Shown: positions 1 through 64,000 of the stretch, piece by piece | Numbering within the stretch: the first letter of the stretch is position 1 | How the letters are laid out: each line of letters opens with the position of its first letter | Assembly: GCA_963782915.1 (NCBI GenBank) | Contig: CAWALK010000015.1 | Span: 64,001 to 128,000, forward strand | Source of the DNA: an uncultured archaeon | GTDB taxonomy: Archaea > Thermoproteota > Bathyarchaeia > Bathyarchaeales > Bathycorpusculaceae | Length of the DNA stretch: 64,000 bases | Direction: 5' to 3' | The notes under the pieces: model-generated | Told to the model about the DNA's origin: nothing | Databases searched by the model: none | Seen by the model: the letters and a program-made list of their open reading frames with translations, nothing else | Made by a program: the position numbers and the translations under genes

Positions 1-453
1 GAATCCGAAAGGAAACGCTCCGAAGATTACCTGACTAGGCTAAAGTATATGCAAGCAGACTTCGAAAACATCAAAAAACGCTTCGAAAGAGATACCGAAC
101 AAATCAGAAGCTACTGCAGCGAACGCATCGTAACACAACTACTGGATGTCGTTGACGAGTTGGAGTTAGCAATCAAAGTTGCCAAATCAGCCGATGCCCC
201 ACAGGCAACGCTCATCGAGGGTGTAGAGATGACTCTAAAGAAGCTTCGAAAGGTTCTTGAGCAAGAAGGCGTTTCACCAATAGAGTGCACAGTAGGCAAG
301 GTTTTTGACCCCCGCTGCCATGACGCAATCGCCGCTGAAACCCGCGACGACATAGCGGAATGCACTGTTATTGAGGAAATCCGCAAGGGCTACCTTTTGC
401 GGGATAAAGTTCTGCGCCCAACCATTGTACGGGTAGCTAAACCATCAAAGTAA
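1..453 (+). CDS. grpE: Nucleotide exchange factor GrpE (5'-partial)
   Basis: Frame open from base 1; QADFENIKKR, FDPRCHDAI and GYLLRDKVLRPTIVRVAK motifs; directly upstream of dnaK. Confidence 0.95.
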   Translation, partial: ESERKRSEDYLTRLKYMQADFENIKKRFERDTEQIRSYCSERIVTQLLDVVDELELAIKVAKSADAPQATLIEGVEMTLKKLRKVLEQEGVSPIECTVGKVFDPRCHDAIAAETRDDIAECTVIEEIRKGYLLRDKVLRPTIVRVAKPSK

Positions 454-498
454 CAAAAACAAAAAATTGAAAATAACAAAAATAGGAGAAAAAAATAA

Positions 499-2401
499 AT
501 GAGCAACCAAAAACCAAACCAAAAAATCTTAGGAATTGACTTAGGAACAACCAATTCAGCCGCAGCCATCTATGAGGGGGGACATGCAACTGTTATCCCC
601 AGCGCCGAAGGACCAACAATGGCGGGCAAAATGTTCCCATCCGTAGTAGCCTTCACAAAAGACGGCCAACTCCTGGTCGGTGAATCTGCGAAGCGCCAGG
701 CCACCACCAACCCAGAGGGCACCGTGTTTGAGATCAAACGCAAGATGGGCAGCGACTACAAAGTTAACATCTACGGCAAAGAATACAGCCCACAGCAAAT
801 TTCAGCGTTCATACTGCAAAAAATCAAGAAAGACGCCGAAAGCTACCTTGGCGGCACCCTAAACCAAGCCGTAATCACTGTACCAGCTCACTTCAACGAC
901 AACCAACGTCAAGCCACCAAAGATGCAGGCGAAATCGCAGGGTTCCAAGTGATGCGTATCATCAACGAACCCACGGCAGCCTGCCTCGCATACGGCATCG
1001 ACAAGCTCCAGCAAGAAATGAAAATCTTGGTTTTCAGTTTCGGAGGCGGCACCCACGATGTCACATTAATGGACTTCGGCAAAGGCGTCTTCGAAGTGCT
1101 CTCCACAAGCGGCGATACTCAACTAGGCGGAACAGACGTTGACAAAGCAGTCATGACCTACATACTCGACGAATTCAAACGCCAAACAGGCGTAGACGTA
1201 TCAAACGACCGCATGGCCATGTCACGATTAAAAGATGCAGCAGAAAAAGCCAAAATCGAACTCTCAACACTCATGAACACAGACATCGACCTACCCTTCC
1301 TAACCGCAGACGCCTCAGGACCCAAACACCTACGCCTATCACTCACCAGAACAAAACTTGAATCACTCGCACAACCCATCGTTGAACGCACACAACCCAC
1401 ACTGCTAAAAGCACTTGGAAGACGCAAAACTCACCCCACAACAAGTCGACAAAATCATCCTAATCGGCGGCATGACCCGTATGCCCCTCGTGCAACGCTT
1501 CGTAGAGCAAATCTTGGGCAAGGCACCTGAACGCGGAATCGACCCCATGGAATCCGTCGCAATCGGAGCAGCCATCCAAGCAGCAGTCGTAACAGGCGAA
1601 GTCAAAGACCTACTACTCCTCGACGTAACCCCACTGAGCTTAGGCGTTGAAACAATGGGCGGCGTCATGACCAAAGTCATGGACAAAAACACCACCATAC
1701 CCACCAAACGCAGCCAAGTCTTTAGCACAGCCGCAGACTTCCAAACAGCAGTCACCATACATGTCCTACAAGGCGAACGCGCCATGGCAGCAGACAACGT
1801 CTCACTGGGCGAATTCAACCTCGTAGACCTACCACCAGCACCCAGAGGCATCCCACAAATCGAAGTAACCTTTGACATAGACGCAAACGGCATCCTAAAC
1901 GTCTCAGCTAAAGACCGCGGAACAGGCAAACTATCAAAAATCACCATCACAGCCTCAACCAAACTCAGCAAAGAAGAAAAAGAGCGCTTAATCAAAGACG
2001 CAGAACAATTCCAAGAGCAAGACCGCAAAAAGAAGGAAGAAGCAGAAACCCGCAACACCGCAGACAGCCTCGTCTACACAGCCGAACGCACCAAAACCGA
2101 TTTAGCAGGCAAAATCAGCCCTGAGGAAGTCGCTAAAGTTGACGCAGCAGTAACCGAACTCAAAAACGCCCTGGCAAGCAACGACATGGCAGCAGTGAAA
2201 GCCAAATCCGATGTACTGCAGAAGGTTCTACAGGAAGTCGGAACTAAAGTCTATCAGCAAGCAGCAGCCGAAGCCGCAAAACAGCAACAAGCACAAGGCC
2301 AAGCGGGACCACAGCCAGGCGCAGGACAAGGCCCAGAACCACAACAGGCACCAGGCGCTGGACCTGAAGTCGTCGACTCAGAAGATTACAAAGTAAAGTA
2401 A
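499..2401 (+). CDS. dnaK: Chaperone DnaK/Hsp70, one apparent +1 frameshift near 1415
   Basis: [44 protein letters not shown] and [18 protein letters not shown]; ORFs 499..1530 and 1415..2401 join into a full-length protein. Confidence 0.97.
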
Positions 2402-2453
2402 GGGCACAAACACCTTTTTCTTCTGCCCTTTTTTTGGGCAACGTTTTTTTATT
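2401..2453 (+). terminator. Hairpin plus T-tracts after dnaK
   Basis: agggca...tgccct stem followed by T7 runs. Confidence 0.55.
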
Positions 2454-2632
2454 TTCTCACAGAATAATATCAAAGTTTCAAGCAATGATTTTGCCTTCTC
2501 CTTTTGCAGTCATTAAAATGCCTGTTTTTTGCCATCATCTATTCTATTGCATTAATCGTTTTGGTTTCACTTGTTATGACTCATAATGGTTATAACATTG
2601 TTGACCATAACAGGTGTTAGGGCTATCTGACT

Positions 2633-4478
2633 ATGGGAAGCGAGAAGATTGCATCTACAGTTGATCCTATACACGTTTTACATGTAGACGACGATCAGTC
2701 CCTACTTGAAGTATCAAAACAGATACTACTATCCATGAACAGTAACTTTGTCGTTGAATCCTCAACATGTGTAGAAGAAGCACTCGCTTTACTCGCAGCC
2801 AACGGCTATGATGTTATTGTATCCGATTATGAGATGCCCCAAAAAAACGGATTAGATTTCCTAAAAATACTAAAACAACAAAAAAGCAGCATACCCTTCA
2901 TTCTATTCACGGGAAAAGGCCGAGAAGAAGTAGCCATACAAGCCCTCAACTTAGGCGCAGACGGCTACTACAACAAACAGGGCTCCCCCGAAACCGTCTA
3001 CGGCGAACTAATCCATGGCATCGAAACCCTCCATGAGAAAAGACGAATCCAACATGCACTTGAAGAAACGGAAAAACGCTACAGCGCCCTCATGGAACAG
3101 GCAACAGATGCTATTTTTATCCATGATTCCAAAGGCAAAATCATCGATGTTAACCAGCGTGTCTGCAAAAGCCTTGGGTACTCCAAAGAAAAAGTTCTTT
3201 CAATGAATATAGGCGATATTGATAATAACGCAACTGAAACCGAAAAAGGGGTTATTTGGGATAAAGTTTTATCGGGTGAAACTTTCACTTTTGAGAGCAC
3301 CAACAAACGCAGGGACGGTAGCGTCGTTCCAGTCGAGGTATCGCTTGGACCCATAAAAATTGGCAAAGACCTCTTAGTCATGGGATTAGTGAGAGATATT
3401 ACCAATCGCAAGAACATTGAGAAGTCACTTAAAGAAAGCCAAAGACGATATCAAGATATTATAGAGAATACTGGCGAATTCATCTGGGAAATGGATTCTC
3501 AGGGTCGTTATACTTATTGTAGTCCTCAAATGGAGGAACTCTGGGGAATAAAACCTGAGCTTATGATTGGAAAAACTCCCTTTGATGTTATGCCTCCTGA
3601 GTATAGAGAGATGGCACTGCAAGGGTTCTTAAGCTTTGGGCAGTCACCTCAACGCTTTTAGGAATTTAGAATCAATCGCTTATGATAATCAAGGACAACC
3701 TATTACTATTGAAATAAACGGTCGCCCCTTTTTTGACGACCAAGGAGCCCTTCTTGGATTCCGCGGCGTTACACGCGATATCACCGAACGCAAGAAAAAC
3801 GAAGAAAAACAAAAACTCAACTGCACAAAAACGCAACAAGCTAACGAAAAATTACAAGTAGTCGGCGGCTTAACACGCCATGACATAACAAACAAACTCT
3901 CAAGCATAAAAATCCAAACATACTTAATTAAAAAGAAATTTGGCGATAACCCCGAATTAGTCAAAGCCATAGAGGGAATAGAATTAGCTGTGGAGCAATC
4001 CAACAAGCTTTTCGAGTTTAGCAGCCTCTATGAACGAATCGGCGTTGAAGAATTAACCCAAATAGATGTTGGGGACTGTTTCGATCAAGCAAAGGCTCTG
4101 ATGCCTGTTTTATCAGTGGAAATCATCAATAATTGCCGAGGGTTAGCTGTTTTGGCGGATTCTTTGCTGCGCCAAGTCTTCTATAACTTGATTGATAACT
4201 CGCTTAAACATGGAAGCAAAGTAACGCGAATTCAATTGGATTATCGGCAAAATGGCTCCGCTCTTTATCTGATTTATACTGATAACGGCGTAGGTGTTAC
4301 CCAAGGGGATAAGGATAAAATTTTCGAAAACGGATTTGGCCCAAACGGAGCCACCAATCATGGGCTTCAGCTAGTCAAGAAAATGATTGAGGCATATGGC
4401 TGGTCAATTAAAGAGGCAGGTACCCCTGGTTTGGGCGCTAGTTTTGAGATTGTAATTCGAAAAAGCCGTAGTAATTAA
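2633..4478 (+). CDS. REC-PAS-PAS-histidine kinase hybrid, frameshift near 3655
   Basis: VLHVDDD, SDYEMP and FTGKGREE receiver; two PAS domains; RHDITNKL H-box; NLIDNSLKH and DNGVG ATPase boxes. Confidence 0.88.
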
Positions 4479-4598
4479 TTATAGCTGTAGGATTTGTTTG
4501 AGAATTGGATTTTTAGCAACTGTGGCAAAATACTGCCGTCTGAACGTGGCTTGATTTTTTCAAAAAAGAAAGAGAGAGGGGAAAGAATAGGTTAGTTT

Positions 4599-5285
4599 TT
4601 AGACGGTTGTTGGTGGTGGGGGTGGTGACACAGCGGTGGCTGGTGGGGTGGGTTTGAGTTGGAAGAAGGCAATAGCTAACAGTAGCGCTGCTATCCACAT
4701 GAGAATCGCGCCGAGGCCGAATGCGATGATTAAGACTGCACCTATGAGTAAGAGTAAACCTGCAGTGCTGAATAAGCCAATGTTTGATTTGAGTGCGACT
4801 TGTTTTAGCGAACGTCTAATGAAGAATGATGCGATTACGGCGAAAATCCAGACTATGACAAGAATGATGAGAAGTGCTATGATGACACTTGCGATTAGGG
4901 GAATTAGGTCTTGGGGGTTTAGGTTGCTTGTGTCGGGTGTGACTCCTGATAATCCAGAAAGGGACGACCAGTCGCCGTTCCAGCTGGGATAGATGGTTTG
5001 GATGAATGTTTTTATGTTTGACACGTTTGCTATGATTGTAATAACGGCTATGCCTACTGCAAGGATGCCTCCGACTATAGCTGTTATGAAGCCGTAGAGT
5101 GCATTTCTAAAGATGCTTCTGTCACTGTAATAGTTGCTTAAGCCATATAGAGCAACTAACACTAGTATTACTCCTATTATGTCTAAGATGCCAATGTATG
5201 GGACGCTGAGAAATGATGCTATGACGCCGATGAAGATCAGTAGTGCGCCTATGCCGCCTAAGTTTTTGCTTGTTTCGAAGTTCAT
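4599..5285 (-). CDS. DUF996-like membrane protein
   Basis: MNFETSKNLGGIGALLIFIG start, several TM helices and a Pro-rich tail; start refined to ATG 5285. Confidence 0.75.
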   Translation of the reverse strand: MNFETSKNLGGIGALLIFIGVIASFLSVPYIGILDIIGVILVLVALYGLSNYYSDRSIFRNALYGFITAIVGGILAVGIAVITIIANVSNIKTFIQTIYPSWNGDWSSLSGLSGVTPDTSNLNPQDLIPLIASVIIALLIILVIVWIFAVIASFFIRRSLKQVALKSNIGLFSTAGLLLLIGAVLIIAFGLGAILMWIAALLLAIAFFQLKPTPPATAVSPPPPPTTV

Positions 5286-5412
5286 TTTGTTTTTCCTCTG
5301 AAATTTTGTCAGGATTCTAAAGATAAAAGCTTTTGCATGCCTGTTCATAGCCAAGGCAAAATTCAACATACAAATAAGCGAAAAACAGAAATTAAGGGCA
5401 CCAAAAGAGGGC

Positions 5413-5742
5413 TTAAGTGGAAGTGTTGCCGCCGTCTAGTTGGCCCTGCAGAATGCTGTAGTAAGTCCGCAGATATGTTTGGCCATCTGATGTTATTGTA
5501 TACACTTTGCGTGCGCGTCCGTCTTTTTGTTGTTTTTTGCTTTCGACGAAGCCTTTTTCTTCGAGGCTGTTTAATGTTGGGTAGAGGGCTCCGTGGCGGA
5601 TTTTTATCTGGAAATCTGTTTCTACTTGTTTTTTTATTTTGTAGCCCCATGTTGGTTCTGTTTGGATGATGCGGAGCAGCTGGATGTCGAGTAGGTTTCT
5701 GATTATGTGTTGTACAATTTCTTTTTTGTAGTTTTCTGACAT
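5413..5742 (-). CDS. PadR family transcriptional regulator
   Basis: WGYKI, GALYPTLNSLEEKGFV and RARKVYTITSDG. Confidence 0.9.
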   Translation of the reverse strand: MSENYKKEIVQHIIRNLLDIQLLRIIQTEPTWGYKIKKQVETDFQIKIRHGALYPTLNSLEEKGFVESKKQQKDGRARKVYTITSDGQTYLRTYYSILQGQLDGGNTST

Positions 5743-5900
5743 TTAATCGTCCTTTTTGGGGCTTTGTTGATGTAGTGGTGATGTTGGATTAATTTAGCTT
5801 ATGTTGATTTTGGGGGTGAGGGGTTGGTTGGTTATGTTTTGATATGCTTGGGGTATGTAACAGGCTTTATATCGCTCTGTATTGTAGATACATATTCAAG

Positions 5901-5937
5901 ATATGTCCGAAGGAGGACATATTGTACATCTGTACAA
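5901..5937. promoter_or_regulatory. Two adjacent palindromes, candidate PadR operators
   Basis: ATATGTCC-N6-GGACATAT (5901-5922) and TTGTACA-N2-TGTACAA (5922-5937) between divergent padR genes. Confidence 0.45.
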
Positions 5938-5964
5938 CACAAATACACAACGAGGAAAAGAAAA

Positions 5965-6366
5965 ATGTTCAAAGCCAGCTCACAAAAAGAGGTCTCAACC
6001 AAACTAATGAAAGGCCTACTAGACATGATCATACTCCAATTCCTCAACGGCGAACCAATGCACGGCTACCAAATCATCACAAAAATCCGCAAAAACTTCG
6101 GCGTCTACTTCGGACCCAGCACCATCTACCCACTCCTAGGCAGCCTAGAAAAGAAAGGCTACGTAAACAGCACCTGGAACATGAAATCCGAACGCCCACG
6201 CAAAATCTACAGCCTAACCCAAGACGGACAAAGCATGCTAAACTTCACAGAAGAATCCCTAAGCCTCATCTGCAGAAAAATAACCATCGTCAACCCAGAA
6301 ACAGAACCAACAGTCGGCATCATCGCCCACAAAAGCACAAGCCACCTCACAATCTCAGTCCCCTAA
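5965..6366 (+). CDS. PadR family transcriptional regulator
   Basis: MHGYQII, PSTIYPLLGSLEKKGYV and RPRKIYSLTQDG; ATG 5965 follows a GAGG-like RBS. Confidence 0.9.
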   Translation: MFKASSQKEVSTKLMKGLLDMIILQFLNGEPMHGYQIITKIRKNFGVYFGPSTIYPLLGSLEKKGYVNSTWNMKSERPRKIYSLTQDGQSMLNFTEESLSLICRKITIVNPETEPTVGIIAHKSTSHLTISVP

Positions 6367-6614
6367 ATACTGGCAAGATTTCTTTGCCGCTTGCCAGAGC
6401 AAACTAATCACCTTACCCCGGTGGACCCAAAACCACCCTTCCAACATAATCCTGTTTTAAATACCCCAACACCCAATCACTATTAACGTAATATAAGAGG
6501 GGTAAATTAGCCATAAAATCAGCAAACAGCCTCGAAAACGACGACATAAACAGCCAGATAGTAGAGTTTTGTAGGCATGTTGCTGGTCAATGCAAAATCG
6601 CTGCCATCGCCCAA

Positions 6615-8213
6615 GTGGATGATTACTCACAGAAACCCGGCAACGACCGCGTAATCCAAGAGGTTATGCTGGTTATTCATGATTTTCAACCTCGTCTCAT
6701 GAGCTATTTAAAATCGGTTAAAAACAAAACAGTCTTTGTTTTCGCGGTGGATCAATGGGTTTTCGAGCGAGACATCGACCGCGGCTTGTTGGGTGAAGCC
6801 ATCGCGAGTAAACTTATCTTTCCCTACCATGCCCTGCAAGGCGAAGCATACCTGCATGAGCGGGAACTGGAGCTTAAGCAACGCTTAGTCTTGGAGTTGC
6901 TTGAGAACATAGTTGTCAACTTTCCAGAGCTTGCTAACCGCATTCAGATTTTGCCGCAGTATTTCATGTATGAAGTGTTTTCTAATCGCATCAGGGTTTT
7001 TCCGTTGCTCGCCTATGATGTAGCTGACTTAACCAGGGGGTTAATGCAGAATGAACCGCAGGCGCTCGAAGGCTACTTGATGGCGCTCAAACGGTTGGAA
7101 GCACAGGGAAAAATTACCCAACAAAACGGCTACGTCTATGTTACAAAAAAGTTTATCATGCAATGCCAAGACCCCAAACTCCGCATCATCAACCTCGCAA
7201 AAAACGCGCCCCGAACGCTGTTCACCTCAATCTTCGGAACCATCCCCCAACTGATGAGCATCGTTACACAGAACGCCGAAGCGTTCTTGCGAACCCAAAA
7301 AATCAATTGGTTACACCAATCCGACCAAACTAGCCGCTTTGTCGATTCCCAAAAATACGTGTTCTTCCAAACTGGGGAGGGGTTGGTTTCGTTATCCGAC
7401 AAAATCGACATCAAAGGCTACACGCAGCGGATGCTGCTCAAGGATGCAGATGTGGAAGTGGAAGTGGAGCCAATCGGCGGCATGTTAAACGACGTGTACT
7501 TAATCCGTGCCGGGGAGCGTAAAGTGTTGGCTAAGCGGTTTAAGGATTGGTCTGGGTTTAAGTGGTTCCCGTTGACGTTGTGGTCTTTTGGGGCACGTTC
7601 ATTTGCTGTTTCGGGGCAAGCACGGCTCGCCAAAGAATGCGCGATTAGTGAGGTTTTGCATAGTGAAGGCTTCAACGTGCCAAAAATCCTCCATGTCAGC
7701 AACGCCCAACGCATTGTATTTATGGAGTTTATCGAGGGCAAGAGTTTGGCTAAAATAATCAAAGACTACTCCACCACGACGGATGAGTCCGTGGATGCTG
7801 AAGTGTTGGGCACGGTTGGCCGTGTCGGGGAAACCCTCGCAAAAGCCCACGGACACAACGTTGCCCTAGGCGATACCAAACCCGACAACGTCCTAATCCA
7901 AGCCGACGGCACCATATTCCTCATCGACTTCGAACAAGCCCAGCAAGGCGGCGACAAAGCATGGGACATCGCTGTTTTCCTCTATTACTGCGGCCATTAC
8001 CTGCAGCCTTTTGACAGCAACACCAAAGCGGAATCGATTGCCATCGCATTCATCGAGGGGTATCTTCGGGGCGGCGGAAACATCGATGACGTGCGTAAGG
8101 CTGGGTTGCCTAAGTATACGCGGGTGTTTAGTATTTTTACGATGCCGGCGTTTGTAACTGCGATTTCTCATGTCTGCAAAAAAGCCGAAGCCACAAGGTT
8201 AGCGGTTGAGTAA
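6615..8213 (+). CDS. Protein with a C-terminal RIO/Bud32/Kdo-like kinase domain and a possibly degenerate N-terminal nucleotidyltransferase-like domain
   Basis: VLAKRF, VFMEFIEG, ALGDTKPDN and IDFE kinase motifs; frame stays open upstream to about 6492. Confidence 0.75.
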   Translation: MDDYSQKPGNDRVIQEVMLVIHDFQPRLMSYLKSVKNKTVFVFAVDQWVFERDIDRGLLGEAIASKLIFPYHALQGEAYLHERELELKQRLVLELLENIVVNFPELANRIQILPQYFMYEVFSNRIRVFPLLAYDVADLTRGLMQNEPQALEGYLMALKRLEAQGKITQQNGYVYVTKKFIMQCQDPKLRIINLAKNAPRTLFTSIFGTIPQLMSIVTQNAEAFLRTQKINWLHQSDQTSRFVDSQKYVFFQTGEGLVSLSDKIDIKGYTQRMLLKDADVEVEVEPIGGMLNDVYLIRAGERKVLAKRFKDWSGFKWFPLTLWSFGARSFAVSGQARLAKECAISEVLHSEGFNVPKILHVSNAQRIVFMEFIEGKSLAKIIKDYSTTTDESVDAEVLGTVGRVGETLAKAHGHNVALGDTKPDNVLIQADGTIFLIDFEQAQQGGDKAWDIAVFLYYCGHYLQPFDSNTKAESIAIAFIEGYLRGGGNIDDVRKAGLPKYTRVFSIFTMPAFVTAISHVCKKAEATRLAVE

Positions 8214-8254
8214 AAGTTATTTACCTAAAACCGGCTATAGTATTGTAGAGTTTT

Positions 8255-8537
8255 ATGACTGATTTTTATTACTACAAAGGGCTCTTACAGCGTCAAACTT
8301 TTAACGGAAGCCGAGGGCTACTGGATTGTTGAGGCACTGGAAGATTTTGATGATTACCTGGAAGGCGAACGAGTAAACGTTAAAGCCGGCGAGCAACGCA
8401 TCGTGCAGCCCAGTGAATTGCATAAAAAAAAGGTGCTTTCGCCGCCGATACCGGAGCATGTGTATGAGCGGCAATTGGAAAAGAAAGTTAAGCACATGGT
8501 TGAAGAATACGAACAAAAAACCAGCCCAAACCAGTAA
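8255..8537 (+). CDS. Small hypothetical protein (~93 aa), +1 frameshift near 8280; missed by the ORF track
   Basis: MTDFYYYK joins GSYSVKLLTEAEGYWIVEALEDFDD...TSPNQ* if one G of aaaggg is removed. Confidence 0.6.
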
Positions 8538-8604
8538 CGCCGACTTGTGGTTGCAGCCTATTAGCCACATACGTTAATGTGCCCTTGAACGGTTTGTTTT
8601 TAAG

Positions 8605-9033
8605 GTGAATTTTTTGTTAGGACAGAAATTATTTGAAGGCAAAGGCAAAGCCGGACCGAGTTTCTTAAAGAAAGTCAGTATGGAAGGAGTTAAGCAGATG
8701 TATGCTTGGACTGCGCAGGTAAAAGGCATGGGCCGAGCAGCAGGCACTGATTGCTTCCTCACTGTTACCGCAAAAGGCAATACGCCGCCAAAAGGGTTAG
8801 GCGTAGCAAAAGACATCGGCATCTTTAGGACCTCAACCGGCGAAATGGGTACAATCAAAGGTTATGACGTGGCTAAAATGATGGGCGCTAAACCGATGAG
8901 TGTGGGGTTGTGGACGTTTATGACTATGTCGGATAAGCTCATGTGGCTGAACGATGTGATTGCGATTGTTACTTTTGAGGGCGTTGATCCGATGTGGCAG
9001 GAATTCAACGTAGCAATCTATGAGTGGGCATAA
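8605..9033 (+). CDS. Hypothetical protein
   Basis: 142-aa ORF of protein-like composition followed by a T-rich tract. Confidence 0.7.
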   Translation: MNFLLGQKLFEGKGKAGPSFLKKVSMEGVKQMYAWTAQVKGMGRAAGTDCFLTVTAKGNTPPKGLGVAKDIGIFRTSTGEMGTIKGYDVAKMMGAKPMSVGLWTFMTMSDKLMWLNDVIAIVTFEGVDPMWQEFNVAIYEWA

Positions 9034-9143
9034 ACCACTTTTTCTTTAATCTGCAAGCCATACCTCTTCAATGTTCGTCAGTCAGAGCCTCAACCGTCTA
9101 GTGTAGAATAAAACTTCAAAAGCAAGCGACAGATTAACAAAGT

Positions 9144-9509
9144 GTGCACCATAAAAAAGCAGCTCTCTCCCTTGCTCTAAACGCGTTATGCTTAGCGCTT
9201 TGGGTAGGCATCACCATAGTTTCCCTGTCAATGAACACACCCATAGGCTACGTTATTAGCGCCGTATTTTTTGCGATTTCCTGCTATAGCGTCTACTATT
9301 TCTATCGGATATTGTGGCTCCATAACGGCGGACGTCCCCTCTCAGCGGAGAAAAAACAGAAAAGAGACCAATACCGAAAGCAAATGCGCAATTACCAGCG
9401 ATATAACCTCTACCACCGTTTATACCGCTTTGCTGATGCAACAGAGGATGAATATCAAGCCGAGAAAGCTAAAGAAAGATTAAAGAAGATACGCAGGTAT
9501 ACCATGTGA
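9144..9509 (+). CDS. Small membrane protein (two TM helices, charged tail)
   Basis: Hydrophobic N-terminal helices; tail has a homologous remnant at 26639-26742. Confidence 0.6.
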   Translation: MHHKKAALSLALNALCLALWVGITIVSLSMNTPIGYVISAVFFAISCYSVYYFYRILWLHNGGRPLSAEKKQKRDQYRKQMRNYQRYNLYHRLYRFADATEDEYQAEKAKERLKKIRRYTM

Positions 9510-9689
9510 TCGTACGCGGTTGCGGTGGCTCAGGCTTTTGCAGTTAGCTCAGGCACCGTATTCCGAGTAGTAAGCCTGTTAGTTAATTGTTTTAGGGGTG
9601 TAACTTTATGTTGGTTTTATTTGGGTTATAATTTCTTGAGAAGGTTTAAATCATTAATTATAATGCTGTTATGACAACAGGTTTTCATA

Positions 9690-11456
9690 ATGGCTTCAGT
9701 CCATCTTTCCTACACCAAAGAGCAACTGCAGGATAAGGTCGATTTCGATATTTCCAAAGTTCTCGACCTCCAAGCATTACAGGAAATGATGGATGAGTTC
9801 TTTAAGGTAACGAAAATAGGGTTTAGCCTAATAGACCTAAACGGAAACGTCTTGGTCGGAACAGGCTGGCAGGATATTTGTGTTGATTTTCACCGCAAAA
9901 ATCCCCAAACCTTGAAGAACTGTTTAGAAAGCGACCTTGAACTAACAAAGGGCGTAAAAGAGGGCGAGTACAGAGTATATAAGTGTAAAAACGGCTTAAT
10001 CGATACCGTCACGCCTCTTTTTATCGGCGGAATGCATGTCGCCAACATATTATCGGGGCAATTCCTCTTTAAAGGAGAAGGCGATGACATCGACAAATTC
10101 GCAGCCCAAGCCGAGAAATACGGTTTTGACAAGGAAGCGTATATTTGTGCATTTAAGACTGTTCCCCGCTGGGATAAGGGTCAAGTAGACGCCCTGCTGG
10201 TTTTCTACACAAAGTTAACTCATATGCTTTCTAAAAAGGGCCAAGCAAACCTGAGGTTATCTCAATTATTAGATGAGAAAGCGAAAGTGAAGAAAGAACT
10301 GGAAATGAGTCAGGCTGATTTAAAGCGTGCACAGGCAGTCGGGAAAATGGGTAATTGGCGGGTTTTAGTTGACGGCGGCTTATTCTGGTCCGATGAGACT
10401 TACCGAATTTTTGGCATTCCTAAAGAAACTAAACTGAGTTATGACATGTTTATTGAAGCGGTGTACCCTGAGGACCGTGAGTATGTTGATTGTGAATGGC
10501 AGGCTGCTCTGCGGGGGAAGCCGTATGATATTGAACATAGAATAGTGGCGAATGGCCGAATTGTTTGGGTCAGGGAGAAGGCAGAACTTGAATTTAAGGA
10601 TGGAAACTTGCTTGGCGGTTTTGGAACTGTACAGGATATAACAAAGCGAAAACAGGTTCAACTTAGGCTTCAAGAAAAGACCGCGGAATTGGAAAGTACC
10701 CAAAAGAAACTTGAAGAAAACGCTGTCTCCATTGAAGCGTACGCACATCAAATGGGGCATCTTGCCGACGAAAGATTAGAGAAACTAAAACAAGCAGAGC
10801 GTTTAGCAGTAATTGGGCAAACCGCAGGCATGGTTGGGCATGATATACGTAATCCCCTGCAGGCTATGATTAGTGACGTTTACTTGCTAAAAGATGAACT
10901 GTCATTGATGCCTCATTGTAAGACAAAAGAAGGCGTCGTTGAAAGTTTGGACAGTATAGAAGCAAATATCGGTTATATCAACAAAATCGTTGCTGACTTG
11001 CAAGATTACGCTCGGCCCCTAAAACCCCAATACGTTGATATCAATTTGTATGAGTTGGTCACAAACCTTTTCCGCAATATTATTTTGCCCACCAATATTG
11101 ACTGCTCAATAGATATCGCCCCCTCCTTTGAGTTAAAGTCCGATGACACGCTTGTAAAAAGAATCTTGACCAACATAATTATCAATGCTATTCAAGCAAT
11201 GCCAAACGGCGGAAAATTAACCATAAAAGGTTGTTTAACCGATGAAGCAGTATTAGTTGTTGTTAAAGACAGTGGGGTGGGAATTCCTGAACATGTTAAA
11301 CCAAAACTGTTTACCCCTATGCTAACAACAAAATCCAAAGGACAAGGTTTAGGTTTAGCTGTAGTCAAACGTTTAGTTGAAGCATTAAACGGCGCTATTA
11401 GCTTTGAAAGCCAAGAGGGTAAAGGAACCGAATTCACCATACAGCTACGCCGCTGA
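9690..11456 (+). CDS. PocR-PAS histidine kinase
   Basis: GWQDICVDFHR and YKCKNGLID PocR signature; PAS; GHDIRNPL; GQGLGL. Confidence 0.9.
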   Translation: MASVHLSYTKEQLQDKVDFDISKVLDLQALQEMMDEFFKVTKIGFSLIDLNGNVLVGTGWQDICVDFHRKNPQTLKNCLESDLELTKGVKEGEYRVYKCKNGLIDTVTPLFIGGMHVANILSGQFLFKGEGDDIDKFAAQAEKYGFDKEAYICAFKTVPRWDKGQVDALLVFYTKLTHMLSKKGQANLRLSQLLDEKAKVKKELEMSQADLKRAQAVGKMGNWRVLVDGGLFWSDETYRIFGIPKETKLSYDMFIEAVYPEDREYVDCEWQAALRGKPYDIEHRIVANGRIVWVREKAELEFKDGNLLGGFGTVQDITKRKQVQLRLQEKTAELESTQKKLEENAVSIEAYAHQMGHLADERLEKLKQAERLAVIGQTAGMVGHDIRNPLQAMISDVYLLKDELSLMPHCKTKEGVVESLDSIEANIGYINKIVADLQDYARPLKPQYVDINLYELVTNLFRNIILPTNIDCSIDIAPSFELKSDDTLVKRILTNIIINAIQAMPNGGKLTIKGCLTDEAVLVVVKDSGVGIPEHVKPKLFTPMLTTKSKGQGLGLAVVKRLVEALNGAISFESQEGKGTEFTIQLRR

Positions 11457-11475
11457 TTACTCAGAAGACTGTTCG

Positions 11476-11529
11476 TATGGTATAATGAGCCAAACCGCAA
11501 ACGGCTACGGTATGGGACGCTGCCGCTAA
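11476..11529 (+). pseudogene. 3' remnant of a paralogue of the 21725-22102 secreted protein
   Basis: Encodes YGIMSQTANGYGMGRCR* versus WGMMSQTANGYGMGRCR*; differences mostly synonymous. Confidence 0.8.
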
Positions 11530-11672
11530 ACAACAGCCCTTTTTCCTTTTTTAATCAAGCGAACTCAAAAAATACCATTTAAATCTAAACCTCAAAATCC
11601 AAATACAGTATCTATTTTTTTTAGCGCCCTTTTAGTTGGTTTTCTACCTAAGGCTGGAAAATGATATTTTGG

Positions 11673-13197
11673 CTAAATATAATACTTGAATTTCGGGTTT
11701 ACCTTTTTAATTGTTGGATTAGAAACAAGAATCTCGCCTACTGCATTAGAGAATCCTATTGTTACTGGCGTTGAATCGCCGTATTTGCATTCGTTGAAGT
11801 TAAGTTTTGTTAGCCCTAAAATGTCAGTTGCCACTTGGTCGAGGTCGGAATCACCATATTGCAGGTCAATTCGTAGCGGTACAGGAATTTCCCATCCATC
11901 ATAAGTACCTAAGAAGGGTTTGAATCCAGTTGTCCATAGGTAACCTCTTTTATCACTAATCTTAAGAAATGTGCCCCGTAATACTGGCCATCTTCCTTCT
12001 CTATATAAACGGATCTGATCGGGTTCTTGCCTTATTTTGATGCAAACAACTTTTTTAGAAGGACATGCTGATCGAAAGCCTTGATATTCCTCAAAATTAA
12101 TTCCTGCTTTATAATGAAGAAAAACCTCATTCAATGGTTTCCCCTCAAGTTCTTGATAAGTCGTTAATACTTCGGTAAGTAAATCTTTGGCAGCTTGTTT
12201 CGATAAATGGAATTCACCGTCCTTTGGAGAAAACCAGGGCCCCATGTCTCCTCTTATTACGACACCGTCCCCGCTATCGAGAAACATCTGCGCAGCGCAA
12301 CAAGCATATTTATTGCCGAATGCTGGGTCAGTCCTATGGAAAACAACACCGACATAACACACACCATTTCTCGCTGTACTCAGACGCCAAGGCTTTCCAC
12401 CCGCCTTGTAGAACAACGTTGTGCAAATATTCCATGCTCTGTCTGACAAAGGGGTCTTGCCTATTTTGGCGATCAAGGGATCATCATCATTAGCCAGAGT
12501 CGATTCTAATACAATTTGTATTGGTGCTTCGATTTTCTCTTTTAAGGCTCTTGCTTTCAATTGGCGCCTAAAATCTACCGAATACTTATACATAGAAAGG
12601 TCCAAGGATGCGAGAAGTTCTGTTTGGCCAATCGCTCGGTTCTTTCGGTCACTCGAAGAAATTCTTTCGCCTACTCCGTCTTTTATGTAGCTTTTTGGTC
12701 GACAATTTTCATAGATAATATCAGGTACAACACAAACTATAGTATCAATTCTATCGTCGGTGTTCATTAGATGCCGTATTCCTTCAAGGTATTGGTTAAC
12801 TACCTCGTATGCTCGTTTATTAGGGTCTAAATCTGTAGAATCTGACACTAATTTTTCAGCATCAACTTGAAACTTTTGAGTTGGTTTACTCGGTAGGTGA
12901 GAATAAAATGTCGCTTGGAAACCAGGAAATGGCGGCCATAATTTGGGGCTGTCTATTCCTTTTTGGGAAATAATAACATTTTGAATTTTTTCAAAAAATC
13001 CTTCGGCCATTTCTATACCGTGAGGTGTCCCGACTAGACCGAATGAAATGTTTTTCGGGTGCCCATTTGTATCAGTATCATAGGGGCCAAAAATGGTTAA
13101 ACCTACTTTAGGATCTATTACCTTCTGCCCATATCTAAATTTCTAGATAGGGCTCGCCAAGAAAATTTAAGTTATATCGAATCGGGTTCTGTGCCAT
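11673..13197 (-). CDS. ago: Short prokaryotic Argonaute (MID-PIWI, SPARTA type), ~507 aa, +1 frameshift near 13140
   Basis: N-terminal EPYLEFRYGQKVIDPKVGLTIFGPYD restored by removing one A; FYKAGGKPWRL, CCAAQMFLDSGDG, GLTKLNFN, PVTIGF and terminal FKYYI match short pAgos. Confidence 0.92.
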
Positions 13198-14541
13198 CGC
13201 TTTCCGCCTCAGTCGGTTCATCAGTCAATATTATTTCTTCGTTTTCAGTGCACTCGGGGACCGTTAATTTTTTTTCGTCAATACCAAAATTGCTATCAAA
13301 GGTCATTGGATTCATCGGTATCTTAAAATTACCTGAGTCACTTTGAGCGATTATTACCTCTTCTTTTCCATCACTTAACCACTGTGAAAGTGCCAATATT
13401 CTAGATAGCCATTGGTAATTCCACCAAGTCTTACACAAAGCTTTCCTGTGTGAATTTGCACGTCTTGGCTCGATAGCGTTCCCTTCTAAATCAGTCCAGT
13501 AAACGCTAATCCTTAATCTTACAACTGGTTCCCCTAACATATTAAGGAAAAATCTAAAATCAGGCGATAAGTGGTATCTCGCATACTCTGTAATTTCCAC
13601 ACCTTGTTGAAACGATTTGAACTTCTTACTGCCAACTACTAGCACATGCACTTTTTTGTTATCAAACCTAGTTAAAAACAACTTATCGTTAGGCACTAAA
13701 CTTTTTGGGAAATATATAGGACCATCGTTATCCCGCTTTAATCCCTTCCTTTTACAGAATTGATAGAAGCATTCCCCTAAAAGTTGCGATAGCGTATTCA
13801 TCATTGGTTGATTGTAATCGCCAATTATTCTTTGTACCTCAAACTCTTGGTTCATCCTTAATCCGTTATTGCCAGTTGTTTGAGGCTCGCCAAAGGCCCA
13901 AATAAATTCATCATTTATTTTTAGAAACGCCCAATTTCGATCTATATTTTCCAGGCTGATCTCTGGTGTAATTTTATATTTCCTTAAGTATTTAGGCAAC
14001 TTCTAGAACGGGAATTATGTTTGACCAAATTTTTTCCTTTCGGGTTTCAGGTTGCTCATCAGATTTTAGTAAAGTGCCTATGTTTTGATGAGCACTATCT
14101 AGCTCTCTTGGCGCTTTTATTTCGTTCAATTTATTCAAAAGAGCACAAAAACCCCCAAACCAACTTCTGTTAAATGAAATATAGGATAAATCTGACAATG
14201 AAAAATCAAGTTCTGAGGGTTTTAGCCCATCGAGGTTAATTGGAATTAGAAAGTCTGGGCTTTTCTTGCTCTTTCCAACATTTAATGCCTAGTGTGCGCT
14301 CTTTTCTTGGATTCTCCTTGTTGATAGAATTGTGCGATAAAATAGCAATTAATCTAAATGTTTTATTTTGAATGGCTTCTGTTATATCGTGCGGATAAGA
14401 TTCACCGCCTAACAATTTCAGGCGATCGTACCATACCTTAAATCCTTCGGATGCCAGCTTTAGTGCAAGCCAATCAGCGAAACAACCATCCTCTATAGCA
14501 TAACTAATAAAAAGATGCTCTGGAGGATTTGCGGTCGCCAT
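13172..14541 (-). CDS. TIR-APAZ effector, ~455 aa, frameshifts near 14285 and 14000
   Basis: TIR: LFISYA, FADWLALKL, KVWYD and KE with catalytic Glu; APAZ: VVGSKK, YHLSP and KALCKTWWNYQWLSRILA; stop overlaps the pAgo start by 26 bp. Confidence 0.88.
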
Positions 14542-14571
14542 GTGAGATCATGGTAAGTAATGCTAATTTGC

Positions 14572-14580
14572 TTATATTAA
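14572..14580 (-). promoter_or_regulatory. Candidate archaeal TATA box for the TIR-APAZ/pAgo operon
   Basis: TTAATATAA on the minus strand, 31-39 nt upstream of ATG 14541. Confidence 0.4.
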
Positions 14581-14893
14581 CTAACGCCTGATGACAAAAA
14601 CACAATAATTTAGTTACTAACATATGCGCTACCAGATTCAATTATGTTAGTTTTGTTGTGTTTTTTGTTTGTTGGGATCTTTATAGGTGGCGGGTGGCTG
14701 CTGGGTTGAGCGGTTTAGTTTTTGTTTTGGAGGGTGTTGTGGGTTTGTTTGTTGTTTTGGTTTTATGGGCTACTATGTTGTGCCTTCTGTGGTACAAGAC
14801 GGCTTATCTGTTGGCGGCTGCTTTTGGCTGGGGTGACGGGCTAAGGAATTGAATGGGCCATGCTAGTGCCCGAATTGCATTTTGCTATTCATT

Positions 14894-14960
14894 GTTTGCA
14901 AAGTTATTCACTAATTCAGTCTATAAATAAGGGAGGGGGTAGGTCCTCTGAGGTAGGTAG
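14894..14960 (-). repeat. Intergenic repeat family, copy 1
   Basis: Reverse complement matches 18812-18838 at 26/27 nt and resembles 18721-18754. Confidence 0.75.
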
Positions 14961-14992
14961 GTCCTGTCTTTTTACCTAACCGAAGTTTTGGG

Positions 14993-15565
14993 CTAATAGT
15001 TTTCTGTCCAAACTTCAAAGTATGCTTGCGGATGGTTGCATGTTGGGCAACTGTCGGGTGCGTTGGGTCCTTCGAGGACCATGCCGCAGTTTCTGCATCT
15101 CCACTTGACTGGTGCATCTTTCTTGAACACTTTACCGGCCTGAACGTTTTCTAATAGTTTGTTGTATCGGCGTTCATGGTAAACTTCTACGCCTGCAACC
15201 ATGGTGAAGGTTTTTGCAACATCCATAAAACCCTCTCTTTTGCGGTTTCAGCAAAGTTCGGGTAAAGTGTGCCCCACTCGAGTTTTTCGCCTTCCGCGGC
15301 ACCCTTCAAATTAGTCTGCTGTTGAGGCAATGATGCCTGCTGGGTACGAAGCGGTGAATTCTACCATGCCGCCTTTGAGGTGCTTAAAGAAGAATTCGGC
15401 ATGTTCTTTCTCGTTGGCTGCTGTTTCCTCGAAGATTGCGCCGATTTGTTCATAACCTTCTTTTTTGGCTACGCTGGCAAAGAAGGTATATCGGTTTCGT
15501 GCTTGGGATTCACCTGCGAACGCTGCAAGCAGGTTCTTTTCGGTTTGGCTTCCACTAAAATTCAT
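14993..15565 (-). CDS. rbr: Rubrerythrin (~190 aa), two compensating frameshifts near 15312 and 15238
   Basis: AFAGESQARNRY, NEKEHA, EVYHERRY and the CRNCG...CPTCNHP rubredoxin domain. Confidence 0.93.
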
Positions 15566-15987
15566 ACTATTGGACTCCTTACCATTGATTTGAATAAACA
15601 AAAATAAAAGCATATCCAAAACCCCAAAACCATGTTAAAGGCTTTTATTTTCCACTTTCTATGATGTGTTTGCCGAATGATGAGAAGGCATTAAGTTGAC
15701 ATAATTGATTGGATGAAAATTCAGAGTTACTCAGACGGCAAAGGGTGAGTAACCTTATACGGTGTGGTAACCGTGTAGGGTTATTCACCTGACTATCCAA
15801 TCAAAAACAGTAAACCCCGATTATTCTTCGTTTGCACAAAGCGCTATCCCCCAACCGAAAAACAAAACACCGCTAACCAGCCAGCCCACTTCACCCAACA
15901 ACGCCTCCAACATTAACATGCCAGCGATAGTAATTTTTAAAAGGACTACACACGTATTGATTAACTCTGTTTAGAGGAAGAGAAAGG

Positions 15988-17616
15988 TTGGAAACAGTAA
16001 CCGGCAAAAAAATAGTGCTCACAGCATCAGCCACTGAAATGAGCGATTTCCTAAATAACCCATTCATAGCGTTCGCGGGAGGCTTCGGAAAAGGCCCATT
16101 CCCACTCTCATACGTAAGAAAAACACTCTACCCCGGCTGCGGCAAAAAACCGGACGGACAAGCAGCATACGCACCCTACGGACTGCGCAAAGTAGAAGCC
16201 ATACTTCTGCAAGGCGGCTTCTCAGCAGACGACATCGCAGTAGCCAACCCAGAAGACCTCGACTTATTCATCGGACCAAACACCAAAGTCGTCGGAATCT
16301 CCTCCATGGACCCCACCGGCATGGGATACGTCAGCAAAACCTACAGCAGCATCGTTGGCGGCGGCGAACCCATGAACCGCATAGAATTCCGAAAACTCAT
16401 AGAGCACCCCGCCATCAAAAAATATAAACCAAAAATCATCGTCGGCGGATACGGCTCTTGGCAACTTGAACGCCAACACGTCTCACAAAGCTACGGCATA
16501 GACTGCGTACTTATGGGCGGCAGACCGGGACCAATCATTGAACTCTTCAAAAAAGCCGTCAACGGCGAAGCGATTCCACGCATAGCCAAAGCAGACGAAT
16601 CACTGGATAACTGGAACTACAACCAAGAAATGCCCCTTACAACAAACGTGGCAATTCACGGCGCAGTAGAAATCAGCAAGGGCTGCGGTCGAAACTGCCA
16701 ATTCTGCACACCCACCATGCAGCACAAAATCGATGTGCCATTGGAAAGAATCATGAACGAAGTAGCCTTAAGTACTGCTCAGGGCAGCGATCACATTACC
16801 TTAATCACCGAAGACCTCTTCTTGTACGGCGCAAAAGATGCCCGATTCATTCCTAACCGAGAAGCAGTCGTTAACCTTTGCAAAAGCGTCGCAGATTACC
16901 CCGGCGTTAAAAGCATACAAGCCGCACACATGTCCTTGGCGCCAGTTTACCATGACCCCCAAATGATTCAACAACTCGCAGAAATTTTAATCGAAAAATC
17001 CTGGTACAGCTTCGGCAAAAAACCCATAATCACCGCCGAAACAGGCATCGAAACCGGCAGCCCACGCCTCATGAAAAAATATATGGCCGGCAAAATGTTA
17101 CCCTTCAAGCCGGAACAGTGGCAAGATGTGGTCACCAACGCTTTTGGTATCCTAAACGATAATGACTGGTACCCATTGGCAACCTTGATTATCGGTTTGC
17201 CGGATGAGAAAGAAGAAGACATGCTCCAAACCTTAGAGTTAATGGATAAACTCAAAGGTTACAACGCGTTTTATGTGCCGCTCTTCTTTGTGCCACTCGA
17301 AAACTGCGTACTCATGAACAAGAAAGGCGCAGAAATGGATTCCCTCTCAAAAGCACGCTGGGACTTCTTCATCAAATGCTGGGAATACAACATCAAAATC
17401 TGGAAACCCACATTCCTAGAAAACCGCTTACCGAACCCGGTGGCGTACAAGGCATTCGACAAAGTCGTTATCCCCTACATCGGCAAAATCTTAGGCGCAT
17501 ACTACAGCTTAACACGCGGCGATAGCAGCCAACAATTCAAGCAGGCTGTTTACCAATTAAGTATGCCGATGCCTGATAATGGTCGAAAAGTAAAAGGAAA
17601 AGAAAGTAAGGTTTAG
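15988..17616 (+). CDS. Radical SAM protein with a B12-binding-like N-terminal region
   Basis: KGCGRNCQFC CxxxCxxC motif; APYGLRKVEA; GIETGS; LIIGLPDE. Confidence 0.88.
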   Translation: METVTGKKIVLTASATEMSDFLNNPFIAFAGGFGKGPFPLSYVRKTLYPGCGKKPDGQAAYAPYGLRKVEAILLQGGFSADDIAVANPEDLDLFIGPNTKVVGISSMDPTGMGYVSKTYSSIVGGGEPMNRIEFRKLIEHPAIKKYKPKIIVGGYGSWQLERQHVSQSYGIDCVLMGGRPGPIIELFKKAVNGEAIPRIAKADESLDNWNYNQEMPLTTNVAIHGAVEISKGCGRNCQFCTPTMQHKIDVPLERIMNEVALSTAQGSDHITLITEDLFLYGAKDARFIPNREAVVNLCKSVADYPGVKSIQAAHMSLAPVYHDPQMIQQLAEILIEKSWYSFGKKPIITAETGIETGSPRLMKKYMAGKMLPFKPEQWQDVVTNAFGILNDNDWYPLATLIIGLPDEKEEDMLQTLELMDKLKGYNAFYVPLFFVPLENCVLMNKKGAEMDSLSKARWDFFIKCWEYNIKIWKPTFLENRLPNPVAYKAFDKVVIPYIGKILGAYYSLTRGDSSQQFKQAVYQLSMPMPDNGRKVKGKESKV

Positions 17617-18494
17617 GCAGTTTCTTGTTCTGCCATTTCTTCTTCTAATTGTTCTTCTTGTTGTTCTAAAACCATGTTTTCTGCCGCTGCTTCCGGTGTT
17701 GCTTGGGGTGTTCGGTGGTGGTTTATGATTTTTCTTGCGTGGGTTATGTAGCCTGTGTGCCCTGTCATCATGGTGTTGGGTCTGGTTTTGCCGCGTTCAA
17801 CTTGCATGCTGCGCATTAGGCATTCGATGGTTTCTATGAATACGAAGCCTTGGTCGCGTAGTGCTTCGGTTGTGCGCACGACTTGGTCGATGGTTGGGCT
17901 AAAGGAGACGAGTATGCCTGAGGGTTTGAGTGCTTCGTAAGCGTGTGGCACTACTAGCCACGGAACCGCAAGGTCCAAAATCACTGCGTCTAAGTCGCGT
18001 TCGGCGATGCCCATGGTTACGTCGCCGCTTTTCATCTCAACGTTGTCGATGAGTTTGGAGCGTGCCAAGTTTTTGGCGGCGTTTTTCTGGAATTCCGGGC
18101 GTAACTCGTAAGTGTAAACTTTGCCTGTTGGCCCAACATAATGCGCTAACGCTGAGGTTAATGCGCCTGTGCCTGTGCCTGATTCGAATACGCGGCTTCC
18201 GGGGCCGATACCGCTAAACATAACGATTAAAGCGGCGTCTTTGGGGTAAACGATTTGTGTGTTGCGTCCCGACTTCATCATGTAATCGGTTAACGACGGT
18301 TTGAGTGTGGCGAATGTTACGCCTAAGCTGCTTTTGATTGGTTCACCGTATTCTTTGCCGATTAAATCATCCAGTTTCAGGAAGCCTTTGTGGGTATGGA
18401 AGCTTTGTCCCGACTGCACCTTAATCATGTATGTTCTGCGGGCGTCCAGGTAAATTAGCACCATGTCCCCGTCAGCGATTAACTCGTTAGTCAA
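17613..18494 (-). CDS. trmI: tRNA (adenine-N1)-methyltransferase TrmI
   Basis: TQIVYPKD, ESGTGTGALT, LDLAVPW, FSPTIDQV and GHTGYI. Confidence 0.93.
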   Translation of the reverse strand: MTNELIADGDMVLIYLDARRTYMIKVQSGQSFHTHKGFLKLDDLIGKEYGEPIKSSLGVTFATLKPSLTDYMMKSGRNTQIVYPKDAALIVMFSGIGPGSRVFESGTGTGALTSALAHYVGPTGKVYTYELRPEFQKNAAKNLARSKLIDNVEMKSGDVTMGIAERDLDAVILDLAVPWLVVPHAYEALKPSGILVSFSPTIDQVVRTTEALRDQGFVFIETIECLMRSMQVERGKTRPNTMMTGHTGYITHARKIINHHRTPQATPEAAAENMVLEQQEEQLEEEMAEQETA

Positions 18495-18629
18495 ATAGTG
18501 TTCCTCGAAAAGTGAAAATGATGCGGTGCCATTTAAGCTTTGAAGCCCTTACGACGCATTTTTCTATATTGCGTTCGGTCGGAGCGGCGTTGTTTTTTCT
18601 TTGTTAATTGTTGCTGTGGGCTCCTTTTA

Positions 18630-18838
18630 TTTCAACAACAACCAACAGGCTTGGATGTGCAAATGTTTGGCGTCTGCGTTTGAGTTGGTTTGGTTCAGCT
18701 TTGCCGTATACGTTTAGGGACCCACCTCAGAATTACCTACCCCTCCCTTATTTAAAGAATAAATAGACAACTTCAACTGCTCTGCCAGCTACCTCCCCTC
18801 CCTCTATATACACTGAATTAGTGAATTACTTTGCAAAC
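18630..18838 (+). repeat. Intergenic repeat family, copy 2
   Basis: caacaacaaccaacaggcttgg (as at ~42620), cccctcccttattta, cccctccctctatata and actgaattagtgaattactttgcaaac blocks. Confidence 0.7.
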
Positions 18839-18994
18839 GCCCGCATTTTCTTCAAATTAAGATTTTTAAATATAACTGATTATTTAGCGTGCATAAACCC
18901 CGACAGTGCTCGATTGAGTGCGGTTTGTCGTCAGAGCCTCCTTTCCATTCCATTATATAAACGAAAAAATCAAATATCGAATTAGAGGAGCATT

Positions 18995-21502
18995 ATGAAA
19001 AAGAAAAATATAGAGTTAATTTTATTTACGGTATTTCTAATCGCAACAATCGCTATCCCACTTTCCATACCCGAAGCTAACTCTGCACCTATACATCATA
19101 AAGCCACTCACGCATACATCGGAGCCACTCCAAACCCAATCGGTGTAGGACAAGAAACACTCATTCACCTCGGCATCACTGACGAATTAGAACTCGTCCA
19201 GTATGGCTGGAAAGGACTAACAGTAACAGTCACAAAACCCGACAACACAACCTCAACACTTGGTCCATTTAATACTGACTCCACAGGCGGAACAGGCACA
19301 GTCTACGTTCCGGAAACAGTCGGCACCTACTATTTCCAAACAAACTTCCCCGCACAATGGTTCAACTGGTCTAGGAACACAAACGGCGGCGCAGACATCT
19401 ACTACGAAGCAAGCCAAAGTGAAAAACTCGCATTAGAAGTTGACCAAACACCAAGACAATACTATCCATCACAACCCTTACCCTCAGAATGGTGGACACG
19501 ACCAATCGACGACCAACTCAGAGACTGGTACACAATAGCTGGTAACTGGCTAGCACCAACACGCAACGAAGGTCCATTCATTCCAGAAAATGCAAATGCA
19601 GCCGAAACTGCACACATTCTATGGGCAAAACCACAAACCTTAGGCGGTATAGTTGGCGGACAATACGGGCTTGAAGAATTCGAAAACGGTGACGCATACG
19701 AAGGACTATGGGGATACGGTTCTCCAGTAATCATCGGTGGAATAGTATACTATAACAACGACAAAGACGCTGCCCCAGTGAAAACAGTCTCAGCAGTAGA
19801 CCAACGCACCGGCGAAGAACTATGGAACAGAGCACTAATCGGACCAGACAACGTCAGCAGATCACTACAATTCGGTCAAATACTAACTTGGAACTCATAC
19901 AACTACCAAGGAGCATTCTCGTACCTATGGACAACCAGTGGAAGCACATGGAACGCATTCGACCCCTTCACAGGCGAATGGGAATATAGCATGACTAATG
20001 TTCCCTCCGGCACACAACTAAGAGGACCAAACGGCGAAATACTCATCTACACTTTAGACAGCGCAAATGGTTGGATGACCCTTTGGAACTCAACCAGAAT
20101 TGTGAGCACCGATGGTAGTTTCCTACGCAACGGACAAGGTACAACTTTCAAGGCATTATGGAGTTCCCCACGCAATGGAGGCTATGAATGGAACGTAACC
20201 GCACCTAAAGGCCTACCCGGTGCAGTCAACTTTGCATTCTTCGACGACATGGTAGTCGGCGCAAACATGGAAGCACGCACAGCAGCAGCAAACATCCTAG
20301 GCAAAACCGGCAGTCCAGTAGCACTCTGGGCAGTCAACACCAAAACAGCACAAGCCGGACAACTAATCTACAACAAAACATGGCAACCACCCGCAGGCAA
20401 CCTATCATTGGTATTCGAAAGAGCAAGCGTAGCAGACAACGTATTCACAATATGGAGCAAAGAACTACGTGGACGCTTCGGCTTCAACATGGACACAGGC
20501 GAACAAATCTGGGGACCAACCGAACCAGAATACTACCTACAAACATTTGGCCTACAAAGCAACATTGCATACGGTAAACTTTACTCGACAGGATACGGTG
20601 GAGAAGTACATGCATACGACCTAAAAACAGGTAATGTCGTTTGGAACTACACAGTCACAGAACCCTACGGTGGTTCAGAAGTTCTATGGAGTAACAACTG
20701 GCCAATGGCACTGATGTTCATCACAGACGGCAAAGTCTACTTAGCACAAGCAGAACACTCAGCTAACCAACCATTACCAAGAGACGGACCATTCATGGCA
20801 CTCGACGCAGAAAATGGCACAGTTGTTTTCAGAATTGATGGTGCATTCCGTCAACCACGTTGGGCAGGGCAAGCAGCAATCGCAGATGGCATAATTACTC
20901 TCTTTAACACATACGACAACCAAATCTACTCAATCGGCAAAGGACCAAGCCAAACAACCATCTCAGCCTCACCGAAAACAACAGTATTTGGCGACAGCAT
21001 CCTAATCGAGGGTACAGTCACAGACATTGCAGCAGGTACAAAAGACGACCGAGTAACAGCAAGATTCCCCAACGGTGTAGCAGCAGTCTCAGACGATAGC
21101 ATGAACGACTGGATGAAATACGTCTACATGCAATTCCAAAGACCCACAAACGCTACCGGTGTACCAGTCACTCTAATAGTGATAGATGCAAACGGAAACT
21201 ACGGAACAATAGGCACCACCACAAGCGATTCTAACGGAGCATTTAGCTACCTATGGACACCTGAAATACCTGGCAAGCACACAGTTATCGCAAGTTTCGC
21301 AGGCACAAACTCATACTATGGCTCAACAGCCCAAACCGCCGTGGGCATAACTGAAGTAACAACGCAACCACAAACAACATCTTCAGCTGATACCTCAACA
21401 TCATTTGTTGAAGCATACTTTGTCCCCGCAGTAATTGCGATAATTGTAGCAATAGCTATTGTGGGCATTGTTTTGCTGATGGCAATAAAAAAGAAAGCAT
21501 AA
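18995..21502 (+). CDS. Secreted, membrane-anchored PQQ-like beta-propeller protein
   Basis: Signal peptide; AVDQRTGEELW and AYDLKTGNVVW blades; Ig-like domain; C-terminal TM plus KKKA. Confidence 0.85.
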   Translation: MKKKNIELILFTVFLIATIAIPLSIPEANSAPIHHKATHAYIGATPNPIGVGQETLIHLGITDELELVQYGWKGLTVTVTKPDNTTSTLGPFNTDSTGGTGTVYVPETVGTYYFQTNFPAQWFNWSRNTNGGADIYYEASQSEKLALEVDQTPRQYYPSQPLPSEWWTRPIDDQLRDWYTIAGNWLAPTRNEGPFIPENANAAETAHILWAKPQTLGGIVGGQYGLEEFENGDAYEGLWGYGSPVIIGGIVYYNNDKDAAPVKTVSAVDQRTGEELWNRALIGPDNVSRSLQFGQILTWNSYNYQGAFSYLWTTSGSTWNAFDPFTGEWEYSMTNVPSGTQLRGPNGEILIYTLDSANGWMTLWNSTRIVSTDGSFLRNGQGTTFKALWSSPRNGGYEWNVTAPKGLPGAVNFAFFDDMVVGANMEARTAAANILGKTGSPVALWAVNTKTAQAGQLIYNKTWQPPAGNLSLVFERASVADNVFTIWSKELRGRFGFNMDTGEQIWGPTEPEYYLQTFGLQSNIAYGKLYSTGYGGEVHAYDLKTGNVVWNYTVTEPYGGSEVLWSNNWPMALMFITDGKVYLAQAEHSANQPLPRDGPFMALDAENGTVVFRIDGAFRQPRWAGQAAIADGIITLFNTYDNQIYSIGKGPSQTTISASPKTTVFGDSILIEGTVTDIAAGTKDDRVTARFPNGVAAVSDDSMNDWMKYVYMQFQRPTNATGVPVTLIVIDANGNYGTIGTTTSDSNGAFSYLWTPEIPGKHTVIASFAGTNSYYGSTAQTAVGITEVTTQPQTTSSADTSTSFVEAYFVPAVIAIIVAIAIVGIVLLMAIKKKA

Positions 21503-21724
21503 GTGAAAAATCAGGGAAGTATTTTCCCTCCCTTTTTTAGTCTGAATTTGGGGTTTAAGCTGGGGCTGAGAAGGCTTCTGGTTGGGAATTTATCGATGTT
21601 TGCAATCATTGTGGATTTCTGGTTTGTATTTTTTTCTTCTCCTAAACTATGGATAAAGTTGCTACAGAAGCCTCAGCAAACCCGACTTCGTCTCAATCCA
21701 ACTTATAAAAGAGACAAGTATCGT

Positions 21725-22102
21725 TTAGCGGCATCGTCCCATTCCGTAGCCATTTGCGGTTTGGCTCATCATGCCCCAGCCGTATTGGTTCTGGTTTTGT
21801 GCGTTGGCTCCGTAGCCGTATCCGTTGCAGCCGCCGTTTTGGCAGTAGCCACCCTCGTAGCCGTTGCCATTGTAGCAGTAACCTGCGTATGTACCGTTGT
21901 TGATGCAGTATGGTTGGCCGGTTGTGGCGTTGATGCAGTAAGGCGGAACTACACCGGTGCTGTTAGCGCATAGGGGTACCGTTTGGGTTAGGGTTGGGTT
22001 GGTTGTGTTTTGGGCGCCGACGTACTGGGCTGCCGACACGCCTACTAGTGCCGCCGCAACCAGGGCGACGGCAATTATTGCTAAGATTAATTTTGTTTTC
22101 AT
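21725..22102 (-). CDS. Small secreted Gly/Tyr/Asn/Cys-rich protein
   Basis: Signal peptide MKTKLILAIIAVALVAAALVGVSAA; repeated (P/G)YCxN units. Confidence 0.75.
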   Translation of the reverse strand: MKTKLILAIIAVALVAAALVGVSAAQYVGAQNTTNPTLTQTVPLCANSTGVVPPYCINATTGQPYCINNGTYAGYCYNGNGYEGGYCQNGGCNGYGYGANAQNQNQYGWGMMSQTANGYGMGRCR

Positions 22103-22399
22103 TTTGTTTTGCCTCAACTTACACATTGGGCTTCGGGCGGTTTGGATGTTGACTGAAACAGAAATGAAACAGTCCAATGAAACACTTTGAGCGATTACAG
22201 CGATAACTTAAATGAAGTGGCTGAGCGATGGGATGGTAACCATGTGACCTCTCGGCAGCTATCTTGTAGTGAAGGGTATTTCGGTATTAGTTTTATTGAA
22301 TGTTGCTATAAAATTAAGTGATAGGTCTTTTTCTATTAAATAAAAAATTTTAAGTAGGCGGTGTTCAATTGTTTGTGGTACAATTTAGGAGAAGAAAAA

Positions 22400-25000
22400 A
22401 TGAAATTATTAACGAATAAAATTGCAGCAATTATAGTAATTGCTCTTTTAGCAGCCTCAATTGGACTATCAATCGCACCAAACACACAGGCGCACACTCC
22501 CGCATGGCAAATCACAACGTTTGCCTACATCAGCGCAGCGCCAAACCCAATCGGCGTCGGTCAACAGTCAAACATCGTCTTTTGGCTAGACACCGTCATT
22601 CAGGGCGCAGGCATCACCAACAACATCCGCTTCCAAAACTACAACTTAACCATTGTAGCACCCGACGGAACAAAAACAGAAAAAATCTACCCAACAGTTA
22701 CAGACACAACTTCTTCACAGTACTTCCAATTCACACCAGACCAAGTAGGCACATACAACCTCTACTTCAACTTCCCAGGCCAAGTCTACCAATTCGGCAC
22801 AGCCGGCGGCCAATACAATAACGATACCTACACAGCAAGCAGCGCATCAGCCACACTAACAGTACAGCAGGAACCAGTAGCAGGCTTATCAGCAATCCCA
22901 TTACCCACTGAGTACTGGGCACGACCAATCTTTGGCCAAAACCACCTATGGTCAAGCATAGGCTCAAACTGGCTAGCAGGCGCATCAACAGCTGACCTCT
23001 GGCAAAAGAACGGCCTATCACCTGAGAGTGCACACATCGTCTGGACAAAAGCTCTCGAATACGGCGGCTTAACAGGCGACATAACCACACAATACGGCCA
23101 AGACCAACTCACCGCACCAACATACTACAGTGGCTTCTCATACAACACAAGATTCGGCAACCCAATCATCATGCAAGGCGTACTATACTACCAAGAACCA
23201 AACGGCGAAACAGGAAACAACGGACAAATGGTCGCAGTTGACTTAACCACTGGCCAAACACTCTGGACAAGCAACACCTTCTTCCCAACTAAAGCTTCAC
23301 TGGTTTCATTCGAATCCGCAAACCAACACGGTATGATCGGCGGCATTCTATGGCAAGTTTCAGGCTCTACTTGGATTGGCTATAACGCAGCAAACAAACA
23401 ATGGATAATGAACCTCACCAACGTTCCATCAGGCACAGAAGTAACCACCAACACCGGCGACATACTACGCTATGTACTAAACTATAACACAGCCACAAAC
23501 AAAGGCTGGGTAGCAGTTTGGAACAGCACAGCAGCCATCCTTAGCCAATCAACAATCAACAATGAACCAGGCTGGCCAAACGGCGGCTCAACTGTCACCA
23601 ACGGCACAGTAGGCACCGGCGTAGTTATCGACGCAGGCAAAGCAGCATGTTACTCATCCAACACAACCCTTACCTCAAGCCTAGCAGGCAGCACAGCACC
23701 AGCCATCGTCGGCGTTCTCCCAGGCGACATAATCCTCGGAAGAAGCAGCAGCATCGGTTTAGTTTCACAGCCAAACCCAAACGCTAACCCATGGACAATG
23801 TGGGCACTTAGCGACAAAGCAGCATCACGCGGATCATTACTCTGGCTCAAAAACTATGCAGCCCCAGAAGGCAACCAAACCGAAATGCTCTCAATGCAAC
23901 CCATCGACCCAGTCACACGCGAATTCACAACCACCAGATTCGAAACCGGACAACGCTTAGCATACAGCTTAGACACTGGCGAAAAAGTCTTCGGTCCAGT
24001 CGGCCCATCTATGCCACCACAGTTCCAATACTACAGTGGACGTGAAGGTCTACCGGCATACGGCAACCTCTACGTTGCAGGTTACGGCGGAGTCCTATAC
24101 TGCTACTCAATGACCAACGGAGAATTACTCTGGACATACGGCAACGGCGGCGAAGGCAACAGCACAAACACCGGATTAAACACACCATGGGGTAACTATC
24201 CAACCCACATCGCAGGATTCGCAAACGGCATCGTCTACACCATGTCAGGCGAACACTCACCCAACACACCACTCTACCAAGGATACAGAGCACGAGCAAT
24301 CAACGCATCCAACGGAGCAGAACTCTGGACACTTCTTGACTGGTCCGCATCAGGCTTAGGCACATCCAACGCACCAATCGCCATAGCAGACGGATACATG
24401 GTATTCGCCAATGCATACGACGGCCAAATCTACGCAACAGGCAAAGGCCCAACACAAACAGAAATCGACATCCAAAACAACGTTATCCAACAAGGCAACA
24501 GCGTCCTAATCCAAGGCACAGTCATGGACATATCAGCAGGCACAACTCAGAAACAACAGGCAGCACGCTTCCCAGACGGTGTTCCGGCAGTATCTGAACA
24601 AAGCCAAACTGCATGGATGGAATACGTCTATCAACAGCAACCACTTCCAACCAACGCATCAGGCGTAACAGTCACCCTAAGCGCAGTTGACCCCAACGGA
24701 AACTATGTAACCATCGGCCAAGCAACAAGTGACGCCAAAGGCATATTCGCCTTAACATACACACCAGAAATCTCAGGCATGTACAGAATCTACGCAAGCT
24801 TCGGCGGCTCAGCATCATATTATGCATCATCAGCAGAGAACGTGATGAGCGTAGTTAACGCACCAGCAGCATCTCCAACAGCAACTCCGGCACAAGCTTC
24901 AATGGTTGACCAGTACTTCCTACCAGGCATCATCGGCATAATCGTTACTATCATTGTTGTCGGCGCAATCATAGTGCTTGCACAAAGAAAACATCCATAA
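22400..25000 (+). CDS. Secreted, membrane-anchored PQQ-like beta-propeller protein (paralogue)
   Basis: Same architecture as 18995-21502 (PNPIGVGQ, LPTEYWARPI, ARFPDGVPAVS, C-terminal TM); ATG 22400 follows AGGAG. Confidence 0.85.
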   Translation: MKLLTNKIAAIIVIALLAASIGLSIAPNTQAHTPAWQITTFAYISAAPNPIGVGQQSNIVFWLDTVIQGAGITNNIRFQNYNLTIVAPDGTKTEKIYPTVTDTTSSQYFQFTPDQVGTYNLYFNFPGQVYQFGTAGGQYNNDTYTASSASATLTVQQEPVAGLSAIPLPTEYWARPIFGQNHLWSSIGSNWLAGASTADLWQKNGLSPESAHIVWTKALEYGGLTGDITTQYGQDQLTAPTYYSGFSYNTRFGNPIIMQGVLYYQEPNGETGNNGQMVAVDLTTGQTLWTSNTFFPTKASLVSFESANQHGMIGGILWQVSGSTWIGYNAANKQWIMNLTNVPSGTEVTTNTGDILRYVLNYNTATNKGWVAVWNSTAAILSQSTINNEPGWPNGGSTVTNGTVGTGVVIDAGKAACYSSNTTLTSSLAGSTAPAIVGVLPGDIILGRSSSIGLVSQPNPNANPWTMWALSDKAASRGSLLWLKNYAAPEGNQTEMLSMQPIDPVTREFTTTRFETGQRLAYSLDTGEKVFGPVGPSMPPQFQYYSGREGLPAYGNLYVAGYGGVLYCYSMTNGELLWTYGNGGEGNSTNTGLNTPWGNYPTHIAGFANGIVYTMSGEHSPNTPLYQGYRARAINASNGAELWTLLDWSASGLGTSNAPIAIADGYMVFANAYDGQIYATGKGPTQTEIDIQNNVIQQGNSVLIQGTVMDISAGTTQKQQAARFPDGVPAVSEQSQTAWMEYVYQQQPLPTNASGVTVTLSAVDPNGNYVTIGQATSDAKGIFALTYTPEISGMYRIYASFGGSASYYASSAENVMSVVNAPAASPTATPAQASMVDQYFLPGIIGIIVTIIVVGAIIVLAQRKHP

Positions 25001-25338
25001 GCAACTAAAAATCAATCTATCTTTCTTTTTTTATTTTTTTTAACTTTCAAGAACCTTTTCGTATTCTGCCTATCTCGTTGTTTTCTGTTTTTCTAGTAGA
25101 AGATAATGGCGCAGGCTCCTATACCCTTCTTCTTCCTGTGGACTTGGTAGGCGACTCTGTTTTGATGTCTGCGTTTGGTTTGGGTTGCAGGCTGGTTGAG
25201 GCGTTTTCTACCAGCAGCTCCTTATGGCGTTCAAGGTTCACATCTAATCTGCCGCACCAAACCATCCCCAACGTAGAAAACGCCTGCGGCTTGAGTTTCA
25301 AATTCTAACAAAATAACATACCCCAAAACCGGGGAGAA

Positions 25339-26442
25339 TTAGGTTATATTCGCTGTTACTATCCATGAATCGGGAGTGCTTGTGTATGTGTATATTCTTT
25401 TCATGTTGTTGATATAGAAGGTTAGAGAGGTTATGCTCGGTAGAGTTGTTTTGCTTATAGTTGCTTCGACGCTGTTTAATCCGCCGTTTTTGGTAATTGA
25501 GACTGATAATTTCCCTGCCGTTGTAAGTTGAAAGGCTGTTACGTTGGTGGCGTTTGATTCAATCTCTACAGCACGTGTTAATGGCTTTGATGTCGGTGGA
25601 GGCGTTGCTGCTGGTGTTGGAGTGGGTATTGGGGTTACTGTTGGGAGTGGGGTAGCGGTAGGTGTTGGAGTCGCTGTTGGGGTAGCCGTCGAGACTGGAT
25701 TTGATAGAGCAAAATAGTTGTAAACAACTACATCGTCAGCCCAAACCTCTCCAGCAAAATTCCGACCTTCACCATATGCAACAGCGAACCTATCGATGCC
25801 ATGCGAGCCGAATTTGTTATTAAAAATTGCATTATTCACACCAGTGATAATTTGGGTATTAGCATCATTAACTGAAAACACATAGGTGCCGTTTACACTA
25901 TCGACTTTTGCGTATAACGAAAGCTTGAACCATGTATTTGGTGCAGGTGTTGGCGACGTAACGAAAAATCGTCCGCCGCTCTTGCTATCTTCATACCAAA
26001 AAACCCATTTGTACGCTCCATTGTTGTAGAATATTCCAGAATTGGCGATTACTTCAGCGTCTGTAGAAATGAATGGATTTCCAACAACTAATGCACCTGT
26101 TTCAACATATGAGCCTTCTACTCCATACGGTAGCGCAGTGTAACGATGCCAAACTTCGAGGTATACCTCATTTTGGCTTGATGGGAAGACATAGACTGGT
26201 TCGTAGAAAGAGTATTGTCCTCTGCAAGCATAATTTCCGCTATGCTTGTAGGTGGTGCTAACTGTTGGGTTACCGTTTCTGTCGTTCCATTTTGATAGGT
26301 TCCCCGTTTCAAAGTCATCTGAAAATAGAACTGTGGTATCTGCTTGGGAAAGCAAGTTTGTCGATAATGGAACGATTATAATTGAGATACAGATCAATAT
26401 TAAAAAGATACCGAAAAGGGTTGAAGGTTTTTGTGATACCAT
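25339..26442 (-). CDS. Secreted protein with a lectin/polysaccharide-lyase-like jelly-roll domain and a Pro/Thr linker
   Basis: N-terminal TM, LFSDDFETGNLSKW, VWADDVVV and (TP)n linker. Confidence 0.65.
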   Translation of the reverse strand: MVSQKPSTLFGIFLILICISIIIVPLSTNLLSQADTTVLFSDDFETGNLSKWNDRNGNPTVSTTYKHSGNYACRGQYSFYEPVYVFPSSQNEVYLEVWHRYTALPYGVEGSYVETGALVVGNPFISTDAEVIANSGIFYNNGAYKWVFWYEDSKSGGRFFVTSPTPAPNTWFKLSLYAKVDSVNGTYVFSVNDANTQIITGVNNAIFNNKFGSHGIDRFAVAYGEGRNFAGEVWADDVVVYNYFALSNPVSTATPTATPTPTATPLPTVTPIPTPTPAATPPPTSKPLTRAVEIESNATNVTAFQLTTAGKLSVSITKNGGLNSVEATISKTTLPSITSLTFYINNMKRIYTYTSTPDSWIVTANIT

Positions 26443-26638
26443 GTTTTTACCTCTTAAAACCGATAAAATTAGCCAAGGACTAAAATTCACATTAACCTCT
26501 TAAATTCTATCTTGTAACGTACAACACGGTTAACGCCCTTCAACCAGCCAAGAAGTATGCCCGATAATGCAATAGTTATCGAGGGACACTCAAGCTACTT
26601 GCCTGAAAACCGCCCGAGCCACTTACAGTCGTAGGGTT

Positions 26639-26742
26639 TCATCGGCGTATATTCTTTAGTTCTTCTTTGGCTTTTTCAGTTGGGTACTTGTTTTCTGTAG
26701 TGTCGACGAGACGTACCCGACGTGGTAAAGGTTGTAGCGCAT
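26639..26742 (-). pseudogene. 3' remnant homologous to the tail of ORF 9144-9509
   Basis: RYNLYH..RLVDTTENKYPTEKAKEELKNIRR* versus RYNLYHRLYRFADATEDEYQAEKAKERLKKIRR; about 50 nt downstream also similar. Confidence 0.7.
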
Positions 26743-26765
26743 CTAAACGCCGAAAAAAGAAGTGA

Positions 26766-28136
26766 TTAATTGCATTTGGGCTCTATATGCACTGTTACCA
26801 CTGTATTGGCGAAGTGCTCTTTGGTTTCTTTCTCGAGCGCAGAGGCTAAACGGTGAGCTTCTTTTATTTGGACCTGTTTTGTGAAGCAGCAGTCAATGTT
26901 GATGTAGCGTTTGCCCTCTGCCGCATAAGTCAATACTTTCCTGATCTGCAGGTTTCCGCCGATGCTCTTTGCGGCGTCGTTGACGACTTTTTGCAGTTTT
27001 GTTTCGTTGAATTGTTCTGCCGGTATGGCTTCGCCTGATGGTTCAACGTGTACAGTGATGTTTTCAAGCGGCTTAATCGCTAGTTTTATCTTTTGTTCGA
27101 TTGTCTCAGCGATTTTGTGGGCTTCTTCCACTGACAACTCTGGGTTAACGTATGCATGTAGGGTGATGTAGAGTTTGCCGCCAACTAAGCTGGTAGAGAC
27201 TTCATGGACCTCTTTAACGCCCTCGATAGTTGCCAACTTGATTACTTCGTTTTGCAGTTTCTTCTCCTTATCCGAAGGTTCAACATGGATGGTTGCATCA
27301 ACATTGCCGAAGTTATCCTTTAGGCATGCTTCGATTTTGGAGGCTAAGGAATGTGCATCTTCCAAGCCCATGCCGTTGGGAACTTGAACTGACGCATCAA
27401 CAAAAACTTTGGTGCCAACCTTGCGAAGCTTCAGGTTTACGATTTTTACAACTCCTTCACATGATAGGATGGCTTTTCGGGTATTGGCAACAATTTCTTT
27501 TGAGGCGGTGTCACTTAGTTCCATGACGCTGGATTTTGCTAGTTTGAGGCTCAAGTATGTGAGCATGCAACCTAGGAAGATTGATGCGAAAGCGTCTGCT
27601 CCAATGAAGCCCAATAGTGCGAGGCCGAAACCGATTAGAGCAATGATTGTTGAGCCAAGGTCGGCGATTGCGTCGTAGAATCCAGCTTTCATAGATTGGC
27701 TTTCGGTGTGCTGGTTTTTCTTGAAAACAGTTACTCTTAGTGATGCGATGATGAGTGCGTAAGCTATTGCTGCGAAACCAGTGTATTCTATGCCGCCTTC
27801 AAGTGTTGCTCCGGATATGAGTCTGAGTGCAGCTTCATAGAAGATTATACAGGCAACCGCAATCAGTACGATGCCACCGATTAATCCGCCTATAGCCTCG
27901 AATTTTTCATGACCATAAGTGTGCTCCTCATCTGCAGGTTTAAGTGAAGCACGTACCGCAAAGAATAACATTACACTTGAAAGAGCATCCAGCAAAGCAT
28001 GTAAGCCGTCGCTTATGATGGCTAAACTGTTAACATATGCGCCTATGGTTACTTCAACGATTACGACACTAAAGATTGCTACGGCAGAAATTTTTAATGC
28101 CTTAAGCTTTGCTTGCCCTTCAAGATTAAATTGCAT
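26766..28136 (-). CDS. Cation diffusion facilitator with three C-terminal dimerisation domains
   Basis: SLAIISDGLHALLD and PADEEHTYGHEKFE; three IHVEP/VHVEP/VHIEP repeats. Confidence 0.9.
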   Translation of the reverse strand: MQFNLEGQAKLKALKISAVAIFSVVIVEVTIGAYVNSLAIISDGLHALLDALSSVMLFFAVRASLKPADEEHTYGHEKFEAIGGLIGGIVLIAVACIIFYEAALRLISGATLEGGIEYTGFAAIAYALIIASLRVTVFKKNQHTESQSMKAGFYDAIADLGSTIIALIGFGLALLGFIGADAFASIFLGCMLTYLSLKLAKSSVMELSDTASKEIVANTRKAILSCEGVVKIVNLKLRKVGTKVFVDASVQVPNGMGLEDAHSLASKIEACLKDNFGNVDATIHVEPSDKEKKLQNEVIKLATIEGVKEVHEVSTSLVGGKLYITLHAYVNPELSVEEAHKIAETIEQKIKLAIKPLENITVHVEPSGEAIPAEQFNETKLQKVVNDAAKSIGGNLQIRKVLTYAAEGKRYINIDCCFTKQVQIKEAHRLASALEKETKEHFANTVVTVHIEPKCN

Positions 28137-28261
28137 ATTCCAATCTATCTAAGCTCGCTGCAAGGGCGATTTAAGAATTGTGGGCTAAAACGATTATTTA
28201 ATGTTGCAGCTAACGCTTTTTTCGGGCGTGACTTAAATAATTCCCAGTTAAGTTTTAAGCG

Positions 28262-29506
28262 ATGAAGTTTTCGGGGCTTTTCCGTGGAGACCAAGCGGTT
28301 CTAAGAGGCAACTTTCTACTAATAACTGTAAGCTGGATAATCATGTTCTCCGCGCAGCCTATCCCAGACACCTACGCCAGCCTATATTATCTTCATCTTG
28401 GAGCCAACGAATTAATGCTCGCAGCAATGGGCTTCGCAGGCTCAATCGCAGTGGCTTTAGTCCAGTTTCCAGGCGGCTACTTAGCCGACAAACATGGTAG
28501 ACGATGGCTTATTGTCACCATGACCTTTGGAATGGCCATCGGCAGCTTATTCTTTATTTTTGCCCCCTCATGGGAATTCATTCTGATTGGTTTGCTTGTG
28601 CAGAACTTCTGTTCAATCTATGGACCAGCCTTGATGGCGATGGTAATTGATTCCTTACCGTCCCAAAATAGAGGGGCTGGTTTTAGTTTCCAATCGGTAG
28701 TTACAACGTTGGTTCTGTTGCCTGCCCCATTAATCGCCCAGTACCTTGTAGCTACCTTCAACTTCGATTTCGGAATGCGCATAGCCTACACATTAACCGC
28801 TACCGCATACTTTGCCATCGCTATTTTACGATTTAGATTAACAGAAACCCTGCCACCAGCTGGCCAAAAAGCGAAGTTCAGCTTCGTTGACGCTCTACGC
28901 AGCTATCCAAAAGCAGTCAAAGAGGGCATCTGCGTCTGGCGAAAAGTCCCAAAATCAGCCTTCAACCTTTTCTTAGCCATAATCGTCGTAAATGGGTTGG
29001 TGGTTAGTTGTGCAACATACTTTGTTGTCTACGCAACTTCGGTTCTCAGTATGTCCCTTGAGCAGTGGGCGCTTGTAATGACCTTTAGGTACCTAACCAT
29101 TGCGATTCCCGCAATACTTGCTGGTTTTAGTATGGATGCTTTGGGAAGAAAACGCTTCCTCATACTGGGTTACCTGCTCTATATCCCTGGTATGTTGCTT
29201 TTCATCAATGCTGACTTTAACATGCTTTTGCTTGCATTCTTCTTCTTTGGATTAGGCAACCTATTACAGCTAAACAGCTACCAAGTGCTGATGGGCGATT
29301 TGGTTCCAAGAAACCTCAGAGGAACCGCTACAGGTTGCCTACAATTCTTCATGTTCTTAATGCAGGCTATTCTGCAGATTGTCATCGGCGTTATCTATGT
29401 GTATGTTTCGCCTCAGCTGCCGTTTCTGCTATTAGCGGTTACTATGCTGCCTTTGTCGCTTTTTGTGCTCTGGCGTGTTCATGAACCCAAAGTAAGAGAA
29501 GCCTAA
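28262..29506 (+). CDS. MFS transporter
   Basis: GGYLADKHGRR motif A; about 12 TM helices. Confidence 0.9.
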   Translation: MKFSGLFRGDQAVLRGNFLLITVSWIIMFSAQPIPDTYASLYYLHLGANELMLAAMGFAGSIAVALVQFPGGYLADKHGRRWLIVTMTFGMAIGSLFFIFAPSWEFILIGLLVQNFCSIYGPALMAMVIDSLPSQNRGAGFSFQSVVTTLVLLPAPLIAQYLVATFNFDFGMRIAYTLTATAYFAIAILRFRLTETLPPAGQKAKFSFVDALRSYPKAVKEGICVWRKVPKSAFNLFLAIIVVNGLVVSCATYFVVYATSVLSMSLEQWALVMTFRYLTIAIPAILAGFSMDALGRKRFLILGYLLYIPGMLLFINADFNMLLLAFFFFGLGNLLQLNSYQVLMGDLVPRNLRGTATGCLQFFMFLMQAILQIVIGVIYVYVSPQLPFLLLAVTMLPLSLFVLWRVHEPKVREA

Positions 29507-30381
29507 ACGTGGGCAGCAATGGGATTAACCATTACTTTTTCCAGTAATCCCTCTTTTTCTTCTTTTACTATGGGCATTCGATATACTGTGACTGCTCTGG
29601 AACTGTTCCATGTTTCATTAAAGTTTTCGCGGTAAGCCCCAACTATGTTAGTGTCATTTGTCCAAAGGATACTTGGGTAACCCGCCTGTGTTTTCTGCTG
29701 TGTTGCAATCCAAACCTCTTTGTCATCTATCAACTGGTAATTTTTACAGGCACACCTATCAATCAATTTTACTTTATAAGATCCGTTTCGGGGAGCAATC
29801 TTTTCAGCGATTTGCATAGCCTCATCCTTACCCTCAGAGCCCACTATAATTAAACGTAATTTTGCATTGCCGTTTTCAATTATTTGCGTGTAAGCTCGAA
29901 AAGCGTGGATGGCTGGTGTTTTTATTTGTTCTATGGTTGTAACTACCATGAGGTTTTTTGTTCTTCTTTTGAAGCTTTGTTCGCTACGGTTCAGGATTGC
30001 TTCGTCGGTTGTTAGAAGGGTGAATCGTGCGTCCTCCTTGCTTTCTGGCTGTTGCTGGATTGTCTCTGACAATTCGTTAAGGTTTTTTTCCAGTTGAGTG
30101 ATTCGTTGGTCGGATTTTTCTTTTTCTTTCAGAATTATGCTTTCTAACGCTTTTTTGACGGGTAATGCCTCAATCATGAAGGGTTTATCGATGGTTCTGG
30201 TTATTAGCCCCATTTTCTCAAGCTTAGGTAACAATTTGTAGATGTCTTGTCTGTGTAGCTGAGTGTTCTTTGAGATTCTTCCTACCCCAGTTTTCCCTGC
30301 TTGAACGATACTGAGGTATACCTTCGCTTGATTTATGGTAAAACCAAAATTCGTCATTTTTTCAACTAAATCTTCTTGCAT
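29503..30381 (-). CDS. TrmB family transcriptional regulator
   Basis: FGFTINQAKVYL and HRQDIYKLLPKLEKMGLI HTH; PLD-like effector domain. Confidence 0.85.
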   Translation of the reverse strand: MQEDLVEKMTNFGFTINQAKVYLSIVQAGKTGVGRISKNTQLHRQDIYKLLPKLEKMGLITRTIDKPFMIEALPVKKALESIILKEKEKSDQRITQLEKNLNELSETIQQQPESKEDARFTLLTTDEAILNRSEQSFKRRTKNLMVVTTIEQIKTPAIHAFRAYTQIIENGNAKLRLIIVGSEGKDEAMQIAEKIAPRNGSYKVKLIDRCACKNYQLIDDKEVWIATQQKTQAGYPSILWTNDTNIVGAYRENFNETWNSSRAVTVYRMPIVKEEKEGLLEKVMVNPIAAHV

Positions 30382-30633
30382 ACTTTTTTGCCTGCCCAAA
30401 TTCAGGAGTCCCAACTCCTGACTGAGTAGCTTATTTTATTTGAAGTCCACTTAAAACTTTCGTATATTACAAAATATGGACCTATCTACATAACAGGAGT
30501 CCCTATTTTATTCAACACTATTTTTCCAAAGCGGCACGGGCAAGTTAATGCTTTCTTGAAGAAAAATCAGAAAAAGCTGCATCGATAGGCATTTAGGCTG
30601 GAAGAAGAGTATATCAGCAAACAGTTGATGCAC

Positions 30634-31917
30634 ATGGCACTGGTAAAGATAAGCCAAATATTAGAAGGCAACTGCAAGGACCAAAAAGTCACCGTTCGCG
30701 GCTGGGTATACCGCAAACGCGAAGGAAAAGCACTCATATTCCTAGTTATCAGAGACTCAACAGGAGTAATCCAATCAACCATCAAAAAAGACAGTCCCTG
30801 CTGGAATGAAGCCCAAAAATTAACCATCGAATCCTCACTCTCCCTAGAAGGAACAGCACGAGAAGACACACGTGCACCAGGCGGATTCGAAATCGGCGCA
30901 GAAGCCATAGAAATAATTGGCATAGCCGAAAACTTCCCCATCAGCAAAGACAAAAGCGAAGAATTCATCCGCGACATGCGCCACCTCTGGCTACGCAGCA
31001 GAAAAATGAACCTCGTCATGAAAGTCAGAGCTGAAACCCTAAAAGCAGCCCGCGAATACTTCGAACAACAGAAATACACCGAAGTTTCACCGCCCATGTT
31101 CATCTCAGCAGCAGTAGAAGGCGGCTCAACACTTTTCGGCCTAAAATACTTCGAACAAGACCTCTACCTAACACAAAGCAGCCAACTCTACCTCGAAATA
31201 CTCATCTACTCACTAGAAAACGTCTACTGCATCGCACCCTCTTTCCGTGCAGAAAAAAGCCGCACCATACGCCACTTAACCGAGTACTGGCACATCGAAG
31301 GCGAATGGCCCTTCTCAAACATGGAAGAACTCATGAAATTCGAAGAAGGCCTCATGTCATATGTCTGCAAAGCCATCAGTGAACGCTGCCAAGCAGAATT
31401 CAAAGAACTCGGCGCAGACATCGAGAAACTAAAAGCCGTACAAGCACCATTCCCAAGAATCACCTACAAAGAAGCCATCGAACGCCTAAAAACCAAAAAC
31501 CCAGCATTAGACTGGGGCGCAGACTTAGGCTATGAAGACGAAAAGGTGCTGGCAGAAGACTTCGGCAAACCATTCTTCGTCTATGATTACCCAACCGCCA
31601 TCAAAGCGTTCTACTGCAAAACCTACCGCGACCACCCAGAAATCGCCATGTCCGTAGACATGATGGTTCCAAGAATCGGCGAAATCAGCACAGGCGGACA
31701 AAGAGAAGAAGACAAAGAAATCCTCATCCAACGCATGAAGGATCAGGGTTTGAAACCTGAAGAATACGAATGGTACCTTGACCTAAGACGCTACGGAACA
31801 GTCCCACACGTCGGCTTCGGCATGGGTTTGGAGCGGTTGCTGGTTTGGATGCTTGATTTAGACAACATCATCGATGCGATTCCGTTCCCAAGAACCACAC
31901 GTCGATTCTACCCCTAA
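30634..31917 (+). CDS. asnS: Asparagine--tRNA ligase
   Basis: OB fold VRGWVYRKR; LTQSSQLY; FRAEKSRTIRHLTEYW; YLDLRRYGTVPHVGFGMGLER. Confidence 0.92.
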   Translation: MALVKISQILEGNCKDQKVTVRGWVYRKREGKALIFLVIRDSTGVIQSTIKKDSPCWNEAQKLTIESSLSLEGTAREDTRAPGGFEIGAEAIEIIGIAENFPISKDKSEEFIRDMRHLWLRSRKMNLVMKVRAETLKAAREYFEQQKYTEVSPPMFISAAVEGGSTLFGLKYFEQDLYLTQSSQLYLEILIYSLENVYCIAPSFRAEKSRTIRHLTEYWHIEGEWPFSNMEELMKFEEGLMSYVCKAISERCQAEFKELGADIEKLKAVQAPFPRITYKEAIERLKTKNPALDWGADLGYEDEKVLAEDFGKPFFVYDYPTAIKAFYCKTYRDHPEIAMSVDMMVPRIGEISTGGQREEDKEILIQRMKDQGLKPEEYEWYLDLRRYGTVPHVGFGMGLERLLVWMLDLDNIIDAIPFPRTTRRFYP

Positions 31918-31946
31918 ACTTCTTTTCTTACTTTATTTTTTTAGTT

Positions 31947-33071
31947 TTAGAATGCCCACCAGCCCAACGCAAAAAGCATCGTAAAAAAGCAAAGCCAAGC
32001 CACAGAGACAGCTACAAGAACAACATTAACTGCTTTTCTCTTTGTTAATGCACCAAGCAGCATGAACATCGGAAACATCGCCATGATATAACGCGGAACA
32101 CTTATCCACCAAGAAGTCGAAACCGCCAACCCCCAAGTAAGGAACATATAAAGAAGGTAAGAAGGCCGCAGTCGCTTCCAAACACCCACCCCAATCATTA
32201 CAAGCCCAAACACTGCGAATGCGATGGGTGCTGCGCCGATGGTTAGGTTGTTTGCGAATTCGCCTGTTCCTGCCCAATACCAAGCCCGAGTTAAACCTGT
32301 CCATGGATCAAAAGTGTTATTCCAATGGGTGGCTTCTATGGTCATGAATGTAAAGGGGTTTCCCGTGACGGATTGGTTGATGCCTAAATAGATCAGAAAA
32401 CCAGCCAACGCAGAAAATGCGAAAGCAACGTTTAGCCTTATTTTCTTTGGTTTCCAACCAGTTTGATGAAAATACTCCAAAAGAAGCACTGGCAGCATCA
32501 GTAACCCCGCAAGCCGCGTTAGGGCCCCCAAGAAACTAAGCAAACCCACCAGCCACCATTTGCCGATTCGTGCATAATAGAAACAGGCGATTATCAACGC
32601 AAAAAAGAGCCCCTCCGTATATGGCGCTGACAGAAAGTAAGCGGTTGGAAAAACACTCAAGAACAACACAGCCTTCACCGCGGCGCCTGAATTGAATTCC
32701 AGTTTCGTGAGCTTGTAGAGGTAAAGAAAAGCGATTAGGCTGCAGGCGTTGGCGATTATTAACGCCGAAATGTTGCCATAAGCAAAATCGAATGTGATGG
32801 CTCTAATGAGCAAGGGGTAGAGGGGGAAGAAAACGATAAAGTTAGCGTCGTTGCCGACGTTCACGTATCCGTTTTGGGCGATGTTGACGTAGTTTGAGGA
32901 ATCCCAATAATGAAACAAGCTGTTGAAGACTGAGGTGGGCGGGGCGGCGCCGTTGTTAAGGTAGGTTACAGTGTAACCTATTGCGAGAACTAAGATTTTG
33001 GCTGCTAAAACGATTAGAATCGCAAGTTTGACCTGTTCAGGAATCCACCTGATATACTCTTTGGGGTTCAA
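31947..33071 (-). CDS. PIG-V-like mannosyltransferase (GT-C)
   Basis: WDSSNYVNIAQNGY, FFPLYPLLI, APYTEGLF and SVPRY. Confidence 0.85.
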   Translation of the reverse strand: MNPKEYIRWIPEQVKLAILIVLAAKILVLAIGYTVTYLNNGAAPPTSVFNSLFHYWDSSNYVNIAQNGYVNVGNDANFIVFFPLYPLLIRAITFDFAYGNISALIIANACSLIAFLYLYKLTKLEFNSGAAVKAVLFLSVFPTAYFLSAPYTEGLFFALIIACFYYARIGKWWLVGLLSFLGALTRLAGLLMLPVLLLEYFHQTGWKPKKIRLNVAFAFSALAGFLIYLGINQSVTGNPFTFMTIEATHWNNTFDPWTGLTRAWYWAGTGEFANNLTIGAAPIAFAVFGLVMIGVGVWKRLRPSYLLYMFLTWGLAVSTSWWISVPRYIMAMFPMFMLLGALTKRKAVNVVLVAVSVAWLCFFTMLFALGWWAF

Positions 33072-33126
33072 GCTTTCTCTACCAAGCTATTGAATCCCCA
33101 AGTTTTTAAAGTTTAAACAAAACGAT

Positions 33127-33828
33127 TTAGGTGTAGCCCGTGAAGTATTCCAGCTTCAGCTTTTCCTTTGGCAAACCCAAACTATCCATCATCGCCTGCA
33201 TCGCCTTAACCATCGGCGGCGGACCACAAGCAAAAAACAAATAGTCCTTGTAATCTGGCAATTCTTTTTGTATCATATCTGCGTTGATGGTGCCGACTGT
33301 GCCTTTCCAGTCGGGTGTAGCTTCGTTTACGGTGAAAGCGATTTTGAGGTTGCTGTTTTTCTGGGCTAATTCTTCAAATTCCCGCCTGAAAACGATGTCG
33401 TTGGGTGTTCGGCAACCATAAAACAGCACAATACGGTTGCCCAAGCCTTTGTCAGTGGCGTTTCTGCATATGCTCATAAACGGGGTGATGCCTATGCCGC
33501 CGCCCAACAATGCGATTTTGGGGTATTCACCTTCGAACGTGAATTGTCCATAGGGGCCATCGATTTTCGCCCAGTCGCCGGCCTTTGCTGCTTTGAGGGC
33601 TGCGGAGTATTCGCTGTCGCTTAATTTCTTGGTGAATTCTATGTGGTCTTTTTCGGTGGGGCTGCTGCTGAAGCTGAAGTGATGGCTGATTTCTTTGTCG
33701 TTCCATTTCAGGTTGACAAAGAAGAATTGTCCAGGTTTATACTCGAGTCCTTGGGGTCTTGGAAAACGATAGCTTACTATGTTAGGCGTTCTGGGAATTA
33801 CGCTTAGGAGTGCTGTTTCGTACTTCAT
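33127..33828 (-). CDS. FAD/NAD(P)-binding oxidoreductase (FNR-like)
   Basis: YKPGQF, FSFSSSP, GPYGQF, GGGIGITPF and ACGPPPM. Confidence 0.9.
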   Translation of the reverse strand: MKYETALLSVIPRTPNIVSYRFPRPQGLEYKPGQFFFVNLKWNDKEISHHFSFSSSPTEKDHIEFTKKLSDSEYSAALKAAKAGDWAKIDGPYGQFTFEGEYPKIALLGGGIGITPFMSICRNATDKGLGNRIVLFYGCRTPNDIVFRREFEELAQKNSNLKIAFTVNEATPDWKGTVGTINADMIQKELPDYKDYLFFACGPPPMVKAMQAMMDSLGLPKEKLKLEYFTGYT

Positions 33829-33975
33829 AAAAGCTGCAACCACTTCTAGATTGTGATTTTGGGGCTTTAGTACTTTTTGCTAACCCCCAAGCAAAAGAAG
33901 TGCTGGTTTGGGGTTACGTTGAAAAGTAATATATGGAAACAAACAGTAGAAGTAGCCACGAGAACAGAGCTGCAA

Positions 33976-34536
33976 ATGAACCCGAGGCCAAGCACATTAA
34001 ACCGCATTGCAAGTTATGTTAAAAACCACTGGGTATCTCTGGGTGTGCTCTTGGCAGCATATGGCGCCTTCTACCTCTTGGCGGTAATAAGCACTGGTTG
34101 GTCACCAATTGATTGGGGTAAAGATGTAGTTCAATGCGCACCCTCGGCGGTTTCTTCTGTGATTCCACGAAGCTATGTTAGCCCTATTTTCTTTGTTACA
34201 AGCTTGCCAGCCTTACTCATTGGTTCGGTAATGTTATGCGTTTACAGTTTGCATGCGTTGCGTTTTGGTTTGACAGGTGATAGTGAGCGTATAGCGGTTT
34301 TGTTGGTTGTGTTCGGTTTTGCTTATGTGGTGCTGGGTGCTTGGCCGCTTCAGACTGCCGCTAATTTTCCTTGGGAATGGCAAAAGCAAATCATGGGTTA
34401 TGGGCCAATTTTTACTTGGTTACTTTATGGCTTGAGTCTGGTGACGCTTGTTATTGGGGGCCTGTTGCTTTTTGTGCATAGCCGAGATTATAATAGGAGG
34501 CGTCCTGAGGGTTCTTTGGTTGAACTGACCGAATAA
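33976..34536 (+). CDS. Hypothetical membrane protein
   Basis: About four TM helices; start uncertain. Confidence 0.65.
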   Translation: MNPRPSTLNRIASYVKNHWVSLGVLLAAYGAFYLLAVISTGWSPIDWGKDVVQCAPSAVSSVIPRSYVSPIFFVTSLPALLIGSVMLCVYSLHALRFGLTGDSERIAVLLVVFGFAYVVLGAWPLQTAANFPWEWQKQIMGYGPIFTWLLYGLSLVTLVIGGLLLFVHSRDYNRRRPEGSLVELTE

Positions 34537-34726
34537 TTTCCTTGACTAATAGGCATGGGTTTGATGTTCCGCCGTCTTTTTGCATCATCGTCCAGTAAAT
34601 ACTTGTTAATGTGGCCATTCATCCAATTAGTTCGGGTTTAGGCTGGTTTTTTGTCAATTTTATATCGAAATGTGTGAAACACCTATATACTTGATTTTAA
34701 CGTAGTATTGGAAACGAGGGAGCTAT

Positions 34727-37474
34727 TTGACTAAAGTCTGGCATAGTGAAACACCTGAATCCGTATTGACAGAATTAAAAGTGACTACCAATGGATTAAC
34801 TAGCCAAGAAGCCAAAGAACGTCTAGTAACATACGGGCCAAACGAACTCAAAAAGGAAAAAGGCACCTCCCCATTCAAAATCCTCGCAGGACAATTCACC
34901 GATATACTCATGATTATCCTGCTCATAGCAACGGGCCTCTCGATTGCTGTAGGCGAATACACCGATGCCGCAATAATCCTAATCATCGTTTTTGCCAGCG
35001 CAGCTTTAGGTTTCACTCAAGAGTTCCGAAGCGAAAAAGCAGTTGAAGCCCTCAAAAAAATGACGGCGCCAACCGCCAGTGTTCTGCGGGATGGCAGAGA
35101 ATGCCGAATCCCCGCTGCTGAACTCGTACCCGGCGATATTGTGCTTCTATATGCCGGCGATAAAGTTCCAGCAGACGGTAGGCTAATTGAAGCTTTTACA
35201 ATGAAAAATGATGAGGCTCCCCTAACCGGTGAATCTAACCCTGTAAAGAAGTCCTCTCAAACCCTGCCGGAACAGACCCAGCTAAACGACCGCGACAACA
35301 TGGTCTATACTGGAACAGTCGTCGTTTATGGCAGAGGCAAAGCCGTAGTGACTAACACGGGCATGACTACTGAATTCGGTAAAATCGCCCAGATGGTACA
35401 ATCTGCACCAACCGAAAAGACACCCTTAGAAAAACGTTTAGCGGGTGTTGGAAAATGGCTGGGCATTATGTGCATTACCGTTGCAGCAAGCGTGGGCATC
35501 GTGGGCATAGTTATTGAAGGCCGCCCACCTGTAGAAATGCTTCTGTGGGCTGTCAGTTTAGCCGTTGCAGCCGTGCCTGAAGCATTGCCCGCAATAGTTA
35601 CAGGTGCCCTCGCCATCGGCATGTACCGCATGGCAAAAGGCAACGCCATCGTCAAACGCCTGCCAGCAGTGGAGACGCTTGGAAGCTGCAGCGTTATATG
35701 CAGCGACAAAACAGGCACCATGACTAAAGGTGAAATGACCGTTAGAAGCATCTACGTCAACGGCCAAACCATCAAAGTCACGGGAATCGGTTATGCGCCA
35801 GAAGGCGAATTCCAAGTTAACGACAAAAAAGTAACCCCTGACGAAAGCCTCAAAACTTTGCTCAAAGCCGCAGTACTATGTAACGATTCAGGCCTTGAAC
35901 AGGACAGCAAAACCAGCAAATGGATAGTCAAAGGCGACCCAACAGAAGGCGCATTAGTTGTTGCAGCTGAAAAAGCCGATATGCGCAAAGAAGAACTTGA
36001 CATAGCTGAACCTCGCATCTTCGAAGTGCCGTTCTCTTCTGAACGCAAACGCATGACTACAATTCACACTGTAGCTGGCAAGAAAATGGCTTACATGAAA
36101 GGCGCACCTGAAATGGTAATCGAACGCTGCAGCAAAATCATCATCGACGGCAAAGTACAACCATTCACCAAAGACAGCCAAACAAGCCACTTCAAAGTCA
36201 CCGAAACACTAGCACTGCAGGCGCTACGAAACCTCGCTTTCGCCTACAAGGAACTTCCCGACAGCAACGACGAATTTACTGAAGACATGGAGAAAGACTT
36301 TGTCTTCGTCGGCATCATGAGCATGCTTGACCCCCCACGCACTGAAGTAAAAGATGCCATTGAAGTATGCAAGAAAGCAGGCATACGCGTCGTCATGATC
36401 ACAGGTGACCACAAATTAACCGCCATCGCAGTCGGCAAAGAACTTAAACTCTTAGAGGAAAACCACATCGAAACCCAAGTGCTCACAGGACAAGAACTTG
36501 AAAAGATGACTGATGAACAACTAGCGGATGTAGTTGAGCATGTGGTAATTTACGCCCGAGTTGCTCCCGAACATAAAGTTCGCATTGTGAAAGCTTGGAA
36601 ACAAAAAGACCAAGTTGTCGCAATGACCGGCGACGGCGTTAACGATGCCCCAGCACTTAAAATGAGTGACATCGGCGTCGCCATGGGCATCAGCGGCACA
36701 GAAGTTTCCAAAGAAGCCGCAGACATGGTTCTAGCCGACGACAACTTTGCCAGCATAGTTAAAGCAGTTAAGGAAGGCCGTGAAATCTTTGAAAACATCA
36801 AGAAGTACCTGACATATCTGCTGCAATGTAACATCATGGAAATCTTGGTAATGTTCTTCGCAGTCGTTAGCGTGCCATATCTTGCAGCTTGGCTTTCACC
36901 GGGTTCAGACGTAACTGCAGTCAGTGAAGCAGCAATCGCTTTGACAGCTGTACAGTTGCTATGGATGAACTTAGTCACAGACGGCTTGCCAGCCATCGCA
37001 CTAGGCGTTGATCCAGGCGACCCTGACTTAATGGATCGTAAACCACGAAAACCAAACAAGAGCATCTTTAGCCGAGACGTCAAGACATACCTAACCGTAA
37101 TGCCAATAATCATGACAGCGATGCTGCTGATTGCTTTCTTCTCGCACCTACCTTGGACAAGCGAATTCCATCTGCTTGAAGCCAGAACACAACTGCTAAC
37201 CGCTATGATCGTAATGGAGCTAGTCATAGCCCTCAGTATGCGCTCGCTAAAGTATCCAGTATTCAAGGTTGGGATCTTTAAGAACAAGTGGCTTTGGGTT
37301 GCTATACTTGCCTCATTTGGGCTGCAACTAGTAATCCTATATGTCCCAGGGCTACAAGCACTCTTTGACGTGCACATGCCCGAACTAATCGATTGGGGCA
37401 TTGCAGCGCTGTATGGCGGTATAGTCTTTGCTATACTGGAAATTGGCAAATGGGCTACTTCACGAGGAAAATAG
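34727..37474 (+). CDS. P-type cation-transporting ATPase (type IIA, Ca2+-like)
   Basis: TGES, VPEALP, DKTGT, KGAPE, MTGDGVNDAPALK and QLLWMNLVTDGLP. Confidence 0.95.
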   Translation: MTKVWHSETPESVLTELKVTTNGLTSQEAKERLVTYGPNELKKEKGTSPFKILAGQFTDILMIILLIATGLSIAVGEYTDAAIILIIVFASAALGFTQEFRSEKAVEALKKMTAPTASVLRDGRECRIPAAELVPGDIVLLYAGDKVPADGRLIEAFTMKNDEAPLTGESNPVKKSSQTLPEQTQLNDRDNMVYTGTVVVYGRGKAVVTNTGMTTEFGKIAQMVQSAPTEKTPLEKRLAGVGKWLGIMCITVAASVGIVGIVIEGRPPVEMLLWAVSLAVAAVPEALPAIVTGALAIGMYRMAKGNAIVKRLPAVETLGSCSVICSDKTGTMTKGEMTVRSIYVNGQTIKVTGIGYAPEGEFQVNDKKVTPDESLKTLLKAAVLCNDSGLEQDSKTSKWIVKGDPTEGALVVAAEKADMRKEELDIAEPRIFEVPFSSERKRMTTIHTVAGKKMAYMKGAPEMVIERCSKIIIDGKVQPFTKDSQTSHFKVTETLALQALRNLAFAYKELPDSNDEFTEDMEKDFVFVGIMSMLDPPRTEVKDAIEVCKKAGIRVVMITGDHKLTAIAVGKELKLLEENHIETQVLTGQELEKMTDEQLADVVEHVVIYARVAPEHKVRIVKAWKQKDQVVAMTGDGVNDAPALKMSDIGVAMGISGTEVSKEAADMVLADDNFASIVKAVKEGREIFENIKKYLTYLLQCNIMEILVMFFAVVSVPYLAAWLSPGSDVTAVSEAAIALTAVQLLWMNLVTDGLPAIALGVDPGDPDLMDRKPRKPNKSIFSRDVKTYLTVMPIIMTAMLLIAFFSHLPWTSEFHLLEARTQLLTAMIVMELVIALSMRSLKYPVFKVGIFKNKWLWVAILASFGLQLVILYVPGLQALFDVHMPELIDWGIAALYGGIVFAILEIGKWATSRGK

Positions 37475-37617
37475 TCACTCTCCAAGTGAAACCCAACATT
37501 TTCTTTATTTTTCATTTTTTCGAAATTTAATCTAAATTTTGTATGGTCAGATAGCAAGCCTTATAATCAAAACCAGCTAAAAACAGGTCTAACCTCATAC
37601 GTGAGGGGCAATAAAAA

Positions 37618-38196
37618 ATGAGCGATAAATTGATAACTAAATTAGCAAATCCCGCACCTCTTGGACTCTTAGGCTTCGGCTTAACAACAGTGCTTCTAAA
37701 TCTACACAATGCTGGCTTATTCGAGCTTAACACAATGATTCTGGCCATGGGCATAGCTTACGGTGGCTTAGCACAAGTCATCGTTGGCATAATGGAATAC
37801 CGAAACGGAAACACCTTTGGCATGGTCGCCTTCAGCTCTTATGGCCTATTCTGGTGGTCTCTTGTAGCGTTACTCATTTTACCTGGCTTAACATCGTTTG
37901 CAGGACCCGACAACGCTGCCATGGCTGCATACTTCTTCATGTGGGGAATCTTCACATTAGCGATGTTCTTTGGCACTCTAAAAACTAACCGTGCACTGCA
38001 ATTTGTATTCATGAGCTTAGCGATACTGTTCTTTTTGCTTACAACACGTGAATTACTTGGAAACCCTCAATGGTTCAACACAATCTGTGGAATCGAAGGT
38101 GTCATCGTTGGCGCTAGCGCAGTATACCTTGGTATAGCAGAAGTCCTAAACGAAGCACACAAGAAAACAATTTTGCCGATTTGCCCAGTGAAATAA
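37618..38196 (+). CDS. satP: Acetate uptake transporter, SatP/GPR1/FUN34/YaaH family
   Basis: [12 protein letters not shown] and GNTFG...SYGLFW signatures. Confidence 0.9.
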
Positions 38197-38576
38197 ATTT
38201 TCCTTTTTTATTTTTTTTACGCTTCACGCTCGGTTTTTCACTTTTTTAATTCTTTATAATCATTTTTTTGGTTACCTGTAATTCTCTCGATATGTTAACA
38301 TTACTGATTGAAAAAAATACACTTTTGTCAAGCAATAATTGAATTTTTTCAGCTGCAATATTGTTATATGAGCAATATACAACCTAACAATTTTATTAGA
38401 TAAAATCTTGTAAGGTTTATTTTGAATACGGTGTTTTTGCTCCATCCAAATGTTCGCAGCATATTTGGTGAGTAACATAAAAAAACCGTATATCTGTTTT
38501 CAATTTCACATTAAGCGCTTAAAAAAACTTATATGCAGTAAGGGCTTAACCTTTCAGGCACATATAGGATGAGAAT

Positions 38577-40538
38577 ATGTCCGAAGCAAGTCTACCCTTC
38601 AATGAGAAATATTCTCCCGTCAGCGCAAAAGTTTCTTCTGGTCAAATCCGACAAGCTGAATGGGAGAATTCCATTAAGAACCCACGCGAGTTCTGGGCTG
38701 AAAAAGCCAAAGCAATTGATTGGTTCAAAGCGCCAACGCAAATACTAGATGATTCGAACCCGCCGTTTTTTAAGTGGTTTGCTGATGGAGAACTAAACAT
38801 CTCCTATAACGCGTTAGATAGGCACATTAAAGGCCCCAGAAAAAACAAGCTAGCCTACATTTGGGAAGGCGAAATGGGAGAAGTAAAAACTTACACTTAC
38901 TACCAGCTCTACCGTGAAGTCAACAAATTTGCAAAAGCACTAAAAGACCTAGGCGTCAAAAAAGGGGACCGCGTGGCAGTCTTCTTACCGGTTATCCCTG
39001 AATTGCCAATGGCATTGCTTGCAACCGCAAGAATCGGTGGAGTCCACACCGTAGTGTTCTCTGGATTTAGCGCAGAAGCTTTAGCTGACAGAGTTAACGA
39101 CTGTGGAGCAAAAATCCTCATAACCGCTGACGGCTCTTTCCGCAGGGGCAAACCAGTCGGAATCAAGGACAACGCAGACCGTGCAATCCCCTTAATGCCA
39201 AACATCGAAAAAGTCATCGTCGTCAAACGCACCGGTCAACCCGTTCAAATGAAAGAAGGACGAGACATCTGGTACAGCGACGCTTTGGCACAGGCAGGCG
39301 CAAACGCATACGTCGAACCGGAAAGCATGAAGTCAACTGACCCATTGTTCATTCTCTACACTTCAGGCACCACAGGCAAACCTAAAGGCGTTCAACATGG
39401 CACAGGCGGCTACCTCGTCTGGGCTTACTGGACACTTAAATGGGCATTTGACCCCAAAGACGAAGACATCTACTGGTGTGTTGCAGACATCGGCTGGATC
39501 ACAGGCCACACCTACAACGTCTATGCGCCACTTAGTCATGGCATAACAGCGTTCCTCTTCGAAGGCACACCAGACTACCCAGCACAAGACCGCTGGTGGC
39601 AAATGATCGAAAACCACGGCGTCACCATACTCTACGGCACACCAACCGCAGTCCGCATGTTCATGAAATTTGGTGAAGAATGGGTCAACAAACACGACCT
39701 GTCCACACTACGCGAACTCGGTTCAGTCGGCGAAGCCATAAACCCCGAAGCATGGAAATGGTACTACCGCGTAATCGGCAAAGAACGACTGCCAATAATC
39801 GACACTTGGTGGCAAACAGAAACAGGCGGATTCATGATTTCCCCAGCGACAGGCATAGAACTTACACCACTAAAACCAGGTTCAGCCACACTTGCCTTGC
39901 CAGGAGTTAACGCTGACATCGTCGACGAGAAAGGACAATCAGTGCCACAAGGAACCAAAGGGTACTTAGTGATAAGGTCGCCTTGGCCTGGAATGCTACA
40001 AACCATCTGGAAGGACCCCGACCGCTTTAAGCTAACATACTTCGGCAAATGGCCAGGAATCTATTATGTCGGCGACTACGCTATTCGGGACCCTGATGGG
40101 TACTTCTGGTTACTTGGCAGAGCAGATGAAGTTCTAAAAGTAGCGGGACACAGAATCGGCACCGTCGAACTCGAAAGCGCATTAGTCTCTCACCCAGCAG
40201 TCAGCGAAGCAGCAGTCATGGGTAAAGAAGACGCAGTTAAAGGCGAAGTCCCAGTAGCATTCGTTGTGCTTCGCAGCGGATTCACACCTTCAGACGAGCT
40301 TAGTGCGGAACTTATAAAACATGTCAGAACCACAATCGGTCCAATCGCAACACCAGACGCCGTTGTAATCGTTGCCAAACTACCGAAGACCCGAAGCGGC
40401 AAAATCATGCGCAGACTCCTCAAAGCAGTCCTAACTGGCGCACCACTAGGCGACACCAGCACAATCGAAGACGAAGGCTCAATCGAAGACATCAAAGCAA
40501 CCTACAACGAGTTACGCAAGCAACTTGCACCAAAATAA
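38577..40538 (+). CDS. acs: AMP-forming acetyl-CoA synthetase
   Basis: YTSGTTGKPKG, DTWWQTETG, GHRIGTVELES and PKTRSGKIMRR. Confidence 0.95.
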   Translation: MSEASLPFNEKYSPVSAKVSSGQIRQAEWENSIKNPREFWAEKAKAIDWFKAPTQILDDSNPPFFKWFADGELNISYNALDRHIKGPRKNKLAYIWEGEMGEVKTYTYYQLYREVNKFAKALKDLGVKKGDRVAVFLPVIPELPMALLATARIGGVHTVVFSGFSAEALADRVNDCGAKILITADGSFRRGKPVGIKDNADRAIPLMPNIEKVIVVKRTGQPVQMKEGRDIWYSDALAQAGANAYVEPESMKSTDPLFILYTSGTTGKPKGVQHGTGGYLVWAYWTLKWAFDPKDEDIYWCVADIGWITGHTYNVYAPLSHGITAFLFEGTPDYPAQDRWWQMIENHGVTILYGTPTAVRMFMKFGEEWVNKHDLSTLRELGSVGEAINPEAWKWYYRVIGKERLPIIDTWWQTETGGFMISPATGIELTPLKPGSATLALPGVNADIVDEKGQSVPQGTKGYLVIRSPWPGMLQTIWKDPDRFKLTYFGKWPGIYYVGDYAIRDPDGYFWLLGRADEVLKVAGHRIGTVELESALVSHPAVSEAAVMGKEDAVKGEVPVAFVVLRSGFTPSDELSAELIKHVRTTIGPIATPDAVVIVAKLPKTRSGKIMRRLLKAVLTGAPLGDTSTIEDEGSIEDIKATYNELRKQLAPK

Positions 40539-40558
40539 ACAAACAACTTTTTTCTTTT

Positions 40559-41506
40559 TTATTCCTTTTTTTCGAAAAGAATGTTGGGTGCAACTGTTAA
40601 ATCCCTATAGAGTGGGATAAATTCTTTTAAACGTTGTATTGAAATATTCGAGCCGATTATGGGCAATTGGTCTCCTGCTCGTCTGAGTAGAACTCGTGTA
40701 ACTAAATTTTCCCTAACTTTATGTTCATAAACGATGAATTTGATTTTGTAATGGTTGTCTTTTAGAATTTGAAGCAATTCCTCAAGTTTCTCCGGCCTAA
40801 GGCAAGTTGGTTGTGTGTGTAACTCAAGCAAAATCTTTGTTTTACCCTTGAGCGTTTGAGTCATGCCTTTAATTATTTCGTACTCAAAGCCTTCTACATC
40901 CATGCGGACAAGGTTTGGTGGCGCCTTGTCTTTCACAAACTCATCCACAGTCATCATGGCAACGTCTTGAACGCCTAAGACTACTCCACCGACAGCTTCC
41001 TTATTCATCGCACACAAGTTAGATTTATTAGAGACAAAAATTTCTGCATGCATGTTTCTGTCTCCGAAAGCAAATTGATAAGTAGAAACATTCGCTAAAT
41101 TGTTTAAACCCACGTTCTTCTCTAACATTTTATAGGTGTTGCGGACTGGTTCAACAGCGTAAACTTTTCCAGTCTGTCCTACAAGTTGCGATTCAACCAA
41201 TGCATAGTAGCCAATGTTTGCCCCGATATCTAAAACGACATCACCTTTTTTTATTACCCCAGAATTAATCAGGTATTCAGTGCAGATGGGCTCTCTTTTT
41301 CGGTAAAGGTACAAGTCAGTGTTGATGTCGCCTTTTTCGGGGAAGAGCATCATTTTTGATTTATTGACTTTGATAACCTTTGCTTCGGGCATATATTTTA
41401 GCCTATTAATGGTTTCTTTTACGGCTATTGCAAAAAGTTTTGCGGCTATTTGGTTTATTGTTTTGTTCTTTGATTGTTTTATAGTTCTATAGAACGGTAG
41501 CTTCAT
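40559..41506 (-). CDS. FkbM family methyltransferase
   Basis: LDIGANIGYY, VYAVEP and RMDVEGFE. Confidence 0.88.
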   Translation of the reverse strand: MKLPFYRTIKQSKNKTINQIAAKLFAIAVKETINRLKYMPEAKVIKVNKSKMMLFPEKGDINTDLYLYRKREPICTEYLINSGVIKKGDVVLDIGANIGYYALVESQLVGQTGKVYAVEPVRNTYKMLEKNVGLNNLANVSTYQFAFGDRNMHAEIFVSNKSNLCAMNKEAVGGVVLGVQDVAMMTVDEFVKDKAPPNLVRMDVEGFEYEIIKGMTQTLKGKTKILLELHTQPTCLRPEKLEELLQILKDNHYKIKFIVYEHKVRENLVTRVLLRRAGDQLPIIGSNISIQRLKEFIPLYRDLTVAPNILFEKKE

Positions 41507-41715
41507 TCTTATTTCCTACATCTTGCCCACTATTGCAAAGCAGAGGTTGACGCGAGCGCCAAACATCTTACAAGTCAAACCATAAAACGCCATTAAAAGA
41601 GGTATAACGTGCATGCTGCACTTACAAAAAATCTTGATATGACCTATTAATTTAATTAAATTTGGGAAAATCCTTTAAAACAAGGTATGGGGTTTTACGT
41701 GGAAAAGGGACCTGT

Positions 41716-42531
41716 TTGGAATTACCAAATGAGGAAAACGTACTCGTTAGTCTAGGACTAACTTCTATGCAAGCCAGAGTCTACTTATCACTAGCCCGTA
41801 ATGGATCCTCAAAAGTAACAGCTATTTCACGGACTTCTGGAATTCATAGAACTCACCTCTATGAGGTCCTGAAGTCTCTTACAGACAAAGGGTTCGTTGT
41901 CAAGCAACTTAGCAGTTCCGAATATAGCGCAGTACCCCTAAAAGATGCTGCACAATTTTTAGTCAGAGGAAAGCAACAAGAAGTTTTGAAACTTGAAAAT
42001 TCAGTTAACGAAATCGCTGAATCCTTACACGAAAAAAGTGACCTAACAAAAGAAATCAAACGTGAACTGTTTTTATCTTCTAATAAAACGTATAGTATTT
42101 CCAAAAGCCGAAAATACATTGATTCCGCCGCATCTCAAGTTGATCAAATGCATACTTGGAAACGATTTACTCAACTTTGGCAGCTCTTCGATGATCATCT
42201 CACGGGAACTATGAATAGAGGCGTAATGATACGCCAGATTGTAGAGATTCCCAAAGATATAGTTCAGGCTAAGAGGTTTCTAAGCGGAGCGGTTTTCGTT
42301 CATCCCCTGTTTGAGTTGAGGTTTGTTAATAAGACTGGCGGCAACTTGACGATTATTGATAACAAAGCGGTTTTTTTGAGTACCTCTCTGGAAAAGGAGA
42401 ATCTCGGGGAGACACCGCTTGTTTTTTCGAATTATGAGGGGTTGTTGGGTCTTATGCGGAACTATTTTGATTATAGTTGGATGTATGGTTACCGCTGGAA
42501 ATGTGGAGAACTTATTCCATTTAACCGATAG
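41716..42531 (+). CDS. TrmB family transcriptional regulator
   Basis: LGLTSMQARVYL and HRTHLYEVLKSLTDKG. Confidence 0.85.
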   Translation: MELPNEENVLVSLGLTSMQARVYLSLARNGSSKVTAISRTSGIHRTHLYEVLKSLTDKGFVVKQLSSSEYSAVPLKDAAQFLVRGKQQEVLKLENSVNEIAESLHEKSDLTKEIKRELFLSSNKTYSISKSRKYIDSAASQVDQMHTWKRFTQLWQLFDDHLTGTMNRGVMIRQIVEIPKDIVQAKRFLSGAVFVHPLFELRFVNKTGGNLTIIDNKAVFLSTSLEKENLGETPLVFSNYEGLLGLMRNYFDYSWMYGYRWKCGELIPFNR

Positions 42532-42609
42532 CAGAGTGAAAGGAAATTGTTTCCTGAGTGATTGGATTAGGATTTATTGATTTTTTCTTTAGTTGTTGTT
42601 GCCGAGAAG

Positions 42610-42945
42610 CCTCTATACACAACAACAACCAGCAGGCTTGGCTGGCGGCTGCTTTTTGGTTAACGCGTTTAAGGGCAGTTGCTGGCTGGTTGTGGAGACT
42701 TATGCAAGCAGATCAAAGAAAGGGCAGGGTCTTTTGCTCTTGGCGAATAGACCCCCCTCTATTTATAGGCTAAACAAGCGCAGAAGAAAAACAAGCACAT
42801 GCAGGCGTATGTTGATTCGCGGCGTTGGGGCTTAAGTGTTTGAGAGCTTGGCTGTAGGGTTACTAACGTTTGTGCCAAACGCCTAACCGCAAAGGTTAAA
42901 GCGGGAGTTTGTTGCTCCAAACGAATTCCCTCCCCTCTATATAGC
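42610..42945 (+). repeat. Intergenic repeat family, copy 3 (degenerate)
   Basis: caacaacaaccagcaggcttgg, cccccctctatttatagg and ccctcccctctatatag blocks shared with 18630-18838. Confidence 0.55.
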
Positions 42946-42960
42946 CGGCAGCAGAGCCTT

Positions 42961-45900
42961 TCATGCTTTCTGCTCAATTCGAGCTTTCTGTTGGGGGATT
43001 TCGAAAAGAAACAAAACACCTCTGCCCGCCTCACCTTTTTCCCGAACTTTCCAGCCGTAAACATCGCAAATCCGTTGAATCAGGTACAAGCCTAAACCTG
43101 TTCCTTTGCCGGCACCCTTCTCAAAAAGACTGGGCTTAACTTTAGCATCGATCCCTCCGCCGTTATCCTCAAAAAATATCTGCAAATCGCCGTTTTCAGC
43201 ATTTGTAGCTGATATTTTTATCTGAGTCAGGTTTTGCCCATACTTCAATGAGTTATCGATGAGGTTATGGAATATTTCTGTTAGGGCTGAATCAGCAAGG
43301 ACCTCATAATCTAGGTTTTCCAAGTCTATTTGAAGGTGTTTTAAGCCCGAAAACAAACCTTGCGCTGCAACAATTGCTTGGGGTATACTAATCCAGGTTA
43401 AGCCTTGGCTTCCAACAACTTCATAGGTTTGAGAGAATTCCAAAATGCGTAGAATGCTTTTGGCGGTAGAACTTATTTGCTCCATTTGGCTTAGCATTAT
43501 TACATTATCATTGGAGTATTTTTTACTCAGATATAATGTGTTGGTTATGTGAGAAAGCTTGTTTCTTATATCATGCCTAACAAATCCGCCAACTACACTT
43601 AACTTTTCAAGCAACATTTCCGCTTGGGCAAGCGCTTTATTACGTTCTTCATGGTCTTTCTTTCGTTGTGTAATATCACGGCTAATGGCTATGAATTTCA
43701 TGCCGCCAGACTCATCATTAACTAAGCTAATTCGGGCTTCAAGCCAAACATCTCTGCCCTTAGGTGCAAAATGAAGTTCTAGCGTCTGCACTTCCCCTGT
43801 ATTGACTAGCTGCTCCATTTTAGGGTTGAATTCCACAATGTCTTGAAGGCTTAGAAACTCCAGCACACTCTTTTTACCAATTAATTCTTCAGGCTTGATT
43901 TCTAAGACAGACTCAATCGATGGTGTAACAAACTGGAAAGTTCCGTTTACATCAGTTACCGTGATTATGTCTTTTGCATGTTCAGCTACGAAACGGTAGC
44001 GTTCTTCGCTTTCTTGTAGTTTTTCTTCTGTTTTTTTGCGTTCTGAAATATCTCGAATCAAGCCAACGGCATTCCAGCTTGTGCCTAATTTGAATGAGGA
44101 AAGGGATAATTCGGCGCAAAACTCTTCACCAGTTCTACGTATAGCAACAAATTCCATGTTCTTTTTCAGCGTAATACTTTTGCCCGTGTCTCTAAAAGCC
44201 TCAAATCCAACTGCATAAGTAGCGTGGAAACGTTCAGGTGTACAGATGAGATGGAAATCTTTTCCCCGAGTTTCCTCAAACGTGTAACCGAACATTTCTA
44301 CTGCAGCAGAGCTCCAGAATGAAATTTTCCCCTCTACATCAATCATTACAATTGCATCATTTGCAGAATCTGTGATAGCGCGCATCTGCCTCTCGCTATT
44401 AGCAAGTGCTTCCATGGCTGCATTGTTCTCTAAAGCGATAACAGCAAATTCAGCAAGCAAAGTCGCGATTAATAGGTCATTATCATTAAAGCCACCCTGT
44501 TTATTCGCTAATATTATGTAGCCAACTACGTTCTGTCTTGTTCTAAGGGGGATAATTGCTCCATTTGAAGGTACCTCAATAGGCATCTTCTTTATCAAAT
44601 CAACAAACGGGCTATCCCTAAGATTGTTGATGTAGACCGCTTGATTACTACAGCAGATTTTTTCGCATACATTGAGCAGGTTTTTTGAGACACTATTTTT
44701 ACTGTTATAGGTATTCCCTGTAAAATGTGAGATTGCAATGTCGTTTGCCCATTCAGAGCCAATTAAACAGATAAGCCCCGATTCGGAACGAATAATATTT
44801 TCAAATGAACCCAGAATCCTTTCAAGAACAGTCTCAGTACTGCAATTTCTCAGAATGGATTCTGAAATTACGATAAGATCCCTGAGATTTGCTTCCCTTC
44901 GCTTTGATTCTTCCAGCAACTCGACGATTTTATTTTCCTTAGTAATCTTCTCAGTAATGTCTCGGGTAATTGCTATATATGCCGAAGGATTGCCAAGTTC
45001 ATCCATAATTGCTTTTATTGAGCTTTCTGCCGTAAACTCCTGTCCATTTTGTTGCCTTACCCGGTAAGTGTTTGTTTTTACTTGTTTTTCCTTTACCGCT
45101 TCTTCGAAACTGCGAATAAGCTTCTCACGGTCTTTCTCAACAATAAAATCAGCGCCAGACCTTCCAATTACTTCCCCCGGATTACACCCGAAAAATCTTC
45201 CCGCAATATCATTACAACAGACAACTTTTCCATCTACCCCTACGATAGTCAACAGCATCCGGAGCCAGAGCCATAAAATTCTCTAATTCTTTTTGTCTGA
45301 GAAAAAGTGCCTTTTCTGTCCGTTTAAGGACTGAAATATCTATAACTGTGGTAAGAAGATGCGGTTGCTCCTCAATAGTAATTTCTTTGGTAGAATATAG
45401 CACAGTTGCGGTCGAGCCATCTCTTTTTTTGATTTTAACTTCTCGGTTTATTACTGATTGGTTTTTCTTAAGTGAAGTAATAATTTCTTCGCGGTCATTC
45501 ATATTAGCGTATATTTTTAGTTCGCGTGCAGTTTTTCCAATCATTCCCTCACGGGTATAACCTAATAACTTTAACAAACAATCGTTTACTTCGACAAATA
45601 AGCCGTCAGATACTCGGGTGAGGGCTAATGCGGCTCCACTTGAGTTGAATGCTGCACTATATTTCTCTTCTGAAACTCTGAGTTCATCTTCAGCTTTTTT
45701 TGTTTCAGTCACGTCTTGTACTATGCTTACAACTTGCAGTATTTTGTCATTTTCAATTATTTGTGAATAGGAATGGTGAAGCCATCTTGTTTGCCCTTGT
45801 TTGGTAATTATTCGATAATCTGCTTTACCGCTGACTTTTGTTGTCAGGGACGCTTGGAAGATTTTTTGCACTCGCTCAGAGTCTTCTGGATGAATAACCC

Positions 45901-46457
45901 ACGGGTTTTTTCCTATTAATTCCTCAGGTTCATAACCCAAAATCTCTTTGCTTGCTGGACTTACGTAGAGTATTATTCCGTCTGTTTGAGTGAGCATAAT
46001 CATGTCTTTGCTGCTTGTAACCATTTTTTTGAAGCGCTCTTCGCTCGCCCAGAGCATACGTGTAGCTTGAGCTTTTTCGTAGAGTTGGCGGATACCCGCA
46101 GATAATTCGGTATATACCACTTTGGGTTCGCCATGTTTATCGATATAGCGGTCTGTTCCCAAATTGAGGGCTTGTACAACGATTTCTTCTCGACCTTTTC
46201 CGGTGAAGAGAATAAACGGGATATCCGAACCGTTTTCCCGTAATAATTTGAGAAAATCCAAGCCATTTTTCATTGGCATCTCATAATCTGAGATGATAAC
46301 GTCATATTGTTCGGTTTTTAATTTGAGGAGCGCCTCATCTACGGAGTAAGCTGTTTCTACAGAGAAGGGTCCTTCGCATTCTAGAATGCTCTTGGAAACA
46401 TTGCACGAATGAGCTGTCATCGTCTACATGGAGCACTCGTATCTCTGTAGTTGTCAC
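42961..46457 (-). CDS. REC-multiPAS-GAF histidine kinase, frameshifts near 46400 and 45255
   Basis: IRVLHVDDD read from GTG 46457; SDYEMP; PAS repeats; GAF (LANKQGGF); RHDIRNKL; GTGLGL. Confidence 0.85.
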
Positions 46458-46554
46458 TAGCCGTCACCAATCGCCAACTTATTCAGTTTCTGAGCAAAAA
46501 ACGTTGTGTACAACCAAAAAAAGACAAACAAAAAGTAGACAAATAAGAAAGAAT

Positions 46555-46812
46555 TTACTTCTTTCTAGATTCTATTATTCCTCGGCATTTATCGGCGAAT
46601 TGACAGTATTCTAGACAAGCGGCAGATGGGTCAGGACGTTTCCATTCAGCGCCACAGCTTGGGCAAGTGGTTTTGTCTTCATCGGTCCAGATTTCAAGTT
46701 CTCCACCGCATACATGGCAGTTGATATAGGCGGGTTTTGGTTGTAATAGATCGCGCAGTCCAGGGCAGGTATCAGGGTTCTTTGTAACAGGTTTATCTTT
46801 AGAGCTCAACAA
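46555..46812 (-). CDS. Small Cys-rich metal-binding protein
   Basis: CPG, CHVCG, CPSCG and CLEYCQFADKC; overlaps the stop of the upstream gene. Confidence 0.7.
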   Translation of the reverse strand: MLSSKDKPVTKNPDTCPGLRDLLQPKPAYINCHVCGGELEIWTDEDKTTCPSCGAEWKRPDPSAACLEYCQFADKCRGIIESRKK

Positions 46813-47437
46813 TGTCACCCCCAATTTTGACTTCGTACTCTTTAACTGGAACATGCTTGCCAGAGCCCTCCAACGCCTTGTTAACGGCCCATTTTAATCC
46901 TGTGCAGCAGGGCACTTCCATGTGAACAACGGTTATGGCGGCGATGTTGTTTTGCTGTAGTATCTCGGTTAGTTTAGCTGCGTATGCTCTTGCGTCGTTG
47001 AATTTGGGGCATCCGATGATTACTCGTTTGCCACTCATGAGGTCGTGGAAGTTTTTGAGTGCAACTGGCGCGCAGTCGGCTGCGAGTAGGAGGTTGGCGT
47101 TTTCGAAAAACGGCGCTTTTACGGGTACTAGATCGAGTTTAACTGGCCACTGGGGCTTCTGTGGACCGGTGTTTGCAGGTGCTGGTTTTGTGGTTCCTGT
47201 GGTTTTTAGGTATTCGTGGACTTCCGTCTCGCTGAAGGCGTCAGCTTCGCGTTCTGTAACTGTGATTGCGCCTTGTGGGCATTGTCCTAGGCATGCGCCG
47301 AGTCCATCGCAGTAGGTGTCCTTGACAAGTTTTGCTTTTCCATTAATGATTTTGAGTGCGCCTTCGGCACATTTGGGGATGCATTGTCCGCATCCATTGC
47401 AGAGGCTTTCATCTATATTTACGATTTTTCGTTTCAT
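46799..47437 (-). CDS. 4Fe-4S dicluster ferredoxin-domain protein
   Basis: CNGCGQCIPKC, CDGLGACLGQCP, QWPVKL, AADC, GCPK and MEVPCC. Confidence 0.88.
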   Translation of the reverse strand: MKRKIVNIDESLCNGCGQCIPKCAEGALKIINGKAKLVKDTYCDGLGACLGQCPQGAITVTEREADAFSETEVHEYLKTTGTTKPAPANTGPQKPQWPVKLDLVPVKAPFFENANLLLAADCAPVALKNFHDLMSGKRVIIGCPKFNDARAYAAKLTEILQQNNIAAITVVHMEVPCCTGLKWAVNKALEGSGKHVPVKEYEVKIGGDIVEL

Positions 47438-47757
47438 ACTTGTTCCTCTTTTAGGCAGTTTCCGCCTGTGGGGCAAAATTTCATGGCATGGTTTTCTATG
47501 GCGTCAAAGATGGGGGCGATGGTTTCGAGGTTGACGGTTAGGATGTGTTTTTTGCCTTCTTGGTGGCTTGTTAGGATGTTGCATTCGAGTAGGGGTTTTA
47601 GGTTGTGGCTGATCATGCTTTGTTCTTGGCCGAGTGCTGTGGCGAGTTCGGTGACGCTCATTGGTTTGTTGATTAATTGTTCGATGGCGGCGAGGCGTGT
47701 GGGGTTTGCTAGGTTTGTGAAGAATCTGTAGCAGATTTGGGTTAGGCCTTTTTTCAT
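47434..47757 (-). CDS. ArsR/SmtB family repressor
   Basis: LANPTRLAAI and QEQSMISHNLKPL. Confidence 0.88.
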   Translation of the reverse strand: MKKGLTQICYRFFTNLANPTRLAAIEQLINKPMSVTELATALGQEQSMISHNLKPLLECNILTSHQEGKKHILTVNLETIAPIFDAIENHAMKFCPTGGNCLKEEQV

Positions 47758-47776
47758 TTTTCTTGCCTCAACAGTG

Positions 47777-47812
47777 ATATGAATAATGTTACATATGAAT
47801 AATTGTTCATAT
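47777..47812. promoter_or_regulatory. ArsR/SmtB-type operator
   Basis: ATATGAA-TAATTG-TTCATAT (47793-47812) plus an overlapping imperfect copy; fits the TGAA-N6-TTCA core of SmtB/CzrA operators. Confidence 0.65.
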
Positions 47813-47897
47813 AAACGTTTCTGGTAAAATACCGCTCGATTGACCTGTAGATGGCGAAGTATTCGGCGACAAAAAGTCACAATTCTTATAATCTAAT

Positions 47898-49768
47898 ATG
47901 CTGTGTCACTTGGAAGTGAACCATACGTACAGACGAATTATCGATTCGTTAGGGAACGCAGTGCTCGTAATTGACGCCGACAACTACGCAATAGTAGATG
48001 TTAATCCAGAAGCGTCAAAACAGCTAAAACTAACAAAACAGGAACTTGTAGGAAAAACATGTTACCAAGTTTCACATCAAAGAACCTCACCGTGCCCCGA
48101 GGAGGCATGCCCCGTACGTATGGCACTTAAAAATATGAAGCCCTGCACGGTTGAACATCAACACTTTGACAAAAACAATAACCCGCAAATCGTGGAGATC
48201 ACAACTTTCCCCCTGCTATCGGAAGAAAGAACAACAGTAATCCACGTTTCCAAAGACATAACAGCACAAAAACAGTTAATTAAAAAAATCCAAGAAGACG
48301 AAAAACGTTACCACGCATTATTCGACCATGCCCCATTAGGCATCCTCATCATAGACCCCCAATTAGCAGCGCCCGTAGAGTTTAACGAATTAGCACATAA
48401 ACAGTTGGGATATACTCGAGAAGAGTTCAGTAAGCTTCGAATTCAAGATTACAAGTATAAAAGAACAAGAAATGAAACCAAAGCCCTCATAGACAAGATT
48501 CTGCAGGAAGGCAAAATCGAGTTTGAAGATAAACACGTTACAAAGAACGGTGATGTACGTGATGTCATCGTTATTTCTCAAGCTATAGAGTTGTCTGGGA
48601 AAACTTATCTGCAGAGTATCTATCGAGACATCACTGAAGCCAAAGAAGTAGAGCTCGCACTTATGGAAAGCGAGACCATGTATCGTTTGCTCGTTGAGAA
48701 TGCCCGTGAAGGCGTCTGGGCTCTTAACGGCAATAACCGCACAGTGTATGTTAACCCAAAAATGGCCAAAATGCTGCGTTACACTGAGAGTGAGATGCGA
48801 GGAAAAACCCTAAACGAGTTTTTGGACAAAAAGGACACCAACGCCGCCAAGAACGGATGGAGCGACTACATTGGCAATCAAGGGGAATGGGAATTCATTT
48901 TTAACGCAAGGATGGAATCCGAATCTATGCGCTCGTCTCTTTCTCAGCTATAGAAGACGACGACGGATGCATCCAGGGAACCCTTGCATTGGTCACAGAC
49001 ATCACCTTACGCCGAGCCATGGAAGAAAAACTGGAGGCGTATTCAAAAAATCTTGAGCAAACCGTAGAGCAAAGAACCAACCAACTGCTTGAGGCACAAT
49101 CTAAACTGGTTAAATCGGAACGCCTCGCTGCTATAGGAGAAGTTGCAGCGATGGTTGGACATGACCTGCGCAATCCATTAACAGGAATAAATGGCGCTGT
49201 ATTTTACCTCAAAAAGAAGCTACCCCCCAATCTGGAGCCTGAAGCATTGCAGATGCTCGACGTCATCGAGAGAGATATCCAATACGCAAATGCCATCATA
49301 ACGGATTTGATGGATTATTCCAGAGAACTCAAACTAGAATTAAGCGAGACAACGCCTAAACGGGTGATCGCCGAGTCGATTTCACTTGTCAAAATTCCAA
49401 AGGACATCCGAATTGTAGATGCAAGCGAGACATTCCCAACTATACTGATAGATGTCGGGAAAATGCAGAGGGTATTTGCGAATTTTATCAAGAACGCAAT
49501 TGAAGCCATGCCTAAAGGCGGTGAATTGTCAATAAAAAGCCGAACCATGGATGGAATGGTTGAATTCAAAATCGCTGACTGCGGCTGCGGCATATCCTCG
49601 GAGGTGCTTGAGAAAATGTGGATGCCCTTTTTTACGACTAAAGCTAAGGGTATGGGGTTGGGTTTAGCGATTTGTAAAGGCATAATTGATGCTCATGAGG
49701 GCAAGGTTTGTGTTGAGAGCACTATTGGGCAGGGTACAGCCTTCACGGTTACTTTACCCATTATTTAA
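47898..49768 (+). CDS. Multi-PAS histidine kinase, frameshift near 48903
   Basis: PAS with GKTCY..CP; GHDLRNPL; NFIKNA; GMGLGL. Confidence 0.85.
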
Positions 49769-49951
49769 AACCAAAAAAATAATGCAGATTATGCTGCCGT
49801 TTAGAGTCGGTATCTGCTCTAAGTCGGGTGAACCGGTGTCGGGGGTAACGAAGTAGAAAACCATTCCGCATGCAAGGCATTTGACTTCTTGATTTCTTTG
49901 GCGTTCAACTCTGGGTGAATGGCATTTTGGGCAACGTAACTGTCCGGACAT
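49754..49951 (-). CDS. Small zinc-ribbon protein
   Basis: CPKC...CLAC. Confidence 0.55.
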   Translation of the reverse strand: MSGQLRCPKCHSPRVERQRNQEVKCLACGMVFYFVTPDTGSPDLEQIPTLNGSIICIIFLVLNNG

Positions 49952-50029
49952 TTCAGATTCTTCCGTGACCCAATCGTTAAAGAATAGTTCAATTAAGTGT
50001 TTTCCCCAAAAAGGGAGGGATATTGAGGA

Positions 50030-51888
50030 TTACTTGGTTTTTCTATTGTGCCGTAATCCGAAGAATAGTAAACCGCTGCCTGCAACGCCTGCGAATATTA
50101 TTGCCCAAAGCCACCACTGCGTCCACACTGGCTGCGCTGGTGTTTGGGCGGTGTTGCTGAGTTGAAGCTCGTCGATGGTGCAGATGGCGTCGTGGCCGAT
50201 GTAGGTTTCAGTTTGCCGCAAAGTGGAGCCTTGGGGATTAGCGGTGCCGGCGGTGACTTTGACTTCTTGTTCTTGATCGTTAACGTAGATGTGCATGCCA
50301 GTGGTTGTGCTGCGTGTGAAGACGACGTGTATCCATTGGTTGAGTTGAACGACGGATTGTGTGGTGACGATTTCGTTTAAGCCCCCGTCTTTTGTGTAGC
50401 ACATATCCGCGGATTGCGCCTAATGCTGCTGCACTATCGTTTTGCGGTGCTTCACCGTTGATTGCTAACCCAAACGTGCGTGTTGGCAGGGCATCGGTGC
50501 CTCGCAGGGCTTCGACGATGATGTTGTTGTATGGGATTGGTTTGTATGATTGCACATTTATCCAGACATCAACCGTTACTTCTCCGCTGATTTCAAGGCT
50601 TGGCGAAGCTGGCACAATTATGTATTGTTGCCCGTCGAAAGCTAAGGCTTTGCCGTATTTGCCCTCTACGGTTTGGGGAACATAGGATTTGTTGACTGTC
50701 ACGGAGCCTAAAATGGCTGGGTTGTTGCCTGTTGAATCGAGGCTTATGCCAGTGGCGTCTATGGTGTCAAATGACCATGAAGCAACTACCCCATTGGATG
50801 CAACTGCTGGTGTTGGATTAGTTGGAGCAGTGTTTCCTAAGTTGGAAGTGTCAAATTTGGCGATGAGGGGATAGTTGTCTTGTGCCCCTGTATACACCTG
50901 GTAGGGTGTGTTGGCTATGCCTGAATTGCCGATTTCGGTTGCAGTTGGGATATTTTGTTTGGTAGTCGCTCCAGTAGTTGCCGCCGCTTTGAGCGCCGTT
51001 ATCCCAGAATTGGACTGGAGTGGACTCGTTAACGTAGACGCCATAGATGTTGCCAACGAAGTTGTTGTGGTAGAAGGTGTTGTCGTGTGGAGCAGCCCAT
51101 TGTGGCGTGATGTAGATGCCCCATTTATTCTGTGATATGTCGTTGGCTGCGAGTATGTTTTTGGAGCCTGCCAACCAGATGGCTGATTCAGTGTTGGAAG
51201 TGAATTTGTTGCCAAACACCACTGAATAGGAAGTTCCTAAACCTAACCCTCTTAAGTTATGGTCGAAGGTGTTGTTGGTTACGGTGTTTGAGTATCCCTG
51301 TAATGCGAGACCTGACACAGCGTTTCCAGTAATGGTGTTGCCTGTAATGTTGTAGTATGAACCAGCATAGAAGCGCATGCCATCTTTGAGGTTATTGGCG
51401 ATGGTGTTATCGATGATTTGGGTGTAGGATTGAACGGAGCAGAATAGGCCCATGTAATTGTTTTGGATTATGTTGCCCTGGATTGTAGTGTGGTCTGCTT
51501 GGATTTTGATGCCTGTGGCGTAGAGGTTGGTGGTTGTGTAGTTTTGGCTTTCAATCGTGAAGCCGATGATTTTTGCGTTGTCAGCATTCAATGCTACGAC
51601 TGGGCGGGATCCTCGGTCAACGCCGCCTTCGCCTATTATTATGGTGGTTTGGCTGTTTTCGCCAATTATCGATATTGACTTGTTTACTTGCAGGTTTTCA
51701 TGATAAACCCCGCTCTGTACAGCTATAGTGTCGCCGTCTGAGGCGTGATTAATAGCTTCAGAGATAGTGGAGTAATCGGTTGGGACAGTAATTGTTTTTG
51801 AGGCGAAGCCTGTTTGGAGATTAATGAGCCAAATTGCCGAGAGTAAGATTACGCTCAGCGCCAAAACTTTTTTGCTGTTTTGATTCAT
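50030..51888 (-). CDS. Secreted NosD-like beta-helix plus LamG domain with C-terminal TM, frameshifts near 50945 and 50400
   Basis: ITVPTDYSTISEAI, N/I-rich coils, GNYWSDY, VASWSFD, GKYGKALAFDG, WIHVVFT and IDELQLSN. Confidence 0.82.
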
Positions 51889-52094
51889 ACCAAGTCACTG
51901 ACATCAATAGTCCTCGGCTTAGATATTACTCTCCCCAAGGAACACCCTGTTCCCGAAGATGGAACACCCAAGATTTAGGCGGGTACCAAAAAATTGGTGA
52001 TTATTAGCAATTAATGGGGATTAAGGACGCAGAATGAAGGGGAAGCTTTTTGAGTGCCCTTGTTCCATATTGCACGCTAAAGGACGTTAATATT

Positions 52095-52226
52095 TTGTCT
52101 AAAAAAGCAAAGAAAGCAGAAGGATTAGAACACCACAAGCAATTACAGCGAGAAAAAGATCAGAAACGCAAAGACCGCAAACAGGTTTCATTGCCGTCAA
52201 AACTCGCAAACAAGGGCAAAAAGTAG
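52095..52226 (+). CDS. Putative 43-aa basic protein
   Basis: TTG start; MSKKAKKAEGLEHHKQLQREKDQKRKDRKQVSLPSKLANKGKK*; T-rich tract downstream. Confidence 0.45.
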   Translation: MSKKAKKAEGLEHHKQLQREKDQKRKDRKQVSLPSKLANKGKK

Positions 52227-52365
52227 CCCTCCAAAAAAGAACAAGTGCCTTTTTCCTTTTTATAATTTTTACAATCAATGTTATCTTAAAATTTCGTTTA
52301 TTTGCCAGTCTGGAGAATGCTCGGGGTCTGTCATTTCGTTTAATTCTTCATCTTTCCCAATCAGA

Positions 52366-52439
52366 CTGGGACGGCGACATCATCCCCCGATGGAAAACAC
52401 ACCGTCCCCGACTAAAAAGCCTTGGGTTCAAAGGAGGAA
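52366..52439 (+). repeat. Repeat A1 (hairpin, CCGACTA, integrase RBS)
   Basis: 74 bp identical to 58407-58480; GGGACGG...CCGTCCC stem; similarity continues to about 52511. Confidence 0.92.
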
Positions 52440-52446
52440 GATAAAG

Positions 52447-53398
52447 ATGAAGAAACAAACCCTAAGAACCCCAACAAAGTAAACCAGCAGACCCACAAAC
52501 ATCGGTAAATTAAACATTCCAAACGTTATGCTCTGGATGCTAAACGAACGCCTATGAGCAAACAACGATTAAGAGAGTGGCTAAAGAGCTTAGGCATTTA
52601 GAACGAAACTGCAAAACAAATAACCCCGAAGAAGTTAAACTCTTTATAGCTAAAAAGAACTGTTCAAATGCAAGAAAAGAAAACCTAATTGAGTCATACA
52701 ATATAGCGATAAAATCCTTAGGCTTAACATGGAACAAGCCATTTTATGAGCGCTATGATAAAAAGCGCAGAGCGCCAAAAGAAGCACTTTTAGATTTTAT
52801 GATTAATCATTTACGTTTTGAGATGGCACTTAAACTGTCATTACTCAAAGACTTAGGAACACGTCCACAAGAACTTACTGTGGTTAACAGTCAAAGACAT
52901 TGACCTTAACACTGGATTGGTAAGCATCACAGGAGCTAAAGCACACAGTAGGACGAGATGGGAAACTTAAAGCCAAATCAATGGCACTTGCTCAAAAGCT
53001 ATATAGAGAGAAAACAGCTAAATGCAAACAGCAAACTTTTCGAAGTTCAAGCATCAGACTAATTTAGGCAACGATGTACAGACACGCAAGAAACCGATTA
53101 GCCAAAGACTACAGCATGCCCGAACTCAAACAAATCTGCCTATATGACTTCAGACGCTTCAAAGCATCCAAAGAATACACGCTCTCAAAGCACAACACAT
53201 TCTATGTCAAGCAACTACTTGGACACAAAGACTTCACGAAGCATAGAACGCTACATAAGCGTATTCGATGATTCAAATGTAAACTGGATACCAGTAATAT
53301 GCCATAACCAAGAGGAAATAGAACAAGCAATCAAAGGATGACTGCGATCTTAGTATGCCAAGAGAATGGAATAACGTATTTTAAAAGAGCCTGTTTGA
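52447..53398 (+). pseudogene. Tyrosine recombinase/integrase with multiple frameshifts
   Basis: Across frames: LGTRPQEL (R), ITGAK (K), LYDFRR (YxxR), QLLGHK and IERYI (Y). Confidence 0.82.
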
Positions 53399-53608
53399 AA
53401 ACACGTTAAATTATGACAAACGTACAACTATCGAAATAACCCTTTAAAAGTTCGAGAAGAGCTACACCTTCTAGAATTTCCATTGTTTTAAGTGACAAAC
53501 GTGAGGAATTTTTATAAACACCTTGTGGAACAAGGTAAGAGTTGTAAAGAAATCAATCTCCAAATTTATAAAAAATACAAACAATATAAGTCTTCTGAAG
53601 AGCAAAAT

Positions 53609-54433
53609 ATGGCATCCCATATTGAAACTCTAGTCGTATGCTATTTAGCTTAATCAATGACGAGTCTATTGGACAACCATTAAAGATTACCATTCTTTCT
53701 GAAATCGGGATTTGTAATAGCTGATAAAAATATGAAAAATGAAGAGAAAAAATGATTCTTACTCTAAAAATTCTTTAATGAAATCAAACCATCGTGGTCC
53801 AAAATGTCATCTGAAAAAGGGATTTATCCAGATGATATAAATGGACACGAACATTCGATTTGTCTAATCGATGAGTACGCTAACAACATTAGCTGTTGCA
53901 ATAAAATTTAATTGTGAGGCAGATATCGACTCAACTTAATACGACAAGCAATTGCAAGAGTTCGAGTTCAGCTTAAAGAATTTGAAACATTAGCGCTATT
54001 ATCACGAATTGAAGGTATATTCAATTGCTATGGTGAATCAAGTAAAATATCAGGATTAAAAGTCTCCATTAAACAATCATCTGGTCTTTTACTTAAAGAA
54101 TTGTTGGAAGACTCAGAAATTATGGCTCTTTCTCAAGAAAGGTATATGTTAGGAATACCGAGTAAGGCTAAACTTGCTCTCAAGACAATCGGACAAAAAA
54201 CACAGGATGTACTTTCGGTTAATAAGAATAGAAAATATCTTGCAATTGCTCAAAAGGTAGGAAATATTGCGACGAAAAATATTGGGTTAGAAATCCCCGA
54301 GTTACCTATCGAGAAAGACACAGAATTCATGCCGCCTTTATTTGCCCTTAACGATTATAAACCAAATTGTCTAGTGACTTTAAAGGGCTCTACCATCGGT
54401 GATGCCCTCACCCAACGAAGAGCAAAACATTGA
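53609..54433 (+). pseudogene. AT-rich hypothetical gene, fragmented
   Basis: ORF 54101..54433 is open upstream, with further broken coding-like sequence back to about 53609. Confidence 0.4.
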
Positions 54434-54870
54434 GTAAAAAGTCTGACGTGGGGGTCTCTTCACCCTTAAGCTCGCTTCGCTCCCGCTTGCGCGGGTCGCT
54501 CCGCTTCTGCCTCGCCGAATGTTGAGCAAGAGCCAAACGATGCGTTGAGCTATTCATCAATTTCTTCGTTCTCCCACAAATCATCAAAGGGGACAAAGCC
54601 CAACTGTACTGAATCCAATATTCGCAGGTAACCGCCTACAAAAAGGCATGTGGTAGCGAATTCGCCATGACCCTTACCTCTGTTGTGGAAATCGAATAAG
54701 CCCAACATTGAATACCCATACTAATTCATCGGACACTTTGACCGCATGATACTCTATAATATGGGGAGGCTTAAACAACCCATTGCGCTCTAAGAAGTCG
54801 GTGCAGATTGCACCGACCTTTATCTTACTCCACTGGCGCTCTATTCGCCTTCTTTGCTGGCGAAGCATAT

Positions 54871-55920
54871 CTATCCGCACTCCCCATGGCAATCGCCTTC
54901 ATGCGCTACCTCCCAAAGCGGTGTCCCATCCTCAGCAAACATGCTTAGGACTTCGCCTTTTCGAGTAAGCAAGAGTTTAGAATTGCCTAAGTATCGAATA
55001 TGGACTAATTCTGAATTGCAGATTGGACACTTATGTTGAATTCCAACGTCTTTATCATCGTTGATTATCTCCAGCTTTCGATAGGAGCAAGCACCGAACC
55101 ATGTTGTCGCATGAGATTTTTTAGAGCCTCTTTGAATAGAGCAGTGATTTAACTGATACCAGCAAGTTCCGCCGACAGTCTTGCGTTTGTCTAAGACTTT
55201 GACAACCCAGCCGTCCTTTTTGTTTTCACGTCTTGTGATGCCTTCAAAGCCTTTGCAGGCGTAGCAGTCACCGCCTTTACATTTACGGCATAAACCGTAA
55301 CCTTCACCACCTACAAAGCCAAGTATGTGAAAGTGTGGACTCCAGCGCCAGCCAAAAGGCACACCTTTAATGCGTGCTTCTTTTCGATTGGCATAGCGGA
55401 AGCCATGAAAGATCATGGAGCCCCCGATTATGCCCCGATTAGCCATTAAACGAACTGCTTTTTTGCGTAGAACATCAAGACTTAAACCATAATCTTCGCT
55501 TCTGAACACTTACTACTATATGTTCTACTGGAAGCCCGAAGCGGTTTGAGGCTACTTTTAAACGTTCTTCCATTCGGTAAGCTTCTCTGACCAGCCCATC
55601 CATACTTGAAACAAATCGGACAAGTAGGTTTATCGCATGAGTGATAAATGGGTTTAACAAAAACTGAATCCTTTGCTAAACCCTCATTAAAGAAACGGGT
55701 TTGATTGTGAGCCTCATAATTTAGGCAGCCCATATATTTGTTGAATGTTCCGCATTTAGGGGATGTCTGTGGTCCATGACCGACAACCTCGTTTTCGCCA
55801 TAACTCCAGAAGTCATTTCTAATTATTGGTTTTTTGTCTGATTCGAACGGTTGATTATATTCAAGCCAAGCAGTTCTCTATTGCGATATTCTGATTATTT
55901 TTTAATTGACTGTTTTCCAA
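54871..55920 (-). CDS. rep: HUH rolling-circle replication initiator with Zn fingers, about three frameshifts
   Basis: CDKPTCPIC Zn finger; HIVVS (motif I); SPHFHILG (motif II, HUH); WYQLNH (motif III Tyr); WFGACSY; CPIC. Confidence 0.82.
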
Positions 55921-55996
55921 GTGTTACACCGAAACATTAAGTGCCAACCGTTAATAATAGGAACCGTATAACGTGGTAGAATTCGGAGTACATACT

Positions 55997-56626
55997 ATGT
56001 CCCAGCCTACAGAGGGAGAACATACATCAAAAGGAGTAACGGAAAACCAGTATTTGCCACCATTGCAGAAGCAAATTCTACTTTTCCTCGCTGAGAACCA
56101 TCCTCAATCTAAGATACAGCGTGTCAAAAGGGATGAAGGGATACTACAAATCGGTATATGACGCGATTGATGACCTCATTGAGAAAAAGATACTGGTAGA
56201 AATCAAAGAAGAGGAATACCGAAACCAAAAACACTTAGCGTATTGGCTTACACCCGCGGGAGTATTCATCGCACTTGTTCAAGGAGCCAAGGCTAAAACA
56301 GTCCTTAACAGAACAATCGCAGTTTATCCTGATAACAAGCATGCTTCAATGTATAGTTGAACTCACAACCATTCATAGGTACTGACGTACACCAGATAGG
56401 CTATCAGGCAATTCTCAAAAAAGGTAAATTAGAAAAAAGCGATATTTCGTTAATGTTGGGAACAATGCTTTTGAGGGAATTGAGTTTAGAGCAAGTTACC
56501 CAATTAATAGCTCTTATGAAAAAATATCCAGAGCAATATGGAGACTTAAAGCAACAAACAGATGAAACACTTGAAAAAATGAAGAAGGCTGAATTATTCT
56601 TTAAGGATGCTTTTGAGAAAAGTTAA
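55997..56626 (+). CDS. Winged-helix protein divergent from rep, two frameshifts
   Basis: LPPLQKQILLFL, YKSVYDAIDDLIEKKIL and YWLTPAG. Confidence 0.65.
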
Positions 56627-56657
56627 GGATTGACACCGCTCCGTTAGAGAGAAAGTG

Positions 56658-56691
56658 GGAAGCGAGCAACCACAAGGGTTGCCGCCGACTA
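56658..56691 (+). repeat. Repeat B1 (bulged hairpin plus CCGACTA)
   Basis: GGAAGCGAGCAACCACAAGGGTTGCCGCCGACTA, 34 bp identical to 58592-58625. Confidence 0.92.
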
Positions 56692-56750
56692 ACGGTTTTT
56701 GTTTTTAATTTTTTGTAAATTAACTGATGACTTTTTTCTTTAAGGGTTGA

Positions 56751-58121
56751 TTAGGAAAGCGGGCGCTTTCTGTATTTATTTTCCTTTTTGCGATACAGCG
56801 CAAGAGTGACTAAGATAATAACAATTACTGGGACACCGATTATCGCCAATTCAATAGGAAAACTCGAAGGTGCATTAATGGTAAAATAGATTGTTTCTGA
56901 TGCATTCATACTGCCATATGTGTCATTCGCGTAGACAGTAAGGTTATGAGCACCATTTGAAAGATCGACTAAAGATAAGTTGTTGGTAAAGGTGACGTTA
57001 TTTTGACCGTCAAGGCTGTAACCACTCCAACTTATGGGCTTATCAAAAGTAATATTCAAGGAAACATTTGATTGATTATATGATTGATTTTGTTTAACTG
57101 AAAAGTTGATTTGCGGTGGAGTGGAGTAGCCGATTGGCGTATACAAGTCATTTAAACCGCTCTGAATTCCTCGAAACTCTTGAAATGTTATACCACCAAT
57201 TGTATAAATAAGATCATTAATATTTGCCACTCCAAAATATTGTCGCACATTAAGCATAGGTGTGCCTTCAGTCCAACTGTCGTTTTCCATATAATATGCT
57301 TTAGTAAGCAGTTCAGCACGTCCCTCGGGGTAGGCATAACCAAAAACGTAAACTAACTTGGGTGCTTTTACGCCTGCAGTTGCAGCGATGCCTAAAATCG
57401 AGTAAAACTCGCAAGGAGTGCTTGCAGTCCAGTTATCGGTTGCGTGATTATAAGTATATAGCACAGGGTCACGCGAGCGAGCGCTAACGATTATCTTATC
57501 ATTAAAGACCGTTGATACTAACCCGAATTCCATATAGTCTATAGGTATTCTTGTTTTTGTAGTCCATGTTTCATTACCGATATTATAAACAAATGTGTCG
57601 CCGACTTGGAAAATATAAATTGAGTCGTTAATCACTTGGGTTGTGCAGAAACCAATGCCATTAGGTGCAGATTTCTTGGACTCCCATATGCCAGAAGTTG
57701 TGTTATAAACCTCAAATGCATTAGTGCCGACATGAACTTGACCCACAAGACCATTTAGCGCAGGTTCGGTATATGATTGCATTCCAGTAATTCCTCCAAT
57801 GCAATAAATCAAGTCCCTATACGCTGCTATAGCGAAAAATGCTCGAGGCGTGGGCATGCTCGTTTTTATAGCCCAATTATCCGTTGCTGGATCATATTCT
57901 TCGTTGTTGCTTAACCCACCTATCATATTTACTCCCAATGAACCACCAATAGCATAAATTTTGTCGCCAACAGTAACTGTTCCTAATCCTGCTCTTGCTT
58001 GATGCATGGCTGCTTTAGGCATCCATGAGTCACTAACGGGGGTTATTCCACTAACAGGCGTAATGGCAACTATGCAAGCGATTAAAATTAGGGCTGATAG
58101 CAATATTGTATAAATTTTCAT
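56751..58121 (-). CDS. Secreted Kelch-repeat protein with Ig-like domain and C-terminal TM
   Basis: KIYAIGG, EEYDPATDNW, MPTPR, LIYTIGG, YSLDGQ and NGAHNLTVYANDT. Confidence 0.88.
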   Translation of the reverse strand: MKIYTILLSALILIACIVAITPVSGITPVSDSWMPKAAMHQARAGLGTVTVGDKIYAIGGSLGVNMIGGLSNNEEYDPATDNWAIKTSMPTPRAFFAIAAYRDLIYCIGGITGMQSYTEPALNGLVGQVHVGTNAFEVYNTTSGIWESKKSAPNGIGFCTTQVINDSIYIFQVGDTFVYNIGNETWTTKTRIPIDYMEFGLVSTVFNDKIIVSARSRDPVLYTYNHATDNWTASTPCEFYSILGIAATAGVKAPKLVYVFGYAYPEGRAELLTKAYYMENDSWTEGTPMLNVRQYFGVANINDLIYTIGGITFQEFRGIQSGLNDLYTPIGYSTPPQINFSVKQNQSYNQSNVSLNITFDKPISWSGYSLDGQNNVTFTNNLSLVDLSNGAHNLTVYANDTYGSMNASETIYFTINAPSSFPIELAIIGVPVIVIILVTLALYRKKENKYRKRPLS

Positions 58122-58406
58122 TGCATCTTTCTTGAGCGATGAATAGTTATATAGTTTTACATTTTAGGTGGATCAATCAAATTGTGATTTTCAAATAAAA
58201 TATTTGAAAAAGGCTTATGAGTTGGTGCAAGGAAGCATCGCCCTGTGAATTTACAATAAAAGGATACTTGATAAATGTTATATTGGCGATTTTGAAAAAC
58301 CGCTTGATAAGCTTATGTCTGAACGTTTGAAGAAACAGGATTAAGGAGCAGGTAGTAGAATTTTTTAGCGCATGCTGTTTGAGCTATACTTCTGATACAT
58401 CTTTTC

Positions 58407-58625
58407 CTGGGACGGCGACATCATCCCCCGATGGAAAACACACCGTCCCCGACTAAAAAGCCTTGGGTTCAAAGGAGGAACAAAAGATGAAGAAACAAAC
58501 CCAAGACCCCCAACAAGTAAACCAACAGCCCCACGACATTGGTAAATTTCATTGTCTGCTTACGGATAGTAGGCTAGTAGAGAGAAATGTTGGAAGCGAG
58601 CAACCACAAGGGTTGCCGCCGACTA
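58407..58625 (+). mobile_element. 219-bp mini-element: repeat A2, integrase 5' stub, repeat B2
   Basis: Copy of the element's left end (about 140 bp including ATGAAGAAACAAACC) joined through about 45 bp to a B repeat. Confidence 0.75.
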
Positions 58626-58626
58626 C

Positions 58627-58977
58627 CTATAGGGATTTAGCGATTTTAGCTTTTTTGTATTCATTAAAGAAGGTTAAGGTTTCTTTCGCTGAGGTAACCA
58701 TTATGGTTTCGGTCTGAGTAAATGTAACGCGAGCCATATTTTCAGGCTCAAGCTCAAACTGCTTAAACGCCTCCATGCTGGGTGTCTCAAAGACAGCCCA
58801 TGAGGTATGCCCCCAGCGGTCAGTCCAAACACCTAAAACAGTTATACCATATTTGGCAGCAAGAGCGTCAATACTTTTCAACCAGCTCATCTTTATGTCT
58901 AAATTTCGGGGATTACCTAAAGGGCAGCTTTCAGGAGAGTGACTAATTACCTGCAAGATATGCATATTAATAACCAC
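58627..58977 (-). CDS. Small DUF3303/GYD-like protein
   Basis: HSPESCP, H..WAVFETPSME; stop codon is 1 nt from repeat B2. Confidence 0.7.
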   Translation of the reverse strand: MVINMHILQVISHSPESCPLGNPRNLDIKMSWLKSIDALAAKYGITVLGVWTDRWGHTSWAVFETPSMEAFKQFELEPENMARVTFTQTETIMVTSAKETLTFFNEYKKAKIAKSL

Positions 58978-59028
58978 TAAATGAAAGCGCTCAAATTTAA
59001 AAATGTAGCACTATAAAAGAGAAATCTT

Positions 59029-59060
59029 AAGCGAGCAACCACAAAGGTTGCCGCCGACTA
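59029..59060 (+). repeat. Repeat B3
   Basis: 31/32 match to B1; the only change is in the loop. Confidence 0.9.
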
Positions 59061-59249
59061 AAGGACGCCCCGACCTGACTGGCGCTTCACCCATCGTATC
59101 TAAAGAAAGAAGAAAAATAATCACACTCTTTGACCCCTAAATCCTCTTTCCCCTATCTTAGGGAATACAGGGGACTTTTGGACACTAAAGGGCACCCTCC
59201 TCGCACCTAAGGACTCTGTTTTTGCCCTTTGCTAAAAAACTATATAGAG

Positions 59250-60719
59250 TCACGGACGAGTAAATGGCAGTTTTATTATGAATTTTGTTCCTTTGCCTAC
59301 TTCACTTTCAAAACTTATTGTTCCGCCTTGAGCTTCAACCATACGCTTTACAACAACTAGTCCAAAGCCTTGACCTTTAGCTTTAGTGGTAAATAAGGGT
59401 GTAAATAGTTTCTTTTGCACTTCTTTTTGGATACCAACGCCCGTATCTTCAATGGTTATGATGGCTTGGGTATCTTTTCTGCTGGCTTTAGCAGTTAATA
59501 TGCCCCCCTTTGGCATTGCCTGAATTGCGTTATTCACTAGATTTGTTAAGATTCTTCTCATAAAAGTTGGGTCAAGCTTAAGCTTAGGCATAGCTTCTTC
59601 GCAGTCTGCATTTGCTTGAATGTTATCTGGAATAATTATCGTTTTTATTGACTCAGGTATAAGTTGGCAAAGCTCAACTTCAACAAGGTTAGGTTGCAAG
59701 GTTTTAGAGTAGTCTTGCAAATCAGAAACAATCCTGTTAATGTAGTCAACTTGGTCTTGAATTACGTTAATGCTTTCTAATGTATCCTGTTTGATTTGAC
59801 TTTGCGGAGCTTCATTTATTGACTGTTTTTCAATATATAATTCACTAGTTATAGTCTGTAGTGGGTTACGAATGTCATGCCCAACCATGCCTGCAACTTG
59901 TCCAATAGTTACCATGTGCTCATTTTCTTGGAGTTGCTTTTCCATTCGTCTTCTTTCGGTTATGTTTTGCATGTAACCAATTATGCGTGTTGGGTTTCCT
60001 GCTTTATCTTTTAAAACCTTTGAAGCGCCTTGCACGATTATGTAGCCGCCGTCTTTGTGTTGTATGCGGTATTCATTTACCACCTTATCGGCAGAATCGG
60101 TTGGATAAAACTGCTCTTTGACCTTTGCCTTGTCATCTGGGTGCATTTGGCTAATCCACCAATCAACCGTATCAGGAACTTCGCCTGCGGTGTAGCCTAA
60201 AAGCTCTTCTAAGCCTCTAATAATTGTGATGCGATTGGTTTTTTGGTCGATTTCATAAATCATCATGCCAGCAGCTTCAACTACATAATTCAGTCGCTGG
60301 TTGCTTTCCACAAGCCAGCTGTCAACAGTTACCCTTTCAGTAACATCACGGGTTATCGACATTAAGCCGGCTTTGTTGCCCGCTTCATCTTTTAGCACAT
60401 TAATGGTTGTGTTATAAACTGTTTTTGTGCCATCAGGTTGTTGCTGAATGTTAATGCCTTGCCAGTATCCTTGATGCTTTAATGCTAAAAACGCCGTGTG
60501 CTCATCTTCTGGGCTAAACCATAGCTGCCTGTAAAATTGGGTTAGTTTTAAGCCGATGGCTTTTGCTTTGTCTATGTTATATCGTTGTGCTGATGCCTTA
60601 TTTAGGTAAATTAGTCGATCTTGGTTGTCGACCACTACAATGGCATCTCTAATTTGGTCGAAAGCACCAGTTTTCAATAAAAAATCTTTCTCGTTAACTG
60701 AAGCATCAGAAGTCGACAT
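59250..60719 (-). CDS. PAS-PAS histidine kinase
   Basis: PAS domains; GHDIRNPL; NLVNNA; GQGFGL. Confidence 0.9.
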   Translation of the reverse strand: MSTSDASVNEKDFLLKTGAFDQIRDAIVVVDNQDRLIYLNKASAQRYNIDKAKAIGLKLTQFYRQLWFSPEDEHTAFLALKHQGYWQGINIQQQPDGTKTVYNTTINVLKDEAGNKAGLMSITRDVTERVTVDSWLVESNQRLNYVVEAAGMMIYEIDQKTNRITIIRGLEELLGYTAGEVPDTVDWWISQMHPDDKAKVKEQFYPTDSADKVVNEYRIQHKDGGYIIVQGASKVLKDKAGNPTRIIGYMQNITERRRMEKQLQENEHMVTIGQVAGMVGHDIRNPLQTITSELYIEKQSINEAPQSQIKQDTLESINVIQDQVDYINRIVSDLQDYSKTLQPNLVEVELCQLIPESIKTIIIPDNIQANADCEEAMPKLKLDPTFMRRILTNLVNNAIQAMPKGGILTAKASRKDTQAIITIEDTGVGIQKEVQKKLFTPLFTTKAKGQGFGLVVVKRMVEAQGGTISFESEVGKGTKFIIKLPFTRP

Positions 60720-60982
60720 TAGAACACACAATAGTAGGAATAACCTGCAATTATTATTTTTTGTGCAAATTGAACGCCGTTAAACTGTGTGTATACGCTG
60801 GTGCTGCCGTTAAAAATTGAACCAAGCCGTTAAGACATTTTTCTGTGTGTTGCACCTGTGCTGAGGTTGTCCCAATTTGAACTAACACTTTTCACTTTAC
60901 CCGCCTGTCTAAAAGCGTATAACTGATGTAATAACAAGAAATTGAGGATAATACCTCAGTAAAAAATTACTTTACCCTAAGG

Positions 60983-61024
60983 CTGGGACGGCGACATCAT
61001 TCCCAATAGAATACGCTCCCCCGA
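60983..61024 (+). repeat. Repeat A3 (degenerate)
   Basis: CTGGGACGGCGACATCAT identical to A1/A2 for 18 bp, then decayed similarity. Confidence 0.8.
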
Positions 61025-61059
61025 TATTATTAATTTTAGCAGGGATTAAAAAAAAGCAG

Positions 61060-61390
61060 GTTAGTAGTTGTTGCTGCTGTTGTTGCTGCAACCCTGCCCC
61101 CACAATAGTTGCAACTACTAACAAAACTTGCGCTTGTCTTTTACACTAAAGACGGCTATGGAGTATAGCGTATTTTTTTGCCATTGGCAGAAAGAAACAA
61201 CAAAAACAGCTAACGCACAACATACTTCCCCATCCTCATCCCATCCCATCTACATAGCGCCATGTATCGGATGGGGCAAAAAAGTCTCTTATCCCATCCC
61301 AACGCAAACACAAAAACAGCCCGAACCAAAAAACCAACCGCCCCCACAACCCACCCATGGGATGGGGAAACTCGGGGCGATCCCATCCCC
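61060..61390. repeat. Cluster of inverted repeats
   Basis: GTTAGTAGTTG...CAACTACTAAC; two GGATGGG...CCCATCC hairpins at 61269-61300 and 61359-61390. Confidence 0.6.
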
Positions 61391-61911
61391 ACAAAGAACA
61401 AAAACAAACCCACCGCTTGACTTGCAGAGCACGCAGCAAAACAAACCACATCGTTTTTCTCAACTTTCCGGAAGCTAGTTATAAACCCTCAGTAATGAGC
61501 CAATCAGGGAAACCCACCGTTTATGTGCAGCCAAAAAAGCATTTTATCATGCGCCCACACCCACACAGCTTCAACATGGCGCCAATGTATCGAGTGTAGA
61601 GCAAAACATGCAGCCCACACTTAAAACAGGCATAGAAGAACAACCTAAATCCGAAAAGCAACGTAAACCGCAAACATAGGTGTGGTGTGGCAACATTAAA
61701 CGCCCATACCCACACAAAGAAGAAAAAACGAGACCACAAAAAACTAAATCCAACCAATACACCAACCATTCTCTAAGAGAAGTAATGTGCTAATCCTAAA
61801 AGCTGTAATTAAACAACAAGAATAAACACCGCAGATGAACCAACAAATACAAAAGTACTTCCAAAGAAAGGGAAAGCAACATAATCCCCTGTACACGGAA
61901 GCAAACGCTCA

Positions 61912-62172
61912 TTAAACGAGTTTTAATGCTTCGTCTCTTGGGATAGCTGTGAGGGCTTCTACGTCTGCGACGTCTGCGAAGGCGGGCATGAGTTTTATGG
62001 CGTCCTTCTCAGATGGCGCGTCCATGACGCATACGAAGTTGTAATGCCCCAAGGTCCAGTAAAGTTGTAGTTTGATGCCTTGTTTTTCGAGTTGTGCGTA
62101 GGTTTCGCTGAATTTAGCTAATACATCTTTTTTTACGGCTTGTTTCCATTTTAATAAAAATATGAAGATCAA
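61912..62172 (-). CDS. GYD domain protein
   Basis: LYWTLGHYNFVCVMDAPSE and ALTAIP. Confidence 0.75.
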   Translation of the reverse strand: MIFIFLLKWKQAVKKDVLAKFSETYAQLEKQGIKLQLYWTLGHYNFVCVMDAPSEKDAIKLMPAFADVADVEALTAIPRDEALKLV

Positions 62173-62325
62173 CGTTTTTCACCTCCCAAACAGGAAGTTA
62201 AGGAGTTATCGGCAAGACTAGTTAGATTGCATGTGTAGTTAAAATTTTCGTTGAGATACCATAGCTAAAAAGTTATTAGTACAATCCGCAAAAAGAACAA
62301 GTATCCAATCAAGAGTTGAGCGTAA

Positions 62326-62823
62326 ATGGAATCCTTCGACAAATACCTACCTGAATACAAAAAACAACTCCAAAAAGGCACCGTAAAAGCCGCATACCAA
62401 GGATTAATGAAGTACTTCGATAACCTGCGATTGCAACTAAAAACCAAGTACCCTGACTATTTCTTGTCCGATGTCCATTATGGGCTGATGGATTATACAT
62501 ACATCTATTTCTTCCCCAAATCGCTTAAACGCCAAAACCTAAAAGTCGTCATACTGTTCACCCATGAATCATTCAAGTTTGAGGTTCTATTGGCTGGCTA
62601 TAATAGGGCTGTTCAAGCAAAGTACTGGAAACTATTCAAAGAGAAAGGCTTTAACAAGTACCCTCTTACCCAAACTGCCACAGAAGCGGATCGTTTCGTG
62701 AGTTCGATTTTAGTTGACAACCCAGATTTCAGCAATTTGGATGCCCTAACAAACCAAATAGAAAGCGACACCTTGAAATTTATCAAGGATATTGAAGGCT
62801 TTTTAGCTGAAACTAAAAGATAG
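62326..62823 (+). CDS. Conserved hypothetical protein
   Basis: 165-aa ORF; AYQGLMKY, GLMDYTY and FEVLLAGYN. Confidence 0.75.
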   Translation: MESFDKYLPEYKKQLQKGTVKAAYQGLMKYFDNLRLQLKTKYPDYFLSDVHYGLMDYTYIYFFPKSLKRQNLKVVILFTHESFKFEVLLAGYNRAVQAKYWKLFKEKGFNKYPLTQTATEADRFVSSILVDNPDFSNLDALTNQIESDTLKFIKDIEGFLAETKR

Positions 62824-63352
62824 CTTTGGCGCTAAAATCCAAAGCGTATCACCTAAACAGCAAACTGCCAGGGTTTAAACAGCTATTAGGGCAGAACGAT
62901 ACCTGAAGCACAGAAGGTACGTCAGCCTCTTTGAGAAACAGAATATACATGGATACCGTTAGCTGTAGCATGCGTTTGCAAAGTTTTAAATCAAGAGCGC
63001 CCCATACGGGATAGCGGTTATAGTAATGAATAAACAAGAAAAGAAAATAATTCCTGAAAAGAGTAAGCCAGTAATAGCTTTGAAAAACGTTGTTCCAATT
63101 GATGATTCTAATACACGTGCGTTAAAGAAGGGCGGTAAATCAACCAGCGCAAAATAATCAACTTTATTTCTAAAAATTCTGTGTTAGACGTAGGAAAGGA
63201 AAGTAATAGGCGATTTTTGAACACATGACGCTTCGATCTTATAAACGTATAAAAGCCAAATTTTGCAGAAAGCAGGTTATTAGCGGTTACAGTGTTGGCT
63301 TGACTGAAAACTTTTTTATCAAGCTAATTCACGTTTACCCACAGGGATCGAT

Positions 63353-63898
63353 ATGGCAACTACCAAACATGGCTACGACCACTATGAACTGCTAAGCGCC
63401 CTCCAAAAATCCATCCGCAGAGGCATGGAGTACGAAGCGGTTCATTTCGCAGTTGAATTGGAAGAATTCAACCCAACGATGCTGTGGAATCGGCTCAGGG
63501 TTATTGCATGCGAAGATATTGGTCCCGCTAATCCTTCGATGCCCGTCTTGATTGATGTTTTGCAGAAAAATTATTTGGCTGAGAAATCTAAACTTGCCGA
63601 AAGCTCATACAAGCTGTTTCTGGTCAACGCAGTGGTGTGTTTGTGTTTTAGCCAAAAAAGCAGAATCACCGACGACCTGCTTAACGTAGTCTACACCGAA
63701 AGGGAAGCGGAAGGCAAGTTTCCACCGATTCCCGAGTTTGCCTTGGATAGGCATACTGCACGGGGCAAAGCTTTGGGAAAGGGCATAGAAGACTTCTTTT
63801 CTGAAGGCAATAAGCTGGAGAATGAGGCATTCATCAACCGTTATACTGAGCGGTCAAAAGAATTGCTCAAGAAGTACAGCGAAAAATCCCAAAAGTAG
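63353..63898 (+). CDS. Stand-alone RarA/MgsA C-terminal-like domain
   Basis: SALQKSIRRG, RLRVIACEDIG and PEFALDRHTARG; no Walker A. Confidence 0.75.
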   Translation: MATTKHGYDHYELLSALQKSIRRGMEYEAVHFAVELEEFNPTMLWNRLRVIACEDIGPANPSMPVLIDVLQKNYLAEKSKLAESSYKLFLVNAVVCLCFSQKSRITDDLLNVVYTEREAEGKFPPIPEFALDRHTARGKALGKGIEDFFSEGNKLENEAFINRYTERSKELLKKYSEKSQK

Positions 63899-64000
63899 CC
63901 CGAACATGGAAACGCTATAGATCCGTGCGCTTGGCATATTCACGCAGCCGTTGCAGTTGCCAGTCGCGTTCTTTGATTAACCCGTCTTCTGGATTGCCAG

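Follow-up and report, generated by a model that had tools for sequence, protein, structure and literature searches.

A SPARTA-type short Argonaute operon, broken by three frameshifts in its assembly, in an uncultured archaeon of the Bathyarchaeia

The operon and its two proteins

In the window analysed here, a stretch of 64,000 nucleotides from an uncultured soil archaeon (Bathyarchaeia), a two-gene SPARTA-type operon lies on the minus strand (Table 1). The TIR-APAZ gene stands directly upstream of the gene for a short Argonaute (pAgo) on the same strand, the gene order of SPARTA systems, which is likewise kept in two other Bathyarchaeia loci, L010 and L011. Unbroken frames, also expected of such a system, were not found in the assembled sequence, which holds three one-base frameshifts; three-frame translation of the minus strand gives four pieces, and each step between them shifts the frame by one extra base. 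Removal of one base per break yields 455 codons for TIR-APAZ and 507 for pAgo, with a gene overlap of 26 nt (TIR-APAZ stop codon at 13172-13174, pAgo ATG at 13197). The three insertions, the overlap and the protein sizes of the original prediction were thereby recovered.

Table 1. Features of the operon and of the segment that carries it (positions in the window)
Feature	Position	Strand	Basis
AT-rich segment of ~6 kb, missing from this site in four congeners	9034..14982	.	blastn, G079, G067, G001, G084
PocR-PAS histidine kinase	9690-11456	+	
Repeat in the segment	14660-14975		
Candidate TATA-like box (TTAATATAA)	14572..14580	-	31-39 nt upstream of TIR-APAZ ATG, by eye
TIR-APAZ	14541..13175	-	455 codons, spread across three frames
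TIR piece, frame extent	14541..14239	-	101 aa, translation
Second TIR-APAZ piece, frame extent	14288..13995	-	98 aa, translation
APAZ piece, frame extent	14002..13175	-	276 aa, translation
TIR-APAZ piece 1 (TIR domain, residues 1-84, Glu81)	14290..14541	-	Pfam TIR_2 1.6e-15
TIR-APAZ piece 2 (TIR end and linker)	14001..14287	-	PADLOC PDLC02421 positions 83-175
TIR-APAZ piece 3 (APAZ, acidic C-terminal tail, stop included)	13172..13999	-	PADLOC PDLC02403 254-435, 4.1e-24
Short pAgo (MID-PIWI)	13197..11676	-	507 codons, spread across two frames
pAgo start, ATG 13197 and first ~19 codons	13143..13197	-	25/27 residues identical to P0121 N-terminus
pAgo main frame, 489 codons and stop	11673..13142	-	PADLOC pAgo_I PDLC02378 2.3e-161, positions 13-493/493
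Frameshift 1, extra G in CTAG[G]	14288..14289	-	relative's contigs lack one base at 14289
Frameshift 2, extra base after CTAGAA	14000..14000	-	relative's contigs lack one base at 14000
Frameshift 3, AAA against AA in relative	13140..13142	-	relative's contigs lack one base at 13140

The three pieces of TIR-APAZ match Aga_TIR-PNTD1-PNTD2 consecutively (model positions 5-88, 83-175 and 239/254-435), and in tblastn they tile the intact L010 protein (residues 20-105, 97-198 and 187-461). Piece 1 also matches PADLOC model PDLC02421 at positions 5-88 and aligns with residues 5-87 of 8fex_A. Its identity with P0128, from a peat-metagenome relative with intact copies (P0121/P0128), is 84% (residues 4-96), that of piece 2 is 75% (residues 88-183) and that of piece 3 is 89% (residues 182-457). 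In BabSPARTA and MapSPARTA the APAZ protein ends in an acidic tail that is autoinhibitory, and Asp and Glu make up 37% of the last 35 residues in the window's protein. For this tail a range of 21-45% is given in clade S2, and clade S2A is described as having an acidic C-terminus (PMC10899771). The TIR domain retains Glu at the catalytic position, as had been predicted from the PRKERTL motif; this Glu, residue 81 (14299-14301), stands opposite Glu77 of MapSPARTA (8fex_A) when counted along the alignment. In Crt and Map SPARTA, the E77A change abolishes NADase activity (Koopal 2022, PMC9097488).

Residues 14-507 of the pAgo align to the 507-residue SPARTA chains 8ifk_B and 8fex_B (E ~1e-95), and its top PDB matches are all SPARTA chains. 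Lys196 lies opposite Lys211 of the solved chain and Arg192 opposite His207, which we take to be a residue of the MID pocket that binds the guide's 5'-phosphate; both window residues are invariant in 31 close homologues. The best PADLOC model for this pAgo is PDLC02378, while the pAgos of congeners that are partnered with a REase fit PDLC02376 best.

The SPARTA identity put forward in the original prediction is borne out by matches to PADLOC and Pfam models and to solved SPARTA structures, and a real SPARTA-type system is thus supported at the level of sequence. A PADLOC run on the proteins had been proposed as a check, and it returned pAgo_I as well as TIR-APAZ models for the three TIR-APAZ pieces. 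The expectation that fragmentation would hide the locus from automated annotation did not hold, since all four fragments match PADLOC models. By its PADLOC model, its PDB matches and the TIR-APAZ genes of neighbouring members of its clade, the pAgo is placed in S2A rather than S1 or S2B, the accompanying tree being one without labelled S1 or S2B references.

Origin of the three frameshifts

The break positions were set by two criteria, namely the base omitted in the contigs of a ~91%-identical relative and collinearity with intact homologues. This relative, recovered in independent Logan assemblies of peat metagenomes, encodes both proteins in unbroken frames, a TIR-APAZ of 457 aa and a pAgo of 515 aa, and the bases that it lacks at the breaks are exactly the three extra ones. 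The first junction (KERTL/ALNVGK) is collinear with L010, L011 and P0128, and the second (IIPVLE/LPKYLRKY) with L010 and P0128. The third (EPYLE/FRYGQK) is contiguous in P0121, and its Phe is invariant in the 31 homologues. A search of sequencing runs for the window's own strain found none (0 rows with half or more of the sampled words). It matched just four peat-metagenome runs of one study, at 0.05 of the sampled words each, and these carry the ~91% relative rather than the window's strain.

Most likely the three insertions arose as errors in the consensus of a long-read assembly, as judged from the sequence and its homologues; the long-read technology itself is deduced solely from the sizes of the contigs and the kind of errors. 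In the same assembly the genome's single Hsp70 (DnaK) gene is split near window position 1419, although it forms one frame of 637-641 aa in 4/4 congeners, and the adjacent rubrerythrin gene has two breaks near 15308 and 15240, of which one is an insertion and one a deletion, although it is a single frame in 4/4 congeners. Four further breaks, spread over three more genes in the window, are suggested by Pfam continuity, and by frame arithmetic 8 of the window's 10 shifts are insertions of a single base. Another long-read MAG, L038, also has a frameshifted pAgo, with the shift in a C/G homopolymer run and away from CTAG. If the insertions are assembly errors, both genes are probably whole in the organism itself. 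In a long-read MAG such as this one, genes that look broken, here DnaK, rubrerythrin and a defence operon, should be called pseudogenes only after the reads are checked.

The strongest competing explanation, though an unlikely one, is that the insertions are real and turned the operon into a pseudogene very recently; a costly abortive-infection NADase might, for instance, have been counter-selected in a provirus-carrying genome. It gains from the density of breaks, with three in 2.9 kb against ~7 documented in the other 61 kb, a background that predicts ~0.3 here. It gains as well from their non-random placement next to CTAG motifs, which the other breaks in the window do not adjoin, and from the foreign-looking and dispensable character of the locus, which is absent in congeners. 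Yet three independent frameshifts are accompanied by no nonsense codon, deletion or relaxed pattern of substitution; in-frame stops and lost segments were both absent from the operon. The pAgo main frame keeps 95% protein identity with P0121 at ~91% DNA identity (25/489 residues differ, against about 8-9% of bases), and 31/40 of the substitutions listed between the window and the relative fall at third codon positions. This means that almost all of the divergence arose under purifying selection. A further point against inactivation is that DnaK and rubrerythrin, intact in all congeners checked, are broken in this assembly too.

Each of the three extra bases is at most 3 nt from a CTAG motif, and so is one compensating indel pair. 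This adjacency is an oddity, not what a simple model of random errors would predict. CTAG is strongly avoided in the genome (observed/expected 0.33) and dense in the foreign locus. A general artefact at CTAG was considered and rejected, as CTAG accounts for 38/1290 frame-junction stops genome-wide, a ratio of 1.08 and thus no enrichment; the frame-order bias seen genome-wide is common to all NTAG contexts. It is quite improbable that the extra bases are genuine and that the newly acquired, toxic operon was inactivated by a mutational process directed at CTAG sites; if true, this would be a previously undescribed way to silence incoming genes in archaea.

Even less credible is a correct assembly in which the living cell decodes across the breaks, either by programmed +1 frameshifting or by reading four bases at CUA-G, and still expresses the operon. 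At 3/3 breaks the frame is regained if one base is passed over shortly after an in-frame CUA-G, but the in-frame CUA-G at 13034-13037 in pAgo requires normal decoding. A skip directly after CUA-G would give Lys at a position that is Glu in P0121 and in most of the 31 aligned homologues. The sequence showed no stimulatory element, and the homologues in the ~91% relative, L010 and L011 are simply without the extra bases. Consensus error remains the preferred account of the insertions.

Genomic setting and archaeal relatives

The operon sits in an AT-rich segment of ~6 kb, together with a small ORF, a PocR-PAS histidine kinase and a repeat. In the four congeners from which the empty site was defined (G079, G067, G001 and G084), homology to the window breaks off at position 8516 or 9033 and resumes at about 14983-14994, the two points being just 142-815 nt apart in those genomes. 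No SPARTA-type match was obtained in 36 congeners searched by HMM. The locus is AT-richer than its surroundings, as had been noticed earlier, with a GC of 0.389 against a genome mean of 0.451 in windows of equal size (lowest 2.5% of 6436), and its tetranucleotide usage is atypical. The 30 nt immediately 5' of the TIR-APAZ ATG resemble the end of the ~91% relative's contig. The empty site, the lack of a match in the 36 congeners and the composition together support the horizontal acquisition that had been proposed.

Of the hallmarks of a mobile element, the segment shows just weak flanking direct repeats of 15 nt. The window has no tRNA and, among its Pfam matches, no integrase domain; no Rfam match was found in 9000-17000. 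A defence island was not apparent, as 14 flanking ORFs gave only generic kinase and methyltransferase matches. Synteny past rubrerythrin is not kept in G007, G014, G073 and G003. The genome also has a provirus.

The host was confirmed as a member of the Bathyarchaeia by a contig taxonomy check. The 80 listed relatives of the AspRS on the same contig are all archaeal (68-91% identity) and nearly all titled Bathyarchaeota or Bathyarchaeia, and the 16S of the genome is archaeal. Bacterial DNA joined into an archaeal contig by binning or assembly could account for the atypical GC and tetranucleotide usage and for a family that is mostly bacterial, but such a chimera is highly improbable, given that the segment is interior to a 326,791-base contig with both flanks syntenic with congeners, that the AspRS is Bathyarchaeial and that the pAgo and TIR-APAZ have their closest relatives in MAGs of other Bathyarchaeia.

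Relatives were gathered by an alignment-based search; a contig search with a single protein yielded one partial match, L009. Among the best 80 of 531 relatives, 11 are archaeal by record title. A full TIR-APAZ was present in 7/7 archaeal loci tested and in 8/8 neighbouring clade members tested. In the pAgo phylogeny, which the original prediction had called for, the window clusters with L010 and L011 (SH-aLRT 100) amid mostly bacterial rows (65/74 of those with a domain label). L010, L011 and L021, all from Bathyarchaeia MAGs, have intact operons in other genomic contexts, and their gene overlap and junction sequences, like those of P0121/P0128, are the same as in the window; none of these copies belongs to the 60 congeners sampled.

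The locus and its intact relatives show SPARTA to be an established family in Bathyarchaeia as well as in four or more further lineages of archaea. The suggested novelty of an archaeal SPARTA stands in so far as the characterised systems in the literature found are all bacterial, with no archaeal SPARTA of measured activity among them. The rarity was overstated, since complete SPARTA operons are already present in public MAGs of several archaeal lineages, and the locus adds to an already known family. The operons closest to the locus belong to other Bathyarchaeia (pAgo identity 63-70%), so a bacterial proximate donor is not required, and the proximate source of the operon was probably another archaeon of the same class, in a mostly bacterial family. 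Overall, we give a probability of roughly 0.7 to an S2A SPARTA carried in a Bathyarchaeia chromosome on a ~6-kb segment, with insertions that are errors and a proximate source within the same class.

Proposed mechanism and likeness to known systems

By homology to characterised bacterial SPARTA, from which all of the following steps are drawn, the MID-PIWI Argonaute and TIR-APAZ would form a heterodimer that loads small guide RNAs. The guided heterodimer would then bind complementary ssDNA of an invading, highly transcribed element and assemble into a tetramer, in which the TIR domains (through Glu81) may hydrolyse NAD(P)+, so that the cell stops or dies. The window locus and its intact relatives are candidates for asking whether guide loading and NAD depletion in archaea match those in bacteria, the intact relatives being the best suited.

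MapSPARTA, CrtSPARTA and BabSPARTA (PDB 8fex, 8ifk, 8qlo and others) have the same two-gene order with TIR-APAZ upstream. Further likenesses are a pAgo of the same size (507 residues) that aligns over its full length and ends in YYI as does the solved chain, Glu at the E77 position and an acidic TIR-APAZ tail. The window system differs in its archaeal host and in frames that are broken in the assembly; the similarity is distant, with well under half of the TIR residues identical to those of 8fex_A.

Within the same genus, congeners G014, G019 and G030 carry SPARDA-like REase-APAZ systems, in which, too, the gene of an APAZ partner precedes that of a short pAgo. Their effector is of the nuclease type, in contrast to the TIR of the window, and their pAgos score 262-347 bits on the model that gives the window 540. 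SiAgo of Sulfolobus islandicus is described as an archaeal short pAgo that brings about cell death through partner proteins (PMC11788926). It is set apart from the window system by its partners, which are Aga1 and Aga2 rather than TIR-APAZ.

Structure and family of the locus

Translation of the minus strand from 14541 to 11676 revealed four open pieces, three belonging to a TIR-APAZ gene and one to a short pAgo, with one extra base at each frame transition throughout the locus. Deletion of one base per break reproduced the 455 and 507 codons of the original prediction, and its three-break TIR-APAZ/pAgo locus was confirmed by frame translation and family matches. The two genes overlap by 26 nt, the TIR-APAZ stop codon (13172-13174) lying inside the pAgo gene.

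Features of the locus, the segment containing it and further candidate breaks in the window
Feature	Position	Strand	Remarks
TIR-APAZ piece 1	14541..14239	-	101 aa
TIR-APAZ piece 2	14288..13995	-	98 aa
TIR-APAZ piece 3	14002..13175	-	276 aa
pAgo main frame	13142..11676	-	489 aa; upstream ATG at 13197 and 19 codons in neighbouring frame
Extra segment	~9034-14982		small ORF, PocR-PAS histidine kinase, SPARTA operon, repeat
Response-regulator/PAS kinase, candidate break	2621-4475	+	Pfam continuity alone
PAS kinase, candidate break	47892-49765	+	Pfam continuity alone
Beta-helix/NosD-like protein, two candidate breaks	51894-50033	-	Pfam continuity alone

Pfam identified piece 1 as a TIR domain (TIR_2, 1.6e-15), and pieces 1, 2 and 3 consecutively matched the PADLOC TIR-APAZ models (Aga_TIR-PNTD1-PNTD2; 5-88, 83-175 and 239/254-435). 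Similarly, the pAgo piece matched PADLOC pAgo_I (PDLC02378) at 2.3e-161 over model positions 13-493 of 493, and it aligned with residues 14-507 of the pAgo chains, each 507 residues long, in solved SPARTA structures (8ifk_B, 8fex_B and 8qlo_B; E ~1e-95). From these profile and structure-chain matches, the SPARTA-type interpretation proved essentially right: the locus belongs to the known SPARTA family, defined as clade S2A (Koopal et al., 2022; PMC9097488), and public genomes already contain intact counterparts from archaea. The TIR piece is alignable to residues 5-87 of the TIR-APAZ chain 8fex_A. Counted along this alignment, the Glu of PRKERTL (Glu81, 14299-14301) does occupy the catalytic position, opposite Glu77, where an E77A substitution abolished NADase activity (Koopal et al., 2022; PMC9097488). 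The C-terminus of TIR-APAZ is acidic, with Asp and Glu making up 37% of the last 35 residues, a composition that fits the acidic autoinhibitory tail described for S2 systems (PMC10899771). One difference concerns His207 of the solved SPARTA pAgo chain, opposite which the window pAgo has Arg192, invariant in 31 close homologues.

Origin of the frame breaks

The three breaks are most likely assembly errors (probability about 0.7), with consequences for the annotation of this MAG (25 contigs, 3.28 Mb). A very recent real inactivation of the locus is considered unlikely. Comparison with intact homologues places the breaks precisely. In a tblastn search with the intact TIR-APAZ of another Bathyarchaeota MAG (L010), the three pieces corresponded to residues 20-105, 97-198 and 187-461, none being lost. 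Further, a ~91%-identical copy spanning 11677-14541 is present in Logan contigs from four peat-metagenome runs of one study. It lacks single bases at 14289, 14000 and 13140, and also shows an in-frame 3-base difference at 14254 and a compensating indel pair at 14096 and 14103. Proteins called on these contigs were recovered by cluster look-ups. The 457-aa TIR-APAZ (P0128) corresponds to pieces 1, 2 and 3 over residues 4-87, 88-183 and 182-457, while the 515-aa pAgo (P0121) is identical to the window main frame at 464/489 residues and to the N-terminal fragment at 25/27, with ...EPYLE-FRYGQ... unbroken. Between the pAgo and P0121, 5% of residues are changed as against roughly 8-9% of bases, and of the first 40 substitutions listed relative to the peat relative, 31 fall at third codon positions. 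Selection has thus been at work through almost the whole of the divergence, which favours error.

Breaks in genes outside the operon also argue for error. The sole Hsp70/DnaK gene of the genome (499-2398, plus strand) lies in two frames, with an extra G near 1419, as against one frame of 637-641 aa in all four congeners compared. The adjoining rubrerythrin gene (14996-15634, minus strand), likewise one frame in 4/4 congeners, gains one base near 15308 and loses an A from an A-run near 15240, so that ~27 codons, two stops among them, are read in the wrong frame. Candidate breaks in three further window genes are suggested by Pfam continuity alone, and by frame arithmetic insertions account for 8 of the 10 shifts in the window. 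Against error, a run search found no sequencing run with this strain. The density of the three breaks in 2.9 kb also exceeds expectation, as the ~7 breaks known from the remaining 61 kb would predict ~0.3.

A further point against error is that each of the five single-base indel differences is no more than 3 nt away from a CTAG (sites 13143, 14003, 14099 and 14289), although CTAG-adjacent positions make up ~3% of the locus. Neither the DnaK break nor those in rubrerythrin fall at CTAG, and CTAG was not enriched among 1290 frame-junction stops of the genome (ratio 1.08). Genome-wide, CTAG and GATC are depleted (observed/expected 0.33 and 0.30), as are GGCC (0.43) and CCGG (0.49), a pattern suggestive of pressure from restriction-modification. 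Both CTAG (8 sites) and GATC (9 sites) are frequent in the SPARTA locus. The CTAG adjacency of its indels remains unexplained.

Distribution among relatives

No paper characterising an archaeal SPARTA was found in the literature searches, although supplementary tables may list archaeal entries. Short pAgos are known from both domains and have spread horizontally (Ryazansky, 2018; PMC6299218), and the legend of Figure S1A in Koopal et al. (2022; PMC9097488) gives the SPARTA distribution for bacterial phyla. A 2026 survey (PMC13477220) includes Bathyarchaeia MAGs with pAgos, among them TIR-type sequences, but does not call them SPARTA. The main additions here are the reading of the breaks as most likely errors and the CTAG adjacency.

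Of 8000 candidates scored in a protein search for the pAgo, 4217 qualified as relatives at E <= 1e-20, and the closest of them is 73% identical. Species-representative genomes yielded 531 stretches with pAgo relatives. Among the best 80 of these 531, 11 are archaeal by record title: three Bathyarchaeia, two Micrarchaeota/Anstonellaceae, one Methanosarcinales, one Methanomassiliicoccus, three Thermoplasmata or Thermoplasmatales and one ANME-1. A full-length TIR-APAZ lies upstream of the pAgo in all seven archaeal loci tested and in one bacterial control. In a quick IQ-TREE pAgo tree of 76 rows, which leaves out five of the 80 loci (L021, L035, L038, L086 and L087) as having no single uninterrupted ORF, the window and two Bathyarchaeia MAG operons (L010 and L011) form one clade (SH-aLRT 100) beside Chloroflexota and Acidobacteriota rows. 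Seven archaeal rows make up another clade nearby, and bacteria account for 65 of the 74 domain-labelled rows. The direction of transfer is suggested rather than shown because the tree root was not inferred. The SPARTA pAgo of L038 (a Thermoplasmata MAG with long contigs) is likewise frameshifted by one base, here within a C/G homopolymer run (~3340-3385) rather than at CTAG. In another Bathyarchaeota MAG (L009, 4001-4384), a stretch that matches the pAgo C-terminus over 129 residues at 50% identity, with no long ORF over it, is possibly a pAgo remnant.

Host and genomic context

The host is archaeal by its 16S gene, on another contig, C20 (1479 bits with the archaeal model versus 1092 with the bacterial one). 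For the AspRS encoded on the same contig as the window, the 80 relatives listed (68-91% identity) are all archaeal and nearly all titled Bathyarchaeota/Bathyarchaeia, including Candidatus Bathycorpusculum. The pAgo_I model (E <= 1e-20) matched six of 61 genomes, namely that of the window, three of 36 congeners and two of 24 other genomes of the order. Those three congeners (G019, G014 and G030, with loci L004, L005 and L006) carry a pAgo of a different subfamily, and their upstream APAZ protein best fits REase-APAZ models, including Aga_REase_Archaea, whereas the window partner is a TIR-APAZ. Locus L007 (63-2160) of G037, which belongs to the same order but a different family, encodes a 474-aa protein that combines a TIR-like N-terminus and APAZ, upstream of a short pAgo truncated by the contig end.

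Among the matches listed in a DNA search of window 6500-19000 against 60 congeners, none fell inside the SPARTA locus (186 weaker ones exist besides). In four congeners (G079, G067, G001 and G084), only 142-815 nt separate rubrerythrin from the preceding kinase (window 6555-8189) and a small ORF; therefore, window ~9034-14982 is extra in the present genome. Searches revealed no tRNA or integrase, no convincing repeats flanking the segment and no defence genes next to it. The locus is AT-richer, as originally predicted (GC 0.389, lowest 2.5% of 6436 genome windows), and by tetranucleotide distance it ranks among the highest 1.8% of 1500 sampled windows.

The intergenic repeat at 14660-14975 had neither a tRNA nor an Rfam match. 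Parts of it, the longest 286 nt, have matches of 80-86% on at least eight other contigs, a ~50-nt core (~14914-14975) accounts for most of 85 blastn matches in the genome, and many short peat-metagenome contigs stack on it. Elsewhere, at 5782-6404 (plus strand), two open frames of ~190 codons each overlap on the same strand amid strong strand composition bias, and only one of them contains a PadR domain.
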